A stretch of DNA of 64,000 nucleotides from Oscillospiraceae bacterium. GTDB taxonomy: Bacteria; Bacillota; Clostridia; Oscillospirales; CAG-272. The DNA is taken from the NCBI GenBank assembly GCA_015064385.1, contig SVSI01000002.1, forward strand, positions 65,315 through 129,314, written 5' to 3'. Positions 1 through 64,000 of the stretch are shown one piece after another. Made by a program: the position numbers and the translations under genes. Within the stretch, counting starts at the first letter, position 1, and each line of letters starts with the position of its first letter. The notes under the pieces were generated by a model that saw nothing but the letters and a program-made list of their open reading frames with translations, was not told the DNA's origin and made no database searches.

Positions 1-813
1 AGCGTATTTCGCTCCGCTGTAATATTTTACAAAGCCGATCGCGTTTTCGTCCTGAATATAGCTATCCTCATATCCGTACATAAAGCTTGCGTCCTGCTTC
101 GTGCCGTCCTCTTTGGTGAATTTTCCGTCCCTTACCTGATCCTTTGTGTACGGATCTATCCACTCGGCATCAAACGCAAGCGCATTAACGAGAAGCATTA
201 TCGATTGGTCGGAAATTTGGTCCAGAATTTCGGGGATCATACCGTCGGTCTTTCCGTTTACCCAGTTGTTTACGTCCTTCAGGGTACTATCGTCAAACGG
301 AGCTTTGTAAATATCCGCTTTGTAGTAATCCGCGTTCGTTTGCAGAAAATCTCCGTTCACGGTGAAACGGTCATCGTCTCTGAACCATATAGAATTTGCA
401 ACGGAAAGCTTGTATTTTTCACCCTGCGGGAGATTCTTCATATAGCTGTAAAGATACTCGTTCAGCTCACCCGTTCTCATTCCGAGCACACTTTCCATCT
501 CCGCAAGCGTTTCCTTTTCGGCTCCGTTTGCGGTCATAGACAACGCATAGAGCACAGAAAGCGGTGATATAAGCGTGTTTTCACCCTCCCTTGCGCTCGC
601 TTTGAAAAGTCGTAGTGCAAAATCGGCGGCACCCGTATTATGAGGCGTAATATCGGAAAGCTCCGAGACGTCTCTCGGCGTTATCCCGTCCATCAGATTT
701 TTGGCGTTTATTTTGCCGTCATCGTCCTTTTTGAGACAGCCGACCATACCGAGCGACATAGAGCAGGCAGCGACAAGACTTAACGCTCTTGTCAAAATTC
801 TTGATATTTTCAT
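1..813 (-). CDS. serpin-family protease inhibitor, lipoprotein precursor (C-terminus lies beyond the window edge)
   Basis: ATG at 813-811, with AGGAGG (complement of 821-826) 7 nt upstream. Own translation is MKISRILTRALSLVAACSMSLGMVGC (lipobox), then NTLISPLSVLYALSMTANGAEKETLAEMESVLG, SVANSIWF and LLVNALAFDAEW, which are serpin-like blocks. It is missing from the ORF track because it is open at the edge. Confidence 0.75.
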   Translation of the reverse strand, partial: MKISRILTRALSLVAACSMSLGMVGCLKKDDDGKINAKNLMDGITPRDVSELSDITPHNTGAADFALRLFKASAREGENTLISPLSVLYALSMTANGAEKETLAEMESVLGMRTGELNEYLYSYMKNLPQGEKYKLSVANSIWFRDDDRFTVNGDFLQTNADYYKADIYKAPFDDSTLKDVNNWVNGKTDGMIPEILDQISDQSIMLLVNALAFDAEWIDPYTKDQVRDGKFTKEDGTKQDASFMYGYEDSYIQDENAIGFVKYYSGAKYA

Positions 814-980
814 TTCAGATCCTCCTTGTCGGTATTTATTATCTCTGTTTTTATAATATCATACGCACAAAATATTGTCAATAGCAGCAACATTTTATCT
901 TAAAATTCCCTTTTCTATTGCTTTTTTCGTATAATGGGTGTATAATTACGTTAGTACAAACCTGTGTCTTGGAGCTTGTT

Positions 981-1667
981 ATGTTCAAATACGAAACGCA
1001 TCTTCATACCGCACCCGTGAGCAAATGCGCGCGGGCAACTGTCAGGGAATCGCTCGAATTCTACAAAAACCTCGGATACGACGGTGTTTTTCTCACAAAT
1101 CATTTTATTGACGGCAACTTCAGCGGAGACCGCTCGCTCTCCTATGCGGATCAGATCGAGTTCTACTTTTCGGACTACGAGAGCGCTCTCGAGATCGGAA
1201 AAGAGCTCGGGATCAAGGTCTTTTTCGGTGCGGAGATATCCTACGCAGGAACGGATTTTCTCGTTTACGGACTTGATAAAAAATGGTTTCTTTCACACCC
1301 CGAAATAATGAAGATGAGAAAGAGTGAAGAGCTTGCATTCCTTATGCAAAACGGCGCACTTATAATACAGGCACACCCGTTTCGTGAGGGATCGTATATA
1401 GACCACATCCGACTTTTTCCCCGCCTCGTTCACGGAGTTGAAGTAATAAACGCGTGCCGTACCGAGCTTGAAAACGAAATGGCGAAGCTGTACGCCGAAA
1501 AATATTCTCTCCGCTTCTTTGCGGGAAGTGACAACCACCGAGCCCATCTCCAGACCGCGCTTGCCGGTATTTGTACGGATGAACCGATCTCAAGTGAGCT
1601 TGATTTTATCGAGAAATACCTCGGTGGCGAAACGAAACTATTTTCTGTAAAACTAAGTGAAGGATAA
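981..1667 (+). CDS. PHP-domain metal-dependent phosphoesterase
   Basis: MFKYETHLHTAPVSKCA... carries the HxH motif of the PHP fold, and QAHPFR and GSDNH lie later. ATG 981 follows GGAG at 971-974. The track start at 918 is a TTG with no RBS. Confidence 0.7.
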   Translation: MFKYETHLHTAPVSKCARATVRESLEFYKNLGYDGVFLTNHFIDGNFSGDRSLSYADQIEFYFSDYESALEIGKELGIKVFFGAEISYAGTDFLVYGLDKKWFLSHPEIMKMRKSEELAFLMQNGALIIQAHPFREGSYIDHIRLFPRLVHGVEVINACRTELENEMAKLYAEKYSLRFFAGSDNHRAHLQTALAGICTDEPISSELDFIEKYLGGETKLFSVKLSEG

Positions 1668-1671
1668 TAAT

Positions 1672-2472
1672 ATGTACGACTATCACATGCACAGTTGCGT
1701 CTCCTTTGACTCGGAGGCAACGCCCGAAGAGATGGTGCGCGCCGCAGAGAGCGCGGGACTTTCGGAAATATGCTTTACCGATCACTACGATTTCAACGAT
1801 CTCACGGGCGAGGCGGCGTATCCGTTTACAATCGAAAATTACCGCATCGCCTACGAAAAGCTGCGCTCGGACAAGATCAAGATCCGCCGCGGTGTTGAGT
1901 TCGGTCTTACTCCGAAAAATCAGGCGGAGCTCTCCCGACTGCTTGGATCATACAGCTTTGATTTCGTTATCGGATCGATCCACTACGTACACGGAAGCGA
2001 TCCCTACTACCCGGAATTCTGGAGCGGTCTTGACAGCGCGGACAAGGCGTTTGAAAAGTATCTTCTGCATATACTTGACTGCGTATCCGCTCACAGCGAT
2101 TTCGACGTTCTCGGACACTTAAATTACGTTTGCAGATACGTCAGCCGTTCTCCGCACGGGCTTGATAAAAAGTACCTTAATTACGGTGATTTCAGCGACA
2201 TCTGTGACGAGATATTCAAGGCCCTTATAAAAAAAGGCAAGGGACTGGAGATAAACACGAGCGGCTACGACGATTACGGCGAGTTCATACCATCTATCGC
2301 ATTTATCAAAAGATTTCGCGAGCTCGGAGGCGAGATAATTACCGTCGGCTCGGACGCGCACTTTCCTTCGCGCGTTGGCGAAAGAATTACAGAGGCGACC
2401 GAGATCGCAAAGGATATTTTCGGCTACGTTTGCACCTTTGAAAACAGAAAGCCGATTTTTCACAAGCTATAA
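1672..2472 (+). CDS. histidinol-phosphatase HisJ/HisK-family PHP protein
   Basis: MYDYHMHSCVSFDS..ICFTDHYDF..GSIHY..LGHLNY..GSDAH is the typical HisJ-family PHP motif order. GAAGGA lies 8 nt before ATG 1672. Confidence 0.75.
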   Translation: MYDYHMHSCVSFDSEATPEEMVRAAESAGLSEICFTDHYDFNDLTGEAAYPFTIENYRIAYEKLRSDKIKIRRGVEFGLTPKNQAELSRLLGSYSFDFVIGSIHYVHGSDPYYPEFWSGLDSADKAFEKYLLHILDCVSAHSDFDVLGHLNYVCRYVSRSPHGLDKKYLNYGDFSDICDEIFKALIKKGKGLEINTSGYDDYGEFIPSIAFIKRFRELGGEIITVGSDAHFPSRVGERITEATEIAKDIFGYVCTFENRKPIFHKL

Positions 2473-2473
2473 A

Positions 2474-2507
2474 AGAAATCGCTCACGGGATCCGTGAGCG
2501 ATCTTTT
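2474..2507. terminator. bidirectional intrinsic terminator between convergent genes
   Basis: Hairpin ATCGCTCACGG-GAT-CCGTGAGCGAT (2478-2502), flanked by an A-run upstream and a T-run downstream. Confidence 0.75.
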
Positions 2508-3991
2508 TATTTGTGATAAAGCTTTTTCGTCTGATATTCGGGACTGCAGGTGACGTTTGCGCCAAGCTTATTAAACACGTTTTCGTCAACCTTTGAGAGT
2601 ATCACGGTAGAATGTACCTCGCTCTTTTTGAGCATATCGACCGCCTTCAGCGCTTTCTTTGCGTTCTCGTCGGTCGCGGCACATATTGCAAGCGCGATAA
2701 GCACCTCGTCGGTATGAAGACGTGGATTTCGATTTCCCATGTGACTTACCTTAAGCTCCTGTATCGGCTCGATAACCGTAGGAGAGATAAGGTGTATCTC
2801 GTCGTCTATTCCCGCAAGAGTTTTAAGAGCGTTGAGCAGAGCGGCAGACGATGCACCGAGAAGAGAGGTCGTTTTTCCGGTCACCACTCTTCCGTCGGGA
2901 AGCTCTATGGCAACTGCAGGACTCTGCGTCCTTTCGGCAACGCTTGCTGCGGCGACGCACGGCTTTCTCGTTTCGGTAGAAATATCAAGCGTGCTCATTA
3001 AAAGCTCGAGCTTTGATATTTCACCCGACGACGCAAGTCCCTGCTTATATGCACAGCAGGTCTTAAGATACCTGCGAACTATCTCCGCCTTTGATGCGGT
3101 GCATACTGCGTCGTTATCGATTATAGCGTCACCCGCCATATTTACGCCCATATCGGTCGGGCTCTTATAGGGGCAATATCCGAAAATCTTATTGAACATC
3201 GCCTCGAGAACGGGGTAGATTTCTATATCTCTGTTGTAGTTTACAGTAGTCTTTCCGTACGCTTCAAGATGGAAGGGGTCTATCATATTGACGTCGTTAA
3301 GATCTGCAGTTGCCGCCTCGTATGCAAGGTTTACGGGATGCTTTAGCGGCAGATTCCACACCGGGAAGGTCTCGAATTTGGCATATCCCGAGCGGATACC
3401 TCTTTTATTGTCGTGATAAAGCTGTGACAGGCAGGTTGCCATCTTTCCGCTTCCCGGACCGGGCGCGGTAACGACGACGAGCGAGCGGCTCGTTTCTATG
3501 TAATCGTTTCTTCCGAATCCCTCGTCGCTTACGATAAGCGGAATATTCGACGGGTAATCGGGAATTGTATAATGCTTATACACCTTAATGCCGAGAGAAA
3601 CAAGACGCTTTTCAAAAAGGTCTGCCGCGCGTTGGGACTCGTACTGCGTAATAACGACGCTTCCTACGTACAGTCCGATACCGCCAAAGGCGTCAAGAAG
3701 GCGAAGGAGCTCCTGATCGTAGGTGATTCCGAGATCTCCCCTTCTTTTATTTTTGGCAATGGCGTCTGCGCTGATAACGATGACTATCTCTGCCTGATCC
3801 TTGAGCTCAAGAAGCATCTTGACCTTACTGTCGGGCTCAAAGCCGGGGAGAACTCTCGATGCGTGATTATCGTCGAAAAGCTTGCCGCCGAACTCGAGGT
3901 AAAGCTTTCCGCCGAAATAGTCGATACGCTCCTTTATCTTTGCAGACTGAAGCTCTATGTATTTTTCATTGTCAAATCCTTTTTGAAACAT
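2507..3991 (-). CDS. DUF1846 / UPF0371 family protein
   Basis: MFQKGFDNEKYIELQSAKIKERIDYFGGKLYLEFGGKLFDDNHASRVLPGFEPDSK is the characteristic N-terminus of UPF0371. The start is moved to the conserved MFQ, 19 codons inside the track ORF. Confidence 0.8.
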   Translation of the reverse strand: MFQKGFDNEKYIELQSAKIKERIDYFGGKLYLEFGGKLFDDNHASRVLPGFEPDSKVKMLLELKDQAEIVIVISADAIAKNKRRGDLGITYDQELLRLLDAFGGIGLYVGSVVITQYESQRAADLFEKRLVSLGIKVYKHYTIPDYPSNIPLIVSDEGFGRNDYIETSRSLVVVTAPGPGSGKMATCLSQLYHDNKRGIRSGYAKFETFPVWNLPLKHPVNLAYEAATADLNDVNMIDPFHLEAYGKTTVNYNRDIEIYPVLEAMFNKIFGYCPYKSPTDMGVNMAGDAIIDNDAVCTASKAEIVRRYLKTCCAYKQGLASSGEISKLELLMSTLDISTETRKPCVAAASVAERTQSPAVAIELPDGRVVTGKTTSLLGASSAALLNALKTLAGIDDEIHLISPTVIEPIQELKVSHMGNRNPRLHTDEVLIALAICAATDENAKKALKAVDMLKKSEVHSTVILSKVDENVFNKLGANVTCSPEYQTKKLYHK

Positions 3992-4127
3992 AATACGCCT
4001 CGGTAATTGATTATTTGATAAATACTTTATAATTATATCACAAAGCATCTCACAAAATCAATATCGTTTTTGATTTTTTCACTTGACAATTTCAACAAAT
4101 TTTCACGCCGTTTTTTGATATATCCAA

Positions 4128-4976
4128 CTATTCGGCAAGATTTTTGTATTTTCCCGGTGTCATTCCGACGTTTTTCTTAAAAACTCTCATAAACGCCGAG
4201 TAGTCGCCAAAGCCGCACATAGATGCGGTCTCGCTGACGCTATGTCCGCTCGCAAGCAGCTTTTTCGCCTCGCTTATACGCTTGGAGACTATATATTTCG
4301 CAACTGTCGTTCCACAGTATTTTGAGAAAAGACGGCAAAGCTGATTGACCGACAGATACGCGCTTCTTGCCACCTTATCGAGCGTAAGCGGAGCGTTATA
4401 GTTTGCGTTTATATAGTCGATAGCAAGGCGGACGGCTTCGCTTGACGAGGCACTTGAAACGTCCTCGCTCGTCATAAAAGCTCTGTTTATCTCAACGAGT
4501 ATTTCTATCATTATCTGGCGCTTAAGCAGATCGTCTCCATATCCGAAATCTCCGCCGAGAAGCTCTATCTTCCCTTTTAATTTTTCCGCCGCCTCGGCAG
4601 GCAGAGAACGTCTGTGGTCAAAGCCGCCCTCGTGCGGGTAAAAGCACTTTGCAAGATCGGTCTTGCCACTTGACTGCCCGTAGATAAACTCAGGACTTAT
4701 TTGAAAAACATAGCGCTCGAATTTTTCGTCCTCGCGGTAGGTTATCTTATGTCCCTCGTACTGATTTATAACGAAAACATCGTTTGGCGAAACGTCGTAA
4801 AGCTGACCGCCGATAAGAAAGTTTTTTCCCCCCGAAAGACAGAAAAATATCTCGCAGCATTCGTGTATATGTATCGCAGGATCGGGATTTGACGACTCTG
4901 AATGGTAGAGTGCGAAGCTCTTCCTTTCACCCGCGTACGCAATCGCCTTCGAGCAGCTTTCGAACATACATTTCAT
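4128..4976 (-). CDS. AraC-family transcriptional regulator (cupin sensor plus HTH)
   Basis: N-terminal cupin-like HIHECCEIFFCLSGG. C-terminal AraC HTH (LTLDKVARSAYLSVNQLCRLFSKYCGTT...FGDYSAFMRVFKKNVGMTPGKY). Divergent from the kdu operon. Confidence 0.85.
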   Translation of the reverse strand: MKCMFESCSKAIAYAGERKSFALYHSESSNPDPAIHIHECCEIFFCLSGGKNFLIGGQLYDVSPNDVFVINQYEGHKITYREDEKFERYVFQISPEFIYGQSSGKTDLAKCFYPHEGGFDHRRSLPAEAAEKLKGKIELLGGDFGYGDDLLKRQIMIEILVEINRAFMTSEDVSSASSSEAVRLAIDYINANYNAPLTLDKVARSAYLSVNQLCRLFSKYCGTTVAKYIVSKRISEAKKLLASGHSVSETASMCGFGDYSAFMRVFKKNVGMTPGKYKNLAE

Positions 4977-5065
4977 AGCGTTTCTCCTTTAATCGTCTCT
5001 TTATTTAACAGTATAACATATAATGGTGAGAATTGCAACATTTTAGTTGATTTTTGCTATTTTTT

Positions 5066-5093
5066 TTGCAGTTATTGTATGCTATACTATAAT
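5066..5093 (+). promoter_or_regulatory. sigma-A type promoter of the kdu/GH88 operon
   Basis: TTGCAG (5066-5071), 16-nt spacer, TATAAT (5088-5093), about 70 nt upstream of ATG 5162. Confidence 0.5.
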
Positions 5094-5161
5094 TAAACAA
5101 TGTGGGTAACGATACCCTTTCGGTATTTTCCGAAGAACGATCTTAAAAAGGAGGTTATTTT

Positions 5162-6838
5162 ATGCTGACACTCAAAATAACAGACACCGCGGGCAAGGTG
5201 CTGTTTGAGGAAAAAGGTATGAACATCGACACCTGTTACGACGGTGCACTTGAAGCGGGATACCGCATAAGAGTAAATCTGAGTAACTGCGAGTTCATTG
5301 CCGTAAAGCTCGATCCCACCCTTGCCGAAAGCATCGTTTGGGTGCCTAACAAAAGCTTTGATTTCATAGTTCCCGACGCTTCGCAGCGCCGTGCCTGCTA
5401 TGCTCCCGGAGCTTTTGCGGGAGACAAACACCCCATAACCGTGCGCGAGCCCGAGGACGACGAGATATACGCTTACCGTCAGATCTCTCTCAACTCCCAC
5501 GACCGTCACGGACCGATGCGCTTTTTCCCGCACGCAAGTGCAAACTTCGTCACCCGTGAAGAGCCCTGCTTTTACGAAAGAAACGCCATCGACGGCGTTG
5601 TAAACAACCAGGGACACGGATCTTACCCCTATCACTCGTGGGCAGGCGGAGCCCGCAACGATCTCGAATGGACGCTCGACTTCGGTCGCGACGTTGAGAT
5701 CGACAAGCTCGTTTTCTTCCTTCGTGCAGACTTCGCGCACGATCCCAAGACAGGCATCCCGCACGACTCCTACTGGAAGTCGATCGACATCGAATTCTCG
5801 GACGGAGAGATAATAAAGGGCGAGTTTAAGCTCGACGGAAGCGATCTCAACCCCGAAAACTCAAACGGTATTGCTATCGAATTCGAAAAGAAGATAACAC
5901 GCACCATTCACCTATTCAATTTCACACAGGTTACCGAACAACTGTCTTTCGCCGCTCTTACGCAGCTGCAGGTATTCGGAAGCTATATTAAGGAGGATTT
6001 AAGTAAAATGGAAGTACGCCAGGCATCTAACGCAAAAGACGTTAAGCACTACACAACGGAGCGCCTCCGCGAGGAGTTCCACATCGCAAACCTTTTCACT
6101 AAGGACAACATCAGAATGGTTTACAGCCACATCGACCGCATCATCACTGCAGGACTTATGCCCGTTCGTCAAGTTCTCAAGCTTGAGGCAGGCAAGGAGC
6201 TTGCTGCTGCATATTTCCTTGAAAGACGCGAGATGGGTTGTATCAACATCGGCGGCAAGGGTATCATTACCGTTGACGGCGTTGAATACGTTCTCAGTCC
6301 CCGCGACGGACTTTACGTCGGTATGGGCAACAAGGACATCACCTTCAAGAGCTGTGACGAGAACGATCCCGCAAAGTTCTACGTAAGCTCCTGCCCCGCT
6401 CACACCAGCTACCCCACCGTTCACATTGACATTGCAAAGGCAAACAAGCGTCCTCTCGGAAGCGTTGAGCAGTGCAACAAGAGAGTTATCAACCAGTACA
6501 TCCATCCCGCAGTTCTTAAGACCTGCCAGCTTTCGATGGGTCTTACTCAGCTCGACGTCGGATCGAACTGGAACACCATGCCCTGCCACACTCACGACAG
6601 ACGTATGGAGGTTTACCTCTACCTTGATATGGAAGAAAACGACGTCGTATTCCATATGATGGGCGAGCCCACCGAGACCAGACATATCATTATGCACAAC
6701 GAAGAGGCAGTTATCTCTCCCTCGTGGTCGATCCACTCCGGCGTAGGTACCAAGAACTACTCGTTCATCTGGGCTATGTGCGGCGAAAACCAGGATTTCG
6801 ACGATATGGACCACATCGAAACCAAAGACCTTCTGTAA
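5162..6838 (+). CDS. continuous 558-aa ORF: discoidin/galactose-binding-like domain (aa 1-282) read in frame into KduI
   Basis: AAGGAGG at 5148-5154, 7 nt before ATG 5162. The N-terminal part ends ...AALTQLQVFGSY, like an F5/8 type C domain end. There is no in-frame stop before the kduI ATG at 6008. Confidence 0.6.
   Translation: MLTLKITDTAGKVLFEEKGMNIDTCYDGALEAGYRIRVNLSNCEFIAVKLDPTLAESIVWVPNKSFDFIVPDASQRRACYAPGAFAGDKHPITVREPEDDEIYAYRQISLNSHDRHGPMRFFPHASANFVTREEPCFYERNAIDGVVNNQGHGSYPYHSWAGGARNDLEWTLDFGRDVEIDKLVFFLRADFAHDPKTGIPHDSYWKSIDIEFSDGEIIKGEFKLDGSDLNPENSNGIAIEFEKKITRTIHLFNFTQVTEQLSFAALTQLQVFGSYIKEDLSKMEVRQASNAKDVKHYTTERLREEFHIANLFTKDNIRMVYSHIDRIITAGLMPVRQVLKLEAGKELAAAYFLERREMGCINIGGKGIITVDGVEYVLSPRDGLYVGMGNKDITFKSCDENDPAKFYVSSCPAHTSYPTVHIDIAKANKRPLGSVEQCNKRVINQYIHPAVLKTCQLSMGLTQLDVGSNWNTMPCHTHDRRMEVYLYLDMEENDVVFHMMGEPTETRHIIMHNEEAVISPSWSIHSGVGTKNYSFIWAMCGENQDFDDMDHIETKDLL
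6008..6838 (+). CDS. kduI: 5-dehydro-4-deoxy-D-glucuronate isomerase (KduI) portion with its own RBS
   Basis: The 276-aa segment MEVRQASNAKDVKHYTTERLREEFHIANLF...MPCHTHDRRMEVYLY...WSIHSG has KduI length and cupin motifs. AAGGAGG at 5990-5996 lies 11 nt upstream of ATG 6008. kduD follows. Confidence 0.8.
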   Translation: MEVRQASNAKDVKHYTTERLREEFHIANLFTKDNIRMVYSHIDRIITAGLMPVRQVLKLEAGKELAAAYFLERREMGCINIGGKGIITVDGVEYVLSPRDGLYVGMGNKDITFKSCDENDPAKFYVSSCPAHTSYPTVHIDIAKANKRPLGSVEQCNKRVINQYIHPAVLKTCQLSMGLTQLDVGSNWNTMPCHTHDRRMEVYLYLDMEENDVVFHMMGEPTETRHIIMHNEEAVISPSWSIHSGVGTKNYSFIWAMCGENQDFDDMDHIETKDLL

Positions 6839-6885
6839 TTCCAAATAATTAAAGATAATCAAGTAATTAAAGGAGACAAACAAAA

Positions 6886-7692
6886 ATGGCAAGCGAAAAG
6901 AACTTCAGCCTTCAGGGCAAAATAGCTCTTGTTACGGGAGCTTCCTACGGAATCGGCTACGCTATCGCAAAGGGTATGGCTGCTGCCGGTGCAAAAATAG
7001 TTTTCAACGATATAAAGCAGGAATTTGTTGACAAAGGTCTTGCTTCCTACAAGGCAGACGGAATCGATGCTATCGGATACGTTTGCGACGTTACAGACGA
7101 GGACGCAGTCAACGCAATGGTTGCTACCATCGAAAAAGAAGTAGGCGTCATCGACATTCTCGTAAACAACGCAGGAATCATCAAGAGAATTCCCATGATT
7201 GAAATGAAGGCGTCCGAGTTCAGACAGGTAATCGACGTTGACCTCAACGCACCTTTCATCGTGTCAAAGGCCGTTATCCCCTCCATGATAAAGAAGGGCG
7301 CAGGAAAGATCATAAACATCTGCTCTATGATGAGCGAATTCGGACGTGAGACCGTTTCTGCATACGCTTCTGCAAAGGGCGGACTCAAGATGCTCACCAG
7401 AAATATTGCTTCCGAGTACGGTCAGTACAACATTCAGTGCAACGGTATCGGACCCGGTTACATTGCAACTCCTCAGACCGCACCTCTCCGCGAACCTCAG
7501 GCAGACGGTTCCAAGCATCCTTTCGATAGCTTCATTACCGAAACCAAGACTCCCGCAGGCAGATGGGGCGATCCCGAAGACCTTGCAGGTCCTGCAGTAT
7601 TCCTCGCTTCTACCGCTTCCGATTTCGTAAACGGACAGATTCTTTACGTTGACGGCGGTATTCAGGCATACTTCGGAAAGCAGCCCGGCTAA
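6886..7692 (+). CDS. kduD: 2-dehydro-3-deoxy-D-gluconate 5-dehydrogenase / gluconate 5-dehydrogenase-type SDR
   Basis: SDR motifs TGASYGIG, NNAG and YxxxK (YASAKGG). It lies immediately downstream of kduI. Confidence 0.8.
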   Translation: MASEKNFSLQGKIALVTGASYGIGYAIAKGMAAAGAKIVFNDIKQEFVDKGLASYKADGIDAIGYVCDVTDEDAVNAMVATIEKEVGVIDILVNNAGIIKRIPMIEMKASEFRQVIDVDLNAPFIVSKAVIPSMIKKGAGKIINICSMMSEFGRETVSAYASAKGGLKMLTRNIASEYGQYNIQCNGIGPGYIATPQTAPLREPQADGSKHPFDSFITETKTPAGRWGDPEDLAGPAVFLASTASDFVNGQILYVDGGIQAYFGKQPG

Positions 7693-7742
7693 GATCAAAT
7701 AACAAAAAAAGGGGCAGCCCCTGCCCCTTTAAGGAGTTACCT

Positions 7743-8897
7743 ATGTTTTACGAGAATTATATTGAGAAAAACAAAGCTTGGATCGACGAAACGTTTGAAA
7801 AGCTCGATAAAAAGCTCGCACGCGTAGCAGTTAAAAGCCGTGACAAGATCCCATATACCACCGTTGACGGAGTTCACAACGATCAGTCACAGGATAATAA
7901 GATCTTCGGCTGGACCAACGGCTTCTGGGGCGGACTTATGTGGATAATGTACGAGCAGACCGGAAACGAGGAGTACAAAAAGACTGCCCTTCGCTCCGAG
8001 GAGCTTATGGACAAGGCGTTTTATGACGTTCAGCGCTTCCACCACGACGTTGGCTTTATGTGGCACATCCTCTCAGGTGCAAATTATCGCCTCACCGGAG
8101 ATACGGCCGCACGCAACCGCAACCTTCTTGCGGCAATGACGCTCGCTTCGAGATATAAGGAAAACGGCGGATATATCCGCGCATGGAACGGCACTTGGTT
8201 CGGCCGCAACAACGACGGCTGGACTATCATCGACTGTATGATGAATATTCCACAGCTTTTCTGGGCGTCAAAGGAGCTCGGCGACGACCGTTTTGCACAG
8301 ATCGCTATGGCTCACGCCGATATGGCAATGCGTGATCACGTACGCGAGGACGGCTCGATGAACCACATCGTAGTTCACGACGTTGAAACGGGTGAGATGA
8401 TCGAATCGCTCGGCGGACAGGGCTACGGCGTTGGCTCTACCTGGTCGCGCGGCGAGGCGTGGGGACTTTACGGATTCGTACTTGCCTATATGCACACGGG
8501 CGAGGAGCGTTATCTTGACACCGCAAAGAAGATCGCTCACTACTTTATCGCAAACGTAGCAGATAACGATTATCTCCCGCTGGTTGACTTCAGAGCTCCC
8601 GAAGAGCCGGTGCTTTACGACTCTACGGCGGGCGTTATCGCGGCGTGCGGACTTATCGATATCGCAAAGAACGTCCCCGAGCACGAGCAAAAGCTCTACA
8701 TCTCCGCGGCAATAAAGATTCTTAAGGCGACGGAAGAAAAATTCTGCAACTGGGAAGAAAACGAGGATTCTATCCTTCAAATGGGTACCGAGATGTACAC
8801 AAAGGGTATTCATATGCCGATAATCTACGGTGACTATTTCTTCGCAGAAGCTATCTCCAAGCTTAAGGGCTCGGAGTTTAATCCTTGGCTTAAATAA
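7743..8897 (+). CDS. GH88 unsaturated glucuronyl hydrolase, copy 1
   Basis: WTNGFWGGLMW, HHDVGFMW, IIDCMMNIP, STWSRGEAWGLYGF and GDYFFAEA are conserved blocks of GH88 (UGL) enzymes. Confidence 0.85.
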   Translation: MFYENYIEKNKAWIDETFEKLDKKLARVAVKSRDKIPYTTVDGVHNDQSQDNKIFGWTNGFWGGLMWIMYEQTGNEEYKKTALRSEELMDKAFYDVQRFHHDVGFMWHILSGANYRLTGDTAARNRNLLAAMTLASRYKENGGYIRAWNGTWFGRNNDGWTIIDCMMNIPQLFWASKELGDDRFAQIAMAHADMAMRDHVREDGSMNHIVVHDVETGEMIESLGGQGYGVGSTWSRGEAWGLYGFVLAYMHTGEERYLDTAKKIAHYFIANVADNDYLPLVDFRAPEEPVLYDSTAGVIAACGLIDIAKNVPEHEQKLYISAAIKILKATEEKFCNWEENEDSILQMGTEMYTKGIHMPIIYGDYFFAEAISKLKGSEFNPWLK

Positions 8898-8928
8898 AAT
8901 TTAGTAATATCTTTTAAGGAGAAACACA

Positions 8929-10071
8929 ATGTTTTACGAGAACTATATCGCAGAAAACAAGGCGTGGATCGACGAAATGGTCGCAAAGCTTGACAAAAAG
9001 CTCTCGCGCGTTGCAGTAGAGAGCCGCGACAAGCTCCCCTACACTACCGACGCAAACGGCAAGCACGACAACTGCCTTGATCCCGCTACCGGCAAGAACG
9101 TAACCTGGTGGACCAACGGCTTCTGGGGCGGACTTATGTGGCTTATGTATGAAAAGACGGGCAACGAGGAGTACAAGAAGACGGCAGAGCGCTCGGAAGA
9201 GCTTCTTGACGGATATCTTGCAAACTTCCAGAGTCTCGACCACGACTCGGGCTTTATGGAGCACATTCTCGCAGGCGCCAACTACCGTCTTACCGGAAAC
9301 GAGAAGTCCAAGAACAGAAACCTTTACTGTGCGGCTGCTCTCGCATCGAGATACAATCTTTCGGGCGGATTTATCCGCGCTTGGAACTGGGAAGCAGGAC
9401 TCACCATCATAGACACTATGATGAACCTTCCTCAGCTCTACTGGGCATCGTCCATCACGGGCGACACCCGCTTCAAGAAGATCGCTATGGCTCACGCCGA
9501 TATGGCAATGGTTGAGCACATTCGTCCCGACGGAAGCGTAGTTCACATCTGCTCGCACGATATTGAGGACGGACACGTGATCGAAACCCGTCAGGGTCAG
9601 GGTTACGCAGTCGGCTCGACCTGGTCGCGTGGCGCATCGTGGGCTGTTTACGGATTCGTTCTTTCCTATCTCCACACCGGAAAGCAGGAATATCTCGAGG
9701 CATCCAAGAAGGCGGCTCACTATTTCATTACCGGTTGTGCGACCAACGGATGGCTTCCGCCCGTTGACTTCCGCGCTCCCGAAGAGCCCGTTTGCTACGA
9801 CTCGACCGCCGGTGCTATCACCGCTTGCGGACTTATCGAGCTCGCAAAGGTTCTCCCCGAATACGAGAAGCCGATGTACTTAAAGGCAGCTTTCGAGATC
9901 CTCAAGGCAATGGAAAAAGAATTCTGCAACTGGGAAGACTCGACCGACTACATTCTCGGTATGGGTACCGAGGCGTACGGAAGAAAGGTACACGTACCGA
10001 TCATCTACGGCGACTACTTCTTTGCAGAGGCAATTCTCAAGCTCGCAGGCAGCGAGTTTAATCCCTGGTAA
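8929..10071 (+). CDS. GH88 unsaturated glucuronyl hydrolase, copy 2 (tandem paralogue)
   Basis: Same conserved blocks as copy 1. The N-termini are nearly identical (MFYENYIAENKAWIDE vs MFYENYIEKNKAWIDE). Confidence 0.85.
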   Translation: MFYENYIAENKAWIDEMVAKLDKKLSRVAVESRDKLPYTTDANGKHDNCLDPATGKNVTWWTNGFWGGLMWLMYEKTGNEEYKKTAERSEELLDGYLANFQSLDHDSGFMEHILAGANYRLTGNEKSKNRNLYCAAALASRYNLSGGFIRAWNWEAGLTIIDTMMNLPQLYWASSITGDTRFKKIAMAHADMAMVEHIRPDGSVVHICSHDIEDGHVIETRQGQGYAVGSTWSRGASWAVYGFVLSYLHTGKQEYLEASKKAAHYFITGCATNGWLPPVDFRAPEEPVCYDSTAGAITACGLIELAKVLPEYEKPMYLKAAFEILKAMEKEFCNWEDSTDYILGMGTEAYGRKVHVPIIYGDYFFAEAILKLAGSEFNPW

Positions 10072-10107
10072 AAAAACTTTTCGGCAAAGCCGAAAGATTT
10101 TGACAAT

Positions 10108-10138
10108 AAACCACGCCCTCAATGGGCGTGGTTTTTGT
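10108..10138. terminator. intrinsic terminator hairpin, copy 1 of a duplicated hairpin
   Basis: AAACCACGCCC-TCAA-TGGGCGTGGTTTTTGT, 37 nt after the GH88-2 stop. Confidence 0.75.
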
Positions 10139-10293
10139 ATAAAAACACCGCGAGCGGCGTTTAGCAGTTTCGCTGTCGGACGGCAGTCCGACTTTTGGCA
10201 AAGCCAAAACCGCAAACTGCGCTCTTCGATTGAAGTTTGCTAAATGACGGTGAAGATGCGTTAACGGTTTGCTTTGCAAACCTAGAACCGATT

Positions 10294-10327
10294 AAAAAAC
10301 CACGCCCTCGATGGGCGTGGTTTTTGT
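10294..10327. terminator. intrinsic terminator hairpin, copy 2 (near-identical direct repeat of 10108-10138)
   Basis: AAAAAACCACGCCC-TCGA-TGGGCGTGGTTTTTGT, with one loop difference from copy 1. It lies next to the stop of the convergent tcdA. Confidence 0.7.
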
Positions 10328-10338
10328 TCTTTTATTTT

Positions 10339-11073
10339 TTATTTTTCAAGTCCTGCAATATGCTTTATAACCTCGGACGCAAGAATGTATCCCGCGACCG
10401 GCGGAACGTACGAGATCGACGCAGGCGTGCGCTGATCTTCACTACCGGGCAAGGAGTAAACCTCGTCGTCTGAGCAAAGAACCTTCAGCGACTGCACTCC
10501 GCTCTTACGAAGCTCGTGACGCATCGCGCGCGCCAAAGGACAGCCGCTCGTTTTATATATATCTGTGATCTTAAATCCGAGCGCACTTATTCTTTTGCCC
10601 GTTCCCATACAGGAAATTATCGGGATATTTTCGCTCTTTGCACGCAGTATCAGAGACACCTTCGAGCGAACGGAATCGATAGCGTCCACGATATAGTCAA
10701 CGCCCGAAAGATCGACGCTTGCGGCATTTTCTTCGTTATAGAAGATATTATACGCTATGATCTCGGCATCGGGATTTATCTTTTTCACACGTTGCGTTGC
10801 CGCATCGGTCTTAAGCATTCCAACGGTATCAACGTCAGCTATTATCTGCCTGTTTATATTGCTTTCGGACACGGTATCGAAATCAACGAGAGTGAGCTTC
10901 CCCACTCCTGCGCGAGCAAGCGCTTCAAGTGCCGCTCCGCCAACTCCGCCGAGTCCGAAAACGGCAACGTGTGCACCAAGGATCCGACCAAGCGCTTCCT
11001 CGCCGATAAGCATTTTCGTGCGTGCAAAACGTTCACAATCAAGTCCCTTGTTTTCAAGTACTTCCAAAATCAC
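10339..11073 (-). CDS. tcdA: tRNA threonylcarbamoyladenosine dehydratase (ThiF/E1-like)
   Basis: ERFARTKMLIGEEALGRILGAHVAVFGLGGVGGAALEALARAGVGKLTLVDFDTVSESNINRQ matches the TcdA/CsdL N-terminal Rossmann block. The start codon is GTG. Confidence 0.8.
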   Translation of the reverse strand: MILEVLENKGLDCERFARTKMLIGEEALGRILGAHVAVFGLGGVGGAALEALARAGVGKLTLVDFDTVSESNINRQIIADVDTVGMLKTDAATQRVKKINPDAEIIAYNIFYNEENAASVDLSGVDYIVDAIDSVRSKVSLILRAKSENIPIISCMGTGKRISALGFKITDIYKTSGCPLARAMRHELRKSGVQSLKVLCSDDEVYSLPGSEDQRTPASISYVPPVAGYILASEVIKHIAGLEK

Positions 11074-11081
11074 ACGCCCTT

Positions 11082-11795
11082 TCAGCTATCATAAGTCAGC
11101 TCCGCTGCCCTCGTCATATACGCAACGAGCGGCATATATCTATCGCCCGCAACAAGAATATGCTCAAGCATATCAACCTCTATTTCGGACAGAGCGCGGC
11201 GGATAGTTCTGGTAAGAACTATATCGTCGTCAGACGGAGACGCCCCGCCAAACGGGTGATTGTGTGCCACAACTACTCTCGATGCCTGTGCATCAAGAAC
11301 GGCTTTTATCAGATTTCGTATCGATATGTTTGAGGACATAACTGTGCCCTCGTGTACCGTTTTACACGCTATAAGTCGGTTATTTCCGTCGAGCAAAAGC
11401 AGTCTTACACTTTCCTTATTCTCGCGCGCATAGCTTTTGACGAAATAGTTACCCATTTGCTCTACGCTGAAGAAGGTGCGGCGTTCCTTTTCTTCTCCCC
11501 TATCCGTTCTGCGATATATCTCGCCCAAAACAGTCAAGAAGGCAGAGGCACTTTTGCCAACTCCGTTGATCTCCTTTAATGAAGCAACGTCGGCATTAAA
11601 CAGTTCCTCGTACGAGCCGAATTTGTCGAGAATCGCGTGTGAGAGCTCGTTAGTATTCTTTTGGCGTATAACGCCGTACAGTATCATTTCGAGCAACTCA
11701 ACGTCAGTCAAAGATGACACGTGTCCTTCATCGACCTTCGTATACATACGCTCCCTGTGACCGCTGTGAAGATTTATTTTAATATCGTTACTCAT
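11082..11795 (-). CDS. radC: RadC-family JAB-domain protein
   Basis: HhH-like N-terminus (LLEMILYGVIRQKNTNELSHAILDKFGS) and JAMM motif VVAHNHPFGGASPSDDD. Confidence 0.85.
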   Translation of the reverse strand: MSNDIKINLHSGHRERMYTKVDEGHVSSLTDVELLEMILYGVIRQKNTNELSHAILDKFGSYEELFNADVASLKEINGVGKSASAFLTVLGEIYRRTDRGEEKERRTFFSVEQMGNYFVKSYARENKESVRLLLLDGNNRLIACKTVHEGTVMSSNISIRNLIKAVLDAQASRVVVAHNHPFGGASPSDDDIVLTRTIRRALSEIEVDMLEHILVAGDRYMPLVAYMTRAAELTYDS

Positions 11796-13251
11796 GTCTT
11801 TTCAATGTTATGGTAAATTCGCAAAATTCTCCGTGTGTACTGCGTACGGATATAGTTTCACCGTGCGCATCCATTATCGTGCGGCTGATATACATACCGA
11901 GTCCAACGCCCGTTTTATCAAGTCCGCGACTCTTATCGCTCTTATAAAATCTGTCGAAAACGTACGGCAGATCACCGTCGGGAATACCGTCACCTTCGTT
12001 ATAAACGCTGACTAGTACCTTGCTGTCCGACATCCTTACGCAAAGACGGTATTTTCCGCCCTCGCGAGCAAATTTAACACCGTTATCGCAGATATTATAA
12101 AGAACCTGATATATGGCATCTCTATCGGCAACAACCCATATATTATCGGCATCGCACTCAAATTCAACGTCAAGCTTTTTGTCATTGAGACGCTGCTCAA
12201 GTGAGATTATTATTTGTCTTGAAAGCTCGCAAATGTCAAACTCTTCCATAGTAAATTTGCGCTCGCCCGCCTGAATCTTAGATATGTCGAGCAGGGTTGA
12301 AACGAGTCGCGAAAGACGCTTTACTTCGGATGAAACTATCGTAAGGTAGTGCTCGCTCTCCTCAGGCGGAATGGTACCGTCCAAAATAGCGTCGATAAAT
12401 CCGCCTATCGTCGTCATCGGTGTACGCATATCGTGAGAGACGTTAGCAAGAAACATTCGTCTCGTTTCCTCGTTGCGCTCGAGACTGCTTGCCATATTGT
12501 TAAACGCCATAGCCAGTTCGGCAACCTCGTCAGTTCCCGTAACCGGTACTCTTACGTCCATTTTTCCGTCCGCAAACTCTTTTGCGGCGTGGCTGACCTT
12601 CTTTATAGGTCGCACTATTCGTTCGTTTATAAAGTAGCTCGCTATTATCGCTCCGCACATTACCCACATACACGACATAATTATCGTTTTAACGGTGGAC
12701 GATACGAATTCGTACATCTTGGAGGAAACGGTGGTCACGAACAGTATTCCGCTCGTCTTACCTTCCACCTCTATCGGCAGAGCTTCAACGTAGCATGGAT
12801 GCCCGAGCGTGCCTCCGAGAGTGGTCTTTTCAATATCGAGGCCTTCACCGTCGAGTATCGACTGTACTGCATCACGAGGAACCATTTTTGTATTGTCAAG
12901 ATACATTTCCTTGTTGCTGTCGAGCATCGTGGCGTACCACAGTATCTTACCGTTTGAGTCGGTCAGAAAAACGTTGACCTCATCGTCGTTATCAACGTAT
13001 CCGAAAACCTTTTCGAGCATCAGCTTTTCGCTATAAACGAACTCGGTAAAGTCACCGATCTCACTGCCCTCGTAAACCGGTTCGAGAATAGCCGCAGACG
13101 AGGTGGCTATTTTCTCAAGCTCGTCATTCTTGACCTGATTTGAATAGTTTATTACCTGATTTGCAACTATAAGTGCAAGCACTGAAAAGCTGATAAGTAT
13201 AATGACGACGAATGCAAGCATATATTTTGCAAATACACTCTTAAAAATCAT
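11788..13251 (-). CDS. sensor histidine kinase (2 TM, HAMP, HisKA, HATPase_c)
   Basis: H-box FLANVSHDMRTPMTTI, N-box YNICDNGVKF and G-box GVGLGMYISR. Its 3' end overlaps the radC start by 8 nt. Confidence 0.9.
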   Translation of the reverse strand: MIFKSVFAKYMLAFVVIILISFSVLALIVANQVINYSNQVKNDELEKIATSSAAILEPVYEGSEIGDFTEFVYSEKLMLEKVFGYVDNDDEVNVFLTDSNGKILWYATMLDSNKEMYLDNTKMVPRDAVQSILDGEGLDIEKTTLGGTLGHPCYVEALPIEVEGKTSGILFVTTVSSKMYEFVSSTVKTIIMSCMWVMCGAIIASYFINERIVRPIKKVSHAAKEFADGKMDVRVPVTGTDEVAELAMAFNNMASSLERNEETRRMFLANVSHDMRTPMTTIGGFIDAILDGTIPPEESEHYLTIVSSEVKRLSRLVSTLLDISKIQAGERKFTMEEFDICELSRQIIISLEQRLNDKKLDVEFECDADNIWVVADRDAIYQVLYNICDNGVKFAREGGKYRLCVRMSDSKVLVSVYNEGDGIPDGDLPYVFDRFYKSDKSRGLDKTGVGLGMYISRTIMDAHGETISVRSTHGEFCEFTITLKRHE

Positions 13252-13282
13252 TCGATCTTACCTCTTCGCTTAAAAACAAGCT

Positions 13283-14377
13283 TTATACATTAAATCTGAA
13301 GAGAACGACGTCGCCGTCCTTCATAACGTAGTCCTTACCCTCGCTTCTGTAAAGTCCCTTTTCCTTTGCCTCGTTCACACCACCGCAAGCGATAAGATCA
13401 TCGTAGGAAACGATCTCGGCACGGATAAAGCCCTTTTCAAAGTCGGTATGGATTTTTCCCGCAGCTTGGGGAGCTTTTGAGCCGTTGACGATAGTCCACG
13501 CGCGCACCTCCTTCGGTCCCGCGGTAAGGAAGCTGATAAGTCCGAGCAGACTGTAGCTTGCCTTGATCAGCTTATCAAGTCCGCTCTCCTCGATGCCGAG
13601 ATCGGCAAGGAAAAGCTTCTTTTCGTCAAAGTCAAGCTCGGCGATCTCCGCCTCTATTCCCGCGCAGATAGGCACAACCTTCGCATTTTCGGTAGCGGCA
13701 AAGGCACAAAGATTTTTGTAATTTTCGGAATCGTTGTAGCTTCCGTCAAGCTCGTCCTCGCCTACGTTTGCAACGTAAATTACCGGCTTGTTGGAAAGCA
13801 GAGGGAGCGTTTCCATTATCTTTTCCTCTGCCTCGTTCATCTCAACGGTTCTCGCCGATTTTCCTTCGGTAAGAACGGCGAGTACTCTCTCAAGAAATTC
13901 GACCTCGCCCGCAAGCGTTTTGTCGCCCTTGAGGAGCTTTTTCGTGCGGTCGATCCTGCGCTCAACGATCTCAATATCCGAGAATATAAGCTCGAAATTG
14001 ATCGTTTCAAGGTCGCGCATGGGATCAACGCTTCCATCAACGTGTATGATGTTCTGATCCTCAAAGCATCTTACTACGTGGACGATCGCATCGACCTCTC
14101 GAATGTGTCCGAGGAATTTATTTCCGAGTCCTTCTCCTTTGGACGCACCCTTTACGAGTCCCGCAATATCAACGAATTCGATGACTGCGGGGGTGTATTT
14201 TTCGGGTTTATACATTTCGGCAAGCGTATCAAGACGGCTGTCGGGAACGGTTACCATTCCAACGTTCGGCTCGATGGTGCAAAAAGGATAGTTCGCACTC
14301 TGCGCGCCTGCGTTCGTTATAGCATTGAAAAGTGTACTTTTGCCTACGTTAGGCATTCCCACTATTCCGAGTTTCAT
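13283..14377 (-). CDS. ychF: redox-regulated ATPase YchF
   Basis: [21 protein letters not shown]...[13 protein letters not shown]...C-terminal [18 protein letters not shown] is the canonical YchF/OLA1 pattern. Confidence 0.95.
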
Positions 14378-14542
14378 ATTTATATTTTCCTTTCGCGTAA
14401 TTAAGACTACCTTATATTATATAACACTTCCTTGACTTTTTCAATAGCTTTTTAGTATTTTGACGTTTTTACTTTCCTTTTTCGACTGTAAATGCCTAAA
14501 ATTCACCGCTTTTTGAAAATGTAAAAAAATTCAAAAAAGGTA

Positions 14543-14571
14543 TTGCAAAAAGCGAAAAGGTATGCTATAAT
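14543..14571 (+). promoter_or_regulatory. sigma-A promoter of the response-regulator gene
   Basis: TTGCAA (14543-14548), 17-nt spacer, TGcTATAAT (-10 at 14566-14571). Confidence 0.6.
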
Positions 14572-14627
14572 AATTATGAACTTGTGAGATTTTTTAACAA
14601 AATTAATAATTAAAGGAGATCAAAAAC

Positions 14628-15320
14628 ATGGGAACCAAATTACTTATCATTGAAGACGACAGCAATATAGCAGAGCTTATAAAGGTATATCTCACCAAGG
14701 AGGGATATGAGACCAAGATCGCATCCGACGGTGTTGAAGCGGTAAATTTCTTTAAGATGTTCGAGCCCGATCTCGTGCTTCTTGACATTATGCTTCCCCG
14801 CAAGGACGGTTGGCAGGTATGCCGTGAGATCCGCGAGATCTCTACCAAGCCGATCATCATGGTAACGGCAAAGGGCGAGGTATTTGACAAGGTACTCGGT
14901 CTTGAGCTTGGTGCAGACGACTTTATCGTAAAGCCCTTCGATATGAAGGAGCTCTCCGCCCGTATCAAGGCAGTTCTCCGCAGATACAGCGCACACGACA
15001 ATCAGAACGATAACGAGGTAATAAAATTCGAGAACATCGAGATCAGTCTCCAGAAATACGAGCTCAAGCTTAACGGCAAGAGCACCGATATTCCTCCGAA
15101 GGAGCTCGAGCTTCTCTATTTCCTCGCGGCAAACTACAACAGCGTATTTACCAGAGACAAGCTTCTGGACAAGGTTTGGGGATTTGACTACCTCGGCGAT
15201 TCTCGTACCGTTGACGTTCATATCAAGCGTCTTCGTGAAAAGCTCGAGGGCGTTTCGGACAAGTGGCAGCTTAAGACCGTTTGGGGAGTCGGCTACAAAT
15301 TCGAGCTTCTCCAGCCGTAA
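14628..15320 (+). CDS. OmpR/PhoB-family response regulator
   Basis: Receiver domain (LIIEDD...DLVLLDIMLP...TAKG) plus winged-helix C-terminus (RTVDVHIKRLREKL...TVWGVGYKF). AAAGGAG RBS. Confidence 0.9.
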   Translation: MGTKLLIIEDDSNIAELIKVYLTKEGYETKIASDGVEAVNFFKMFEPDLVLLDIMLPRKDGWQVCREIREISTKPIIMVTAKGEVFDKVLGLELGADDFIVKPFDMKELSARIKAVLRRYSAHDNQNDNEVIKFENIEISLQKYELKLNGKSTDIPPKELELLYFLAANYNSVFTRDKLLDKVWGFDYLGDSRTVDVHIKRLREKLEGVSDKWQLKTVWGVGYKFELLQP

Positions 15321-15364
15321 CTTAGGGCTCTGCCCTCAACGCCGCTTGCGGCGTTTTGAACCCG

Positions 15365-15410
15365 CCAAGAAACTTTTTATAAAAAGTTTCTTGGAACTTC
15401 AAAAATTTTA
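15365..15410 (-). repeat. palindromic intergenic element, copy A (reverse orientation)
   Basis: Hairpin CCAAGAAACTTTTT-AT-AAAAAGTTTCTTGG, followed by AACTTCAAAAATTTTAAT, which is the reverse complement of the family flank TTAAGTAAAGTTTTTGAAG. Confidence 0.7.
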
Positions 15411-15422
15411 ATAAAAAAAATT

Positions 15423-15446
15423 AAGAGCAGGAATTTTCCTGCTCTT
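15423..15446. terminator. palindromic terminator hairpin T1 (left end of the AT-rich cassette)
   Basis: AAGAGCAGGAATTTTCCTGCTCTT abuts the XRE stop codon (15447-15449). On the minus strand it is followed by a T-run. It is near-identical to 16707-16737. Confidence 0.75.
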
Positions 15447-15680
15447 TTATATTCTTTTTTCGATTTCCTTTACAATGTCACTCATATTGATACCAAGGGC
15501 TATACTTATACGGTAAAGCGTTTCGATAGTAGGTTTTCTCGCACCACACTCAATAGCGCTGAGATGCGTTCTGCCGATTCCCGCAAGTCCGCTTAACACC
15601 TCTTGCGATACTTTTTTGTTTTTCCGACAATATGCAATTGCCTGACCAACTATTTTGGGATCAAGAAATTCTTCCGTCAT
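15447..15680 (-). CDS. XRE-family helix-turn-helix transcriptional regulator (77 aa)
   Basis: MTEEFLDPKIVGQAIAYCRKNKKVSQEVLSGLAGIGRTHLSAIECGARKPTIETLYRISIALG is a Cro/C1-type HTH. GAGGTG lies 6 nt before ATG 15680. The track ORF start at 15752 has no RBS. Confidence 0.8.
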   Translation of the reverse strand: MTEEFLDPKIVGQAIAYCRKNKKVSQEVLSGLAGIGRTHLSAIECGARKPTIETLYRISIALGINMSDIVKEIEKRI

Positions 15681-15735
15681 TATATCACCTCGGATATATT
15701 GTACGTTCTTTTTTACAAAAATATGACTACATATG

Positions 15736-15764
15736 TTGACAATTGAACACATTTGTGTTATAAT
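15736..15764 (+). promoter_or_regulatory. consensus sigma-A promoter of the membrane-protein/DUF5067 operon
   Basis: TTGACA (15736-15741), 17-nt spacer, TGtTATAAT (-10 at 15759-15764). It overlaps the region upstream of the divergent XRE gene. Confidence 0.7.
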
Positions 15765-15785
15765 ACATTATCTTGCAGGTGTTAT

Positions 15786-16184
15786 ATGAGAAAAATCAAT
15801 AAATTTCTTTATTTCTGCTTGTTAAACTGTATTTTTGCCCTCCTTACAGGGGTAGCAATATATGTCTTGCTTCGTGAAAATACCTATATTAACAAGCTCA
15901 TAAATTTTCAAAAGATAGGCGTTTCGTCTGCCTTTGCAGACTTTTTGCGCTTTTATTTCGTTGATGCCTTGTGGTCATACGCTTTAACTTTTGCGCTTTC
16001 TATATTTATAAGCGAAATTATGGCAGGGGTTATATCAACTGTATTTGCAACATCTTGGGAGCTATTGCAGCTCTGCGGCTTTGTTGCGGGAACGTTTGAC
16101 ATCATTGACCTCATAATGTATCTTTCGGCAATCGTTGTTGCCGTCTTGATAATATATCTATATAAAAGGAGATTTTCACAATGA
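15786..16184 (+). CDS. small polytopic membrane protein (about 4 TM), function unknown
   Basis: MRKINKFLYFCLLNCIFALLTGVAIYVLL... has four hydrophobic segments and a C-terminal GTFDIIDLIMYLSA motif. AT-rich codon usage. It overlaps the next gene by 4 nt. Confidence 0.6.
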   Translation: MRKINKFLYFCLLNCIFALLTGVAIYVLLRENTYINKLINFQKIGVSSAFADFLRFYFVDALWSYALTFALSIFISEIMAGVISTVFATSWELLQLCGFVAGTFDIIDLIMYLSAIVVAVLIIYLYKRRFSQ

Positions 16185-16705
16185 AAACAACACTCACCAA
16201 ACGAATTTTAAGTATTATCGCCGTTATTTCACTGCTTCTTGCTTTTGGACTTTTTGCTATTGCAAGTTCTGACAGTGAGGGTAGTTCTGACGATCAGGGT
16301 TCCGGAGATGCTTCTTCCGACAGCGGCAAAGACTCAAACATCTACTACTACAACGTAAATATTAAAAGCTGTCGTCTTGCTAAAGATTATAGCGGCAATC
16401 CCATTGCAATTATTACTTATACTTTCACCAACAATGCTGAGGACGCCACCTGCTTTATGTACGCATTTAACGATGCGGTATATCAAAACGGTGTTGGCTT
16501 AAACAAATGTTATTTGACATCAGACACCGCAAATTATTCCTCCGAAAACCAAACCAAACAAATCAAAACGGGAGCAACATTGGACGTAGAGGTCGCTTAT
16601 GTCTTAAATGATGAAACTACAGACCTTGAGGTTGAAGTAAAACGCCTTATAGATTTCTTTGATAAAGATGAAATGATAACAAAAACTTTTAAGATTGCCA
16701 AATAA
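16181..16705 (+). CDS. secreted/anchored DUF5067-like protein
   Basis: Signal/anchor ILSIIAVISLLLAFGLFAIASS, a Ser/Asp-rich linker, then IKSCRLAKDYSGNPIAIITYTFTNNAEDATCFMYAF..VYQNGVGL, which resembles DUF5067-type domains. AAAGGAG RBS. Confidence 0.6.
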   Translation: MKTTLTKRILSIIAVISLLLAFGLFAIASSDSEGSSDDQGSGDASSDSGKDSNIYYYNVNIKSCRLAKDYSGNPIAIITYTFTNNAEDATCFMYAFNDAVYQNGVGLNKCYLTSDTANYSSENQTKQIKTGATLDVEVAYVLNDETTDLEVEVKRLIDFFDKDEMITKTFKIAK

Positions 16706-16706
16706 A

Positions 16707-16737
16707 AAAGAGCAGGAATTTTTCCTGCTCTTTTTTC
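16707..16737. terminator. palindromic terminator hairpin T2 (right end of the AT-rich cassette)
   Basis: AAAAGAGCAGGAATTTTTCCTGCTCTTTTTT starts right after the DUF5067 stop. Same stem as T1, with one extra T in the loop. Confidence 0.8.
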
Positions 16738-16772
16738 GTAGCAACGTTGACCTCTGCAACAGATTTTCTTTT

Positions 16773-16823
16773 AAGTAAAGTTTTTGAAGGGTTTGGGAAA
16801 CTTTTTACAAAAAGTTTCCCAAG
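16773..16823 (+). repeat. palindromic intergenic element, copy B (forward orientation)
   Basis: AAGTAAAGTTTTTGAAGGGTTTGGGAAACTTTTTACAAAAAGTTTCCCAAG, i.e. the family flank plus a 14-bp stem hairpin. Confidence 0.7.
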
Positions 16824-16842
16824 TCGTTCCCTTAGCCGCTCT

Positions 16843-18201
16843 CTAATTCTTAAGACTCTGAAGAGGTGCGGGGATTCGTCCGCCGCGCGAGATAAATTTT
16901 GCGGGGCTCTTCGTATTATTTACCGGCATAACGGGACCGCTTCCGAGAAGTCCGCCAAACTCAAGCTCGTCTCCGACATTCTTTCCGATAGCGGGAATAA
17001 CTCTTACGGCGGTCGTCTTGGAATTGACCATACCGATAGCCGCTTCGTCGGCAATTATGGCAGAAATGACCTCTGCGCTCGTATCTCCGGGGATAACTAT
17101 CATATCAAGTCCGACCGAGCATACTGCGGTCATTGCCTCGAGCTTTTCGATCTTAAGATCACCGCTTCTTGCTGCCGCGATCATACCCGCGTCCTCGGAT
17201 ACGGGAATAAACGCACCGGAAAGTCCGCCAACGTGCGAGGACGCCATTACTCCGCCCTTCTTGACAGCGTCGTTGAGAAGAGCAAGCGCCGCCGTAGTTC
17301 CGTGAGTACCGCAGGTCTCAAGTCCCATTTCCTCAAGGATATGCGCGACCGAGTCGCCTACTGCGGGGGTGGGTGCGAGCGAAAGGTCAACTATTCCGAA
17401 CGGAACGCCGAGCATCTTCGACGCTTCGGTTCCGACGAGCTGACCCATGCGGGTGATCTTGAATGCCGTTTTCTTTATTATATCGGCAACCTGAGTGAGG
17501 TCGCCGTCCGGACATTTTTTGAGCGCCGCGTGTACGACACCGGGGCCCGAAACTCCTACGTTGATAACGCAGTCGGGCTCACCGACTCCGTGAAAAGCTC
17601 CCGCCATAAAGGGATTATCCTCGGGTGCATTACAGAAAACGACGAGCTTCGCGCAGGCAATGGAATCTCTGTCTGCGGTTATCTCTGCCGCTCTGCGAAC
17701 GACCTTACCCATCATTCCGACGGCGTCCATATTTATACCCGATTTCGTAGTTCCGATATTTACGGACGAGCAAACGCGAGTCGTGGTGGCAAGTGCCTCG
17801 GGAATAGACTCGATAAGCGCCTTGTCTCCCGCCGAAAAGCCCTTATGTACGAGAGCGGAGTAACCGCCTATAAAATTAACTCCGACCGCCAGAGCGGCTT
17901 TTTCGAGGGTATGTGCGTACTTTACGGGATCCCCACCGCTTACAGCCACGAGCATAGCAATGGGTGTTACCGAAATACGCTTGTTTATGATCGGTATTCC
18001 GTACTTTGCCTCGATCTCCTCGCCCGTTTTCACGAGATTTCCCGCAAGACGAATTATCTTATCATATATCTTCTCGCAAGACTTGTCGATATCGCTATCA
18101 GCACAGTCGAGAAGAGATATACCCATGGTTATCGTTCTTATATCAAGATTTTCTTCCTGAATCATGGTTATGGTTTCCATGATATCGGTAGTATTCAGCA
18201 T
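16843..18201 (-). CDS. UPF0210 / DUF711 family protein (PFL-like fold)
   Basis: [26 protein letters not shown]...INKRISVTP... is the characteristic UPF0210 N-terminus. It is paired with an upstream ACT-domain UPF0237 gene, as in many Firmicutes. Confidence 0.8.
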
Positions 18202-18231
18202 TTTTATTTTCCTTTCACAGGGTCGTTTGAC

Positions 18232-18501
18232 TTATATCTTGTGCATCGAATTAAAGATGTCCTCGTGCATTACACTTATCTTCATTCCGATCTCGTTTCC
18301 GAGGGCGTCCATCTTTTCGCGGAGATTTGCAAAATCACATCCGTATTCGGAAATATCAACGAGCATTATCATAACGAACATATCCTGAAGAACGGACTGC
18401 GTAACGTCCATAATGTTCGCCTTACAGTCAGCACATACTGCGCTGACCTTTGCAAGTATTCCGTAAGTATCCTTGCCTATAACAGAAATTATTGCTTTCA
18501 T
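18232..18501 (-). CDS. ACT-domain protein, UPF0237 family
   Basis: MKAIISVIGKDTYGILAKVSAVCADCKANIMDVTQSVLQDMFVMIMLVD is typical of UPF0237. The start is moved to the conserved MKAII. Confidence 0.75.
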   Translation of the reverse strand: MKAIISVIGKDTYGILAKVSAVCADCKANIMDVTQSVLQDMFVMIMLVDISEYGCDFANLREKMDALGNEIGMKISVMHEDIFNSMHKI

Positions 18502-18532
18502 AATTTTAACCTTCGATCTTATTTTGCTTTTC

Positions 18533-18582
18533 AAAAAGGCAGACCTTCAGCGATATTATCGCAAATCAGGTCTGCCTTTTTT
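18533..18582 (-). terminator. rpoC terminator
   Basis: Arms AAAAAGGCAGACC (18533-18545) and GGTCTGCCTTTTTT (18569-18582) form a 13-bp stem, just downstream of the rpoC stop on the minus strand. Confidence 0.7.
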
Positions 18583-18604
18583 GTTTTAATTCAAGGCGGC
18601 CTTA

Positions 18605-21600
18605 TCAAAGCTCGGTTGCGGCTTCTACCTCAGCTTCTGCCTCGGGCTTTGCCTCAACTACCTCGAGATTGCGGTAGCGATCCATACCGGTTCCGGCAGG
18701 AATCAGCTTACCGATAATAACGTTCTCCTTAAGTCCCTTGAGTCGGTCAACCTTTCCGTTGATAGCCGCCTCGGTAAGAACCTTGGTGGTCTCCTGGAAG
18801 GATGCTGCCGACAGGAAAGAGTCGGTCTGGAGAGATGCCTTCGTGATACCGAGAAGTATGTCATCCTTCTTCGCAAGATTGAGATCTATTTCTCCTGCAT
18901 CGATTCTCTTCTGGAGCATTTCGTTCTGGATCTCAAATTCAATACGGTCAACGAGAGAGCCGGCAAGCATGTCGGTGTCTCCGCCGTCCACGATCTTTAC
19001 CTTTCTCGTCATCTGGCGGGCAATTACCTCGATATGCTTATCGTTGATCTCAACCGACTGGATGCGGTAAACTCTCTGGATCTCCTTGATGATATAATCG
19101 TAAACAGCGTCAAGGCCGTTTATTCTCGTTATATCTGCAGGGCTCATATAACCCTCGGTGAGTGCCTGACCACGGGTAACCGATGCGCCGTCTGCAACGA
19201 CAAGGCGGGTTCCGTTGGGAATGTGATAATCCATCTTAGCTACGACGTTATCGTTATTCTCGATAGACTCGGCAGTAGCGGTAACTGTAACCGTTCTCGC
19301 ATTCTTGCCTTCAACGATGGATACGATACCCGTAACGTCAGATATAACTGCCGTCTTCTTGGGCTTACGTGCCTCAAAGAGCTCCTCAACTCTGGGAAGA
19401 CCCTGAGTAATATCGGCTCCCGCAACACCACCCGAGTGGAAGGTTCTCATGGTAAGCTGTGTACCGGGCTCACCGATAGACTGAGCCGCAACGATACCGA
19501 CCGCTTCACCAACGTTTACCTTCTTGCCGGTAGCAAGGTCTGCACCGTAGCAGTGTGCACAAACGCCGTAACGGCTTCTACACTGAAGAATGGTGCGGAT
19601 ATTTACCTTATCTATACCTGCGCGAGCGATCTTGTCTGCGATCTCAGAGGTGATCATATTATCGTTCTCAATAATAACCTCACCCGTCTTGGGATCAACG
19701 ACATCGCCGATACAGAATCTGCCAACGAGACGGTCCTCGAGCTTCTCTATAACGTCGTTGCCTTCCTTGATCTCGCTTACCCACATACCGTGTGTGGTAT
19801 TACAGTTCTCGTCTCTGATAATAACGTCATGCGAAACGTCAACGAGACGTCTGGTAAGGTATCCCGAGTCAGCAGTACGGAGTGCGGTATCCGAAAGTGA
19901 CTTACGCGCACCGCGGGCTGCCATAAAGTACTCGAGTATATTAAGACCTTCACGGAAGTTTGCCTTGATCGGGATTTCCATGGTACGTCCGGTTGCCGAG
20001 AACATAAGTCCACGCATACCTGCGAGCTGACGCATCTGGGTGATGTTACCGCGGGCTCCCGAGTCGGACATCATCTTAATCGGATTATATCTGTCAAAGC
20101 CATTCTGGATAGCTGCGACAACGTCTGCGGTCGCCTTTTCCCAGATAGCAATGACGAGGTTGTATCTTTCCTCGTCGGTGATCTCACCGCTGAGATAGTA
20201 CTGACGGATCTCTTCAACGTCACGCTCTGCCTGATCGATAATAGTTGCCTTTTCCTTAGGAATAACAACGTCTGCGAGCGAGATGGAGATAGATGCGCGG
20301 GTACTGTACTTGAAGCCCATCGACTTGATGTTATCAAGAACCTTTGCCGCCTCAACGGGGCCGTGGTACTTGATGGTTCTGTCAACAATAGCTCCGAGCT
20401 GCTTCTTTCCGCAGGTGAAGGTTACCTCAAGGTCGAGCGCCTTTGCGGGATCGCTTCTGTCAACGTAACCGAGGTCCTGAGGAATTGCGTTGTTGAATAT
20501 AAGACGTCCGAGGGTTGCATCAACGATGCCGGTGCGAACCTCGCCGTTTATTTCCTTGGTAACACGAACCTTGATAGGTGCGTGGAGACCGAGCTCGCCG
20601 TTCTCGTAAGCCATAAGAGCTTCGTCGAAGTTGCGGAAGAAGTGTCCCTCGCCCTTCTCTCCTGCCTTATCTATGGTAAGGTAGAACGATCCGAGGACCA
20701 TATCCTGCGAAGGAACTGCAACTGCGCGTCCGTCTGCGGGCTTAATGAAGTTGTTTGCGGAGAGCATAAGGAATCTTGCCTCTGCCTGTGCCTCTGCCGA
20801 AAGCGGTACGTGAACAGGCATCTGGTCACCGTCAAAGTCTGCGTTAAACGCCGAGCATACGAGCGGGTGGAGCTTGATAGCTCTTCCCTCTACGAGCACG
20901 GGCTCGAACGCCTGAATGGAAAGACGGTGAAGCGTAGGCGCACGGTTGAGAAGTACGGGATGCTCCTGAATTACGTTGTCAAGTGCGTCCCAAACGTCCT
21001 CGTGAACTCTCTCGACCTTCTTCTTTGCGTCCTTGATATTGGTTGCCTTCTGAGTCTCAACCAGGCGCTTCATAATGAAGGGCTTGAAGAGCTCGAGTGC
21101 CATTTCCTTAGGAAGTCCGCACTGATAGATCTTAAGCTCGGGTCCTACGACGATAACCGAACGTCCCGAATAGTCAACACGCTTACCGAGAAGGTTCTGA
21201 CGGAAGCGTCCCTGCTTACCGCGAAGCATCTCGGAAAGAGATTTGAGCTGACGGTTGGAAGCTCCGGTTACCGGCTTTCCGCGTCTGCCGTTGTCTATGA
21301 GAGCGTCAACCGCTTCCTGAAGCATTCTGCGCTCGTTACGGATAATGATCTCGGGTGCGCGAAGCTCCATAAGTCTCTTAAGACGGTTGTTTCTGTTAAT
21401 TACTCTTCTGTACAGATCGTTGATGTCGGAGGTAGCAAATCTGCCGCCGTCGAGCTGTACCATAGGTCTGATTTCTGCGGGAAGTACGGGGAGAACGTCC
21501 AGTATCATCCACTCGGGCTTGTTGCCGCTCTTTCTGAATGCCTCAACAACCTCGAGACGCTTGACTATTCTCGCCTTCTTCTGTCCCGACGCCTTTTCAA

Positions 21601-22180
21601 GCTCTTCTTTAAGGGATTTCGAAAGTGCCTCGATATCGAGCTCGGCAAGAAGCGTCTTTATCGCTTCTGCGCCCATTCCTGCCTTAAAGTCGTCTTCATA
21701 TCTGTCGTAAGCGTCCTTGTACTCCTTGTCGGTAAGAAGAGACATCTTCTTAAGAGGAGTCGATCCGGGATCGGTTACGATATAACTTGCGTAATAGAGA
21801 ACCTTTTCAAGTACTCTGGGGGAAACATCGAGAAGGAGTCCCATTCTGGAGGGGATCGCCTTGAAGTACCAGATGTGAGATACCGGGCAAGCAAGCTCGA
21901 TATGTCCCATTCTCTCGCGGCGAACCTTTTTAGTGGTTACCTCTACTCCGCACTTTTCACAGATCTTGCCCTTATAACGGACTCTTTTGTACTTTCCGCA
22001 AAGACATTCCCAGTCCTTGGTAGGTCCAAATATTCTTTCGCAGAAAAGTCCGTCGCGCTCTGCCTTGAGAGTGCGGTAGTTTATAGTCTCGGGCTTTTTA
22101 ACCTCGCCGTAAGACCAGCTTCTTATCGTTTCCGGAGACGCCAGCCCTATTTTTATAGAATCAAATACACTTTCTTCCAT
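18605..22180 (-). CDS. rpoC: DNA-directed RNA polymerase subunit beta'
   Basis: 1191 aa. Contains NADFDGDQM (catalytic Mg site), the zinc-binding [23 protein letters not shown], and the trigger loop/bridge helix regions. Confidence 0.98.
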
Positions 22181-22197
22181 TTGCCGTATCTCCTTTC

Positions 22198-25100
22198 TTA
22201 TTCGTCGTCGCCGACGTATTCATCGTCAACGTACACTTCGTCATCAAACTCATCTTCTGCACTGTAATTCTCGTCGGAGAGGTCCTCTTCATAGAAGGAC
22301 TGTGCGAGCTCATCCGTCTCAACGCTCTCACCGAGTGTTTCGGGAGCGATGGTAGGCATCTGAACGTCGTCCTCTTCGCCGAGTTTTGCAAGCTCGATCT
22401 CTTCGCCCTCTGCGTCGTAAACGCGCATATCAAGTCCGAGAGACTGAAGCTCTTTTACGAGCACCTTGAACGACTCTGGAACACCCGGAGTAGGAATGTT
22501 CTGTCCCTTAACGATCGCCTCGTAAGTCTTAACACGTCCTGCAACGTCGTCCGACTTAACGGTGAGTATCTCCTGAAGAGTATATGCTGCACCGTACGCC
22601 TCGAGTGCCCAAACTTCCATTTCTCCGAAACGCTGTCCACCGAACTGAGCTTTACCTCCAAGGGGCTGCTGAGTTACGAGTGAGTAAGGTCCGGTCGAAC
22701 GTGCGTGGATCTTATCGTCAACGAGGTGGTGGAGCTTGAGGTAGTACATTACACCGACAGTTACGGGGTTATCGAAGCGCTCACCGGTACGGCCGTCGTA
22801 AAGGATAGACTTACCGTCAACGACCTTGAGCTTCTTCTCTTCTACCATACTGTCAACCCACGCTCTGTCGCTGAGAAGCTCTGCTGCAACGGGAGTGTAT
22901 TCGGTCTCGCCGGTCTCCTCGTTTACGCTTGCGGTAAAGATCTCTTTACCCTCGACGCTCTCGTTGGGGAGAAGCTCACGGTACATACCTGCCATCTTAA
23001 AGCATTCCATGATGTCCTTCTCGCCTGCGCCGTCAAATACGGGGGTCATTACCTTCCAACCGAGCTTTCTTGCGGCAATACCGAGGTGAACTTCAAGCAC
23101 CTGACCGATATTCATTCGCGAAGGAACGCCCAGCGGGTTAAGAACTATATCAAGCGGCGTGCCGTCTGGAAGGAAAGGCATATCCTCGGGAGGAAGAATT
23201 CTTGAAACGACACCCTTGTTACCGTGACGTCCCGCCATCTTGTCTCCTACGGAGATCTTTCTCTTCTGTGCGACGTAAACGCGCACTACCTTGTTTACTC
23301 CCGGAGGAAGCTCGTCTCCGTTCTCGCGCGAGAACACTTTAACGTCAACGACGATACCCGCTTCACCGTGGGGCAGACGCATCGAGGTATCTCTTACCTC
23401 ACGCGCCTTCTCACCGAAGATCGCACGAAGGAGTCTCTCTTCTGCGGTAAGCTCGGTCTCTCCCTTGGGAGTTACCTTACCTACTATAATGTCGCCCGAC
23501 TTGACCTCGGTACCTATTCTGATTATACCGTCGGCATTCAGGTTCTTGAGAGCGTCCTCACCAACGTTGGGGATCTCTCTGGTGAACTCTTCCTGTCCGA
23601 GCTTGGTGTCTCTTGCTTCGTGAGTATGCTCTTCGATATGGATAGAGGTATAAACGTCCTCTGCAACGAGACGCTCGTTAAGAAGAACTGCGTCCTCGTA
23701 GTTATAACCTTCCCAGGTCATAAATCCGATAAGAGCGTTCTTACCGAGCGAAATTTCGCCGTTGGAGGTTGCGGGACCGTCTGCGATAACGGCACCTGCC
23801 TCTACTCTTTCTCCGCACTCAACGATGGGACGCTGGTTTACACAGGTTCCCTGGTTGGAGCGCTTGAACTTGATAAGGCGGTAAGCATCGCGCTCGTCAT
23901 TATCGTTAAGGATAACGATCTCGTCTGCCGATACCTTTTCAACTACGCCCGCGTTCTTGGCGCATACTACTACGCCCGAGTCAACTGCTGCCTTGTACTC
24001 CATACCTGTTCCGACGATAGGAGAGTCACATACCATAAGCGGCACTGCCTGCTTCTGCATGTTCGATCCCATAAGTGCACGGGAGTTATCGTCGTTCTCA
24101 AGGAAGGGGATCATAGAGGTAGCAACCGAAACGACCATCTTGGGCGAAACGTCCATATAGTCTGCCTGATCGGCTTCAACCTCGAAGATCTCTGCGCGGT
24201 GACGTGCAGTTACCTTCTTGTTGATAAAGCGCTTGTTCTCGTCGAGGGGCTCGTTTGCCTGAGCAACGATGTAGTTGTCCTCCTCGTCTGCTGTCATATA
24301 TCTGATCTCGTCAAGGACTACACCGGTCTCCTTGTCGATCTTTCTGTAAGGTGCCTCGATAAAGCCGTAGTCGTTTATGCGGGCATAAGTAGAAAGGTAG
24401 GAGATAAGACCGATGTTAGGACCTTCAGGAGTCTCAACGGGACACATTCTTCCGTAGTGAGTATAGTGTACGTCACGAACCTCGAAGGATGCTCTGTCAC
24501 GCGAGAGACCGCCGGGACCGAGTGCCGAAAGACGGCGCTTATGAGTAAGCTCCGCAAGAGGGTTGTTCTGATCCATAAACTGCGAAAGCGGTGAGGATCC
24601 GAAGAAATCTCTGAGAGCGGTAACTATCGGACGGATGTTGATAAGAGTTTCGGGAGAAAGCGAATCGCTGTTCTGGTCCATCTTATCCTTTATATTCTTA
24701 TCCATTCTCGAGAAACCGATCTTGAACTGGTTCTGGAGAAGCTCTCCGACAGAACGAAGACGTCTGTTTCCGAGGTGGTCTATATCGTCGATCGATCCGA
24801 TATCGTGGGAAAGACCGAGAATATAGTTAATAGAAGCGAAAATATCGTCCTTGGTAATATGCTTGGGCATAAGATCGAAGATGCGGTCGCGGCAAGCTGC
24901 AGTTACTGCGTCCATATCTCCTTCGCACGCCTCCATGATCTCGAGAAGCACAGAGGTTACGACCTTATCCTTTTCACCGATTCCCGCCTCGGTAAGATCG
25001 TGTCCGAGAATTGCCGCGGGGTAAACGGTTCCGTTGGATATAACGGTGAAGCTGCCTCCTTCATTGTCAACTGCTACCGAGACCTCGTTTACACCTGCAA

Positions 25101-26079
25101 ACTCGATCTGCTCTGCAATAGCACTCGTTACGAAGGTTCCTGCTTCCGCAACGACCTCTCCCATAGGACTGATAGCGTCTGCCGTCAGAGTTCTTCCGAC
25201 GATTCTGGGAGCGATGTTCATTTTTCTGTTGTACTTATATCTTCCGACCGGTGCAAGATCGTATCTCTTGGGGTCAAAGAAGAGGTTGTTTACAAGAGTA
25301 AGTGCGCTCTCAACTGTCGGGGGCTCGCCCGGACGGAGCTTCTTGTATATTTCCTTGAGCGCCTCGTCACCTGCGGTGGTCTTGTTCTTGGAAGCTTCCG
25401 AATTCATTGCATCCTTTTCAAGGGTGTTGAGAAGCTTGGGATCGTTACCGATTACTCTGATAACGTCCTCGTCGTTTCCTTCGCAAAGTGCGCGCACGAG
25501 AACGGTCGCGGGGATCTTACGGTTCTTGTCGATACGAACCATAAGCATATCGTTGGCGTCAAGCTCGTACTCGAGCCATGCGCCGCGGTAAGGGATCACC
25601 GTTGCCGCGAATACTCTTCTTCCCGACTTGTCGATAGAAGTTTCGTAGTACATACCGGGCGAACGGACGATCTGCGAAACGACAACTCGCTCCGCACCGT
25701 TAATAATGAAGGTTCCGTTGTCGGTCATAAGCGGGAAATCTCCCATAAAGATGACCTTTTCAACTACCTCGTCTGTGCTCTTGTTGTAGAGACGTACTCT
25801 TACGCGAAGAGGCGCACAGTAGTTAACGTCTCTCTCCTTGCACTCCTCTTCGGGGTACTTGGGAGTTTCGTCTATCGTGAAATCAACGAACTCGATGTAC
25901 TTATTACCCGAGTAGTCGATTATCGGAGAGACGTCGCGCAGGACTTCCTGAAGTCCTTCTTCCAAAAACCAACGGTACGACTTTTTCTGAACCTCAAGAA
26001 GATTCGGTATCTCGAGTACCTCGTCTATCTTGGAAAAGCTCATTCTGGTAGTCTTACCGAGCTGATGGGGCTTTACCAT
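22198..26079 (-). CDS. rpoB: DNA-directed RNA polymerase subunit beta
   Basis: Canonical RpoB blocks ([59 protein letters not shown]). The start is set at MVKPHQLG (ATG 26079) behind GGAGGA. It has an acidic C-terminal tail. Confidence 0.97.
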
Positions 26080-26386
26080 TTTTCTTCCTCCGTTTCGGCA
26101 AAAATTTGCAAATAAATAGACCATACCCATAATAGACCGAAAAAACCTGTTAACAAATAATTTACAAATTTCTCCAACGCTGTGGCAAGCTGGTTACCGC
26201 CATACAATAACGCTGGGATCTGTAAAAGATCGTAAAGGTCGGTCAAAAACGGGTATGACCCACAAACTCGACTGTATTTTGCCTATTTTTTCTCTGTTTT
26301 CGCACCAAAATCCGAGGTTTTAAGGAACCTCAAAATCGGCGCTTTTTCAAATCGGCGTATTTTTACCGATTTTATTGGACGTTATC

Positions 26387-26415
26387 ATATTAACACAAGT
26401 AATTCCCTTTGTCAA
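26387..26415 (-). promoter_or_regulatory. candidate rpoBC promoter
   Basis: Minus strand reads TTGACA (26415-26410), 17-nt spacer, TGtTAATAT (-10 at 26392-26387). This leaves a leader of about 300 nt before the rpoB ATG. Confidence 0.5.
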
Positions 26416-26420
26416 TACTT

Positions 26421-26470
26421 TTTTTCAAAAAATATGAGTTTTTTTCAAAAAAAGGGTTGATTTTTCAAAA
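26421..26470. repeat. three phased TTTTTCAAAA motifs (20-bp period)
   Basis: The exact 10-mer TTTTTCAAAA occurs at 26421, 26441 and 26461, between the divergent rpoB and rpsT promoters. Confidence 0.8.
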
Positions 26471-26485
26471 GAGTTGTGGTATTAT
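26457..26485 (+). promoter_or_regulatory. rpsT promoter
   Basis: TTGATT (26457-26462), 17-nt spacer, TGgTATTAT (-10 at 26480-26485). Confidence 0.6.
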
Positions 26486-26532
26486 AATTTGGTGATTAAG
26501 AGAAACAGGAAAATTAAAGGGAGGTGAACAGT

Positions 26533-26799
26533 TTGCCTAACATTAAATCTGCAAAGAAACGTGTTATCGTTACCAAGGTAAAGACTCTTCAGAACAAAAT
26601 GTTCAAGTCTGCTTTCAAGACTATGATGAAGAAATACGAAGCTGCTATTGAGGCAGGCGATAAGGAAGGTGCAAGTGCGCTTTACGCAGGCGTGATCAAG
26701 AAGATCGACCAGGCCGCTGCCAAGGGAATCATCCACAAGAACGCTGCTGCAAGAAAGAAGAGCCAGTACACCAATATGCTTAACGGACTTTCCGCTTAA
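26533..26799 (+). CDS. rpsT: 30S ribosomal protein S20
   Basis: (M)PNIKSAKKRVIVTKVKTLQNKMFKSAFKT...IHKNAAARKKS. A TTG start at 26533 lies 8 nt after AAAGGGAGG. The track start at 26524 (GTG) overlaps the RBS. Confidence 0.9.
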   Translation: MPNIKSAKKRVIVTKVKTLQNKMFKSAFKTMMKKYEAAIEAGDKEGASALYAGVIKKIDQAAAKGIIHKNAAARKKSQYTNMLNGLSA

Positions 26800-26815
26800 G
26801 TTTAGTTAAAAGAAA

Positions 26816-26849
26816 AACGGCCCCGATGCAAACGCATCGGGGTTTTTCT
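26816..26849 (+). terminator. rpsT terminator
   Basis: CCCCGATGC-AAAC-GCATCGGGG followed by TTTTT. Confidence 0.8.
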
Positions 26850-26918
26850 TATGTCATTGACAAATCGTTGCTTCTGTGATATACTACGTTTCGTAATTAA
26901 GTAATGCGAGGTACGTTT

Positions 26919-28013
26919 ATGAACAGTCGTAGATTACACGGACTCAGCGTGCTGAGAATAATCAGTATGCTCGGTATAGTCGGTTTGCACGTTTTGAACG
27001 CAGGAGGAGCTTTCGCCAGAGAAAATCTGACGTCCCTGACCGAACTGCCGCTTTCGGTACTATATATTTTTTGCGCCGCTTCGGTAAACACTTTTGCTAT
27101 GTTGACCGGATACCTGTACGCAGATAAGCCGAACGTCAAATACAAAAACATAGTCAGACTGATTTTCACGGTCTTGTTTTACTCTGCGGCGATCACCGCT
27201 CTCTTTGCGGTCTTCCGACGCGAGGTCTTCGATTCGGTAAAAGACGTCATCAAATACCTTTTGCCGCCGCTTGCGGGCAGATTCTGGTACATCACCTGTT
27301 ACGTACTGCTGTTCGTCCTCATTCCCTTTCTGAACAAACTGATCGACAGCTTAAGCTTGCGTAGCTTCAGACTGCTGGTAATCTTGTCCCTGATATTCAC
27401 GTCAGTTCTGCCCACCTTCCTTCTGACCGACTTTTTCGGGCTGAGCAGAGGTTACTGCACGGCATGGCTCATAGTTTGCTATCTCGTAGGCGCATATATC
27501 AAACGCAGTAAGCACGACGTTTCAGTCCGCTTCCTTTTGATGCTGTACGCTCTCTGCGCGGTAGCCGTGACCGTGCTTTCCGTAGCCGCGTGGGTGATCC
27601 TGAGATCTTTTTCGATATATAAGTTCCTGGTTGCTTACGTATCTCCGTTTATCGTACTGATCTCCGGCGTTTCGATACTGCTGTTTGCAAAGCTCGATAT
27701 CAAAAATACCGCCTTGACCAAGGTGATAGACTCCTTGAGCGGCGGCTCGTTTGACGTGTATATCATACACAGCCACATACTGGTTTTTGATTTTATTATA
27801 ACCGGCGGCTTTGCGTTCATAAGAGATATGAGCCCCGTTCTAGCCGTACCTGCCGTGCTGATCTCTATGGTCGCAGTTTATCTTATCTGCTGGGCAATAA
27901 GCTATTTGAAGATACTCATTTTCAAAATTGCGCGAATTGATTTTATGGCGGACAAATTCGGCAACGGCATTGACACCCTGCTCGAAAAGCTCTCGGGCGA
28001 CGGGGATAAATAA
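26919..28013 (+). CDS. acyltransferase-3 family integral membrane protein
   Basis: MNSRRLHGLSVLRIISMLGIVGLHVLN... has about 10 hydrophobic segments. This is the typical acyltransferase_3 (OatA/WecH-like) N-terminal motif. GAGG lies 7 nt before ATG 26919. Confidence 0.7.
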   Translation: MNSRRLHGLSVLRIISMLGIVGLHVLNAGGAFARENLTSLTELPLSVLYIFCAASVNTFAMLTGYLYADKPNVKYKNIVRLIFTVLFYSAAITALFAVFRREVFDSVKDVIKYLLPPLAGRFWYITCYVLLFVLIPFLNKLIDSLSLRSFRLLVILSLIFTSVLPTFLLTDFFGLSRGYCTAWLIVCYLVGAYIKRSKHDVSVRFLLMLYALCAVAVTVLSVAAWVILRSFSIYKFLVAYVSPFIVLISGVSILLFAKLDIKNTALTKVIDSLSGGSFDVYIIHSHILVFDFIITGGFAFIRDMSPVLAVPAVLISMVAVYLICWAISYLKILIFKIARIDFMADKFGNGIDTLLEKLSGDGDK

Positions 28014-28025
28014 GGAAAATAAGGC

Positions 28026-28056
28026 AAAAAAGGTCGCACACCTCTGCGACCTTTTT
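28026..28056. terminator. bidirectional terminator
   Basis: AAAAAGGTCGCA-CACCTC-TGCGACCTTTTT, between convergent genes. Confidence 0.8.
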
Positions 28057-28067
28057 GTCATTTTGCC

Positions 28068-29792
28068 TCAGCCTCTCCATGCACTTACCGTTCCGTCAAC
28101 ACAGATTACCTGCGTAACCGTTGGATCGCTTATCCAAAATCTATCCAAATCTATTTCAGCCCATTGCTCCTTTGTTCCGTTGAACATCACACTTTTGATA
28201 TTGGGACATCCGCTAAACGCACCGGATTCAATGTGCTTTACACCGGCTCCTAACGTCAAACTTGTCAGATTATAGCAACCAGAGAACGCATGATAGCCGA
28301 TACTCTCCACGCTGTCCGGTATAGTTATGCTCTTGAGTTTTTCAAGACCGAAGAATGAATCTGTATCAAGACTCTTTACGCCATTTTCTATCACCAAACT
28401 CGTAACATTGTCGCAACCCGAAAATGCGTCGTATCCAATACTATTTACACTGCCGGGTATTGTCAAACTTGTAAGATGGTCACAACTATAAAACGCCCAC
28501 GCCTCAATACTTGTCACGCTTTCTGGTATATCTATACTAGTTATACCGCAATTCCTAAACGTCTCGTCACCAATACTCGTAACTCCGTACGGAATTTTTA
28601 CGCTTTTAAGCTTAAAACATCCCGTAAATGCCCGCACCCCAATACTTGTCACACTATCAGGAATATCTACGTTCACAAGATTTTTACAATCATAAAATAT
28701 AGCCGCGCCAATTCTGGTAACTCCGTTTGGTATGGTTATAATTGTAAGACCTGTACACCCATGAAACGCGGAATCACCAATACTTGTAACTCCTTCGGGT
28801 ATAGTTATTCCCGCAAGACTCGTACATCCGTTAAATGCGAAATCACCTATGCTTGTAACTCCTTCGGGTATAGTTATTCCCGTAAGACTCGTACATCCGT
28901 TAAATGCGAAATCACCTATGCTTGTTATATTATCGGGTATCTTTATACTCGTAATATTTTTACATCCCGAGAAAGACCTGTATTCCAATTTGCCGCCAGT
29001 TACAGTCACAGTGGTCAGTGACGCAGGAAGATAGCGGGGGTTGTGCACTAACTTGTCCTGATACCGCTGTGACACCTTGGTTCCGCCGTCATACATACTC
29101 GATCCAAAGATATATGAAAAAAGTGCCTCTTCGCTTCCGTATTCTGCGTCAATGCTGCCGCCAACAAAAGGAACTGTCATACTTTCAAGTCCGCCACAAC
29201 CGTCAAAGGCACTTTCGCCGATACTGTTTACATTATCAGGTATAGTTATATTTGTAAGACCCACGCACTTTTCAAATGCAGAAGTGCCTATACTCGTTAC
29301 GTTACTCGGTATGGTTATATTTGTAAGACTGCCACACCCCGAAAACAAGTAATTTTCAATGCTTGTCAAATTGTTAGAAAGAGTTATGCTTTTAAGATTT
29401 TTGCACCCATAAAATGCAGAATTACCGATACTCGTCACACCGTCCGGTATCCTTATGCTCACGAGACTGCTGCAACCATCAAACGCAAATCTACCAATAC
29501 TCGTTACGCTATCGGGGATAGTTATGTTTTTAAGACTAATACAGTCTTGGAACGCATAGTCCCCGATGACAGCCACCCCTTCGGGTATATCATAAGAGTT
29601 TTTTTCTTTGTTTTCAACACCGGTAATTTCATAACCGCGAGAAGTTTTCTCGTATTTATAATCAGACAACAGCGCAGGATCGATATATACGTCCAAGCTT
29701 GCGTCATCTGTGTTACACCCTGTCAAAAACACACCAATCAGTACCGCAACGCAAAAAAAGAATAAAACTGTTAATCTTAAAGTCGATTTCAT
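28068..29792 (-). CDS. BspA-type leucine-rich-repeat surface lipoprotein
   Basis: Lipoprotein signal MKSTLRLTVLFFFCVAVLIGVFLTGC. About 20 repeats of the ~23-aa unit ITIPdsVTSIGdsAFxGCtsL. AAGGAG RBS. Confidence 0.85.
   Translation of the reverse strand: MKSTLRLTVLFFFCVAVLIGVFLTGCNTDDASLDVYIDPALLSDYKYEKTSRGYEITGVENKEKNSYDIPEGVAVIGDYAFQDCISLKNITIPDSVTSIGRFAFDGCSSLVSIRIPDGVTSIGNSAFYGCKNLKSITLSNNLTSIENYLFSGCGSLTNITIPSNVTSIGTSAFEKCVGLTNITIPDNVNSIGESAFDGCGGLESMTVPFVGGSIDAEYGSEEALFSYIFGSSMYDGGTKVSQRYQDKLVHNPRYLPASLTTVTVTGGKLEYRSFSGCKNITSIKIPDNITSIGDFAFNGCTSLTGITIPEGVTSIGDFAFNGCTSLAGITIPEGVTSIGDSAFHGCTGLTIITIPNGVTRIGAAIFYDCKNLVNVDIPDSVTSIGVRAFTGCFKLKSVKIPYGVTSIGDETFRNCGITSIDIPESVTSIEAWAFYSCDHLTSLTIPGSVNSIGYDAFSGCDNVTSLVIENGVKSLDTDSFFGLEKLKSITIPDSVESIGYHAFSGCYNLTSLTLGAGVKHIESGAFSGCPNIKSVMFNGTKEQWAEIDLDRFWISDPTVTQVICVDGTVSAWRG
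28783..28920. repeat. 69-bp tandem duplication inside the LRR gene (2 units, 1 mismatch)
   Basis: Units 28783-28851 and 28852-28920 differ only at CCCGCAAG vs CCCGTAAG. They encode TSIGDFAFNGCTSL(T/A)GITIPEGV twice. Confidence 0.9.
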
Positions 29793-29872
29793 AACGGTCT
29801 CCTTATACTGTATTTTTCTACATTATACTCTCTTTTCATTTATTTGTCAAGAAAACACATATCATCTAGGCA

Positions 29873-29905
29873 AAAAACCGCGAGAGCTTTGCCCTCGCGG
29901 TTTTT
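29873..29905. terminator. prmA terminator
   Basis: AAAAAACCGCGAG-AGCTTTGCC-CTCGCGGTTTTT, 18 nt downstream of the prmA stop on the minus strand. Confidence 0.75.
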
Positions 29906-29922
29906 CCTTAATTATTCATTAT

Positions 29923-30840
29923 TTACTTCTCAAATACGAGCGCGTACCAATCGTTATCGGTACCTGCGTCGCAGAGCTTCAGTCCGTGTGCGGTCATTGC
30001 CGCCTCGACGTCCTTTTCCCTGCCCTCGATTATTCCCGAGCAGACGAGCTTTGCGCCGTCCTCGAGGTAGTCGGCAATATCCTCTGACATACGGATAAGT
30101 ATATCGGCAACGATATTTGCCATAGCGAAGGTGTATTTTCCGCCCGTAAGATCAACGTCCGCGAGCAGATCTGACACAGCGCACGAGAATCCCTCAACGC
30201 CGTTTTCCGCCGCGTTTTCAAGCGCAACGTTCACAGCGGACGAGTCTATATCGTACGCATTTGCGCTCTTTGCTCCGAGCTTCAGCGCAAAAAGGGACAA
30301 AATTCCGCTTCCCGTACCAATATCGAGCACTCTTGCGCCCTTTTCCATGTGCTTTTCGACCATTGCCGCACAAAGACGGGTAGTCTCGTGCGTTCCCGAT
30401 CCGAAAGCCATTCCGGGGTCCATCTTGATAATGACCTCGCCGTCCTTTTCCTCGTAGGTCTCCCAAGTGGGAACGACGACGAGCTTTTCGCCAATATGTA
30501 GGGGATGGTAATGCGCCTTCCAAGCGTTTTCCCAGTCGGTCTCGTCAAGTCCCGAAAGGGTTATCTCGGCGTCTATCTCGGACGCGTCAAGGCGTTCTTT
30601 TATAAACGCAACGTATTCGTTATAGTTCTTATCCTCGGGTACGAATATGCTCACCGAGATCGCCTCGCGGTCTGCCGAGAGTATGCTCTCGTCGATAAGC
30701 TCACCGTAAACGGTCATAAGATTTTCTTCAATATCGCTGAAATCCTCGATCATTATGCTCGGATCTATCATTGAAACGATAGCCGAGATGTTTTCGAGGT
30801 CTTTAAGGCGTCCGCTGACTTTAAGCTGAGTCCAGATCAT
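29923..30840 (-). CDS. prmA: ribosomal protein L11 methyltransferase
   Basis: WENAWKAHYHPLHIG, PGMAFGSGTHETT and VLDIGTGSGILS. It lies downstream of dnaJ, as in Bacillus. Confidence 0.9.
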   Translation of the reverse strand: MIWTQLKVSGRLKDLENISAIVSMIDPSIMIEDFSDIEENLMTVYGELIDESILSADREAISVSIFVPEDKNYNEYVAFIKERLDASEIDAEITLSGLDETDWENAWKAHYHPLHIGEKLVVVPTWETYEEKDGEVIIKMDPGMAFGSGTHETTRLCAAMVEKHMEKGARVLDIGTGSGILSLFALKLGAKSANAYDIDSSAVNVALENAAENGVEGFSCAVSDLLADVDLTGGKYTFAMANIVADILIRMSEDIADYLEDGAKLVCSGIIEGREKDVEAAMTAHGLKLCDAGTDNDWYALVFEK

Positions 30841-30852
30841 ATTTTTATTTCC

Positions 30853-32001
30853 TTATTTTCCGAATATCTTTTTAACAAAATCGCGTTTTTTCGCAAAATT
30901 TCCCTGTCCGCACGATTCGGAGAATTCACGCAGTATATCCTTCTGCTTACCCGTGAGGTTCTTCGGAGTCTCAACGGTAACGGTGAAATGAAGATCGCCG
31001 TTTCCGCGTCCGTTTATAACCTTTATTCCCTTACCTCTCATAGTAAAGGTGGTACCGGTCTGCGTACCCTCGGGGATCTTATATTTTTCGCTCGTGCCGT
31101 CGAGCATCGGGACGTCTATATCACCGCCGAGCGCCGCCTCAACGAATGTGATCGGCACGTCAACGTAAACGTCGTATCCGTCTCTCTGGAAGAACTTATG
31201 CGGTCTTACCGAAATGTAAACGAAAAGGTCGCCTGCGGGGCCGCCGTTAGCACCGTCGTTACCGTAGCCCTTACGCGCCACGCGCTGTCCCTCGTCAATT
31301 CCCGCGGGAATATTGATCTCGATATTCTTTTTGACTCTGACTTTTCCGTTTCCACGGCATTCGGAGCACGGATTTTTCACTATCTTACCCTTGCCGCCGC
31401 AGGTATCACAGACCTTGGTAGTCTGCATCATTCCGAGCATAGTGCGCTGCGTTACTCTGACTTGTCCGCTTCCGTGACAGGTCGGGCAGGTCTCGGGAGA
31501 GCTTCCCGGTGCCGCGCCGCTTCCGTGACAGGTCGAGCAGTTTTCTATCCTTGAATAATTTATTTCCTTTTTGCAACCGAAGACGGCTTCCTCAAAGGTC
31601 AGCGTCAGACGGAGAGAAAGATCGTCTCCGCGCATCGGACCGTTTCGTCTTTGCGAGGACGAGCCGCCGAATCCGCCGCCAAACATCGAGCTGAATATAT
31701 CGCCGAGATCGGAAAAATCTCCGAATCCGCCGCTAAATCCGCCGCCGTATCCACCCGCGCCTGCCGCGGGATCGAACGCGTCGTGTCCGAAGCGGTCGTA
31801 CTTTGCTCTCTTTTCGCTGTCCGAGAGCACCGAATACGCTTCGTTGACTTCCTTGAACTTCGTTTCGGCTTCGGGATCTCCCGAGTTCATATCGGGATGA
31901 TATTTTTTAGCAAGCGTTCTGTATGCTTTTTTTATAGTATCGTCGTCGGCATTCTTATCCACACCGAGGATCTCGTAGTAGTCACGCTTTGCGTCGGCCA
32001 T
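30853..32001 (-). CDS. dnaJ: molecular chaperone DnaJ
   Basis: J-domain DYYEILGV...[14 protein letters not shown], a G/F region and four CxxCxGxG zinc motifs. Confidence 0.97.
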
Positions 32002-32050
32002 AAACCGTTTTCTCCTTTGTTTTTATACTTGGGGCGTTGCTCCACCCCAC

Positions 32051-32097
32051 CGGAAAACTTTTTGGAAAAAGTTTTCCGTACTTTCAAAAACTTTACT
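32051..32097 (-). repeat. palindromic intergenic element, copy C1 (reverse)
   Basis: CGGAAAACTTTTT-GG-AAAAAGTTTTCCG followed by TACTTTCAAAAACTTTACT (the flank in reverse complement). It sits in the dnaK-dnaJ spacer. Confidence 0.7.
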
Positions 32098-32110
32098 AAA
32101 ATATTTTTAA

Positions 32111-32160
32111 TCAAAGTTTTTGAGGGTTTTAGGGGACTTTTTTTCAAAAAGTCCCCTAAG
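32111..32160 (+). repeat. palindromic intergenic element, copy C2 (forward)
   Basis: TCAAAGTTTTTGAGGGTTTT followed by the hairpin TAGGGGACTTTTT-TTC-AAAAAGTCCCCTA. Confidence 0.7.
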
Positions 32161-32170
32161 TCATTTTAAT

Positions 32171-34063
<1,893 letters not shown>

Positions 34064-34079
34064 TTAGCTTGTTTTATTC

Positions 34080-34613
34080 TCAGTTTGCCACTTTGACCAT
34101 AGCATATCTGATTATTTTATCGCCTCTGCGATAACCCTTGCGGAATACCTCGACTATCTCACCCTCACCGTAAGCATCATCCTCGATATGCATTACCGCG
34201 TTATGGACGTTGGGATCAAAGGTCTTGGTCTCGATTTCGGTAACGCCCATCTTTTCAAAGACCTCAAACGCCTGACTCAGTATCATTTGGACACCCTCCG
34301 CCAGCTTATCACCGCTTGAGAATTTGCTTGCCGTCTCGAAATTGTCGATAATGGGCAGAAGCTGCTCGATTATGTCCGCGTAAGAATCGGAATATATCTG
34401 TTCCTTTTCCTTTTGCGTACGCCGTCTGAAATTGTCGTACTCCGCCGCAAGACGAAGATATTTGTCCTTTTCAAGCGCCAGCTCCTGCTGCAGCTTTTCG
34501 TTTTCTTCCTTTAGTGCGGTTATTTCCTTTTTGGATTTCTTTTCGCACTTGGGAGTTTTTTCTTCGCATTCGCACTCGTCTGCGATGCCGTTCACCTTAT
34601 TTTCTTCAGTCAT
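34080..34613 (-). CDS. grpE: nucleotide exchange factor GrpE
   Basis: Coiled-coil N-terminus, LRLAAEYDNFRRRTQKE and the C-terminal GYRRGDKIIRYAMVKV. Confidence 0.95.
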   Translation of the reverse strand: MTEENKVNGIADECECEEKTPKCEKKSKKEITALKEENEKLQQELALEKDKYLRLAAEYDNFRRRTQKEKEQIYSDSYADIIEQLLPIIDNFETASKFSSGDKLAEGVQMILSQAFEVFEKMGVTEIETKTFDPNVHNAVMHIEDDAYGEGEIVEVFRKGYRRGDKIIRYAMVKVAN

Positions 34614-35691
34614 TTTCTTCTCCTTCTGCCGTTAGTTTCTCGGGTATAAGGTTGCTCGCGCTGTCCGATTTCATATGTTCGGTTATGCTCTGCACGAGTT
34701 GATCAACGGTTGATATAACCTTTGAATAATCCATACGGCAAGGTCCGATAACGCCGATAGCGCCCACCTTTTTGCCGTCTATCGAGATCGTTTTCAAAAC
34801 GAGAGTGGAATCGTTCATAGTATGGACGGTGTTTTCCGAGCCGATAAACACACTGACTCCATTCTCGTCCGTGTTTTCAACGAGTTCGAGAAGCGAATCC
34901 CTCTGCTCGAGCGTACTTAGTACCGAACGGAGCTTATCAACGCTTGAATATTCGGGGTACCCGAGAAGGCGGTCAACGCCGTCAACTCTTACGTTGCCGT
35001 TCGAATCCTCTCCGAGCGCCTCGTATATACACTTGATGATCGGAGTTACCAAAACGCCGTATGATCCGAGCATATTTTCAAGCTCCATCATCTGGGCAAG
35101 AGTGAGCGCATCAAGACGGACGTCCACGAGATACTTATTAAGAACTCCCTGAAGCATTAAAAGTGACTGCTCGTCCAAACGAACGGGTGACTTCACGGTT
35201 TTCGTCTTAACTACGTTTTGCGGGAGTATCATTATTAAAAGGAAGTGAAAATCGTCTGCATAGACTATGCTGAATTTAAGCACCTTGCTGACACGGTTCA
35301 CCGAGCGAACAGATATCGCGGGATAGTTCGTCAGCGAAGCCATAAGACGGCCCGCCGAATCGATTATCTTATCAAGCTGCTCCTCTTTGTCTCGCAGCAT
35401 ATCCTGAAGACTTGTCATCTCGCTTGCCGTAAGGTCGTAGCTTTGCATAAGCGAATCTACGTAAAAGCGATAGCCCTTCTCGGACGGTACTCTTCCCGCC
35501 GAGGTGTGCGGCTGTGCAAGATATCCCATCTCGGTAAGCTCTGCCATCTCGTTGCGAAGGGTTGCGGGAGACAGCGATATCGTGTCGAGCGAGGCAAGGA
35601 ATTTAGATCCGACCGGCTCACCCGAAGAGATGTATTCTTCAATTACTGCTTTGAGAATAGTCTTTTTTCTCTCGCTAAGCACTGAGCTCAT
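34606..35691 (-). CDS. hrcA: heat-inducible transcription repressor HrcA
   Basis: LSERKKTILKAVIEEYISSGEPVGSKFL...SPATLRNEMAELTEMGYLAQPHTSAGRVPSEKGYRFYVD. A CIRCE element lies upstream. Confidence 0.95.
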   Translation of the reverse strand: MSSVLSERKKTILKAVIEEYISSGEPVGSKFLASLDTISLSPATLRNEMAELTEMGYLAQPHTSAGRVPSEKGYRFYVDSLMQSYDLTASEMTSLQDMLRDKEEQLDKIIDSAGRLMASLTNYPAISVRSVNRVSKVLKFSIVYADDFHFLLIMILPQNVVKTKTVKSPVRLDEQSLLMLQGVLNKYLVDVRLDALTLAQMMELENMLGSYGVLVTPIIKCIYEALGEDSNGNVRVDGVDRLLGYPEYSSVDKLRSVLSTLEQRDSLLELVENTDENGVSVFIGSENTVHTMNDSTLVLKTISIDGKKVGAIGVIGPCRMDYSKVISTVDQLVQSITEHMKSDSASNLIPEKLTAEGEEND

Positions 35692-35718
35692 TGTTTTTCT
35701 CCTATTTTCTGCTTCGTT

Positions 35719-35745
35719 TTAGCACTCTTTCGACTTGAGTGCTAA
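35719..35745. promoter_or_regulatory. CIRCE operator (HrcA binding site)
   Basis: Perfect TTAGCACTC-N9-GAGTGCTAA, 28 nt upstream of the hrcA ATG. Confidence 0.95.
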
Positions 35746-35904
35746 ACTACGATATAAATTTACCATACAAATAGGGATATTTATAGCATATTTTATGAAC
35801 TTTCTGTAAACACCGCTTCGCTTTTTGTTTTTTCGGCACTCGGAGTGCTCGTTCGCGATATTTTCGACAAAAAGCAAAATAATCCGAAAACCTCTGAAAT
35901 ACTC

Positions 35905-35933
35905 TTGACAAAGCTAGTATAATGGTGTAAAAT
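35905..35933 (+). promoter_or_regulatory. promoter of the glycine riboswitch-agcS transcript
   Basis: TTGACA (35905-35910), 17-nt spacer, TAAAAT (35928-35933). Confidence 0.55.
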
Positions 35934-35959
35934 ACTGTCATACCGAGTTTATCGGTACG

Positions 35960-36131
35960 AAACCGGCAGGAGATAGCATATAAATGCTGACCGAAGGAGT
36001 AAATCTCTCAGGTGTTGCGTCTCTGGCAACGTGGACTGTCGGCGGATAAAACTCTGAAGAAGCCCGTTAGATCGGGGGCCGAAGGTGCAAAGCTGCGTTT
36101 TGCAGTCAATCTCTCAGGCAAAAGGACGGAG
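35960..36131 (+). promoter_or_regulatory. tandem glycine riboswitch (two aptamers)
   Basis: Aptamer 1: GGAGA..ACCGAAGGAGUAA..CUCUCAGG...GGAC. Aptamer 2: CUCUGAAGA..GGGGGCCGAAGGUGCAA..CUCUCAGGCAAAAGGACGGAG. Both match the conserved glycine-aptamer cores. An alanine/glycine symporter lies downstream. Confidence 0.8.
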
Positions 36132-36279
36132 TCAAAGTATTTAATATTTAGGCGTATTTTCGCGTCTCTATATTCATTTACCGTGTCTTTATACTTTTAC
36201 TTAGGGCCTTGCTCTTTCGGCGAGACCTTGTTTTATTTTGCGATCCATAACATAACACATATAAAAGGAAGGAAGAAAA

Positions 36280-37788
36280 ATGGAGAAATTTTTAGCAGCC
36301 GTTGAGAAGGTCAACTCGGCGGTCAACAACGTAGTATGGGGAGTGCCCGCGCTCGTACTTCTGATCGGAACGGGAATACTCATAACGATTCTGACAAAAT
36401 TCTTTCAGTTTACGCGTTTCGGGCACGTAATAAAGGAAACGGTCGGATCACTTTTCAAGAAAAAGGACATTCTTAAAAGCAGTGATAAAAAGTCTATCTC
36501 GCAGTTCCAGGCGCTTTGCACTGCTCTTTCGGCAACTATCGGAACGGGTAACATCGTAGGTATTGCTCTTGCAATCACGATGGGAGGTCCCGGCGCGGTA
36601 TTCTGGATGTGGGTAGCCGCAATATTCGGAATGATGACGAACTATGCGGAAAACGTACTCGGAATATATTTCCGCAGAAAGAATGCAAAAGGCGAATGGG
36701 CAGGCGGCGCTATGTACTACTTGCGAGACGGTCTGGGCTCATACAAGGGATTTAAGACGATAGGAAAAATCCTTGCCGTACTCTTCTCTATATTTGCACT
36801 TATGGCATCCTTCGGAATTGGAAATATGGGACAGGTTGCCTCAATAACCGAAAGTGTTGGTGCGGTAGTCACCGTTGACGGCGCAGAAAAATGGCTCCCT
36901 TGGGTGATCGGTATCGTTCTTATGATAGTCGGCGCGCTCGTTATACTCGGCGGAATAAAGAGAATCGCAAGGGTCAACGAGATGCTCGTTCCCTTTATGG
37001 CGGGATTCTACATAATCGGCGCAATAGTAATAATTTGCATGAATATAGGTCAGGTAGGCCCTGCCTTTGCCGCTATTTTCAAGGGCGCGTTCAATATGCG
37101 CGCAGCAAGCGGAGGTATCTCGGGCGCAATTATAGCACAGGCAATAACCTGGGGCTTCAAGCGCGGAGTGTTCTCTAACGAAGCGGGACTCGGCTCGTCC
37201 GTAATGGTACACTCGTCCTCTAACGTAAAGGAGCCCGCAATTCAGGGCGCTTGGGGTATTTTCGAGGTATTCTTCGATACGATAATAGTTTGCACCCTTA
37301 CCGCACTCGTTATCCTCACCAGCGGAGTTTTCGACCTTACCACCAATACGGCAGTTGACGGACTCACCAAGCTCGGACTTGCAACGAGAGCGTTCACCGA
37401 AAGCTTCGGAGCGTTCGGCGGTATCTTTATGGCGGTAGCCGTAACCCTGTTCGCATTCTCTACCGTTCTCGGCTGGAGCCACTACGGAACTATCGCTTGG
37501 CAGTACCTTTTCGGAACGAAGTCGGTAGTTATATACAAGTTCATATTCGTCGGAATGATACTGGTCAGCTCGACCATCAATGCAACTCTTGCAATAGATC
37601 TCTCGGACACCTTCAACGGTCTTATGGCGATTCCCAACCTCATAGGCGTCATATCCCTCTCGGGACTCGTAGTTAAGATAACGAACAACTACGTTGCGCG
37701 AAAGATAAAGAAAAAGACCGACGTAAAGCCGATGTATTCGGCATTCGAAGACATTCAGAAGATGCAGGAAGAAAGCGCAGAAGAATAA
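36280..37788 (+). CDS. agcS: alanine/glycine:cation symporter (AGCS family)
   Basis: SQFQALCTALSATIGTGNIVG, YAENVLGIYFR and FSNEAGLGSS motifs, with about 11 TM segments. Confidence 0.9.
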   Translation: MEKFLAAVEKVNSAVNNVVWGVPALVLLIGTGILITILTKFFQFTRFGHVIKETVGSLFKKKDILKSSDKKSISQFQALCTALSATIGTGNIVGIALAITMGGPGAVFWMWVAAIFGMMTNYAENVLGIYFRRKNAKGEWAGGAMYYLRDGLGSYKGFKTIGKILAVLFSIFALMASFGIGNMGQVASITESVGAVVTVDGAEKWLPWVIGIVLMIVGALVILGGIKRIARVNEMLVPFMAGFYIIGAIVIICMNIGQVGPAFAAIFKGAFNMRAASGGISGAIIAQAITWGFKRGVFSNEAGLGSSVMVHSSSNVKEPAIQGAWGIFEVFFDTIIVCTLTALVILTSGVFDLTTNTAVDGLTKLGLATRAFTESFGAFGGIFMAVAVTLFAFSTVLGWSHYGTIAWQYLFGTKSVVIYKFIFVGMILVSSTINATLAIDLSDTFNGLMAIPNLIGVISLSGLVVKITNNYVARKIKKKTDVKPMYSAFEDIQKMQEESAEE

Positions 37789-37826
37789 AACCACCCCCGA
37801 CAAGCACTTGTCGGGGGTCTCTTTTT
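37788..37826. terminator. bidirectional terminator
   Basis: CCCCCGACAAG-CA-CTTGTCGGGGG followed by TCTCTTTTT. It overlaps the stop of the convergent DMT gene. Confidence 0.8.
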
Positions 37827-38679
37827 ATAAATTCAGTGCCACGATGGCAAGTATTCCGAGCAGCATACCGAGCCACTGCTGCCACTGTAACTTTTCCTTG
37901 TAGAAAAAGATCGCGATAAGCGAGGCAAGTACTACGCCGCCCGCAGAAATGATAGGAAACATTACCGATGCGGGAAGTCGGTTTGAGAGCACCAAAACGA
38001 GATAATTGACCACTCCGTTTGCCACTCCGCAGAGAGTAAAGTGCCAAAATCCGCGTTTACATTGCACGAAAGCATTTTTTCGCTCGGTAAACGCCGTCAT
38101 TGTCGCCATAACCAAAACGGCGATGATAAGCGCTACGATCATAAGCTCGTTTTTGTAAAGTCCGCCTGACGATATCTGTTGAAGCTTTTGCACCGTCGAG
38201 CACGCGCCGTTACCGACAAATGCCACGAGCACGCATATGCCCCATTTTAGCGTTATCCTGCGCTCGGACGTTTTCTTCTCGATATTAACGAGAACAAGCG
38301 AGCAAAGAAGAAGCAGTATACCGATAATAAGCCACTCTGACGTCGGCTCGCCAAGAAAGGCAAGTCCGTACAAGGTGGGAATTATAAGCGAGCACGAAAT
38401 GAAAAGAGAGGTAAGCGAGAGCGGTCCGCATTTGATCGCGTATATAGAGGCAACTACTCCCACGATATATGATAGCGCAAACGCCATCGACCACCAAAGG
38501 GTTTCAACGTTAAAGTCGAGCCTTCCTCCCGACGTAATGAAAAATATGACGAGAGCCGCCAACGCGCTACCCGCGGAAAAGCTGTAAACCCCTCCGCCGA
38601 CACGCAGATTATACGATTTTTTCGCAACGTTCTGCACCGATATGCAAATTATGATAAGACAAAGCAGAATAAAATTCAT
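37825..38679 (-). CDS. DMT/EamA-like 10-TM transporter
   Basis: 284 aa and highly hydrophobic, with a two-half (5+5 TM) organisation. Its ATG lies 1 nt after the TGA of the upstream gene, and a GAGGTG RBS sits inside that gene. Confidence 0.6.
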   Translation of the reverse strand: MNFILLCLIIICISVQNVAKKSYNLRVGGGVYSFSAGSALAALVIFFITSGGRLDFNVETLWWSMAFALSYIVGVVASIYAIKCGPLSLTSLFISCSLIIPTLYGLAFLGEPTSEWLIIGILLLLCSLVLVNIEKKTSERRITLKWGICVLVAFVGNGACSTVQKLQQISSGGLYKNELMIVALIIAVLVMATMTAFTERKNAFVQCKRGFWHFTLCGVANGVVNYLVLVLSNRLPASVMFPIISAGGVVLASLIAIFFYKEKLQWQQWLGMLLGILAIVALNL

Positions 38680-38680
38680 A

Positions 38681-40588
38681 TCATCTCACCTCAAAGGCGG
38701 AAAAGCCGTACGGCGGAATATCCGAGAGTGTCACCCTGTCACCGCACAGTGTACCCGTGCAATTTATGAAGCGAATTTCGGTGTAATCCTTGTCAAGACG
38801 AATTTCGGAGGAGAATATATCGTCAAGCCAGACGTTTGCCAAGGCGACCGCCATAGCGCCGCTACTATCCTTCGAGGCAAGAATATAGAGGTTCGGATTC
38901 CTTTCGCAAACCACGGGCAGACGCTTCCCTGCTATATACTCGATAGCGTGCGTAATATCGGCTTGTCTGTAATAGCTCTTCAGGAAGTTTGCGCCACCTC
39001 CCATACACCACGATTTATAAAGATCGATCGCGAGCACGTAAAAGCGTTGTCCGCTTGCATTTTCATAAAGGTAGCTTGCGGGAGATTTATTCGGACGAAG
39101 CTCGCTGAGTATCTCGGCGCCCTCCTTAACGGTGAGCTTGCAAAGCGCCTTCGAGGAAACGCCGCCGATACTGCCGCCGTGTCTGAAATAATATTCACTG
39201 AGCGCCTCTGTCATGGACGCGTCAAGCAGTCCGGTATCAACGCCGCGCTCGGCAAGTATTTTAGCCGCCACCGCGTCAAGAATAGCTCCGCGGCCGATTT
39301 TTTCAAGGTCAACGTGACGTGCGTTTTCCCCGATTATGTAGAGAGGATAGTCGCCCTCGTCCGCAAAGCTCGTCGGAACAGAGTTTGACGAGAGCAGATC
39401 AAAGGAGGGCGAGCGCTGCGCGATCCTTATCATCAGAGAGGAATCCTTGAACACACTGTCTCCGAGATCCCAGTCCTCCATCTTATGCGGTACGCTGTAA
39501 ACCCGCGCACCCACGGGACTTTTACCGTCAAAAATTTCTTTTACTCCTTCGCGGATCGGTTTGTTTCGCACAAATCTCTCAACGTATCCGCGCTCGTAAT
39601 CATACGCGCACGAGTAGTCCTCAACGTAAGCAAGGATTCCGTCTCCGCCACCGTTTGCAAGCAGTAAAAGGTCGAAAAGCTCAAGCGTTTTGGACGGCAC
39701 GTTGTGTCGGGGGCGCGGATAGGTGTCACCCTCCGCGAAAATCTCAACACCGCTGTCCTTTGCCCACGCAAAAAACTGGCGTGTACTTTCGACGACCGGA
39801 ACGATATTCGTGCTGTGATAGGGTGCGCCTATCGTTCTCGCAAAGGGCTTGTTTTTACCCGCCGCCATTTTAGCTATCTCAACCGGATCCGTACCGTGCA
39901 TATCCCAAGTATAGCAGTCACTGACTCCGAAGCGAATATTCGGATTCACCGAATCGATAGTGCATCTGAGCGCTTTTATAAAGTCGAGCATCGAGTCGCC
40001 CATAAGCTTTAAAAATTCGCTTCTGTATCTGTTTTTTCTGCCCGTAAGAAGCAGCTTTTCCATCTTTTCAAGCGGAATATCCTCCCCGATACGGCGGCGG
40101 TATTCTGCCATATGCAGAGGGCAAAGGCAGGTGAGCCCATTTCCGCGACGGCTTGTAAGACGAAAATCGTCGTCAAGCATTATCATATCGGGCGAAAGCT
40201 CGGCGATACGGCGGACTCCCTCACAGTAGTCACGAACAAAATTTTCGTCCATCGGGCAATTCGAAGAATTCTCATTTGATACTCCATAGACGTCCGTTAT
40301 CTGCGTATATACCCTTTCGCCTGTGGCGAGCTCGGGCATTATCGCCTTTCCGTGACCGAACGCGGATATCCAGACACCGACCTCAAGTCCCGCCGCGCGG
40401 AAATAGTCTATTGCGCGTTTTACGGCATCGGGATGAGTATAGTTTCGTCCGTTTTTTGTATAGATGTTACCCATTCCGCACAGAAAGACCCTCTCGGCGC
40501 CGCATCTTCTTACGTCATCGAGATAGCGCGGGAGATCTTCTCCGTCAAGAAGCGTGTTCATACTTATCGGAATCGAGATTTTATACAT
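38681..40588 (-). CDS. uncharacterised 635-aa protein (TIM-barrel-like N-terminal half, beta-rich C-terminus; possible glycosidase-like enzyme)
   Basis: GGAGG lies 8 nt before ATG 40588. No family motif that I can name. The alternating beta/alpha pattern (RVFLCG..., GLEVGVWIS, MIMLDDDFR) and the C-terminal ...PPYGFSAFEV only loosely resemble GH-type enzymes. Confidence 0.4.
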   Translation of the reverse strand: MYKISIPISMNTLLDGEDLPRYLDDVRRCGAERVFLCGMGNIYTKNGRNYTHPDAVKRAIDYFRAAGLEVGVWISAFGHGKAIMPELATGERVYTQITDVYGVSNENSSNCPMDENFVRDYCEGVRRIAELSPDMIMLDDDFRLTSRRGNGLTCLCPLHMAEYRRRIGEDIPLEKMEKLLLTGRKNRYRSEFLKLMGDSMLDFIKALRCTIDSVNPNIRFGVSDCYTWDMHGTDPVEIAKMAAGKNKPFARTIGAPYHSTNIVPVVESTRQFFAWAKDSGVEIFAEGDTYPRPRHNVPSKTLELFDLLLLANGGGDGILAYVEDYSCAYDYERGYVERFVRNKPIREGVKEIFDGKSPVGARVYSVPHKMEDWDLGDSVFKDSSLMIRIAQRSPSFDLLSSNSVPTSFADEGDYPLYIIGENARHVDLEKIGRGAILDAVAAKILAERGVDTGLLDASMTEALSEYYFRHGGSIGGVSSKALCKLTVKEGAEILSELRPNKSPASYLYENASGQRFYVLAIDLYKSWCMGGGANFLKSYYRQADITHAIEYIAGKRLPVVCERNPNLYILASKDSSGAMAVALANVWLDDIFSSEIRLDKDYTEIRFINCTGTLCGDRVTLSDIPPYGFSAFEVR

Positions 40589-40754
40589 AGTTAATTCCTC
40601 CGCAGAGCTTTTATCAACTTAATTGTAACACATAATTTTGCAAATGATAAGATAAAATCTTCACTTTTTTCTGTAATTTGTTAATAAAGACGGGGGATTG
40701 ACCAAAAAAACGACACCCGCACCACAAACACCGACAAAATAATCGGTATAGCGC

Positions 40755-40774
40755 CCCGGGGAGAGTCTGAACTC
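40755..40774 (-). repeat. orphan duplicate of the ssrA 3' end (T-arm/acceptor segment)
   Basis: CCCGGGGAGAGTCTGAACTC compared with CCCGGGGAGAGTC-GAACTC at 40973-40991. This is a 13-nt plus 6-nt exact match with one inserted T. Confidence 0.7.
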
Positions 40775-40927
40775 AAATTTGCCTAATTGTTTTAATCCGA
40801 TCTTCCTCGTCTCATTATAATCGGAGGTCATTTGCTGGGTGGCAAATGACACGCCGCCGCTTGCGGCGGTTTTAGCGCTGAATCTGCGAATGCTCCGCAT
40901 TCGCGGAGTTCAACAGTTGAGTTCGAG

Positions 40928-40967
40928 AAATAATAAAGTCACGGCAAAAGCCGTGACTTTATTATTT
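40928..40967 (-). terminator. ssrA terminator
   Basis: AAATAATAAAGTCACGGC-AAAA-GCCGTGACTTTATTATTT, directly after the tmRNA 3' end. Confidence 0.8.
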
Positions 40968-40968
40968 A

Positions 40969-41325
40969 TGGACCCGGGGAGAGTCGAACTCCCGTCCGAA
41001 AACCTCTTAATATGACCTTCTACGAGTGTAGTTTGTCTGTGATCTCCCGACACTGTGCGGACAAACAAAACACAGTATCGGCAGCCGTCTTATGCGTGAG
41101 AGCTGCGACGACGAGCTCACCCTTCACGTTCATCACTGCATGACGTTCAGTTTCGGGCCGTGATACTCCCGAAAGGAACGGGCTGCCTTAGGCAGCGGCA
41201 CCGCTTACGCGGCCTGAGCTACTCTATTGTTAGCGTTTAATTTTAATGTTGGGCAGATTTAAGAGTTTACCCCGCTCTACTCGCTTATCATACCTCAAAA
41301 TCCCCGTCGAAACCTTTACGGGCCC
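40969..41325 (-). ncRNA. ssrA: transfer-messenger RNA (tmRNA)
   Basis: The minus strand starts GGGCCCGTAAAGGTTTCGACGGGGATTT and ends GGACGGGAGTTCGACTCTCCCCGGGTCCA. The acceptor stem has the G3:U wobble and there is a T-arm. The predicted tag reading frame GCT AAC AAT AGA GTA GCT CAG GCC GCG TAA gives ANNRVAQAA. It lies adjacent to smpB. Confidence 0.9.
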
Positions 41326-41339
41326 TTGATAGCATATAT

Positions 41340-41801
41340 TTAATATTTTTCTCTAGACGCACGCTCAACGTCCCTTGCCATCTGCTTTTTCGCCTCTGTC
41401 TCGCGCTTGTCGTAAAGCTTTTTGCCTCGGCAGACACCGAGCGAAAGCTTCAGATTTTTGCCCGAGAAATAGAGCGAAAGAGGAATGAGCGATACGCCCT
41501 GGCGTCCGACGAGTCCGAAAAGCTTCATTATCTCGCGCTTGTGCATAAGAAGCTTTCTCTCGCGAAGAGGATCTCTGTTGAAGATATTTCCCTTTTCATA
41601 GGGACTTACGTGCATACCGCGTACGAAGATCTCGCCGTCCTTTATAAAGCAGTACGAATCTTTGAGATTAACCGCGCCCTGTCTTATCGACTTGACCTCG
41701 GTGCCGAAAAGAGCGATTCCCGCCTCGTACGTCTCGTCCACGAAATAGTCGTGATACGCTTTTCTGTTGGCGGTAACCGTTTTAGTTCCCTTTTTATCCA
41801 T
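41340..41801 (-). CDS. smpB: SsrA-binding protein SmpB
   Basis: [30 protein letters not shown]...MHVSPYE...[19 protein letters not shown] lies before ATG 41801. The track start at 41864 adds 21 residues that are not conserved. Confidence 0.93.
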
Positions 41802-41883
41802 ATCGGCGGTCCTCCTTTCTTTTTCGGTGATCTTGATTATATCACAGTTTTCTGTCTTATTCAAGTGTTTTTTGTCTTTTTCA

Positions 41884-41937
41884 TTGAGAGAAACTTTTTG
41901 AAAAAAGTTTCTCTCAAACTCTCTTCAAAAACTTTTA
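41884..41937 (-). repeat. palindromic intergenic element, copy D1 (reverse)
   Basis: TTGAGAGAAACTTTTT-GA-AAAAAGTTTCTCTCAA followed by ACTCTCTTCAAAAACTTTTAT (the flank in reverse complement). Confidence 0.7.
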
Positions 41938-41945
41938 TAAACTAT

Positions 41946-42001
41946 TTAAGTAAAGTTTTTGGGGAGGTTTGGAACCCCTTTTTCCAAAAAGGGGTTCCAA
42001 G
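41946..42001 (+). repeat. palindromic intergenic element, copy D2 (forward)
   Basis: TTAAGTAAAGTTTTTGGGGAGGTTT followed by the hairpin GGAACCCCTTTTT-CC-AAAAAGGGGTTCC. Confidence 0.7.
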
Positions 42002-42015
42002 ATCCGCTCCCTAAA

Positions 42016-42888
42016 CTAATTTATCAGTTCCTTATAAATCGTGCTCTTGCCGACACCGCGGGCGCGGGCAGTTTCCTTAATTGCGTCCATTTTCTCCATA
42101 CCGAGCGACATATAGTGCTCTACCTGCTCAGTAACCGTCATATCCTTCCAGAAGCACTCACCTTCGTCGGACGCCCCCTCAACGACTATAACGTACTCTC
42201 CGCGCGGCGAATTCTCATTGTAAAATTCGACTGCCTGCGAGAGCTTTATGCGTTTTACCTCTTCGTTAAGCTTGGTTATCTCACGGCAAAGAGCTATATT
42301 TCTGTCGCCGAAATTTTCATAAAATGCTTCGAGCGTTGCGAGGAGACGGTGCGGAGCTTCGTAGAATATCACCGTCCGCTTTTCATTTTTGAGCTCGGAA
42401 AGACGGGATTTTACCTCGCTTTTCGTACCCGAAACGAATCCCTCGAACACGAATCTTCTCGTGTCAAGACCCGAAAGAGTGAGCGCAGTTATTGCGGCGC
42501 AGGCGCCCGGGATTGAGGTCACGGGAACTTCATTTTCGGCGCAAAGACGAACGAGATCTTCACCGGGATCGCTGATCGCGGGCGTTCCCGCATCGGTAAT
42601 GAGCGCACAGGACTCACCGTCCTTCAGACGCTTTACTATCTGCGGACCGCGTTCGCGCTTGTTGTGCTCAAAATAGCTGACAAGCGGCTTTGAGATGCCG
42701 AAATAAGTAAGGAGCTTCGCAGAATTGCGAGTATCCTCCGCGGCAACGAAATCCACTCCCTCAAGGACCTTAAGCGCGCGATACGATATATCGGCGAGGT
42801 TGCCTATCGGTGTTGCCACAAGATAGAGCGTTCCCTTTTCTATTTTATTTTTTTCTTCAAATCTGTCCTCAAAATTACGCTCTTTCAT
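42016..42888 (-). CDS. rsmI: 16S rRNA (cytidine1402-2'-O)-methyltransferase
   Basis: GTLYLVATPIGNLADISYRALKVLEGVDFVAAEDTRNSAKLL and ALITDAGTPAISDPG. The start is uncertain (42888, 42915 or 42963). 42888 gives the usual ~290 aa. Confidence 0.85.
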   Translation of the reverse strand: MKERNFEDRFEEKNKIEKGTLYLVATPIGNLADISYRALKVLEGVDFVAAEDTRNSAKLLTYFGISKPLVSYFEHNKRERGPQIVKRLKDGESCALITDAGTPAISDPGEDLVRLCAENEVPVTSIPGACAAITALTLSGLDTRRFVFEGFVSGTKSEVKSRLSELKNEKRTVIFYEAPHRLLATLEAFYENFGDRNIALCREITKLNEEVKRIKLSQAVEFYNENSPRGEYVIVVEGASDEGECFWKDMTVTEQVEHYMSLGMEKMDAIKETARARGVGKSTIYKELIN

Positions 42889-43642
42889 ATTCCTTGCCAA
42901 ATTCTCCGTTTTCATAAATATATGTGAGATCGTCTGTATAAACGAGCGGCTTTTCAGACGCATCGGGGTGCATAATAAGCGGTTTTGTCACGAGCAGTCC
43001 GCCTGAGCCGCCGAGCTTTCCCTCAACGAGCACCATACTTGGACGGCTTTTTGCGTCCGCATAGACCACCGTCATTCTTTTCGGCTCTATTTTCGATCCT
43101 CTCATAGCGTCAAAAAGATCGGTAAGACGGTCGGGACGCCAAACGACGTAAAAGCTTCCCGAATACTTGAGCATTCTCGCTGCCGCCGAGCAGAAATCGT
43201 AAATATCACCGCATACCTCGTGTCTTGCGATATATTTTTCATCGCTCGCGTTACGCGCGCCGCTATTCTTTTTCATATACGGCGGATTTGAGAATACTGC
43301 GTCAAATTTACCGTACAACTCTACGGGCGCGTCCTGCACTGCCGTGCAAAGCGTTTCTATCTTACCCTCAAGAGCGTTTTCCCTTACGTTGCGCTTTATC
43401 AGCTCTGCAAAGGTCTTTTGGACCTCGAGAGCGTATATCTTTGAAAACTTGCCCTTTGCGGCGGCAAGAAGGGATATTATTCCCGTACCTGCGCCAAGAT
43501 CCGCGGCAAGTCCCTTTGGGTTTTTTCTCAAATACGCATAAAGAAGATACGCGTCCGTGCCAAAAGTCAGCCCGAGCGTCTTTTGCGTAAGAGTAATATT
43601 TTCGTTAACAAAGTCTATTCTTTCTCCGTCCTTAACGCTCAC
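42875..43642 (-). CDS. YabB/TrmN6-like SAM-dependent methyltransferase (NPPY class)
   Basis: DLGAGTGIISL (motif I) and FSNPPYMK (motif IV). It occupies the same position as Bacillus yabB, upstream of rsmI. Confidence 0.75.
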   Translation of the reverse strand: MSVKDGERIDFVNENITLTQKTLGLTFGTDAYLLYAYLRKNPKGLAADLGAGTGIISLLAAAKGKFSKIYALEVQKTFAELIKRNVRENALEGKIETLCTAVQDAPVELYGKFDAVFSNPPYMKKNSGARNASDEKYIARHEVCGDIYDFCSAAARMLKYSGSFYVVWRPDRLTDLFDAMRGSKIEPKRMTVVYADAKSRPSMVLVEGKLGGSGGLLVTKPLIMHPDASEKPLVYTDDLTYIYENGEFGKEYERA

Positions 43643-43674
43643 GGCAATGCCTCCCTTCGCGTGCGTTTCTTCTC

Positions 43675-43710
43675 GAAAAAACTTAAGGGCAGAACTTACG
43701 CCCTGCCCTT
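43675..43710 (-). terminator. ferredoxin gene terminator
   Basis: Arms AAGGGCAG (43685-43692) and CTGCCCTT (43703-43710). On the minus strand the hairpin is followed by a T-run (complement of GAAAAAACTT). Confidence 0.65.
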
Positions 43711-43738
43711 TGAAGTTTGGTTCCGATCTATGTACGAA

Positions 43739-43912
43739 TTACTCTGCCTTAGGAGCATCTACGGGGCAAGCGCTTGCGCATGCGCCGCAGTCAAGGCACT
43801 CGTCCTCGTTAATTACGTACTTTCCGTCCTTTTCGGAAATAGCACCAACAGGGCACTCTTCGGAACATGCACCGCATCCGATGCATTCGTCAGCGTTGAT
43901 CTTGTAAGCCAT
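43739..43912 (-). CDS. fdx: 2x[4Fe-4S] clostridial-type ferredoxin (57 aa; below the ORF-track size cut-off)
   Basis: Own translation: MAYKINADECIGCGACSEECPVGAISEKDGKYVINEDECLDCGACASACPVDAPKAE, with two CxxCxxCxxxCP motifs. GGAGG lies 8 nt before the ATG. Confidence 0.9.
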   Translation of the reverse strand: MAYKINADECIGCGACSEECPVGAISEKDGKYVINEDECLDCGACASACPVDAPKAE

Positions 43913-43944
43913 TACAAATACCTCCGATAATTTTGTCGTTTTTA

Positions 43945-43973
43945 ATTATAACACACCGATTTCGAAAAATCAA
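43945..43973 (-). promoter_or_regulatory. ferredoxin promoter
   Basis: Minus strand reads TTGATT (43973-43968), 17-nt spacer, TGtTATAAT (-10 at 43950-43945). The -35 is embedded in the inverted repeat TCGAAAAAT-N17-ATTTTTCGA (43962-43996). Confidence 0.6.
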
Positions 43974-44008
43974 TGATTATTTCAAATATTTTTCGATTTG
44001 GGGAAAAT

Positions 44009-45325
44009 TTACTGCTCGTTTTTACCTTTTTCGCCATTTTGATGGGCTCTTGAGTGTCTGTGACGGTTCTTCCCGTATCTGTTTTTGTGGTGATGTGACG
44101 AATTTTCGTTCTTTACGCCCATCTCTTCTCCCTTTTTCTGCTGATTTCGGGAATCCTCGCCGTTTCTCTGCTGCTGACGCTTTGCGTTTTTAGCCGCACG
44201 CTCTTTCTTTTCGGCACTTTCGCGCGCCCTTTCGGCCGCTCTTGCAAGTGCTGCCTCTTTCGCCTCGGCAACGCGAGCCGCCGCCTGCGCCTTCGCTTCC
44301 TGACGCTCGGCTTCTTTTTTGTCTCTTATCACCTGCGCCTCGAGAGCTTTCTTATATTCCTCATCGGTTTCGGGACGGAGCAGCTCTCTGTCGTAGATCT
44401 TCGGCTCGCTCGGATTTTCGTCAAGCGCTATCTTCACGAGTCCGAGGAGGGGCTTTGCCTCGATGACCTTTCCCGAGCCGTCGGGAGTCATAACGCGGCT
44501 ATCGACCTTGGGAGTTCTTCTCGACTCCTCCTGATAGGTGTCGTACTCGTAGCGCAGACAGCACATGAGACGTCCGCACGCACCCGATATCTTTGCCGAG
44601 TTAAGCGCAAGATTTTGCTCCTTTGCCATCTTTATCGACACCTGAACGAAATCGGGAAGAAAGCTGTGACAACAAAATTCACGTCCGCAAACGCCGAGTC
44701 CGCCCATTATCTTCGCCTCGTCGCGTATGCCTATCTGACGAAGCTCTATTCTCGTCTTGAACGAGGACGCGAGGTCCTTAACGAGATCGCGGAAATCGAC
44801 TCTGTCGTCCGAGGTGAAATAGAAAAGAAGCTTGGTGTTGTCAAAAGTATATTCTGCCTCTATCAGCTTCATATCAAGCCCGTGGGCAAGTATCTTCTTC
44901 TGACAGATCTCGAACGCTTCCTTCTCTTTTTGCTTGTTCTCCTCGAAGTGCGCGTGATCCTCGGCGCTTGCTATACGCAAAACGTTTTTAAGAGGAAGCA
45001 CGAGCTCCTTTTTGGAGACGTTTTTATTGGTCATAACAACTCTGCCGTATTCAACTCCGCGAGCCGTTTCGACTATTGCATAGTCGCTGTCCTTTGCCTT
45101 ATTCCCGTTTGCGGCAAAGTAGTACATCTTTCCCGAGCCGCGGAATGAAATTCCGATAACCTCGGACAAATCGGGCATATTTTCATATTCTTTGTCAAAA
45201 TATACCGGCTTTTTCTCGGTCTGTTCTCCGCTCTCGGTCTCCTTTTTCTCGACCTGCTCGCGAGAGAAGACCTTGTCGGGACGCTCGAGCTTTCCGAACG
45301 ACCGTCTGTTTTTGTATCCACCCAT
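44009..45325 (-). CDS. ricT: PSP1-domain protein RicT (YaaT) with long charged N- and C-terminal extensions
   Basis: The core VIGISFRGSGKMYYF...VETARGVEYGRVV...LASSFKTRIELRQIGIRDEAK..CGREFCC..CGRLMCCLRYEYDTY aligns with B. subtilis YaaT. The start is uncertain (45325 or internal ATG 45178). Confidence 0.85.
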   Translation of the reverse strand: MGGYKNRRSFGKLERPDKVFSREQVEKKETESGEQTEKKPVYFDKEYENMPDLSEVIGISFRGSGKMYYFAANGNKAKDSDYAIVETARGVEYGRVVMTNKNVSKKELVLPLKNVLRIASAEDHAHFEENKQKEKEAFEICQKKILAHGLDMKLIEAEYTFDNTKLLFYFTSDDRVDFRDLVKDLASSFKTRIELRQIGIRDEAKIMGGLGVCGREFCCHSFLPDFVQVSIKMAKEQNLALNSAKISGACGRLMCCLRYEYDTYQEESRRTPKVDSRVMTPDGSGKVIEAKPLLGLVKIALDENPSEPKIYDRELLRPETDEEYKKALEAQVIRDKKEAERQEAKAQAAARVAEAKEAALARAAERARESAEKKERAAKNAKRQQQRNGEDSRNQQKKGEEMGVKNENSSHHHKNRYGKNRHRHSRAHQNGEKGKNEQ

Positions 45326-45373
45326 TATTTTATGAAATCCTATCTGTAATTTTAACCGTAATTTATCGGTGAT

Positions 45374-46384
45374 CTATTCTGTAAAAGCGCGCCAGAGCTT
45401 GATCGACGCTTCTGCGCGCACGTTTGCTACCGCCACGTTTTTTCCGAGCTTTTCAAGAAGCTCGCAAACCGTCTTTTCCGCCTTCAGAAGAGATATCATT
45501 CCAAAGCGCTTGGAAAGCTCGGAAATCCCCTCGTCGTCTCCGAAAAGCATCTCGCATTTTCCTCTGCTCTTTACAGCACTCATATCGCGGAGTGCGGTAC
45601 GCAGCATTGAAAGAAACTCAAAAAGATCCTCTCTGGTCTTTTGCGGCATCGGAAAAGTAGTGACGCTCGCGCGGTCTTTGTTTGCAAATGCCGTAAGGAG
45701 CTCTATCACCTTTTGCCCGTTGGACGCCGTGGGATCGCCCTCGCTTATTATGCGCAGTGCCTCTCCTATACTGCCAAACGATCTTGCAACTATCTTTGAA
45801 AATTCGTCGGGCGAATTTTTGGCAAGCTCGGAGGCACGCACGTTGTTTTCGGTGAGGTATTCCACCATCTCGTCCCTGGTGAACACCTGCATACGAAGGA
45901 CGGGCGCTCTTGAGCGTACGGTCGCAAGCAGAGACGCGGCGTTCTCTACAAGCAGCATAAAATACACGTTCTTCGGCGGTTCCTCAAGCAGCTTGAGTAT
46001 CGCATTCTGTGCCGCCACCGTCATAGTGTCCGCGTATCTGATTATATACGCCTTGATATCCGAATCGTTAGGCACGATAAACGCGCTTTCCCTTATCTCG
46101 CGGACTGCCTCTACTCCTATCGTTTTTCTGCCGTTTTTATGGGATATTTCGTAAACGTCTGCCGAGATACCGCGAAGTATCTTATCGGCCGCGCTATCAC
46201 TTCCCGAAAGCTCTGCGGCTATTGCTCTTGCAAGCGTGAGCTTTCCGCTTTTGGGCGGTCCTTCGATTATAGAGGCGTGAACGAATCTGCCCGAGGAAAT
46301 ATCGTCGATAACGATCCGCTTCAGTGTTTCGTTTTTATAAACAACTCGCTCTATAACGGACGCAGAACCCTGACTAAGCGGCAT
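45374..46384 (-). CDS. holB: DNA polymerase III subunit delta'
   Basis: AAA+ Walker A-like IIEGPPKSGKLTLA and a clamp-loader fold length. It has the conserved position upstream of ricT. Confidence 0.75.
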   Translation of the reverse strand: MPLSQGSASVIERVVYKNETLKRIVIDDISSGRFVHASIIEGPPKSGKLTLARAIAAELSGSDSAADKILRGISADVYEISHKNGRKTIGVEAVREIRESAFIVPNDSDIKAYIIRYADTMTVAAQNAILKLLEEPPKNVYFMLLVENAASLLATVRSRAPVLRMQVFTRDEMVEYLTENNVRASELAKNSPDEFSKIVARSFGSIGEALRIISEGDPTASNGQKVIELLTAFANKDRASVTTFPMPQKTREDLFEFLSMLRTALRDMSAVKSRGKCEMLFGDDEGISELSKRFGMISLLKAEKTVCELLEKLGKNVAVANVRAEASIKLWRAFTE

Positions 46385-46483
46385 AGCAAAAGAGGCCTTC
46401 CTTTCTGAAAAAATAAAGAAATCGCGATCTTATCACGCAAATAAATTATAACAGATATACCCGCTTTTGTCAAGGAGTATTCG

Positions 46484-47134
46484 TCACAGTCCGAGAATTT
46501 CGGCAAGCTCCTCTGCATTATCCGCGATGTCGGTAGCGCCGCAGTTTTCAAGCTGCTCGCGGCTTCTGAATCCCCACGTCACTCCAATAGCCCTCGCGGA
46601 AGAATTCTTGGCGGTGAGAATATCGATCTCGGTATCGCCGACAATCACGCATTCGCTTGGTGAAACGCCGAATTTTTCAGCCAAAATGAGCACTCCCTCG
46701 GGATCGGGCTTGTGCTTTATTTCACCCGCGCCGAGCACGGCGTCGAGCAGAAACGTATCAATTATCTTGCTTATTATCGTATCGACGTGACTTTGATTTT
46801 TGTTTGAGAATATCGCCGTTTTTATTCCTTTTTCGTGCAGCTTTTCAAGGATCTCGGGAATACCGTCAAAAGCGCGTGTGAGAACTACGCTGTGAGACGC
46901 ATAATACGAGTCGTAATACTGTACACATTTCTGCACGTTTTCCGCACTCCTTGCGTACTCGGGCAAGCTTTCGGTAACGAACACAGTCTGACCGAATCCG
47001 AGAAACGAGCGTATTTCCTCTCGGCTTCTTTTCGGATATCCGAAATGTGTGAGCATCGTGTTCATCGCACTCGTGAGATCGTCCAGCGTGTCGGCGGCGG
47101 TGCCGTCAAGATCAAAAATAACGGCTTTAATCAT
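46484..47134 (-). CDS. HAD-superfamily hydrolase (phosphoglycolate phosphatase-like)
   Basis: Motif I (VIFDLDGTAADT), motif II (AIFSNK) and motif IV (VGDTEIDILTAKN). Confidence 0.8.
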   Translation of the reverse strand: MIKAVIFDLDGTAADTLDDLTSAMNTMLTHFGYPKRSREEIRSFLGFGQTVFVTESLPEYARSAENVQKCVQYYDSYYASHSVVLTRAFDGIPEILEKLHEKGIKTAIFSNKNQSHVDTIISKIIDTFLLDAVLGAGEIKHKPDPEGVLILAEKFGVSPSECVIVGDTEIDILTAKNSSARAIGVTWGFRSREQLENCGATDIADNAEELAEILGL

Positions 47135-47244
47135 ATTTTCCTCTTTTTCGTTATTTTCTGTTTTTTTACAATATTAGTGTTGCAAATGCGTGTTCTTTAT
47201 GTTATTATATACTTACAGTACAAAAAAGTCAAGGAGGAGAGCAT

Positions 47245-48126
47245 ATGAAAATAACGGTAACCGTAATACGCTACCTTCTTTTGCTTGCGCTTATTTGTGC
47301 GTCTATACTTGCCCTTGCCTCGGATGCGCTTATTCTGAAGCCCGCTCCTCCCTCGGGAGATATTCCCTCGGGTCCGTCAAGCGGAGATCATATCGGAGGT
47401 CCCGATGAGGGCGATCCCGAAAATCCGAGCGAGCCGATACTCCCCGACGACACCGTTCCAAACTGGTCTGTTGAGCCGATAGTATATAAATATTCCACCA
47501 AGGACCAGAGCGGAAAGATCACCTGTGAGGTAAGATACTCTTACCCGTCAGTCTCCTCAAACGACGGAAGCGACGTTTCCGAATTCGCTCGCGAGCTTGA
47601 TATGATTGCGAGCAGGATCCGCCTTTTCGTAGATACCAAAATCGCGCTTTACAAAAACGGCACGAGCGACGATTTTTCGGTTCCGCCGCAGATCACGGGA
47701 TACTATAAGATCAACAAATTTTCGACCGAGCTTTTCAGCATAACCTTCGTCTTCTCCGAGATCGCACCCGATTCCACGGTCAGCGAAACCTATATGAACT
47801 ATAATCTCGATCTTCTCCTTTCGTCCAAAAAAATAAGCATCGATTCGGTAATGAACGACGCCGTGGGAACGCTTCGCAAGATCCTCGTACAGAAAAAGGA
47901 AAGCGGCGAGCTTTCTCTGCTTGCAAATTACGAAAATATGCTGTCCGGAAGCATAGACGGTTCGTGGTCGGTAAACGCAAACGGAATAGTGTTCCGCTTT
48001 GCCAAGGGAACTCTTTCTCCCGCCTCGTACGGAGATATAGAAATATCGATAACCAACGCAGAGCTTATCCCTCTGCTGAGCGAATACGGAAAGATACTCT
48101 TAAATCTTCCTGAAAGTGTGGTGTAA
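47245..48126 (+). CDS. secreted/anchored DUF4163-DUF3298-like (RsiV-ectodomain-like) protein
   Basis: N-terminal hydrophobic anchor, a Pro/Gly/Asp linker, and a C-terminal ...NGIVFRFAKGTLSPASYGDIEISI pattern typical of DUF3298. AAGGAGGA RBS. Confidence 0.5.
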   Translation: MKITVTVIRYLLLLALICASILALASDALILKPAPPSGDIPSGPSSGDHIGGPDEGDPENPSEPILPDDTVPNWSVEPIVYKYSTKDQSGKITCEVRYSYPSVSSNDGSDVSEFARELDMIASRIRLFVDTKIALYKNGTSDDFSVPPQITGYYKINKFSTELFSITFVFSEIAPDSTVSETYMNYNLDLLLSSKKISIDSVMNDAVGTLRKILVQKKESGELSLLANYENMLSGSIDGSWSVNANGIVFRFAKGTLSPASYGDIEISITNAELIPLLSEYGKILLNLPESVV

Positions 48127-48132
48127 ATTAAA

Positions 48133-48321
48133 ATGGCACCCGTTTCGATATGTGTGGGTGATATCCTCACACTCAAAAAAGCGCATCCCTGCGGAAGCTT
48201 CCGCTTTTCGGTGCTCCGCGTCGGCTCGGACGTGCGGATCAAATGTCTTGCCTGTGAGCACGCGCTTGAGATCGAGAGAGAAAAGCTTGAAAAGCGAATA
48301 AAATCGGTATCAAAAGAATAA
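48133..48321 (+). CDS. DUF951 family protein (YyzM-like)
   Basis: VGDILTLKKAHPCGSFRFSVLRVGSDVRIKCLACEHALEIEREKLEKRIK is the characteristic DUF951 sequence with 4 Cys. Confidence 0.75.
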   Translation: MAPVSICVGDILTLKKAHPCGSFRFSVLRVGSDVRIKCLACEHALEIEREKLEKRIKSVSKE

Positions 48322-48352
48322 AAAACACCGCGCACCGGCGCGGTGTTTTTTT
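48321..48352. terminator. bidirectional terminator
   Basis: AAAAACACCGCGC-ACCG-GCGCGGTGTTTTTTT. Confidence 0.85.
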
Positions 48353-48354
48353 CA

Positions 48355-49338
48355 TCATAATTCGGACGAGATCTCGTACCCTACCATACGTCTTATTTCT
48401 TCAGTTAGCAAAACCACCTCGCGTGCGCGAGAGCGCGCTCGCAGATACTCGCTCGTGTTTTTCTCACACGAATACGCGAGGAAATCAGCAAGCTCAAAGG
48501 ACATACACTCCTCGGGGGAGAGTGCAGGATAAAGCGACTCAAAATTTCCTTCTTTGTCGGTAAATCCCGTTTTTCTGAGCTGTGCGCACTGCCCTATCGT
48601 AAGCGTCCCCTCACGGCAGATTATCTCACTTCTTATCGCACTTTCAGCCATTTTTGAGAAGGTAAGGACTGCATCAAAGGTATCGTACGAGAATATCACC
48701 GTATCTGTAATATCCACGCCGCTATCAAAAAAATGCGCAAATGCACTTATTTTTTTCGGATATCCGAAAAGCTCGGTAGCGAGATATATCGGGTAAACTC
48801 CGAGATCGAGCAGTGCTCCGCCGCACGAAGCTTTATCAAAGGTTGACACCCTCTCACCCGCAAGTGCTCTGTCCAACTTGGACGAGCGCTGTGAAAAGTC
48901 GAGTCGGGCGGAAACGATATCTCCCGAAGCAGCCAGCTTTTCCTTCATCTTGCGAAGCTGCGGCAGATGGTAATTCATCATCGCCTCTGCATAGACCACC
49001 CCGTTTTTATCGGCAAGAGCACAAAGCTCGTCGTACTCTGCGGTGTTTATACATATCGGCTTTTCGCAAAGAACGTGCTTGCCCGCCTCGATAAAAAGCT
49101 TTGAATAAGCGTAGTGCGTCATATTGGGAGAAGCTATGTAAACGGCGTCTATATCCTTATCGCTTGCCATTTTGGCAAGATCGTCGTAGCATTTTGCTCC
49201 CCCGTTTTTATCGGCGAAGCTCTTCGCGCGCGAAAGATCTCTCGAGTACTGTGCAACGTAGCTTGCACCGTCCGTAAGCTTTATCGCTTTTATGAAATTT
49301 TCGGATAGCCAAAACGTCCCTATAACGGCAAAATTCAT
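48355..49338 (-). CDS. Gfo/Idh/MocA-family NAD(P)-dependent oxidoreductase
   Basis: N-terminal Rossmann MNFAVIGTFWLSENF, EKP motif (HVLCEKPI), 327 aa. Confidence 0.75.
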   Translation of the reverse strand: MNFAVIGTFWLSENFIKAIKLTDGASYVAQYSRDLSRAKSFADKNGGAKCYDDLAKMASDKDIDAVYIASPNMTHYAYSKLFIEAGKHVLCEKPICINTAEYDELCALADKNGVVYAEAMMNYHLPQLRKMKEKLAASGDIVSARLDFSQRSSKLDRALAGERVSTFDKASCGGALLDLGVYPIYLATELFGYPKKISAFAHFFDSGVDITDTVIFSYDTFDAVLTFSKMAESAIRSEIICREGTLTIGQCAQLRKTGFTDKEGNFESLYPALSPEECMSFELADFLAYSCEKNTSEYLRARSRAREVVLLTEEIRRMVGYEISSEL

Positions 49339-49357
49339 TCTTTTATCTCCGATTTCT

Positions 49358-49395
49358 TAAAAATCTTCCCCGAGACGCTAGCTCACCTCGGGGAA
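49358..49395 (-). terminator. terminator of the small Cys-rich peptide gene
   Basis: TTCCCCGAG-N12-CTCGGGGAA. On the minus strand the hairpin is followed by GATTTTTAAG. Confidence 0.6.
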
Positions 49396-49408
49396 CTTTC
49401 ACTTTACC

Positions 49409-49606
49409 TTAAAACTCTACGCACTCCGATTCGTCACAATCGCAGTCGCAATCGCACTTGCAGTCGTCATCACACTCGCACTCGCAGCAGTTCTCTTTTT
49501 TCTTCATTTTCTTCCAGATCATTATCCCCGCAGCAACGATAGCCGCAACCACCACTACGATTCCTATTACCTTGAAAGCTGCGGAAAACGTACTTTTATC
49601 CTTCAT
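49409..49606 (-). CDS. 65-aa single-pass membrane peptide with Cys/Asp/Glu-rich C-terminal tail
   Basis: MKDKSTFSAAFKVIGIVVVVAAIVAAGIMIWKKMKKKENCCECECDDDCKCDCDCDCDESECVEF. GGAGAG RBS 8 nt upstream, and its own terminator. Confidence 0.6.
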   Translation of the reverse strand: MKDKSTFSAAFKVIGIVVVVAAIVAAGIMIWKKMKKKENCCECECDDDCKCDCDCDCDESECVEF

Positions 49607-49820
49607 TTTTTACTCTCCTTTTTCTCCGACGTAAAATATCTTAAAAGCACCCCGAATTACGTCGGCTATACGGGAAGTGCAGTTATATCGGTTTCGTGTG
49701 AAATTAGTATAACACAAATCGGCAAAAAAATAAACCCCTTTTTGTATATCTTTTGTAAATTCCCGATTTTACGGTCACAAGAAATATTTGACTTCGTAAC
49801 AAAAAATTTACCGTCAAACA

Positions 49821-49849
49821 TTGCTTTTTTGAGCATTATATGTTATAAT
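49821..49849 (+). promoter_or_regulatory. rlmN operon promoter
   Basis: TTGCTT (49821-49826), 17-nt spacer, TGtTATAAT (-10 at 49844-49849). Confidence 0.6.
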
Positions 49850-49931
49850 ATGGTGATAAACTGTAAAATAGGAGTAAAATTCCGATTTTCGAGCTGCTAC
49901 GCCCCGATTTCGGAAGTGAGTTAACGACAAA

Positions 49932-50978
49932 ATGTCACAAAAAATTCAGTGGCTCTCTCTCACGTCCGAAGAATTGAAAGCGGCGCTGACAGAGCTCGGA
50001 CAGCCGTCCTTTCGCGCAAAGCAGCTTCAAAAATGGTTTTGTCTCGGGGCGCCTGCCGACGAGATGACGAATATACCGAAGTCACTTCGGGACATACTTA
50101 CAAACGAGGATATCGGAATACTCCACTATCCGAAGATCGTAAAAAAGCAGGTCTCGTCTATTGACGGAACGGTCAAATACCTTTTCGAGCTTCACGACTT
50201 ACAGCTTATAGAAAGCGTAGTTATGAAATATGAGCACGGAAACACGATATGCGTTTCCACGCAGGCGGGTTGCCGAATGGGATGTAAATTCTGCGCCTCC
50301 ACTCTGGGTGGAAAGGTGCGCGACCTCACGGCGGGCGAGATACTCGGTCAGATAATCTCCGCACAGCGTGATTTCGGTGAGCGTATTTCCGGAGTCGTTA
50401 TGATGGGCATCGGCGAGCCGCTCGACAACTACGATAACGTTATGCGTTTTCTTGATATAGTCGGCAGTCCCGACTCGCTCAATATCGGATACCGCCACAT
50501 TTCCCTTTCGAGCTGCGGACTCGTTGATAAGATAAACCGTCTTGCCGACGAAAAATATCCGATAACTCTGTCGATCTCGCTCCACGCCACAAACGACAGC
50601 GAGCGCGACAAAATCATGCCGATAAATTCAAAATGGAATATTGACGCACTGCTTTGCGCGTGCAGAGACTATTTTGACAAAACGGGACGGCGCATATCCT
50701 TTGAATATACTCTTATTTCGGGAGAAAACGATTCCCCCGAACAGGCAAAAAAGCTTGCGGAGCTTATAAAAAAATATTTCAGATCGAGACCTGTACACGT
50801 AAATCTGATACCGCTTAATCACGTGGATGAGCGCTCCTTCCGTGCAGGAAGCCGCGCGGACGTAAAGACCTTTTGCGACACTCTGAACGCTCTCGGAGTC
50901 AACGCGACCGTACGCCGCCGTCTCGGACCTGACATTGACGCCTCGTGCGGACAGCTTCGCCACAAGGCAAATAAATAA
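49932..50978 (+). CDS. rlmN: 23S rRNA/tRNA (adenine-C2)-methyltransferase, radical SAM
   Basis: FRAKQLQKWF, the radical-SAM cluster motif CRMGCKFCAS, and the C-terminal DIDASCGQL. Confidence 0.95.
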   Translation: MSQKIQWLSLTSEELKAALTELGQPSFRAKQLQKWFCLGAPADEMTNIPKSLRDILTNEDIGILHYPKIVKKQVSSIDGTVKYLFELHDLQLIESVVMKYEHGNTICVSTQAGCRMGCKFCASTLGGKVRDLTAGEILGQIISAQRDFGERISGVVMMGIGEPLDNYDNVMRFLDIVGSPDSLNIGYRHISLSSCGLVDKINRLADEKYPITLSISLHATNDSERDKIMPINSKWNIDALLCACRDYFDKTGRRISFEYTLISGENDSPEQAKKLAELIKKYFRSRPVHVNLIPLNHVDERSFRAGSRADVKTFCDTLNALGVNATVRRRLGPDIDASCGQLRHKANK

Positions 50979-51032
50979 TTATCGAATTTAATTCTTATAA
51001 AAGAGCAAACTATAAAAGAATCGGGTGATATT

Positions 51033-51791
51033 ATGTTTTTTTACGGCGAAAGTGATATTGGTGCGGTAAGGCACGAAAATCAGGACTGCTTCTGCCTTAC
51101 GCAGATAGGCGAGGACTGCTTTATCGGAGCGGTACTGGACGGAATGGGCGGGCTCGAAGCCGGCTCACACGCCTCCGAGCTTGCACGCGACACCTTCACG
51201 AAATACGTTGTCAAAAATCTTGAAAAATACAAAAAAAGCACGGGAAAGATAGCACTTCACGACGATACCGTTGTAAAAAACATACTTTGCGAGGGCGTTG
51301 CTCGCGCAAATCACGCTCTTTATATGGAGTCCATTACCCTTCACTCCCGTTCGGGAATGGGTACTACTCTGGCATCGATTCTGGTTATAGGTAAAAAGGC
51401 GTATATCTGCCACATAGGTGACAGTCGCGTTTACGGACTCATTTCGGGTAAGCTCTCACGACTCACGAAGGATCACTCGCTCGTTCAGTATCTGCTTGAC
51501 AGTGAGCAGATCTCCCCGTCGGAGGCAGACGGTCATCCTCAGAAGAACGTTCTTCTGAAGGCGATCGGAACCGAAGAGACCGTATCGCCCGACATTTCGG
51601 TTATGACCTTTGCAAAGGCAAAGCACTATCTCATCTGCTCGGACGGTCTTACTCTCCATATCAGCGACGGCGAGATAGAAAAAATTCTTCTTGCCGAGAC
51701 CGCGGCACAGGACAAGGTAAAAGAACTTATATCTCTTGCCCGCGCAAGGGGAGAAAGAGACAACACCACGGTTCTGATAATAACCCCGTAA
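51033..51791 (+). CDS. stp: PP2C-family Ser/Thr protein phosphatase (Stp)
   Basis: RHENQDCF, DGMGG, GMGTT, HIGDSRVY, CSDGL and DNTTV motifs. Confidence 0.92.
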   Translation: MFFYGESDIGAVRHENQDCFCLTQIGEDCFIGAVLDGMGGLEAGSHASELARDTFTKYVVKNLEKYKKSTGKIALHDDTVVKNILCEGVARANHALYMESITLHSRSGMGTTLASILVIGKKAYICHIGDSRVYGLISGKLSRLTKDHSLVQYLLDSEQISPSEADGHPQKNVLLKAIGTEETVSPDISVMTFAKAKHYLICSDGLTLHISDGEIEKILLAETAAQDKVKELISLARARGERDNTTVLIITP

Positions 51792-51834
51792 ATATGCATT
51801 AAAACATCTGATCTTCAGAAAGGAACGCTCTTAA

Positions 51835-53883
51835 ATGACGCAGTTTGATAAATACATCGGTACCGTTATCGATGAAAGATACGAAATAAAAGAACTCCTC
51901 GGCGTTGGCGGAATGGCAATAGTTTTTCTCGCGTACGATAAGACGGAAAACTGCGACATCGCTCTTAAAATGCTCAAGGAAGAGGTAGCTTCCGATATAA
52001 GCGCGCGCAAGTGTTTCGAGAGTGAGTCGAGAGCGATCTCTATGCTTTCCCACCCCAACATCCGCGAGATATACGATATATCCACCTCGGGTGAATATAC
52101 CTATCTCACAATGGAATATCTGGACGGCCCCACCCTCAAGAGCTATATCAAGGAAAAGGGCGGCATCTCGCAGGGAGAGGCAATCGATTTCGTGCTTCAG
52201 ATACTCAGCGCGCTTGATCACACCCATTCAAAGGGCATAGTTCACAGAGATATAAAGCCGCAAAATATAATCGTCACCTCTGACGGATCGATAAAAATAA
52301 CCGATTTCGGTATCGCAAAGCTTTACGATCCGAGAAGGAGCGCAAGCGACGAAAAGGGCGTCGGAACGGTATATTATATCAGTCCCGAGCAGGCAAGCGG
52401 AAAGAACATCGATGCGCGAAGCGACATATATTCGCTCGGAATAATGCTATACGAAATGGTCTGCCACAAGCTCCCGTTCGTAGCGGACGATCCCAACGAG
52501 GTCGCATATATGCAGGTAGTCAGCGAGCCCGAAAAGCCGTCCGACATAGTGGAGCTGCCCAAGGGACTTGAGCAGATAATTATGAAGGCGCTTGCCAAAA
52601 ACCCCGACGAACGCTTCAGCGATGCGGGACAAATGCTCGCGGCGGTAAAAAGATACAAGGAAACGCCCGAGGCGGTATTCGATCTGGTTTCGGTACCCGC
52701 AGACAGCAGATTTTACGACAGAGCGAAAAAGAGAAATCTTGACGATCTCGATATGATCCTTGCGGGAGCAGGCGCAACGGGTGCTCTTACCGTAGTTCCA
52801 AATAAGCCGGGACAAAAAAAGAATAAAAATATCCTTTTGGCGATAAAACGGTTCTTCAGACGCCCCAAGGTCCGCGTTGAAACTGTGAAGAAAAAATCAA
52901 GCGTATCCTTTATCTCGATAGTTTTCGGAGCGCTTCTGGCTTGTCTTATAGTCGCCGTTATGACCGTTTCGTACGTTTACAATAACTTTATTTCCGAGTC
53001 GCTTTCGTCCGGAGACGCCCAGATACTCGTTATAGACGATTTTGTAAACAGAGAATGCACGGACGAGCTTATTGCAAATATGGAGCAGCTCGGATATTCG
53101 GTAGAGATAGTTATGCAGCCGAGCGCCGAGCACGTTATAAACACTATAATCAAACAGAGCATCGAACCGGGCGCGAAGCGTCCCATTATCCCCGGAACGA
53201 AGCACTGCAGTATAACTCTTTACGTCTGTAGCGGCGAGGATATGGTAACTCTTGACAACTATATCGGTCAGAATTACCGCGACGTAAAGATGATACTTGA
53301 CACAATCGGCTTCCCATACGAAATAATTCACGAAAACAATTCGGCAATTCCCGAAGGAAGCATAATAAAGACCTATCCGCAGGCGGGCTCGTATATAACC
53401 TCCGATACGCTTATCACTCTTCACGTGAGTCTCGGTCAGGAGGTAAGCTACGTATCTATGCCCGACCTTCGAAACAAAACCGCAAGCGATATACGCACGT
53501 TGCTTGCCAAAAACGAACTTCTGCTTACAGAAGTCACCTACGAGTATTCGTCCGACGTTCCGGCGGGACAGGTCATAAGCCAGTTTCCCTATTTCGGAAC
53601 TATGGTGCCTAAGCACGTTACCGACGTTTCGGTAGTGGTAAGTATGGGTGTTGATCCTTCAACCATTCCCCTTCCCGATCCCGAACCCGAACCCGAACCC
53701 GGACCGGAAGATCCGGAAAATCCTGACGATCCAAACGGCGAGGTAGATCCGGACACTCCGAATCCCAATGATCCGATGAACCCGGACGGTCCGAATCCCG
53801 ATGAGTCGAACCCCGACGATCCAATAGATCCGGACTCTCCCGATCAGAACGATCCAAACGATAATCCTATAATTACGGCATAA
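51835..53883 (+). CDS. prkC: Hanks-type Ser/Thr kinase with TM segment and PASTA repeats (PrkC/Stk1-like)
   Basis: Kinase motifs GVGGMAIVFLA, HRDIKPQNI, DFGIA and SPEQ. One TM segment (ISIVFGALLACLIVAVMTV). Extracellular PASTA-like repeats. Pro/Asp/Asn-rich C-terminal tail. Confidence 0.92.
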   Translation: MTQFDKYIGTVIDERYEIKELLGVGGMAIVFLAYDKTENCDIALKMLKEEVASDISARKCFESESRAISMLSHPNIREIYDISTSGEYTYLTMEYLDGPTLKSYIKEKGGISQGEAIDFVLQILSALDHTHSKGIVHRDIKPQNIIVTSDGSIKITDFGIAKLYDPRRSASDEKGVGTVYYISPEQASGKNIDARSDIYSLGIMLYEMVCHKLPFVADDPNEVAYMQVVSEPEKPSDIVELPKGLEQIIMKALAKNPDERFSDAGQMLAAVKRYKETPEAVFDLVSVPADSRFYDRAKKRNLDDLDMILAGAGATGALTVVPNKPGQKKNKNILLAIKRFFRRPKVRVETVKKKSSVSFISIVFGALLACLIVAVMTVSYVYNNFISESLSSGDAQILVIDDFVNRECTDELIANMEQLGYSVEIVMQPSAEHVINTIIKQSIEPGAKRPIIPGTKHCSITLYVCSGEDMVTLDNYIGQNYRDVKMILDTIGFPYEIIHENNSAIPEGSIIKTYPQAGSYITSDTLITLHVSLGQEVSYVSMPDLRNKTASDIRTLLAKNELLLTEVTYEYSSDVPAGQVISQFPYFGTMVPKHVTDVSVVVSMGVDPSTIPLPDPEPEPEPGPEDPENPDDPNGEVDPDTPNPNDPMNPDGPNPDESNPDDPIDPDSPDQNDPNDNPIITA

Positions 53884-53907
53884 ATAAAACTAACAGGATC
53901 TGCTATA

Positions 53908-55716
53908 ATGAACGAAAAACAGCAAAAAACAAGAAATTTTTCAATAATCGCTCATATAGATCACGGAAAATCCACTCTCGCCGACCGTCTGCTTGAAGCA
54001 ACGCGCGCGGTCTCAACGAGAGAGATGGAAAACCGACTTCTTGACAATATGGAGCTTGAACGCGAGCGCGGAATAACCATAAAAGCGCGCGCGGTAAAGC
54101 TCAATTATGTTGCAAAGGACGGCGAGACCTACGATCTTAACCTTATTGACACCCCCGGTCACGTTGACTTCAATTACGAGGTGTCAAGATCTCTCAATGC
54201 TTGCGAGGGCGCACTTCTCGTTATTGACGCAACTCAGGGCATTGAGGCGCAAACGCTTGCAAACGCGTATCTTGCAGACGAGAACGGACTTGAAATCGTC
54301 CCTGTTATAAACAAAATAGATCTTCCCTCGGCAGACGTGGAAAGAGTACGCACCGAGATCGAGGATATTATAGGCATCCCCGCGGACGAAGCTCCCGCAG
54401 TTTCGGCGAAAACGGGACAAAACATCGAAGATGTTCTTGAAGCGGTAGTTAAAAACGTACCCGCACCCAAGGGCGATCCGAGCGCTCCCCTTGCCTGCCT
54501 TATATTCGACTCGTATTACGACTCCTACCTCGGCGTCGTGGTCTATATAAGAGTTATGAACGGAACGCTCCGTAGCGATGACAAGATAAAGCTTATGCAT
54601 ACGGGAGCACAGTTTGACGTCGTTGACGTCGGAACGCTGACACCGTTCGGTCTGCAAAAAGAGGACGTTCTTGAGGCAGGTCAGGTCGGCTACTTTACCG
54701 CAAGCATAAAAAACGTATCGGACACACGCGTAGGCGACACCGTAACGCACGTTGAAAATGGGGTGTCAGAGCCGCTTGATGGCTTCAAGCAGGCACTTCC
54801 TATGGTCTTTTCGGGTATCTATCCCGCAGACGGCTCAAAGTACGGCGATCTTCGCGACGCTCTTGAAAAATTAAAGCTAAACGACGCTTCTCTCAGCTAC
54901 GAGCCCGAGACCTCCGCAGCACTCGGCTTCGGCTTCAGATGCGGATTTCTCGGTCTTCTCCACATGGAAATAATTCAGGAGAGGATAGAGCGCGAATTTA
55001 ATCTCGACATAATCACGACCGCACCAAGCGTTATTTACAAAATAACGAGACGCTCGGGAGAGGTGGTGTTTATCGACAACCCCTCGAACTATCCGTCTGC
55101 GGACGATATAGAGATCGCGGAGGAACCGGTCATAAAGGCGAGCATAATCACGCCCACCGAATACGTAGGCGCAATTATGGACCTATGCCAGGACAGACGC
55201 GGCACCTTCAACGATATGAAATATCTTGACGAAAAGCGCGCCGAGCTCTTTTACGAGCTTCCCCTCAACGAGGTAATTTACGATTTCTTTGACGCGCTTA
55301 AGAGCCGCAGCAAGGGATACGCTTCCCTCGACTACGAAATGGACGGATACCGTCCAAGCAAGCTCGTAAAGCTTGATATTCTCCTCAACGGAGACGTGGT
55401 TGACGCGCTTTCCTTTATAGTACATGACTCAAAGGCATACACCCGCGGAAGAAAGATCGCCGAAAAGCTCAAGGAAAACATTCCGCGTCACCTTTTCGAA
55501 ATACCGATACAGGCGGCTATCGGCGGCAGAATAATCGCCCGCGAGACGGTAAAAGCACTGCGCAAGGACGTCCTTGCAAAATGCTACGGCGGTGACATCA
55601 CCCGTAAGAAAAAGCTGCTTGAAAAGCAGAAGGAAGGTAAAAAGAAGATGCGTATGCTCGGCAGCGTAGAGGTTACGCCCGAAGCGTTTATGGCTGTTCT
55701 TAAGCTGGACGAATAA
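53908..55716 (+). CDS. lepA: elongation factor 4 (LepA)
   Basis: [34 protein letters not shown], and the LepA C-terminal domain ending ...[10 protein letters not shown]. Confidence 0.97.
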
Positions 55717-55727
55717 CACAAAAAACG

Positions 55728-55750
55728 GGGAACTTTGATAAAAAGTTCCC
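55728..55750. repeat. partial family member: hairpin only (copy E)
   Basis: GGGAACTTT-GATAA-AAAGTTCCC shares the AACTTT...AAAGTT core but lacks the AAAGTTTTTGA flank. There is no downstream T-run on the + strand. Confidence 0.4.
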
Positions 55751-55777
55751 TGAAATCTTATAAGGAGGAAAAGCCAA

Positions 55778-56899
55778 ATGAAGGATCGCGGACTGTATAT
55801 ACACATTCCCTTTTGCGCCGCAAAATGCGCGTACTGCGATTTTTATTCGCTTCCCTCCTCTTCTCTTCACGAGCGTTACGTCGGTGCGCTCTGTAAAAGC
55901 GGCGAGATACTCTCCGAAAAATATTCGGACACCGTTTTTTCAAGCGTTTATATCGGAGGCGGAACTCCGAGCATCTTATCCGCAGAGCTACTTGAAAAGC
56001 TGCTCGGCTCCGTAAAAAAGAATTTCACGCTGTCAAAGGACGTCGAATTCACGCTTGAAGCAAATCCCGCAACGCTTGACGAAAAAAAGATGGAAGCCAT
56101 CGTAGGCGGCGGTGTAAACAGAATGAGCTTCGGCTGTCAAAGTGCTAACGAGGACGAGCTTAAAAAGCTCGGACGACTGCACGGCTTTGAATCTTTTAAG
56201 GAAAGCTTCTCTCTTGCCCGCCGCTATGGAATAAATAACGTAAGCGCCGACCTTATGTACGGCATACCCCTTCAGAGTATCTCTTCCCTGCTTTTCTCTA
56301 TAAACGCCGTCGCAGAGCTTACCCCCGATCATATTTCTCTGTACGGACTGCGCGTCGAAGAAAATACACCCTTCGGCAGAGATAAAGATCTCGTTTTGCC
56401 GAGCGACGATACGCAGTGCGAGATGTATCTTCGCGCTGTCGAGACAATGAGAAAACTCGGGTATGAGCGCTATGAGATAAGTAATTTCGCAAGAAGCGGC
56501 AAATATTCGCGTCACAATATGAGGTATTGGGAGTGCAGCGAATATCTTGGACTCGGTGCGGCGGCACATTCGTACATAGACGGCAGGCGCTTCGCATTTG
56601 AGCGTAGCGCCACGGCTTATATAGACGCGCTTGAGAGCGGCAAAATGCCGACACCGTGCGAGAGCGAGCATCTGTCAAAGTCGGACGAGCTTTACGAATA
56701 CGTTATGCTTTCTCTTCGTTTGGAGAAAGGAATATCGTTAAGTGAGCTCTCTCGAAGATTCGGCGCTCGCGCGTCAAGAACACTCATCGAAAAAAGCTTA
56801 CCATATCACGGTAAATTTATGGTTTTCGACGGTGAATGCCTACACTTTACAAGTGACGGCTTTCTCGTTTCAAACACGATCCTTTCGGAAATAATATAA
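55778..56899 (+). CDS. hemW: radical-SAM heme chaperone HemW (oxygen-independent coproporphyrinogen oxidase-like)
   Basis: LYIHIPFCAAKCAYCDF, GGGTPS and the C-terminal HemN_C-like region. It lies downstream of lepA, as in many bacteria. Confidence 0.9.
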   Translation: MKDRGLYIHIPFCAAKCAYCDFYSLPSSSLHERYVGALCKSGEILSEKYSDTVFSSVYIGGGTPSILSAELLEKLLGSVKKNFTLSKDVEFTLEANPATLDEKKMEAIVGGGVNRMSFGCQSANEDELKKLGRLHGFESFKESFSLARRYGINNVSADLMYGIPLQSISSLLFSINAVAELTPDHISLYGLRVEENTPFGRDKDLVLPSDDTQCEMYLRAVETMRKLGYERYEISNFARSGKYSRHNMRYWECSEYLGLGAAAHSYIDGRRFAFERSATAYIDALESGKMPTPCESEHLSKSDELYEYVMLSLRLEKGISLSELSRRFGARASRTLIEKSLPYHGKFMVFDGECLHFTSDGFLVSNTILSEII

Positions 56900-56929
56900 A
56901 ACGCTTTGGAAAATTCCAAAGCGTTTTTT
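56898..56929. terminator. bidirectional terminator
   Basis: AAAACGCTTTGG-AAAATT-CCAAAGCGTTTTTT. Confidence 0.85.
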
Positions 56930-56933
56930 CGGT

Positions 56934-57995
56934 TTAGTAGCTTGTAAATCCGTTTATTCCCTCGTAGTTGCAAGGGAGTATCTCATTGCCGTTTTTATCT
57001 ATCACTCCGAACTTGGAGTCCTTGATAACTACAACGTATCCGTCGTCCGAGAAATCAAAGCCCGCAGCGTTCTCCGAATAGAAAAACTCGTATTTCGGCT
57101 CAATAACGTAGTTTCCGCTATGATCTATATATCCAACCTTTTTCGAGTCAAAGACAAGGGCAAGTCCGTTTGAGAAGGGCCCTGCATAGACGTACTTGTA
57201 ATCTATGACGAGACTACCGCTCATATCTATATATCCGAAAAGATTGTTCTCGTCTATAACGCGAGAAAGACCCTCGTAAAAATCGTCAGCACCCATTTGT
57301 CCCACAGCGGACACTATAGTACCCTTGGTATCTATAAAGCAGAGCGAACCCTGAAAAGCGACTCTGGCTATGCCGTTCTTGAAGGGGGCTGCCTCTTCGT
57401 AGTCAAAACCGATCTTCACTTTGCCCTTCTTATTTATGTATCCGCATTTACCGTCCTCGGTTTTTTTGACTCCCGCGAGTCCGTTTGAAAACTGAGTTGC
57501 CGCAACGTACTCGGCGTCTATTGCCATTTTGCCTTTTTTGTTAATATAGCCGAAACGTTCCCCGACCTGAACGCAGGCAAGTCCTTCGGAAAAATCGGCA
57601 CCGTAGCCGAACTCGGTATCGGTAATAAACTCGCCGCTTTTGTCGATATATCTGTATTTTTCATTCACCGAAACGCAAGCGCGGTCATCTATAAAACGGC
57701 GTCCTCCGTCGAACTTAAGATCGATCACAACGTCTCCGCTTGGGTTGATATAACCAAATTTTCCGTCTATACCGACGCAGGCAAGTCCACACGAAAATGC
57801 GGACGCTTCGTCGTATATCGCTTTTATTCTGAGGTGCCCGTTTGTGTCAGAATACCCCCACTTTCCGTCGATCTTGACGGCCACAAGTCCCTCGTTAAAG
57901 AGATCGTTCGTCGATTTTTCTTTCTTTGAGCAAGAAACGGCAAAAGGAAGGCACATCGCTAAGGCGAAAATAAAACAAAGTATTTTTTTGATCAT
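56934..57995 (-). CDS. WG-repeat (KWG) lipoprotein
   Basis: Lipoprotein signal ILCFIFALAMCLPFAVSC. About 10 repeats of the unit xGKWGYIDxxGxxVIxPxYDxA. Confidence 0.8.
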   Translation of the reverse strand: MIKKILCFIFALAMCLPFAVSCSKKEKSTNDLFNEGLVAVKIDGKWGYSDTNGHLRIKAIYDEASAFSCGLACVGIDGKFGYINPSGDVVIDLKFDGGRRFIDDRACVSVNEKYRYIDKSGEFITDTEFGYGADFSEGLACVQVGERFGYINKKGKMAIDAEYVAATQFSNGLAGVKKTEDGKCGYINKKGKVKIGFDYEEAAPFKNGIARVAFQGSLCFIDTKGTIVSAVGQMGADDFYEGLSRVIDENNLFGYIDMSGSLVIDYKYVYAGPFSNGLALVFDSKKVGYIDHSGNYVIEPKYEFFYSENAAGFDFSDDGYVVVIKDSKFGVIDKNGNEILPCNYEGINGFTSY

Positions 57996-58013
57996 AAGTA
58001 CGCTCTTTTTTCC

Positions 58014-58553
58014 TTAATCTATTTTTATAACGTAGTTTTCTTTGCGAGGACGCACTGCCGGCATATCTCCGTCCCTGTACCCGAGTATGCAGTTGCCTAC
58101 CCCGACGAAGTTTTCTGAAAGTCCCCACTTCTTCATAAGCTCCTTGCCCTCGCTCGATGAGAACATTTCTCTTGCGCGGTGTATCCAGCACGATCCGAGA
58201 CCGATAGCGTGCGCGGCGTTCATAAGATTGCCCAAAACGAGGCAAGCATCCTCAAATCCGGTGCTGACGCTCATATCGGCAAACACCACGACAACGCAAG
58301 GTGCGCCGTAAAAAGGATCCCCATCACTTCCGAGCACGTCAGCGTTCATTTTAGAGAGCTTTTTGACTATTTCTCGGTCGCGTATGGCTACCATCACGGG
58401 CGACTGTCTGTTTCTGCCGGTAGGCGCAAACTTTCCCGCCTCAAGTACTGTATCGAGCTCCTCGTCGCTTATCTGTTTATCTATGTATTTCTTTATACTT
58501 CTTCTGCCGTTTATAGAGTCGATTATATCGTTTTTTATCATTTTTGTCTCCAT
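58014..58553 (-). CDS. nitroreductase-family flavoprotein
   Basis: RRSIKKY, APTGRNRQSP and GLGSCWI motifs. 179 aa. Confidence 0.85.
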   Translation of the reverse strand: METKMIKNDIIDSINGRRSIKKYIDKQISDEELDTVLEAGKFAPTGRNRQSPVMVAIRDREIVKKLSKMNADVLGSDGDPFYGAPCVVVVFADMSVSTGFEDACLVLGNLMNAAHAIGLGSCWIHRAREMFSSSEGKELMKKWGLSENFVGVGNCILGYRDGDMPAVRPRKENYVIKID

Positions 58554-58554
58554 G

Positions 58555-59328
58555 TTAAATATGTTTCATAGCGCGCTCGGCAAAGCTGTGATCGCCTGCA
58601 CTGTTTATAACGGTTATTTTACCCTTCTCGCTGCTGTCGGACAGCAGTCCAAGCTCCGAAAGACGTCTCCTTGTTTGAAGAGCCGTACCGAGTCCGCCGT
58701 CAAAGATCCTGGCGTCGGGGAAAATTTCAGCTATCATATCCTCAATAAGCGGATAATGAGTACATCCGAGAACTATCGAATCGATATCCGTGCCCTCGAC
58801 CGAGGAGAAAAGCTTCTTCAAAAGAGCCCTTATATCGCTCTCGGGTGCGCCCGCCTCAATAAGGGACGCAAGTCCATCACAAGGTAGTGGTATTATAGAA
58901 GCGTTGGGATTATATTTTTGCGCAAGGGAGGTGAATTTCTCCTGCGAAAGAGTCAGCGGCGTTGCCATAACGAGAACTGTGGGATTTTCCTTTCCGCTTT
59001 GCGTAACTGCGGGCTTGACTGCGGGCTCGATACCTATGATCGGTATTCCGTCAAATTTTGCTCTGCACGTAGCGGCAGCGGCTCCGGTTGCCGTATTGCA
59101 GGCAATTACTACCGCCTTGACCGAATACTCCGCAAGCAGCATCTCTATATTTTTCACCGTGATATCGCAAATATCTTCACTCGTTTTCGAACCGTACGGA
59201 ACATTTGCCGTATCGCCGAAATATATATAGTCTTCGTTTGGAAGCTCGTGCATCAAGTGCCGAAGCACGCTAACTCCGCCAAGCCCTGAATCAAGGACCG
59301 CTATCGGTCTCTTTCCGATTTTATTCAT
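58555..59328 (-). CDS. murI: glutamate racemase
   Basis: IAVLDSGLGGVSV, VIACNTAT and LGCTHYP catalytic Cys motifs. Confidence 0.95.
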   Translation of the reverse strand: MNKIGKRPIAVLDSGLGGVSVLRHLMHELPNEDYIYFGDTANVPYGSKTSEDICDITVKNIEMLLAEYSVKAVVIACNTATGAAAATCRAKFDGIPIIGIEPAVKPAVTQSGKENPTVLVMATPLTLSQEKFTSLAQKYNPNASIIPLPCDGLASLIEAGAPESDIRALLKKLFSSVEGTDIDSIVLGCTHYPLIEDMIAEIFPDARIFDGGLGTALQTRRRLSELGLLSDSSEKGKITVINSAGDHSFAERAMKHI

Positions 59329-59348
59329 GTTTTTACCGTCCTATAACT

Positions 59349-61832
59349 TTACTGCTCTTTGTATGGTATGACCTTGATATTATCAAAAGCTCCTACTCCG
59401 CTCGAAAGGCGTACCCCGACCGCGCCCGTAAGGAAGGGATCCGGATCGGTATAGTCGATAACGAGCAATTCATCCAGATATACCTTGATATTAGGTCCGG
59501 TACAAACAACGGTGACGTTAACGCTCGTTGTTCCGTCCGTAGTGATTCTCGTGGATACGAGCTCCGTGTTAGAGAAGTTGCACTTTTCAAGAGCGACCTT
59601 GTTATTTGTGAAATGCAGATAGTAGCCCTGCATCCAGTCTGCTCCTTTGGTCGAGCCGTTTATTGACGGCTCGGTAAAAAATCCTCTTCCGCTCGCAAAC
59701 AGCCCGCTTTCGGCTGCATTTTTAGTTCTGAAAAGGAGCCCCATATCTATATTTTGGGCGAAGATTATCTTGCACCGGTAAGCATAGTCCGACCAGAGAG
59801 TGCTTCCGAACGTTCTCTTTCCGATTGCGCGACACTGGAGCTTGCCTGACGCATTTTCCCAGCTTACGCCGTCCGAATGAACGAGATGTTCATCGATGCT
59901 TCCATTATTAAAATCAAGTGTCATTTCTGCACTTTCGGTACGCAAGATCTCGTAAGATTTTATATCCGCATTGCCCGAGCGAACGTAAACGGTGATAACG
60001 TTCCGCCCCTTGGAAAGCATCAGCTTGCCCAGAGATACCTCCGTCATATATTTTGCATCTGTTGTACCGAGAGTAAGTGAGCGGGCAAGGACTCCGTTGA
60101 CGTATATATCGAGCTCGGTATTTTCCGTAGCGCGATATTTGACGCCAAATGAGTAAAGTCCGTCCTCTTCAGCATAAACACGGTAATTGAACGAGTTATC
60201 GGTATTTGCGGATACAAAGCTGCTACCGTCGTTATCACGTCCGATAAATGCCGTAATATCCTCGGTGCAAAGATTTGCGTTTATTCTGCCGCTGCTTGCT
60301 CCGACGGGCTTGTAATACTCACAATTACTACTTCCGCCGACCTCGTCAGAGGCACCAAAATATCCAAAGGACGCCTTTCCGCTCTCACAGATGAGACCAA
60401 CCTTCGTTCCCGAAAGAGTACTGTCGTATTTGCAAAGCTCCCTGTCGTTTACATAGAATGTAAATGTGTTTCCTGATTTTTCTATCTGTATGGCCTGAGT
60501 AGCACTGAAATCGTACGCCTCTCCAAAGCTTCTCACAAGTGCCTTCTTATAAATAGTCTTTGCTCCGTTCTTGACGAAGGTAACAACGAGCAACTCCTGT
60601 GCGCTGTCAAAAACCGCAGTTGCGTAGTTATTATCGTCACTGTATGCAAACACTGCACCCGCCATCGCGCCGCTTGACATATTTGCCGTGGTTATCTCGA
60701 GCGTGTATTTATCACCCGAAAGAGCTTTTTTCGTGATAAGCTTCGTGCCTCCGTTAAGATGCACTCTGCCATTCGAAAGATCTGCGCCTTCTACATTCTC
60801 AAATAAAGCGCCGTCTTCTCTACTGTCAAAAAAAGCATAGACGTCGGGCATTTCCGGAACGCATTGATTTTCTGAGGTCGGACCGAAAACGTCCATCGTC
60901 TGACCGTCGAAAACGATCCTGTCGATATTCATTCTTCTTTGTCCATTTTCCAGCTTTGAGTGATATACGATATAATAAGCATCGAGATTCGGCGCTTTTA
61001 CTGTGGAGCTGTGACCTGTTGCTGTTATCTCTCCCTTTGTGCTCACAAGAAGAATGTTATCATCCGGCTCAGTAAATGAGGTGGGCGAAGTTGTCGAAAC
61101 GCTGTACGGAATTCTGTACGCCGCGTTACGAACGTGATTGCCCGTATAGGTCATAAAGTAAACACCGTCGTGGTAAACCACCATTGGGCCCTCGGTCCAA
61201 CCTTTGTTTATCTGCGAAAGAGTTCCGATCTCATTCGTTATCGTGGTGGGAGAAGGCATTTCATAAAGCTTGATTCCTGCGCCGTTTGCCGAATAGAAAT
61301 ACCACTTTCCGTCGTTATCTATGAAAATGTGTCCGTCTATCTTACGGGCATAATTTCCTTCCAGTTGCTTGAAGGGCCCTGTCGGACTATCTGATATGAA
61401 AAATCTGTGTCCTGTACCACCGGGCGAGGTAACCATGATAAATTTTCCATTGTAGTAAGTAACCTCGGGAGCGTACGCAGAAAGTGCATCACAGTACGTG
61501 CCCGACTCGTGTACGCCGGACGGTATCTCATTCATCGAAACACATTCTATCTTTTCGGACCAGTGTACGAGATCCTCGGATACGTAAACGTACCATGGCG
61601 CATTGTTCTGTGCGCTCGGATAAAGATAATACTTTCCGTCATAGCGCATAACGAAGGGATCTCCAATAGATGCGCCGTCCAGATCAATATAATTGGAAAA
61701 AATTTCGCGTTCCTCTGACGTCAAATCAAAAATCGGTCCTTTCAATTCTTCTACCTCCTGTTCTTTGTGACATGAAAAAAGAAAGGGGATCATAAGGGAC
61801 ATAATCAGGAAAAAGGCGGCGGTCTTTTTCAT
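59349..61832 (-). CDS. GH43-like five-bladed-propeller glycosidase lipoprotein with C-terminal carbohydrate-binding / concanavalin-like domains
   Basis: Lipoprotein signal LIMSLMIPFLFSC. N-terminal GDPFVMRYDGKYYLY, APEVTYYNGKF and EGPMVVYHDGVYF are typical of GH43-type propellers. About 450 further beta-rich residues follow. Confidence 0.65.
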   Translation of the reverse strand: MKKTAAFFLIMSLMIPFLFSCHKEQEVEELKGPIFDLTSEEREIFSNYIDLDGASIGDPFVMRYDGKYYLYPSAQNNAPWYVYVSEDLVHWSEKIECVSMNEIPSGVHESGTYCDALSAYAPEVTYYNGKFIMVTSPGGTGHRFFISDSPTGPFKQLEGNYARKIDGHIFIDNDGKWYFYSANGAGIKLYEMPSPTTITNEIGTLSQINKGWTEGPMVVYHDGVYFMTYTGNHVRNAAYRIPYSVSTTSPTSFTEPDDNILLVSTKGEITATGHSSTVKAPNLDAYYIVYHSKLENGQRRMNIDRIVFDGQTMDVFGPTSENQCVPEMPDVYAFFDSREDGALFENVEGADLSNGRVHLNGGTKLITKKALSGDKYTLEITTANMSSGAMAGAVFAYSDDNNYATAVFDSAQELLVVTFVKNGAKTIYKKALVRSFGEAYDFSATQAIQIEKSGNTFTFYVNDRELCKYDSTLSGTKVGLICESGKASFGYFGASDEVGGSSNCEYYKPVGASSGRINANLCTEDITAFIGRDNDGSSFVSANTDNSFNYRVYAEEDGLYSFGVKYRATENTELDIYVNGVLARSLTLGTTDAKYMTEVSLGKLMLSKGRNVITVYVRSGNADIKSYEILRTESAEMTLDFNNGSIDEHLVHSDGVSWENASGKLQCRAIGKRTFGSTLWSDYAYRCKIIFAQNIDMGLLFRTKNAAESGLFASGRGFFTEPSINGSTKGADWMQGYYLHFTNNKVALEKCNFSNTELVSTRITTDGTTSVNVTVVCTGPNIKVYLDELLVIDYTDPDPFLTGAVGVRLSSGVGAFDNIKVIPYKEQ

Positions 61833-61898
61833 ATTTTCCTCCGAACCTATTGTTTTACGTTATTATATCATATTTGTACTCCGTTTGCAAGACACACC

Positions 61899-62699
61899 TT
61901 AAAACTCACTAAAAAATCGTTTTCTATACGACTTCGGTGACATTCCGGTATATTTTTTGAAAATTCGGCTGAAATAGCAAAAATCGACAAATCCGCTCTG
62001 CTCTGCCACCTCGGATATGCTAAGCCATTCCAGTGCGAGAAGCTCTTTGGCTCTATCTATTTTAAGGTTTATCAGGTAAGTTTGGGGAGAGACCCCGTTG
62101 TATTTGAAGAAAAGTCTCCTGAAATATGCAGGACTGAGTTCTACGTACTGCGCGGCTTTGGAAACTGTCAGAGAGCAGTCCGTTCTGTTTCGCGACATAT
62201 ATTCGCACGCAGATACTATCTTTTCCTTCATTTTCGAGCCGATATACTCTTTTTGCGCACTTTTCATAACGCTTAAGTATATCTCGCACAGTGAAATAAG
62301 CGTTTCGGTCAAATATCCATTTCCCTTTTTACTCCATATTTCGGACGCACGGCAAAAGTTTTTTTCACATTCGGGGATTTTTCCGAAATTTTCGCTGACA
62401 AAAGCTGTATTTTCGTCTTCGGCAAGAAAATTTATAGCGATAAATGCATAGTTCTCACTCTTGACGTCCATATCGTATCCCGAGCCCTTCGCAAGATAAA
62501 AAACGTCTCCGCTACTTGCGGTAAAGCTTGACTTATCTCTAAAAAAATAGTCACATTCACCTGATATTATATATAAAAGTCCGTGAAAACGTCTTGTGGC
62601 GGAAAAAGGAATCTTCCTTTTGGAAAGCTTTCCCTGCCACGCGTTTTCTATCTTAGTGATCTGTATTTCTTTGTGTGTAATACCTATGATACCGCTCAT
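61899..62699 (-). CDS. AraC-family transcriptional regulator
   Basis: Cupin-like N-terminus and a C-terminal HTH (LTVSKAAQYVELSPAYFRRLFFKYNGVSPQTYL...SGFVDFCYFSRIFKKYTGMSPKSY). Confidence 0.85.
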   Translation of the reverse strand: MSGIIGITHKEIQITKIENAWQGKLSKRKIPFSATRRFHGLLYIISGECDYFFRDKSSFTASSGDVFYLAKGSGYDMDVKSENYAFIAINFLAEDENTAFVSENFGKIPECEKNFCRASEIWSKKGNGYLTETLISLCEIYLSVMKSAQKEYIGSKMKEKIVSACEYMSRNRTDCSLTVSKAAQYVELSPAYFRRLFFKYNGVSPQTYLINLKIDRAKELLALEWLSISEVAEQSGFVDFCYFSRIFKKYTGMSPKSYRKRFFSEF

Positions 62700-62859
62700 T
62701 TTTATATCACCGTCCTTTTATTTCATTATAAATCATACTTGTTAAAAAATCAAGGTATTTGGGTAAATTATAAGCGAAAAGTCCAAAAGTGTCTATATGT
62801 CTATTTACATTTATAACGCGAGATGCTATCATATCCCGTGAAAGGTGGCGAGTTTTTAT

Positions 62860-64000
62860 ATGAGAAAAATTTCTCTTGATACCTATCGCGAAAAAACATC
62901 GGATATTATTTCGACCGTTGACACAAAGTACACCGATGGTCTTGACACTAAAAAGATAATAGATGCTATTCACGAAAAAACAAGTGACGTCTCTGAACCT
63001 CCCATTATTACAATGGCGAAAAACGAGGCGTTTATACTCAAAAACGCGAAGATAAGCGTAAATCCATACGAGATCTTCACGCACTACCTTGACGCGCGTG
63101 AGAGTGCGCAATTCATCCGCGACGAGCGTCACGGCAAAAATATGATACCTCTGCGCCCGCATACGCCGAGAATTTATATCGACGGAAACTCTTGCCTTGC
63201 ATACACGGCAGGGCCCGATTTCGGTCACACGGCATGCTACTGGGATGACGTCCTTTCGCTTGGATTTGTCGGTCTGCTTGACCGCGCAAGAAAATATTCC
63301 AAGAGTTACGCGGAAAACGACGTCGAGGCGCACGATTTCATAAAATCGCTCGAGATAGTTTATGACGGCATATTCGCCTACCTCGACCGCCTTACATCAC
63401 TTTACGAAAAGGTCGCAATCGAGGAGGGTGACGGTTTTGCGCGAGAGAATTCAGCCGAGATAGCAAAGACCGTCAGAGCGCTTTCCGAAAGAGCACCCGA
63501 AACTCTGCGTGAAGCGATGCAAATGATATTTCTCTATTACAACGTACAGCAAAAGGCGGAAGCGGCGACCCTTCGCACACTCGGTCCGTTAGACGTACTT
63601 CTATACCCCTATATGCTTTCCGATATGGAGAATGGCATTCTTAATGAAGACGGAGTGCGAGAGCTTGTAGATGCGTTTTTGCTTACCTGCTATTGTGAAA
63701 AGATCGCGGCAAATATTCCCTTTGCCATTGCGGGTGTTGACAAAAACGGGCATTCGCGCGCAAACAAAATGAGCTATATAATTTTAGAGGAATATATAAA
63801 GCTTAATATCCATGACCCGAAGATACATTTCTGCTATTCAAAGGACACTCCGTCCGACCTCGTGCGTCTCGCCCTCGAAAGCGTTCGTCTCGGACGAAAC
63901 AGTATCGTTTTTATCAACTGTGACGTCGCGTCCGACGCGCTGACGGCACTCGGTGAGGACAGAGAGGACACTCTCGATTTCACGATCGTCGGCTGCTACG
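62860..64000 (+). CDS. PFL-like (pyruvate formate-lyase / glycerol dehydratase family) glycyl-radical-type enzyme, N-terminal 380 aa only
   Basis: Own translation from ATG 62860: MRKISLDTYREKTSDIIS...PETLREAMQMIFLYYNV...PFAIAGVDKNG...RLGRNSIVFINCDV...FTIVGCY. The order of blocks resembles the PFL2 family. It runs off the window, so the Gly-radical motif is not visible. Confidence 0.6.
   Translation, partial: MRKISLDTYREKTSDIISTVDTKYTDGLDTKKIIDAIHEKTSDVSEPPIITMAKNEAFILKNAKISVNPYEIFTHYLDARESAQFIRDERHGKNMIPLRPHTPRIYIDGNSCLAYTAGPDFGHTACYWDDVLSLGFVGLLDRARKYSKSYAENDVEAHDFIKSLEIVYDGIFAYLDRLTSLYEKVAIEEGDGFARENSAEIAKTVRALSERAPETLREAMQMIFLYYNVQQKAEAATLRTLGPLDVLLYPYMLSDMENGILNEDGVRELVDAFLLTCYCEKIAANIPFAIAGVDKNGHSRANKMSYIILEEYIKLNIHDPKIHFCYSKDTPSDLVRLALESVRLGRNSIVFINCDVASDALTALGEDREDTLDFTIVGCY

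Follow-up and report, generated by a model that had tools for sequence, protein, structure and literature searches.

Between the convergent genes for a response regulator and a UPF0210 protein, the 64,000-nucleotide stretch of DNA analysed here (the window) carries a block of three genes that is, on balance, probably an accessory operon that regulates itself and has long been resident in one uncultured Oscillospirales/Eubacteriales genus, lying in an unstable, palindrome-rich gap. Related lineages have the block at the identical site or a site without it, the cassette genes have diverged at least as far as their neighbours, and a terminator hairpin is repeated at the two ends of the block.

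Organization of the cassette

The open reading frames of the window and Pfam searches bear out a first-pass annotation, made from the letters alone, in which a 1.3-kb block of three genes separates the response-regulator and UPF0210 genes and includes no transposase or integrase; the genes encode an XRE-family regulator, a membrane protein with four predicted transmembrane helices (4-TM), and a DUF5067 protein, and none is a recombinase. The order at the site is split element, hairpin, cassette, hairpin, split element. The response regulator has an intrinsic terminator of its own (15340..15357, + strand), read from the sequence as CGCCGC-TTGC-GGCG followed by TTTT and present in lineage L002 as well.

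The XRE-family helix-turn-helix regulator (77 aa; 15447..15680, - strand) scores above the gathering cut-off of HTH_3 (PF01381; 43.5 bits vs 23 bits, E = 3e-11), with 82–90% identity between alleles and a dN/dS of 0.05–0.10. Its gene is divergent, as first annotated, from a consensus promoter driving the other two genes (TTGACA-17-TATAAT, 15736-15764), which matches the consensus at 12/12 positions and has an extended TG (-35 at 15736-15741, TG at 15756-15757, -10 at 15759-15764). Two conserved palindromic boxes, ACATATGT at 15729-15736 and ACACATTTGTGT at 15747-15758, overlap this promoter, and the combined stretch (15729..15764, + strand) hardly varies among six alleles, even though their proteins have fallen to 44–56% identity. 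The ACATATGT/ACATTTGT boxes are likely operators of the XRE protein, which is presumed to act as the repressor of the divergent operon.

The 4-TM protein (132 aa; 15786..16184, + strand) has no Pfam match, including to VanZ (PF04892) and DUF2809 (PF10990), where the gathering cut-offs are 30.1 and 29.3 bits, respectively (27 bits for DUF5067 and 23 bits for HTH_3). Among 11 members of its family, six match DUF2809 weakly and one matches VanZ, and further weak matches recur across the family (≤20 bits, E = 1e-3 to 0.04). The family comprises 2375 representative clusters, has no Pfam model of its own, and shares the conserved motifs RENTYI, DxLW, WE..Q, and GTFD..D..MYLSA. An AF2 model of the window protein (pLDDT 82.5) consists of four long helices, for which Foldseek found no match in the PDB below E = 2. 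The small membrane proteins of VanZ and DUF2809 are alike in length (~130 aa), in their four helices, and in an E..Q ... D..D-type motif pattern, but no member of the 4-TM family reaches a Pfam gathering score, and the 4-TM protein is in resemblance only a remote, sub-threshold VanZ/DUF2809 relative. Of the two domains that the first-pass annotation had named for such a search, DUF5067 was recovered and a DUF2809-like match was seen only below threshold in relatives of the 4-TM protein, with none in the window protein.

The stop codon of the 4-TM gene overlaps the start of the DUF5067 gene (174 aa; 16181..16705, + strand) in ATGA, which suggests that the two are translationally coupled. Residues 36-154 of the DUF5067 protein pass the gathering cut-off of PF16729 (91 bits vs 27 bits, E = 7e-26), and its layout of an N-terminal helix, a Ser/Asp/Gly-rich linker, and a beta-sandwich (AF2 pLDDT 82) is that of a protein predicted to be exported or membrane-anchored. 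The top Foldseek matches of the model were YcdA (4r4g, E = 8e-5), YxkC (9a4z), 4les, 2llg, and YjhA (3cfu). Bacillus subtilis YcdA, YxkC, and YjhA and other extracytoplasmic beta-sandwich lipoproteins of DUF4352 type are thus alike in Foldseek fold and in Gram-positive export, but identity is 9–19%, a lipobox cysteine is missing from the window protein, and the comparators are themselves without an assigned function. Three DUF5067 matches of 292–295 aa (P0016, P0019, and P0021) were considered as fusions of the 4-TM and DUF5067 proteins and rejected, being tandem double-DUF5067 proteins, one with a lipobox. A search of the literature returned DUF5067 in only four papers, and in the title or abstract of none of them.

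Genes for a small helix-turn-helix protein, a ~130–146-aa membrane protein, and an overlapping DUF5067 protein occur together in other genera and at other loci (L095, L098, and L101), where the modules are AT-rich too and lack the palindromic repeats; a duplicated hairpin was sought at the ends of these modules, and unrelated terminators were found instead. Relatives of either effector protein were absent from IMG/VR, and the four phage and three plasmid records matched in phage and plasmid collections are all from Listeria and distantly related in DUF5067 only, so a phage or plasmid origin was set aside. PHROGs gave one matching family, without a function label. In PADLOC, the XRE protein matched generic helix-turn-helix and control-protein models only and the 4-TM and DUF5067 proteins matched none. 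The block is not built like a type II toxin-antitoxin system, as the XRE gene is divergently transcribed and its partners are membrane and exported proteins without a toxin domain, nor like an integron gene cassette, as it has no integrase, its hairpin is a perfect palindrome with a T-run, and it carries its own promoter and regulator.

Terminator hairpins and palindromic repeats

The same hairpin occurs at both ends of the block, where zero copies are expected by chance: AGAGCAGGAATTTTCCTGCTCT at 15424-15445 after the XRE stop codon (AAGAGCAGGAATTTTCCTGCTCTT, 15423..15446, with its A-run and T-run) and AGAGCAGGAATTTTTCCTGCTCT at 16709-16731 after the DUF5067 stop codon. Both have the features of intrinsic (Rho-independent) terminators, a GC-containing stem-loop with a T-run directly after a stop, and are predicted to fold into ten-pair stems (-15.7 to -19.4 kcal/mol, z = -4.5 to -6.9). 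Each lies 1–3 nt past the stop codon of an outward-facing gene, in agreement with the earlier description of an identical palindrome terminating the gene at either end, and the left copy, having runs on both sides, is predicted to be able to act in both directions. A second duplicated-terminator pair is present elsewhere in the window, at 10105-10327.

Hairpin copies are of the same type within a genome, and the type varies from one genome to another (C-type in the window; T-type in L092, L183, and L186). The direct repeats bracketing the cassette are 23–40 nt long and reach into the 3' end of the XRE gene in L092 and L183, and in the window, the right-hand hairpin and the TTTTTCGT after it are a match to the terminator on the XRE side in L091. 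Judged from these alignments, the two ends share a hairpin through direct duplication of the XRE-side terminator and 8–13 nt of the XRE 3' end; they do not form a terminal inverted repeat. Not every lineage has the duplication, as the right-hand terminator of L091 differs from its left one, and loop lengths differ between the copies in one genome (TTTT/TTTTT in the window; ATCAAAA/GAAAA in L092).

Outside the hairpins lie the two halves of a palindromic repeat. The left, reverse half (15365-15418) consists of the outer hairpin HP1, a perfect palindrome (CCAAGAAACTTTTT-AT-AAAAAGTTTCTTGG; 15365..15394), and the left arm (aacTTCAAAAATTTTAATAAAA; 15395..15418), the inverted partner of 16769-16792. 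The right, forward half (16769..16822) consists of arm' (TTTTAAGTAAAGTTTTTGAAGG) and HP2 (TTGGGAAACTTTTT-AC-AAAAAGTTTCCCAA) and is separated from the right hairpin by a variable spacer (16732..16768). Both belong to the same family as two back-to-back pairs, as the first-pass annotation had recognized: intact copies of ~110 nt in the gap between dnaK and dnaJ (32051..32159; HP, arm, TATT, arm', HP) and between a TP_methylase-family gene and smpB (41884..42000). Neither intact copy has cargo or a central GC-rich hairpin; their two arms are predicted to pair into a central hairpin, giving a triple-hairpin architecture with the invariant tip CTTTTT-NN-AAAAAG. The two halves are inverted copies with ~70% mean column identity, and the HP stems covary (9/14 stem pairs change on both sides; 97% of cells pair). 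The repeat was found at three loci in 64 kb and, within ~1 Mb of loci compared, is restricted to one genus. No family in Rfam matched the repeats or hairpins at gathering or permissive thresholds above chance level, and no target-site duplication was found at 15365/16822, 32051/32159, or 41884/42000.

Halves and hairpins of the repeat vary independently, with HP1 missing in L002 and L091 and HP2 missing in L001; given its absence from L002 and L091, HP1 is itself an indel. No spacer (0 nt) separates the right hairpin from the right arm in L002 and L091; it is ~20 nt long in L092 and L183 and ~135 nt long in L186, where it is made of TCGATATG-plus-hairpin units.

The site in related lineages

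The window, L091, L092-L094, L183, and L186 all carry the cassette at the identical site, flanked by the response-regulator and UPF0210 genes. It is present in 11/11 contigs encoding the exact flank proteins, and no within-species polymorphism was seen among these. Among metagenome contigs scanned with the response regulator, orthologues had ≤84% identity and belonged to other genera, and none had the cassette or a UPF0210 gene downstream. Across the same-site lineages, the flanking proteins are 92–99% identical, compared to 82–83% for XRE, 65–78% for DUF5067, and 52–56% for the 4-TM protein. Synonymous divergence follows suit (flank dS 0.6–1.6; cassette dS 1.9 to saturation), while the cassette dN/dS of 0.05–0.26 shows that all three genes are under purifying selection. 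The higher dS of the cassette could have come about through weak codon bias or foreign-allele replacement. Cassette alleles are mosaic: in the comparison of the window with L184, dS is 0.38 for the 4-TM gene, below flank divergence, and saturated for the DUF5067 gene.

An empty site, predicted from the window beforehand, was found in L002, where both element arms adjoin around one hairpin (arm, single AGAGTAGG hairpin, arm', HP2) and the cassette is absent. The site of L001 also lacks the cassette and reads HP1, arm, one hairpin, and then TCGATATG repeats homologous to the sequence right of the right-hand hairpin in the cassette-bearing L186, the pattern expected after recombination between two hairpin copies. 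On the flank-gene tree, ((window,L001),L002),L091,L092, two losses are more parsimonious than three gains. In the outgroups the response-regulator gene is not adjacent to the UPF0210 gene, and the ancestral state is therefore judged by parsimony across five to seven lineages; since presence with two hairpins and absence with one are symmetrical, structure alone cannot tell insertion from deletion; the L002 site, with no spacer after its hairpin and a pristine-looking palindrome, could be one that was never occupied. Other insertions have also gathered in the gap, among them a 135-nt block of repeats in L186 and, in L001, a gene for a TauE permease.

In the L184 contig, the 3' end of the DUF5067 gene is followed by the hairpin and then by XRE; coverage is 1.35x, and the repeated ends differ at 2 of ~123 nt. 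With ends that are not an exact overlap, a true circle is disfavoured, and the junction may be a tandem copy or a chimeric assembly across the 37-nt repeat. Contigs from two samples break inside the hairpin.

Base composition and codon usage

GC is 0.32–0.41 over 15300-16800, compared to 0.48–0.59 in the flanks, and among the 53 ORFs of the window the three of the cassette rank lowest in GC3 (0.32–0.38; mean, 0.53; sd, 0.07), making the cassette the compositional outlier that it had been taken for on its low G+C. A switch in Lys, Leu, and Asn codons had also been proposed. It is pronounced for Lys (AAA:AAG = 21:4 in the cassette vs 30:137 in flanking genes, p = 1e-10) and Leu (TTA+TTG = 14/38 vs 1/193), but not significant for Asn (9:10 vs 34:56, p = 0.45). 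In all genomes and settings examined, the module has more A+T than the genes around it, so its low GC belongs to the module itself; it is neither a sign of recent arrival nor proof of a foreign origin. In atypical composition and patchy distribution the cassette resembles a horizontally acquired islet, and it is nonetheless old at its site.

Discussion

If the block is a long-resident accessory operon, as we favour, the XRE protein probably binds the two boxes over the consensus promoter and keeps the coupled 4-TM and DUF5067 pair repressed. Both effectors, a VanZ/DUF2809-like membrane protein and an anchored, exported DUF5067 protein, would act at the cell envelope, and one may guess, tentatively, that the operon guards the envelope from an outside agent, for example a phage or membrane-active antimicrobial. 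The operon sits at the centre of a genus-specific triple-hairpin repeat, with the XRE-side terminator and a few XRE 3' bases copied to the far end of the operon to give the direct repeats. Recombination or replication slippage between these repeats is the most likely route by which the cassette would be removed precisely with one hairpin left behind (L001 and L002), and the same exchange may create tandem copies, as in L184. Alleles would be exchanged between species through homologous recombination.

Several of these observations would also suit a non-autonomous, site-specific integrative cassette (CIME/IMEX-like) in which the GC-rich palindrome (10-bp inverted arms, 4–7-nt spacer) is an att-like core and a recombinase encoded elsewhere integrates a circular cassette at a single hairpin, with later excision possible. 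Two near-identical hairpins are present when the site is occupied (the window, L092, L183, and L186, but not L091) and exactly one when it is empty (L001 and L002), the copies are alike within a genome and vary from one genome to the next, the L184 junction fits a tandem or circle, the contigs of two samples break in the hairpin, and a second duplicated-terminator pair exists at 10105-10327. This account is nevertheless unlikely, with its mechanism of integration at a single hairpin equally so: the block has no recombinase, the hairpins of L091 differ at the two ends, loop length differs between copies within a genome, which is unusual for a crossover region, modules in other genera end in unrelated terminators, the alleles are deeply diverged in place, and the 1.35x coverage and the 2 differences in ~123 nt at the ends of L184 disfavour a true circle. 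It is decidedly unlikely that the terminator palindrome is the attachment site of a new class of recombinase-less cassettes, with the 10105-10327 pair as a second example, and that the XRE/VanZ-like/DUF5067 module is a novel, inducible way of defending the envelope from phage or antimicrobials; were the hairpin an attachment site, it would represent a new way to move genes.

The first-pass annotation was right about the split structure, the empty site, the outlier composition, and the patchy presence, and its two accounts of origin, a landing at a preferred insertion site and a MITE-like element with cargo, fare less well. Recent horizontal acquisition from a low-GC donor into a preferred site at the repeat centre would explain the lowest GC3 in the window with its clear codon-usage shift, the empty site of L002, the other insertions gathered by the gap (the TauE permease gene and the 135-nt block), and the window/L184 4-TM allele with its dS of 0.38 under flank divergence. 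The cassette occupies the same site in at least five lineages with synonymous divergence equal to or above that of the flanks, however, which makes a recent landing quite improbable, and all 11 exact-flank contigs carry the cassette, the module is AT-rich in every genus and context, and there are no mobility genes or close phage or plasmid relatives. It is extremely improbable that the repeat pair represents the ends (terminal inverted repeats) of a MITE-like element carrying the three genes as cargo. The halves are indeed inverted and belong to a compact (~110 nt intact), genus-restricted, multi-copy family with three loci in 64 kb, but none of these loci has a target-site duplication, halves and single hairpins come and go separately (HP1 is missing in L002 and L091, HP2 in L001), the intact copies are free of cargo and no second cargo-bearing copy was found in the window and compared loci, modules in other genera lack these repeats, and cassette alleles are far more diverged than the flanking repeats.

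The analysis defines a three-gene module (helix-turn-helix regulator, VanZ-like membrane protein, and DUF5067) conserved across Oscillospirales, and the locus offers a clean natural example of how, in uncultured gut Clostridia, a small accessory operon is kept, exchanged, and, it appears, lost with precision. Occupied, empty, and possibly tandem forms of the site can all be seen among related species, with the duplicated terminator as the probable recombination handle for deletion. The module is a tractable target for the function of DUF5067 and of a membrane-protein family of >2000 clusters without a Pfam model.

One lead for function comes from Mycobacterium smegmatis, whose Mpr protein is bound to the membrane, kept under tight repression, and confers phage resistance (PMC9262609, PMC12596739). 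Mpr of Mycobacterium is built on a scaffold of DUF4352, a family related to DUF5067 (PMC12596739, PMC9262609). The two proteins are alike in membrane association, in a beta-sandwich domain of a related family, and in a tightly repressed promoter, the repression being presumed for the window operon. They differ in that the window protein is a DUF5067 protein with a DUF4352 match below the cut-off (E = 0.041), lacks the N-terminal nuclease region, comes from another phylum, and is paired with 4-TM and XRE proteins, and the likeness is a lead only.

REP/BIME, BOX, RUP, and Correia-type repeats and MITEs are intergenic palindromic repeats, and the family described here resembles them in being short, multi-copy, intergenic, and lineage-specific, with compensatory stem changes and positions between housekeeping genes. 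It departs from them in its triple hairpin with the CTTTTT-NN-AAAAAG tip and in having no target-site duplication, Rfam match, or associated transposase in the window. CIMEs are att-flanked elements without an integrase, described in Streptococcus thermophilus. Compared to these and to short direct-repeat-bounded indel islets (lost by RecA-dependent recombination or replication slippage), the cassette stands apart in that its repeat is the palindrome of an intrinsic terminator and does not come from the end of a tRNA or another gene, is absent in L091, and has no known parent integrative element. It resembles both in its direct repeats, here of 23–40 nt, in the single repeat left when the cassette is absent, and in the lack of an internal recombinase.

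A three-gene block in a palindrome-rich gap

The gap between an OmpR-type response-regulator gene (14628–15320, +), at whose stop codon it begins, and a UPF0210/DUF711 gene (16843–18201, −), whose stop codon faces it, holds genes for a 77-aa XRE/HTH_3 regulator (15447–15680, −), a 132-aa protein predicted to form four helices (15786–16184, +), and a 174-aa DUF5067 protein (16181–16705, +; Pfam E = 7e-26), the last two overlapping in ATGA. At 15736–15764 lies the promoter that the first-pass annotation had proposed, a perfect TTGACA-17-TATAAT match that includes an extended TG. The AT-rich three-gene block that the annotation described was borne out by the ORFs, the Pfam matches, and GC3, for which the cassette ORFs hold the three lowest values (0.32–0.38) among 53 ORFs in the window (mean, 0.53; sd, 0.07); in composition the block stands apart. 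The proposed codon switch held for Lys and Leu, which were strongly shifted, but not for Asn (not significant). The fourth-lowest GC3 (0.377) belongs to a BspA-type leucine-rich-repeat protein gene (28068–29792, −; LRR_5 E = 1e-170) that contains DNA repeated with a 69-nt period.

Both cassette ends carry the hairpin AGAGCAGGAATTTT(T)CCTGCTCT (15424–15445 and 16709–16731; none expected by chance). Each copy is predicted to fold stably and immediately follows an outward-facing gene's stop codon, in agreement with the earlier reading. Another terminator-like hairpin, AAACCACGCCCTC[A/G]ATGGGCGTGGTTTTTGT, is likewise duplicated, in direct orientation, at 10105–10138 and 10294–10327 (94% identical). 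This pair encloses a 155-nt non-coding stretch full of small NNNNGGC-AAA-GCCNNNN hairpins (examples of which are 10075–10093, 10195–10212, and 10267–10283) and shares the cassette layout of an insert between duplicated terminators. Two tandem paralogous genes (7743–8897 and 8929–10071, +; 384 and 380 aa) are 71–83% identical in DNA within their repeated segments.

Outside the cassette-end hairpins are inverted half-copies of a repeat (15365–15418 and 16769–16822), which is found intact, with the halves back to back, at 32051–32159 (between dnaK and dnaJ) and 41884–42000 (between a TP_methylase-family gene and smpB), confirming the split and joined forms noted previously. A half is built from one arm (TTTTAGTAAAGTTTTTGAAG) plus a perfect palindrome whose tip, CTTTTT-NN-AAAAAG, is invariant. 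Across 11 half-copies, both sides of the stem change in 9 of 14 pairs and 97% of cells pair, covariation equaled in 0 of 500 shuffles, and the intact element has a predicted fold of three consecutive hairpins (z about −7.5). The repeat matched no Rfam family, no flanking target-site duplication was found, and within ~1 Mb of fetched loci it was confined to the window's own genus. The copy at 41884–42000 sits just upstream of smpB, which adjoins a tmRNA gene (40966–41325, −; tag peptide ANNRVAQAA); this gene and a glycine riboswitch (36044–36139, +) are ordinary housekeeping features.

The same site in related genomes

Scanning genome contigs for UPF0210 yielded 80 loci, two of which (L001 and L002) kept the RpoC/ACT/UPF0210…response regulator/YchF synteny. 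The 174-nt gap of L002 contains the response-regulator terminator, an arm, one hairpin (AGAGTAGGAAAATTTTCCTACTCT), the inverted arm', and the right outer palindrome (HP2), without the left one (HP1) or the cassette, and so provides the empty site that the first-pass annotation had suggested looking for. The L001 gap consists of HP1, an arm, one hairpin, TCGATATG-plus-hairpin units, and a degenerate arm', followed by a TauE/SafE permease gene replacing HP2. This gene (L001 7401–8138, +; 245 aa; Pfam E = 2e-23; host-like GC) adjoins UPF0210 and was seen at the HP2 position only in this sister species, a third structural state of the gap. The TCGATATG-plus-short-GC-hairpin units, apparently a further small family of repeats in this gap, follow a AGAGTAGG hairpin in cassette-bearing L186 (1290–1435) and cassette-less L001 (8150–8240, −) and are missing from the window and L002. 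HP1 (15365–15394) is present in the window, L001, and L092 and precisely missing from L002 and L091, indicating that single repeat hairpins are gained or lost independently.

Further lineages that carry the cassette at this site (L091, L092–L094, L183, L184, and L186) came from exact-protein look-ups of cassette homologues. Identity to the window was 83% (XRE), 56% (4-TM protein), and 65% (DUF5067) for L091 and 82%, 52%, and 78% for L092–L094. For the two lineages whose flanking genes are full-length (L091 and L092), the flanking proteins were 92–99% identical to those of the window. All 11 contigs encoding the exact window flank proteins carried the cassette. Many locus-bearing metagenome contigs (L081–L090, L183–L186) are only 1–4 kb and end at or inside flanking hairpins or repeats, consistent with assembly-graph branching caused by repeats or cassette allelic diversity.

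Age of the cassette and direction of change

Flank-gene trees have the topology ((window,L001),L002),L091,L092, such that the presence of the cassette in the window, L091, and L092, but not in L001 and L002, requires either two losses or three gains at a single site. Synonymous divergence (dS) was 0.6–1.6 for the flanks and 1.9 to saturation for the cassette, and dN/dS for the cassette was 0.05–0.26, marking all three genes as functional and old. The alleles are mosaics: in the comparison of the window with L184, dS is 0.38 for the 4-TM gene while the DUF5067 gene is saturated, and the UPF0210 fragment of L186 shares only 82% identity with that of the window, which indicates recombination between species.

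In L092 and L183 the repeated sequence runs 12–13 nt beyond the hairpin into the XRE 3' end, and the right copy in the window, together with TTTTTCGT, matches the XRE-side terminator of L091. The right hairpin is thus a duplicated XRE terminator, forming a direct repeat and not a terminal inverted repeat. Hairpin copies are alike within one genome and separated by a compensated C/T change between genomes, implying gene conversion or repeated recombination. The right end of L091 has an unrelated hairpin. L184 (1398 nt, 1.35x coverage) has the order DUF5067 end, hairpin, XRE…DUF5067 end, hairpin, which tandem duplication could explain, as could chimeric assembly over the ~37-nt repeat; a circle is not favoured, as the repeated ends differ at two positions.

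The mobile-element interpretation of the first-pass annotation gains from the empty site in L002 and is mostly unsupported, given a cassette that is old and in place in several lineages. A MITE carrying the cassette as cargo, for which the inverted repeat halves would be the termini, is highly improbable given the lack of a target-site duplication around the repeat. Site-specific integration targeted to the hairpin is unlikely, though less so. The one- versus two-hairpin pattern is formally symmetrical and does not by itself give the direction, and outgroups do not have the response-regulator/UPF0210 adjacency. Sequence to the right of the single L001 hairpin is homologous to that right of the right-hand hairpin in L186, the expected remnant of recombination between two hairpin copies. 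Overall, the cassette is best read as an old, fast-evolving accessory operon under purifying selection, set in a gap that is rich in palindromes and prone to indels. The duplicated terminator on its two sides most likely accounts for its precise loss, and possibly for its amplification. As a repeat-bounded variable islet the feature is of a known kind; the module itself is uncharacterised.

The module in other genera and its possible function

A small helix-turn-helix gene, a gene for a membrane protein of 130–146 aa, and a DUF5067 gene that overlaps it occur together at unrelated loci in other genera (L095, L098, and L101), in every case as a module more AT-rich than its neighbours and with terminators at its two ends unrelated to each other. 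L102 has an XRE gene and a double-DUF5067 lipoprotein without the membrane protein. At L098 (2235–2250 and 3485–3500), an identical 12-nt CCAAAACAAAAA precedes both otherwise unrelated terminators, perhaps by chance, as the sequence is A-rich. Across six alleles there is almost no variation in the promoter or in two palindromic boxes (ACATATGT and ACATTTGT), consistent with XRE repression of the divergent operon via these predicted operators.

The membrane protein family (2375 representative clusters) has only sub-threshold matches to VanZ and DUF2809, and its AF2 model of four helices had no match in the PDB. In the DUF5067 model, a disordered acidic linker joins an N-terminal helix to a beta-sandwich; the nearest structures are the uncharacterised Gram-positive lipoproteins YcdA, YxkC, 4les, 2llg, and YjhA. 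Searches of the cassette proteins with PADLOC and NCBIfam added nothing specific, phage and plasmid collections gave distant Listeria matches only, IMG/VR held no relatives, and a full-text literature search found DUF5067 mentioned in just four papers and never in a title or abstract. A role in XRE-repressed envelope protection is weakly suggested. DUF4352 is the scaffold of Mpr, a tightly repressed, membrane-bound phage-resistance protein of Mycobacterium (PMC12596739, PMC9262609), and the relatedness of that domain to the DUF5067 of the cassette may offer a lead on function.

Follow-up and report, generated by a model that had tools for sequence, protein, structure and literature searches.

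The window, by which we mean the whole 64-kb stretch of DNA that was analyzed, carries six full copies of a short intergenic unit, all lying within a few bases of the places given for them in a preliminary description. The unit has a polarity: from 5′ to 3′ it starts with the tag AAAGTTTTTG, continues with a purine-rich segment (S1, the putative third strand), and after a short T-rich linker ends in a hairpin. Copy A (15365–15409, minus strand; 66.8 bits by covariance model) is found 44 nt past the stop of a response-regulator gene (14628–15320, plus strand) and comprises a right arm (15365–15372), an apex (15373–15386), a left arm (15387–15394), S1 with linker (15395–15399) and the tag AAAATTTTTG (15400–15409). 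Copy B (16777–16822, plus strand; 55.1 bits) is 19 nt from the stop of a DUF711 gene (16843–18201, minus strand), with tag at 16777–16786, S1 AAGGGT at 16787–16792, left arm TTGGGAAA at 16793–16800, apex CTTTTTACAAAAAG at 16801–16814 and right arm at 16815–16822; its DNA hairpin folds at −12.2 kcal/mol (z −3.8) by Watson-Crick folding. The remaining copies form two tail-to-tail pairs. Copy C1 (32051–32094, minus strand; hairpin 32051–32078, S1 with linker 32079–32084, tag 32085–32094; 64.2 bits) lies upstream of dnaJ (30853–32001, minus strand), while copy C2 (32113–32159, plus strand; tag 32113–32122, S1 32123–32128, hairpin 32129–32159; 51.1 bits) has its hairpin approximately 10 nt past the stop of dnaK (32171–34012, minus strand), and an 18-nt AT-rich centre lies between the two. 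Copy D1 (41884–41935, minus strand; hairpin 41884–41917, S1 with linker 41918–41925, tag 41926–41935; 51.4 bits) ends upstream of the smpB promoter (TTGAAT-17-TATAAT, 41836–41864, minus strand), approximately 20 nt from the −35 box, and its partner D2 (41952–42000, plus strand; tag AAAGTTTTTG 41952–41961, S1 GGGAGGT 41962–41968, hairpin 41969–42000; 49.9 bits) is approximately 14 nt past the stop of rsmI (42016–42963, minus strand).

By chance, approximately 0.1 full copies would be expected in the window, compared with exactly six observed. The motif CTTTTT-N0-5-AAAAAG occurs six times where 0.09 are expected, with the flank present at six of six, and AAAGTTTTTGA with at most one mismatch occurs nine times (2.5 expected). 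A covariance model was built from 22 copies, of which A and C1 belong to the window and the other 20 to other genomes; its full-length matches in the window were exactly these six, at 50–67 bits and each on the strand first assigned to it. A hairpin at 55727–55750 that had been counted as a hairpin-only relative scored 11 bits (E = 2.2), has no flank, and is a separate hairpin. Folding, with tools that model Watson-Crick hairpins only, confirmed that paired copies form three consecutive hairpins, as had been proposed (z from −8 to −9.6: −8.1 and three hairpins for the C1/C2 pair, −9.6 for the D1/D2 pair).

Additional small modules adjoin some copies. Directly 3′ of C1 is a GC-rich mini-hairpin, GGGGTGGAGCAACGCCCC (32031–32048, minus strand), and 16 of 124 copies are followed by a module of this build (G-run, N1-5, G-run-C, 3-nt loop, G-C-run); the one beside C1 is exchanged for a different module in a strain with 97% identical DnaJ. 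Beside A are two GC-rich triloop hairpins (15325–15355, minus strand; GGGCTCTGCCC at 15325–15335 and AACGCCGCTTGCGGCGTT at 15338–15355), and the same two-triloop composite follows a copy in another genome. A and B are themselves arranged tail to tail like the C and D pairs, on either side of a 1.37-kb interval (15410–16776) that holds an HTH_3 gene (15447–15752, minus strand), an ORF for a 132-aa membrane-like protein (15786–16184, plus strand) and a DUF5067 gene (16181–16705, plus strand), and that is bounded by near-identical bidirectional terminators at 15423–15446 and 16708–16732. Genes between the halves of a pair were seen twice, here and between the D2 and D1 orthologues of locus L340, which enclose an analogous gene. 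Two short unitigs hinted at an "empty" A–B allele; contigs with an identical response regulator did not confirm it, as the cassette was present or the contig broken inside it in 10 of the 10 contigs listed (of 16).

Covariation within the unit

The top of the hairpin is CTTTTT(T)-N1-2-AAAAAG, and the outer stem differs in every copy yet remains paired. The two outer arms were first described as changing together, and among 22 equal-length copies 98.7% of cells are paired, 8 of 8 outer pairs have changed on both sides, and none of 500 shuffles reached the observed covariation score. Across 124 copies the stems contain 1021 Watson-Crick pairs, 17 G-T, 9 A-C and 12 others. The asymmetric apex CTTTTTTCAAAAAG is present in 75 of the 124, always in the sense that matches the tag. 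The repeat family, with its conserved flank and covarying hairpin, is genuine.

In four copies, the first stem bases had been reported as repeated upstream across a TTT spacer. What is found instead, in nearly all copies, is a mirror repeat of the inner arm: S1 is the mirror image of the inner left arm and not a direct repeat of it, and it co-varies with that arm both copy by copy and between orthologous sites. This relationship is newly found here. Permutation tests gave z of approximately 12 for the mirror and approximately 6 for the direct relation, and among informative copies the mirror fitted better than the direct repeat in 60 and worse in 4. In 46 of the 49 cases in which a C of the arm adjoins the T run, S1 carries a G, and C-run and G-run lengths are equal in 76 of 84 copies. 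Run lengths in S1 and arm are correlated at 0.70–0.82 (G runs, r = 0.81; A runs, r = 0.82, with S1 usually one A shorter). In an independent set of 17 model matches that were not selected by pattern, the mirror relation again stood out (z = 3.4), and 0 of 2000 permutations scored as high. Copying cannot give rise to a mirror relation, which purine-motif triplexes are known to require (PMC4666352).

Because the upstream "repeat" is a mirror repeat, a third strand is indicated rather than alternative Watson-Crick folds. The mirror covariation of S1 is what would be expected as the sequence signature of an intrastrand triple helix, putatively with T.A-T triples on top and G.G-C and A.A-T triples below, and the unit has the three consecutive blocks with a mirror-related third that define a potential intrastrand triplex motif (class I, ITxF sense). 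Watson-Crick pairing of S1 with either arm was rejected, given that it would set G opposite G and A opposite A, and the alternative pairing of AAAGTTT with AAACTTT that had been suggested is limited to copies whose arm ends in AAAC and is hence not a feature of the family. A G-quadruplex was likewise rejected, since G runs are missing in many copies. In approximately 16 of 116 copies S1 starts with a C opposite a G:C pair, for which no standard triplet fits.

We infer the following fold. Once the unit strand is single-stranded, the hairpin would form and its major groove would take up the folded-back tag and S1. At the A5:T5 top, the T5 of the tag would make T.A-T triples and run parallel to the A tract; along the purine-rich left arm, S1 would run antiparallel and make G.G-C and A.A-T (or T.A-T) triples. 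The outcome would be an alternate-strand intramolecular triplex. Copies insert, disappear, duplicate in tandem and pair tail to tail, for the most part just past genes, and selection would preserve the fold by compensating changes. A transcript would thereby acquire a strong stem-loop in either orientation, which could protect its 3′ end or act as an intercistronic barrier, and the DNA would acquire a spot prone to slippage and insertion. To the reading of the copies as a dispersed, lineage-specific, non-coding DNA repeat whose probable fold is an alternate-strand intramolecular triplex kept by compensation we give an even chance. Two features of the unit run counter to the fold: the linker is just 1–2 nt if the outermost stem pairs remain closed, and in tail-to-tail pairs the two tags can pair together as a central hairpin. 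Oligonucleotides of the TMECO/BoxC repeats form stable intrastrand triplexes in vitro, while for TMECO neither double-stranded DNA nor DMS footprinting in vivo revealed a triplex (PMC4666352).

More tentatively, and with a probability well short of even, selection may maintain the alternate-strand triplex in a great many intergenic elements of bacteria across phyla, as a handle for single-strand-specific machinery (mobilisation, replication or RNA 3′-end protection), with the AT-rich pair centres as preferred landing sites for accessory genes, as the A–B interval and the L340 D2–D1 orthologues might suggest. If this is true, the three-way covariation would provide the first evidence, comparative and drawn from sequence only, that triplexes form in cells and matter there.

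Distribution and turnover

A family restricted to the window would have counted against the first description, which itself called for a search for further copies; that search found more than 119 loci carrying the family, so the description passes on this point. The hosts are mostly Clostridia MAGs, with the family abundant in those from the gut, and they also include isolates and MAGs of Acidocella, Desulfovibrio relatives, Verrucomicrobia, Acidobacteriota, Planctomycetota and others. Isolates that carry it include Acutalibacter caecimuris M00118, Maridesulfovibrio sp. FT414 and Acidocella facilis ATCC 35904. Most close relatives are without it. Element-bearing loci totalling 657 kb gave 141 model matches at E ≤ 0.001, of which approximately 125 are full-length and the remainder are the bare hairpin read on the opposite strand. 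Some loci have several copies per 8 kb. CodY and other Firmicute-only operators were rejected as explanations because the family also occurs outside Firmicutes, integron attC because the orientation is wrong and R/L boxes are absent, and carriage by phages as a rule because viral contigs gave only 42 pattern matches. The first description had not recognised a described family, and indeed no Rfam 15 family was matched at its gathering threshold by the window elements or by 126 kb of element-rich loci; the best sub-threshold match, to BTnc231, is of a generic multi-hairpin type and reaches 40.5 bits where 80.4 would be required, and permissive thresholds yielded generic hairpin matches only. Searching the literature for the literal motifs brought up primers and shRNA constructs only. 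The family is apparently uncatalogued.

Orthologous sites show gain, loss and compensation. Scans with DnaJ across GTDB genomes and JGI metagenomes gave no relative above 66% identity, and closer ones came only from a protein-cluster search. Between strains with 97% identical DnaJ a C1 stem pair has changed from G:C to A:T, and between relatives the D1 stem has changed from T:A to C:G and from A:T to G:C. In L341, whose RsmI is 85% identical, both stems and both S1 segments differ from those of the window, with D1 obeying the mirror rule exactly and D2 approximately; in L343 a stem pair has changed while S1 has not, and there is a tandem duplication. One metagenome strain has lost the C1 hairpin by a 33-nt slippage deletion (32053–32085). 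The pair was not found in a relative with 81% identical RsmI nor in relatives with 78% and 89% identical DnaJ, and the element is absent from 80 more distant dnaJ loci; it is therefore not a conserved regulator of dnaK–dnaJ or rsmI–smpB, where a possible role as mRNA stabiliser or attenuator had been suggested from its position. At its place in the dnaK–dnaJ spacer, relatives carry one strong GC hairpin, GGGGAAGGCAG...CTGCCTTCCCC. Compared with a MITE, tail-to-tail pairs have inverted symmetry but differing arms.

Such turnover could also be that of a non-autonomous mobile element, REPIN- or PATE-like, whose unit or pair is mobilised as single-stranded DNA by a dedicated enzyme, such as an HUH/Y1 transposase, with its gene elsewhere. 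What the enzyme recognises would then be the hairpin with its folded-back tag, and only copies that keep the fold would multiply. We regard this as possible, though on balance improbable. It would account for an abundance that is patchy and lineage-specific (6 copies in the 64 kb of the window vs. 1 full copy in 476 kb of relatives), for orthologous sites that are both filled and empty, for the recurrence of tail-to-tail dimers, and for the presence of the family in distant phyla, isolates included. Subfamilies with identical cores occur in different contigs and genomes, several contigs end in the element (L044, L071, L108, L109), the summed contig depth over A and C2 in the source metagenomes is approximately 100 times that of their flanks, and copies adjoin Mob_Pre relaxase genes on presumably mobilisable elements. 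However, a Pfam scan of seven element-adjacent ORFs of the window found no transposase, no target-site duplication is visible between the filled rsmI–smpB site and the one empty site compared with it, and the six window copies have different stems, unlike the products of a recent burst. Furthermore, orthologous sites show compensating changes, and these suggest that selection acts on each locus and not just on the ability to transpose.

Placement relative to genes and transcription signals

The placement proposed at the outset, like that of REP elements, was borne out: copies follow genes, and of 67 typed sites 25 are convergent, 38 co-directional and only 4 divergent, with inverted dimers as in REP. 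From the hairpin side to the gene end the median distance is 36 nt. Co-directional sites show no orientation bias (20 vs. 18 by sense), which argues against a strictly sense-specific RNA role. A sigma-70 promoter inside the unit was rejected, there being no −10 box at the right spacing. Metatranscriptome contigs matched only conserved parts of dnaK from other organisms and did not cover the dnaK–dnaJ spacer.

An RNA element, in which the hairpin in 3′ UTRs and operon spacers blocks 3′–5′ exonucleases or partly terminates transcription and thereby sets differential expression as REPs do, is unlikely as the main explanation. Stem-loops generally mark transcript 3′ ends (PMC13613805), and a position just past stop codons, at 10–19 nt for dnaK, rsmI and DUF711 in the window, would suit such a role, as would the replacement of the relatives' GC hairpin between dnaK and dnaJ and the compensating substitutions at single loci. 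The tail could conceivably clamp the hairpin as an RNA triple helix, with U.A-U triples in the forward transcript and, in the reverse one, both U.A-U and C+.G-C. RNA is reported not to support purine-motif triplexes, however, and BoxC/PIT elements showed no sign of terminator activity (PMC4666352). G-T mismatches slightly outnumber A-C, as a transcribed strand would predict, but the difference (17 vs. 9) is not significant. The strong polarity of the unit, combined with the lack of sense bias, means that an RNA role leaves tag and S1 unexplained in half of cases. Moreover, five of the six window copies have no T run past the hairpin.

A site on duplex DNA is considerably less probable. According to this explanation the A/T core (TTTTTTCAAAAA, AAAGTTTTT) is bound by a widespread bacterial protein, such as the RNA polymerase alpha C-terminal domain at UP-like tracts or a nucleoid protein, or else is intrinsically bent. 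The apex motif does occur without a stem, as TTTTTTTCAAAAAA repeats phased at 20 bp upstream of the rpsT promoter (26419–26475) and conserved in relatives, so that the A/T core might have a role in duplex DNA. The core is also present just upstream of a perfect promoter at 15736–15764, D1 is directly upstream of the smpB promoter, and conservation of the core across phyla demands a common factor. On the other hand, most copies face gene ends and not promoters, divergent regions are avoided, and binding to the duplex gives no cause for the covariation of the outer stem or the mirroring by S1; the hairpin and mirror covariation argue against it as the main constraint.

Ordinary, unrelated intrinsic terminators that are alike by chance, which had been named as an outcome fatal to the family, can be dismissed with near certainty: copies do follow genes and C2, alone of the six, passes a simple terminator scan, on the strand antisense to dnaK, but family statistics refute the idea, with a 10-nt tag and a 14-nt apex common to more than 120 copies in many genomes, T tracts missing as noted, and canonical terminators in use elsewhere in the same genome (e.g., 15423–15446).

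Comparison with known systems

The copies, read as a dispersed repeat with a triplex-prone fold, have as their closest known kinds the BoxC/PIT/TMECO triplex repeats and REP/BIME, and by analogy the family appears to belong in one broad class with both, the BoxC/PIT repeats being known as "potential intrastrand triplex" elements. REP/BIME/REPIN elements are likewise 20–40-nt palindromes with an unpaired tag on one side, present in many copies per genome, often oppositely paired and able to form larger structures, known from several phyla, and placed past genes where the neighbouring ORFs are convergent or unidirectional (Di Nocera et al., 2013, PMC3733652). The family shares this combination of high-copy short palindromes after genes, at convergent or unidirectional sites and often as inverted dimers. 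In contrast, its stems have no genome-wide consensus, and its tag is 10 nt and set off from the stem by a covarying segment, where that of REP is a GTAG/CGTC tetranucleotide. A search for REP tags within 8 nt of the stem in 124 copies found GTAG once on the 5′ side and CTAC and CGTC twice each on the 3′ side, at odds with a REP tag. Stem-loops that stabilise mRNA in intercistronic regions or 3′ UTRs, including REP, resemble the family in lying after stops and within operons and in offering a strong hairpin in either orientation, but they need no conserved tag, apex or mirrored segment, all of which the family has.

As in the fold proposed for the family, in H-DNA and in alternate-strand triplexes with designed (T,G)/(G,A) third strands T stands opposite A:T and G opposite G:C, and the third strand mirrors the purine strand. 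The third strand of alternate-strand triplexes follows the purine tract as it changes strand and is one base shorter at the switch. Such triplexes are laboratory constructs or involve homopurine mirror repeats of duplex DNA, whereas the family would be a natural single-strand fold-back of mixed sequence.

The family may also have practical consequences. It breaks assemblies of gut Clostridia MAGs, marks gene ends, occupies operon spacers such as that of dnaK–dnaJ, and locally gives rise to indels, duplications and insertions of genes. For its annotation, a covariance model is now available.

BoxC/PIT/TMECO repeats, described in E. coli and other Proteobacteria, are also short, dispersed and intergenic, with three blocks on one strand of which the third mirrors the purine arm so that a purine-motif intrastrand triplex is possible (Holder et al., 2015, PMC4666352). 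As in the family, some occur as inverted ("palindromic") pairs, copy number is very variable between close relatives, small deletions are associated with them, and they follow no orientation rule with respect to genes and have no known function (PMC4666352). The TMECO consensus is CCCTCNCCC-N3-6-GGGNGAGGG-N3-GGGNGAGGG (PMC4666352), and the family, which is unrelated in sequence, does not match it. The family has the third strand first (class I, RH-R-Y), whereas TMECO has it last (class II, Y-R-RH), and its hosts are mainly Clostridia and several non-proteobacterial phyla. Unlike TMECO, it has an added invariant T5 / T5-6 / A5 top and AAAG tag, and hence a third strand that would switch from one purine tract to the other. 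Bacterial triplex-forming repeats were thus already known in BoxC/PIT, but these are conserved in sequence, so that nothing in them shows that the third strand matters. In the family the stem is free and all three strands vary together, which extends to a putative triple helix the type of evidence accepted for RNA helices, and the long-standing question of whether intramolecular triplexes form and are selected in vivo becomes testable.

Unit anatomy and the relation of S1 to the stem

All six copies reported in the preliminary description (A, B, C1, C2, D1 and D2) lie where it had placed them in the window. Six instances of CTTTTT-N0-5-AAAAAG are present in the window, where 0.09 would be expected, and 6/6 carry the flank; AAAGTTTTTGA with at most one mismatch occurs nine times against 2.5 expected. 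A covariance model trained on 22 copies, of which 20 came from other genomes and two were A and C1 of the window, has exactly these six as its full-length matches in the window, at 50-67 bits, each on the strand originally named for it. The hairpin E at 55727-55750 (GGGGAACTTT-GATA-AAAGTTCCC, between one gene that ends at 55716 and another that starts at 55778) had been proposed as a hairpin-only relative; it scores 11 bits, lacks the flank and is excluded from the family, and tag, T5/A5 top and T tract are all missing from it.

The unit is polar and comprises, in order, the tag AAAGTTTTTG, a purine-rich segment (S1), one to three T, and the hairpin. The hairpin top is almost invariant (CTTTTTTCAAAAAG in 75/124 copies), and the sense of the T6-C-A5 asymmetry of its apex always matches that of the tag. 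The lower stem, of 4-15 bp, varies in sequence between copies while its pairing is kept: the 124 copies hold 1021 Watson-Crick, 17 G-T, 9 A-C and 12 other pairs. In 22 equally long copies, 98.7% of cells are paired, falling to 64-73% when the partner is slid by one column, and eight of eight outer pairs have changed on both sides, bearing out the outer-stem covariation first read from the window. The stem covariation score was reached by 0/500 shuffles. Folding predicts about -12 kcal/mol for the DNA hairpin of a single unit, and predicted folds of the tail-to-tail pairs C1+C2 and D1+D2 agree with the three consecutive hairpins suggested earlier (z -8 to -9.6); tag-tag pairing is an alternative fold within pairs.

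GGG-TTT-GGG and GAGAG-TTT-GAGAG had been taken as direct repeats; a mirror relation fits instead. These two cases read alike both ways and, being symmetric, are uninformative, while GAAGGG-TTT-GGGAAAC, GAAAGGAGG-CGC-GGAGGAAAAAC and GAAGGGGGAG-TTT-GAGGGGGAAAC are asymmetric and informative. When S1 was compared with its own arm and with the arms of other copies in a permutation test, the mirror relation scored z of about 12, against about 6 for the direct relation, and the reverse complement gave no signal. Among 83 copies whose S1 is not mirror-symmetric, 60 favored mirror and 4 direct, with 19 ties, and the same mirror signal was found in 17 model matches outside the search-pattern selection (z = 3.4, 0/2000 permutations as high). 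The relation obeys a precise rule, TTTTT-G-(G)n-(A)m-1-(G)h ... (G)h-(A)m-(C)n-C-TTTTT. In 76/84 copies S1 opens with a G run as long as the C run of the arm, and lengths of A runs (r = 0.82, S1 usually having one A fewer) and of G runs (r = 0.81) are correlated between S1 and arm. The S1 base facing an arm C is G in 46/49 cases; facing an arm G it is G, and facing an arm A it is A or T. In about one-seventh of copies S1 begins with C, which no standard triplet accommodates there. Pairing of S1 with either arm is impossible by Watson-Crick rules. Replication yields only direct or inverted copies, so the mirror relation is not producible by copying.

A potential intrastrand triplex

In purine-motif triplexes the third strand has the sequence of the purine strand and lies antiparallel to it, forming G.G-C, A.A-T or T.A-T triplets (PMC4666352). 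Judged by its sequence, the mirror repeat of S1 and arm would supply exactly what such a helix requires. In the proposed fold, T5 of the tag would lie parallel to A5 of the right arm in Hoogsteen T.A-T triples, the G bases after T5 would remain on the right-arm purines, AAAAAG(G)n, and the third strand would next cross over to the left-arm purines, at the place of the single A missing from S1. (T,G) oligonucleotides have served to construct alternate-strand triplexes of this type. The complementary strand would form a pyrimidine-motif counterpart, with C+.G-C and T.A-T below and A.A-T above. For the complete fold the best candidate is the forward DNA strand: its triplets are all pH-independent, and RNA is reported not to form purine-motif triplexes (PMC4666352). 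Half of the fold could still form in RNA, as U.A-U in the forward sense or, in the reverse sense, as C+.G-C and U.A-U. Most likely the family is an intergenic DNA repeat, dispersed and under structural constraint, with a potential intrastrand triplex as its unit.

Gene context bears on a possible part for RNA. Genes were called with a purpose-written codon-model caller that reproduces the window's genes, and the orientation statistics rest on such approximate calls: 25 of 67 typed sites are convergent, 38 co-directional and 4 divergent, with both orientations equally common in co-directional spacers (20 vs 18). The median distance to a gene end is 36 nt on the hairpin side and 122 nt on the tag side. 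In C2, D2 and B the hairpin follows the stop of a gene (dnaK, rsmI and a DUF711 gene, respectively) by 10-19 nt, and A lies 44 nt past a response-regulator gene. No T tract follows the hairpin in 5/6 window copies, and canonical terminators are used elsewhere in the genome (e.g., 15423-15446). Read-through transcripts would gain a strong stem-loop in either orientation. In the dnaK-dnaJ spacer, the C pair is found in relatives with DnaJ 97% and 90% identical and is missing at 89% and 78% identity, where one plain GC hairpin stands in its place; this replacement suggests that the element can serve in the role of the plain hairpin. Since there is no sense bias, an RNA role alone leaves the polar tag and S1 unexplained.

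Alternatively, though with low probability, the A/T core might act in duplex DNA, a possibility raised by its occurrence without a stem, phased upstream of the rpsT promoter and conserved in relatives. Three TTTTT(TT)CAAAA(AAA) motifs, 20 bp apart at 26419-26475 and equivalent to the A/T core of the apex, lie immediately upstream of the rpsT (S20) promoter (TTGATT ... TGGTATTATAAT) and are kept in relatives with DnaJ 90% and 78% identical; one such motif also precedes the promoter at 15736. These stemless motifs look like UP-element or bent-DNA features.

Other modules and features were also observed. Elements are often followed by a second small module (G-run / 1-5 nt / G-run-C / 3-nt loop / G-C-run, e.g., GGGGTTTGGGGCGGAGCCCC), found at 32031-32048 and 15325-15355 and at L011, L015, L021, L093, L101, L102 and other loci from other genomes, whose layout of third strand, then hairpin, is that of the elements. 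Some of these modules have a nested hairpin, ACGCCGC-AAG-GCGGCGT, and GGCCGCCGGAGGC follows other copies, even across phyla. Past a gene ending at 10071 are two similar small hairpins, CTTTTCGGC-AAA-GCCGAAAG and CTTTTGGC-AAA-GCCAAAA (10075-10100 and 10190-10215), with a canonical terminator, ACCACGCCC...GGGCGTGGTTTTTG, between them. The window also has a glycine riboswitch (36044-36139, + strand) upstream of a gene at 36280-37788, and a 69-nt tandem repeat (28717-28954, about 3.4 copies, 83-90% identical) inside an ORF at 28068-29792 (- strand).

Turnover at orthologous sites and spread between genomes

Graded relatives were obtained by protein-cluster searches. In the strain with 97% DnaJ identity (L334), the C1 stem has changed from CGGAAAAC/GTTTTCCG to CCAGAAAAC/GTTTTCTGG, a G:C to A:T double change, and the GC module beside C1 has been exchanged for another. 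In one gut metagenome strain, a 33-nt deletion (32053-32085) bounded by internal direct repeats AAAACTTT removes the C1 hairpin and S1 with the tag kept, and looks like replication slippage. In the rsmI-smpB spacer, about 20 nt separate the end of D1 from the smpB promoter (TTGAAT-17-TATAAT) downstream of it; smpB is followed directly by a tmRNA gene (40966-41325, - strand) with tag peptide ANNRVAQAA. A relative with 81% RsmI identity has a 90-nt spacer without the element and an identical right boundary, GACAAAAAACAC-TTGAAT. At 89% the D pair is present with D1 decaying, and at 90% (L340) D1 carries T:A to C:G changes. One 85% relative has a tandemly duplicated D1 unit and an A:T to G:C change to which S1 has not yet adjusted; in another, both stems and both S1 are replaced, D1 fitting the rule exactly and D2 approximately. 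On a short time scale, units appear and vanish, duplicate and acquire compensating changes. That orthologous loci show compensation speaks for selection at each site, and patchy abundance together with identical subfamilies speaks for copy-and-insert spread; both may operate together.

The interval between A and B, which lie tail to tail, is taken up exactly by a three-gene cassette (15410-16776) with an HTH_3 gene (15447-15752, - strand), a 132-aa membrane-like ORF (15786-16184, + strand) and a DUF5067 gene (16181-16705, + strand), bounded by near-identical palindromic terminators (15423-15446 and 16708-16732) and having a 12/12 sigma-70 promoter at 15736-15764. In one metagenome strain, 433 unrelated bases replace 16282-16702. 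A 304-aa ORF without a Pfam match lies between the D2 and D1 orthologues of L340 (L340:3456-4370), the same geometry, and the AT-rich pair center may be a favored site of gene insertion.

Scanning one genome per species with the exact pattern gave at least 119 loci, nearly all with a proper stem. Among the matches listed, most loci are from Clostridia-type gut MAGs and isolates (labeled Eubacteriales, Oscillospiraceae, Ruminococcus or Lachnospiraceae, and including Acutalibacter caecimuris) and about 22 are from other groups. Carriers outside the Clostridia include Acidocella facilis ATCC 35904, Maridesulfovibrio sp. FT414 (complete genome), Halodesulfovibrio and other Desulfobacterota, Verrucomicrobia/Opitutales, Acidobacteriota/Aminicenantes, 'Ca. 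Magnetomicrobium' and a Planctomycetota MAG; 42 of 2.9 million viral contigs have a pattern match. Some loci hold five copies per 8 kb or tandem arrays (L005, L014, L017, L093), and in 80 related genomes the 476 kb surrounding dnaJ contained only one full copy. In metagenomes containing the organism, the summed depth of contigs that match A and C2 at 85-90% identity or more is about 100x that of unique flanks, and near-identical copies are therefore numerous. A Mob_Pre relaxase gene stands beside a copy in four genomes. At L016, L035, L043 and L114 (e.g., L114:2328-3712), the copy lies about 110-160 nt upstream of the Mob_Pre (MOBV) gene and adjoins conserved hairpins resembling oriT, the entire block being kept in four different Clostridia genomes. 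These copies presumably lie on a mobilisable element, which would be one possible route between lineages.

Comparison with known repeat families

No Rfam family matched at threshold, and the element had not been recognised as a described family at the outset either. REP/BIME elements resemble it in location, copy number and inverted dimers (PMC3733652), but the GTAG/CGTC tag that defines them is absent. Closest in principle are the BoxC/PIT/TMECO repeats, which are dispersed, sometimes palindromic and indel-prone, are without promoter or terminator activity, and form an intrastrand triplex shown in vitro, not in vivo (PMC4666352). The paper on them makes no mention of Clostridia or of covariation. 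Compared with these repeats, the present family has a different sequence, block order and host range, and adds to their plan a variable, three-way covarying stem and a T/A top.
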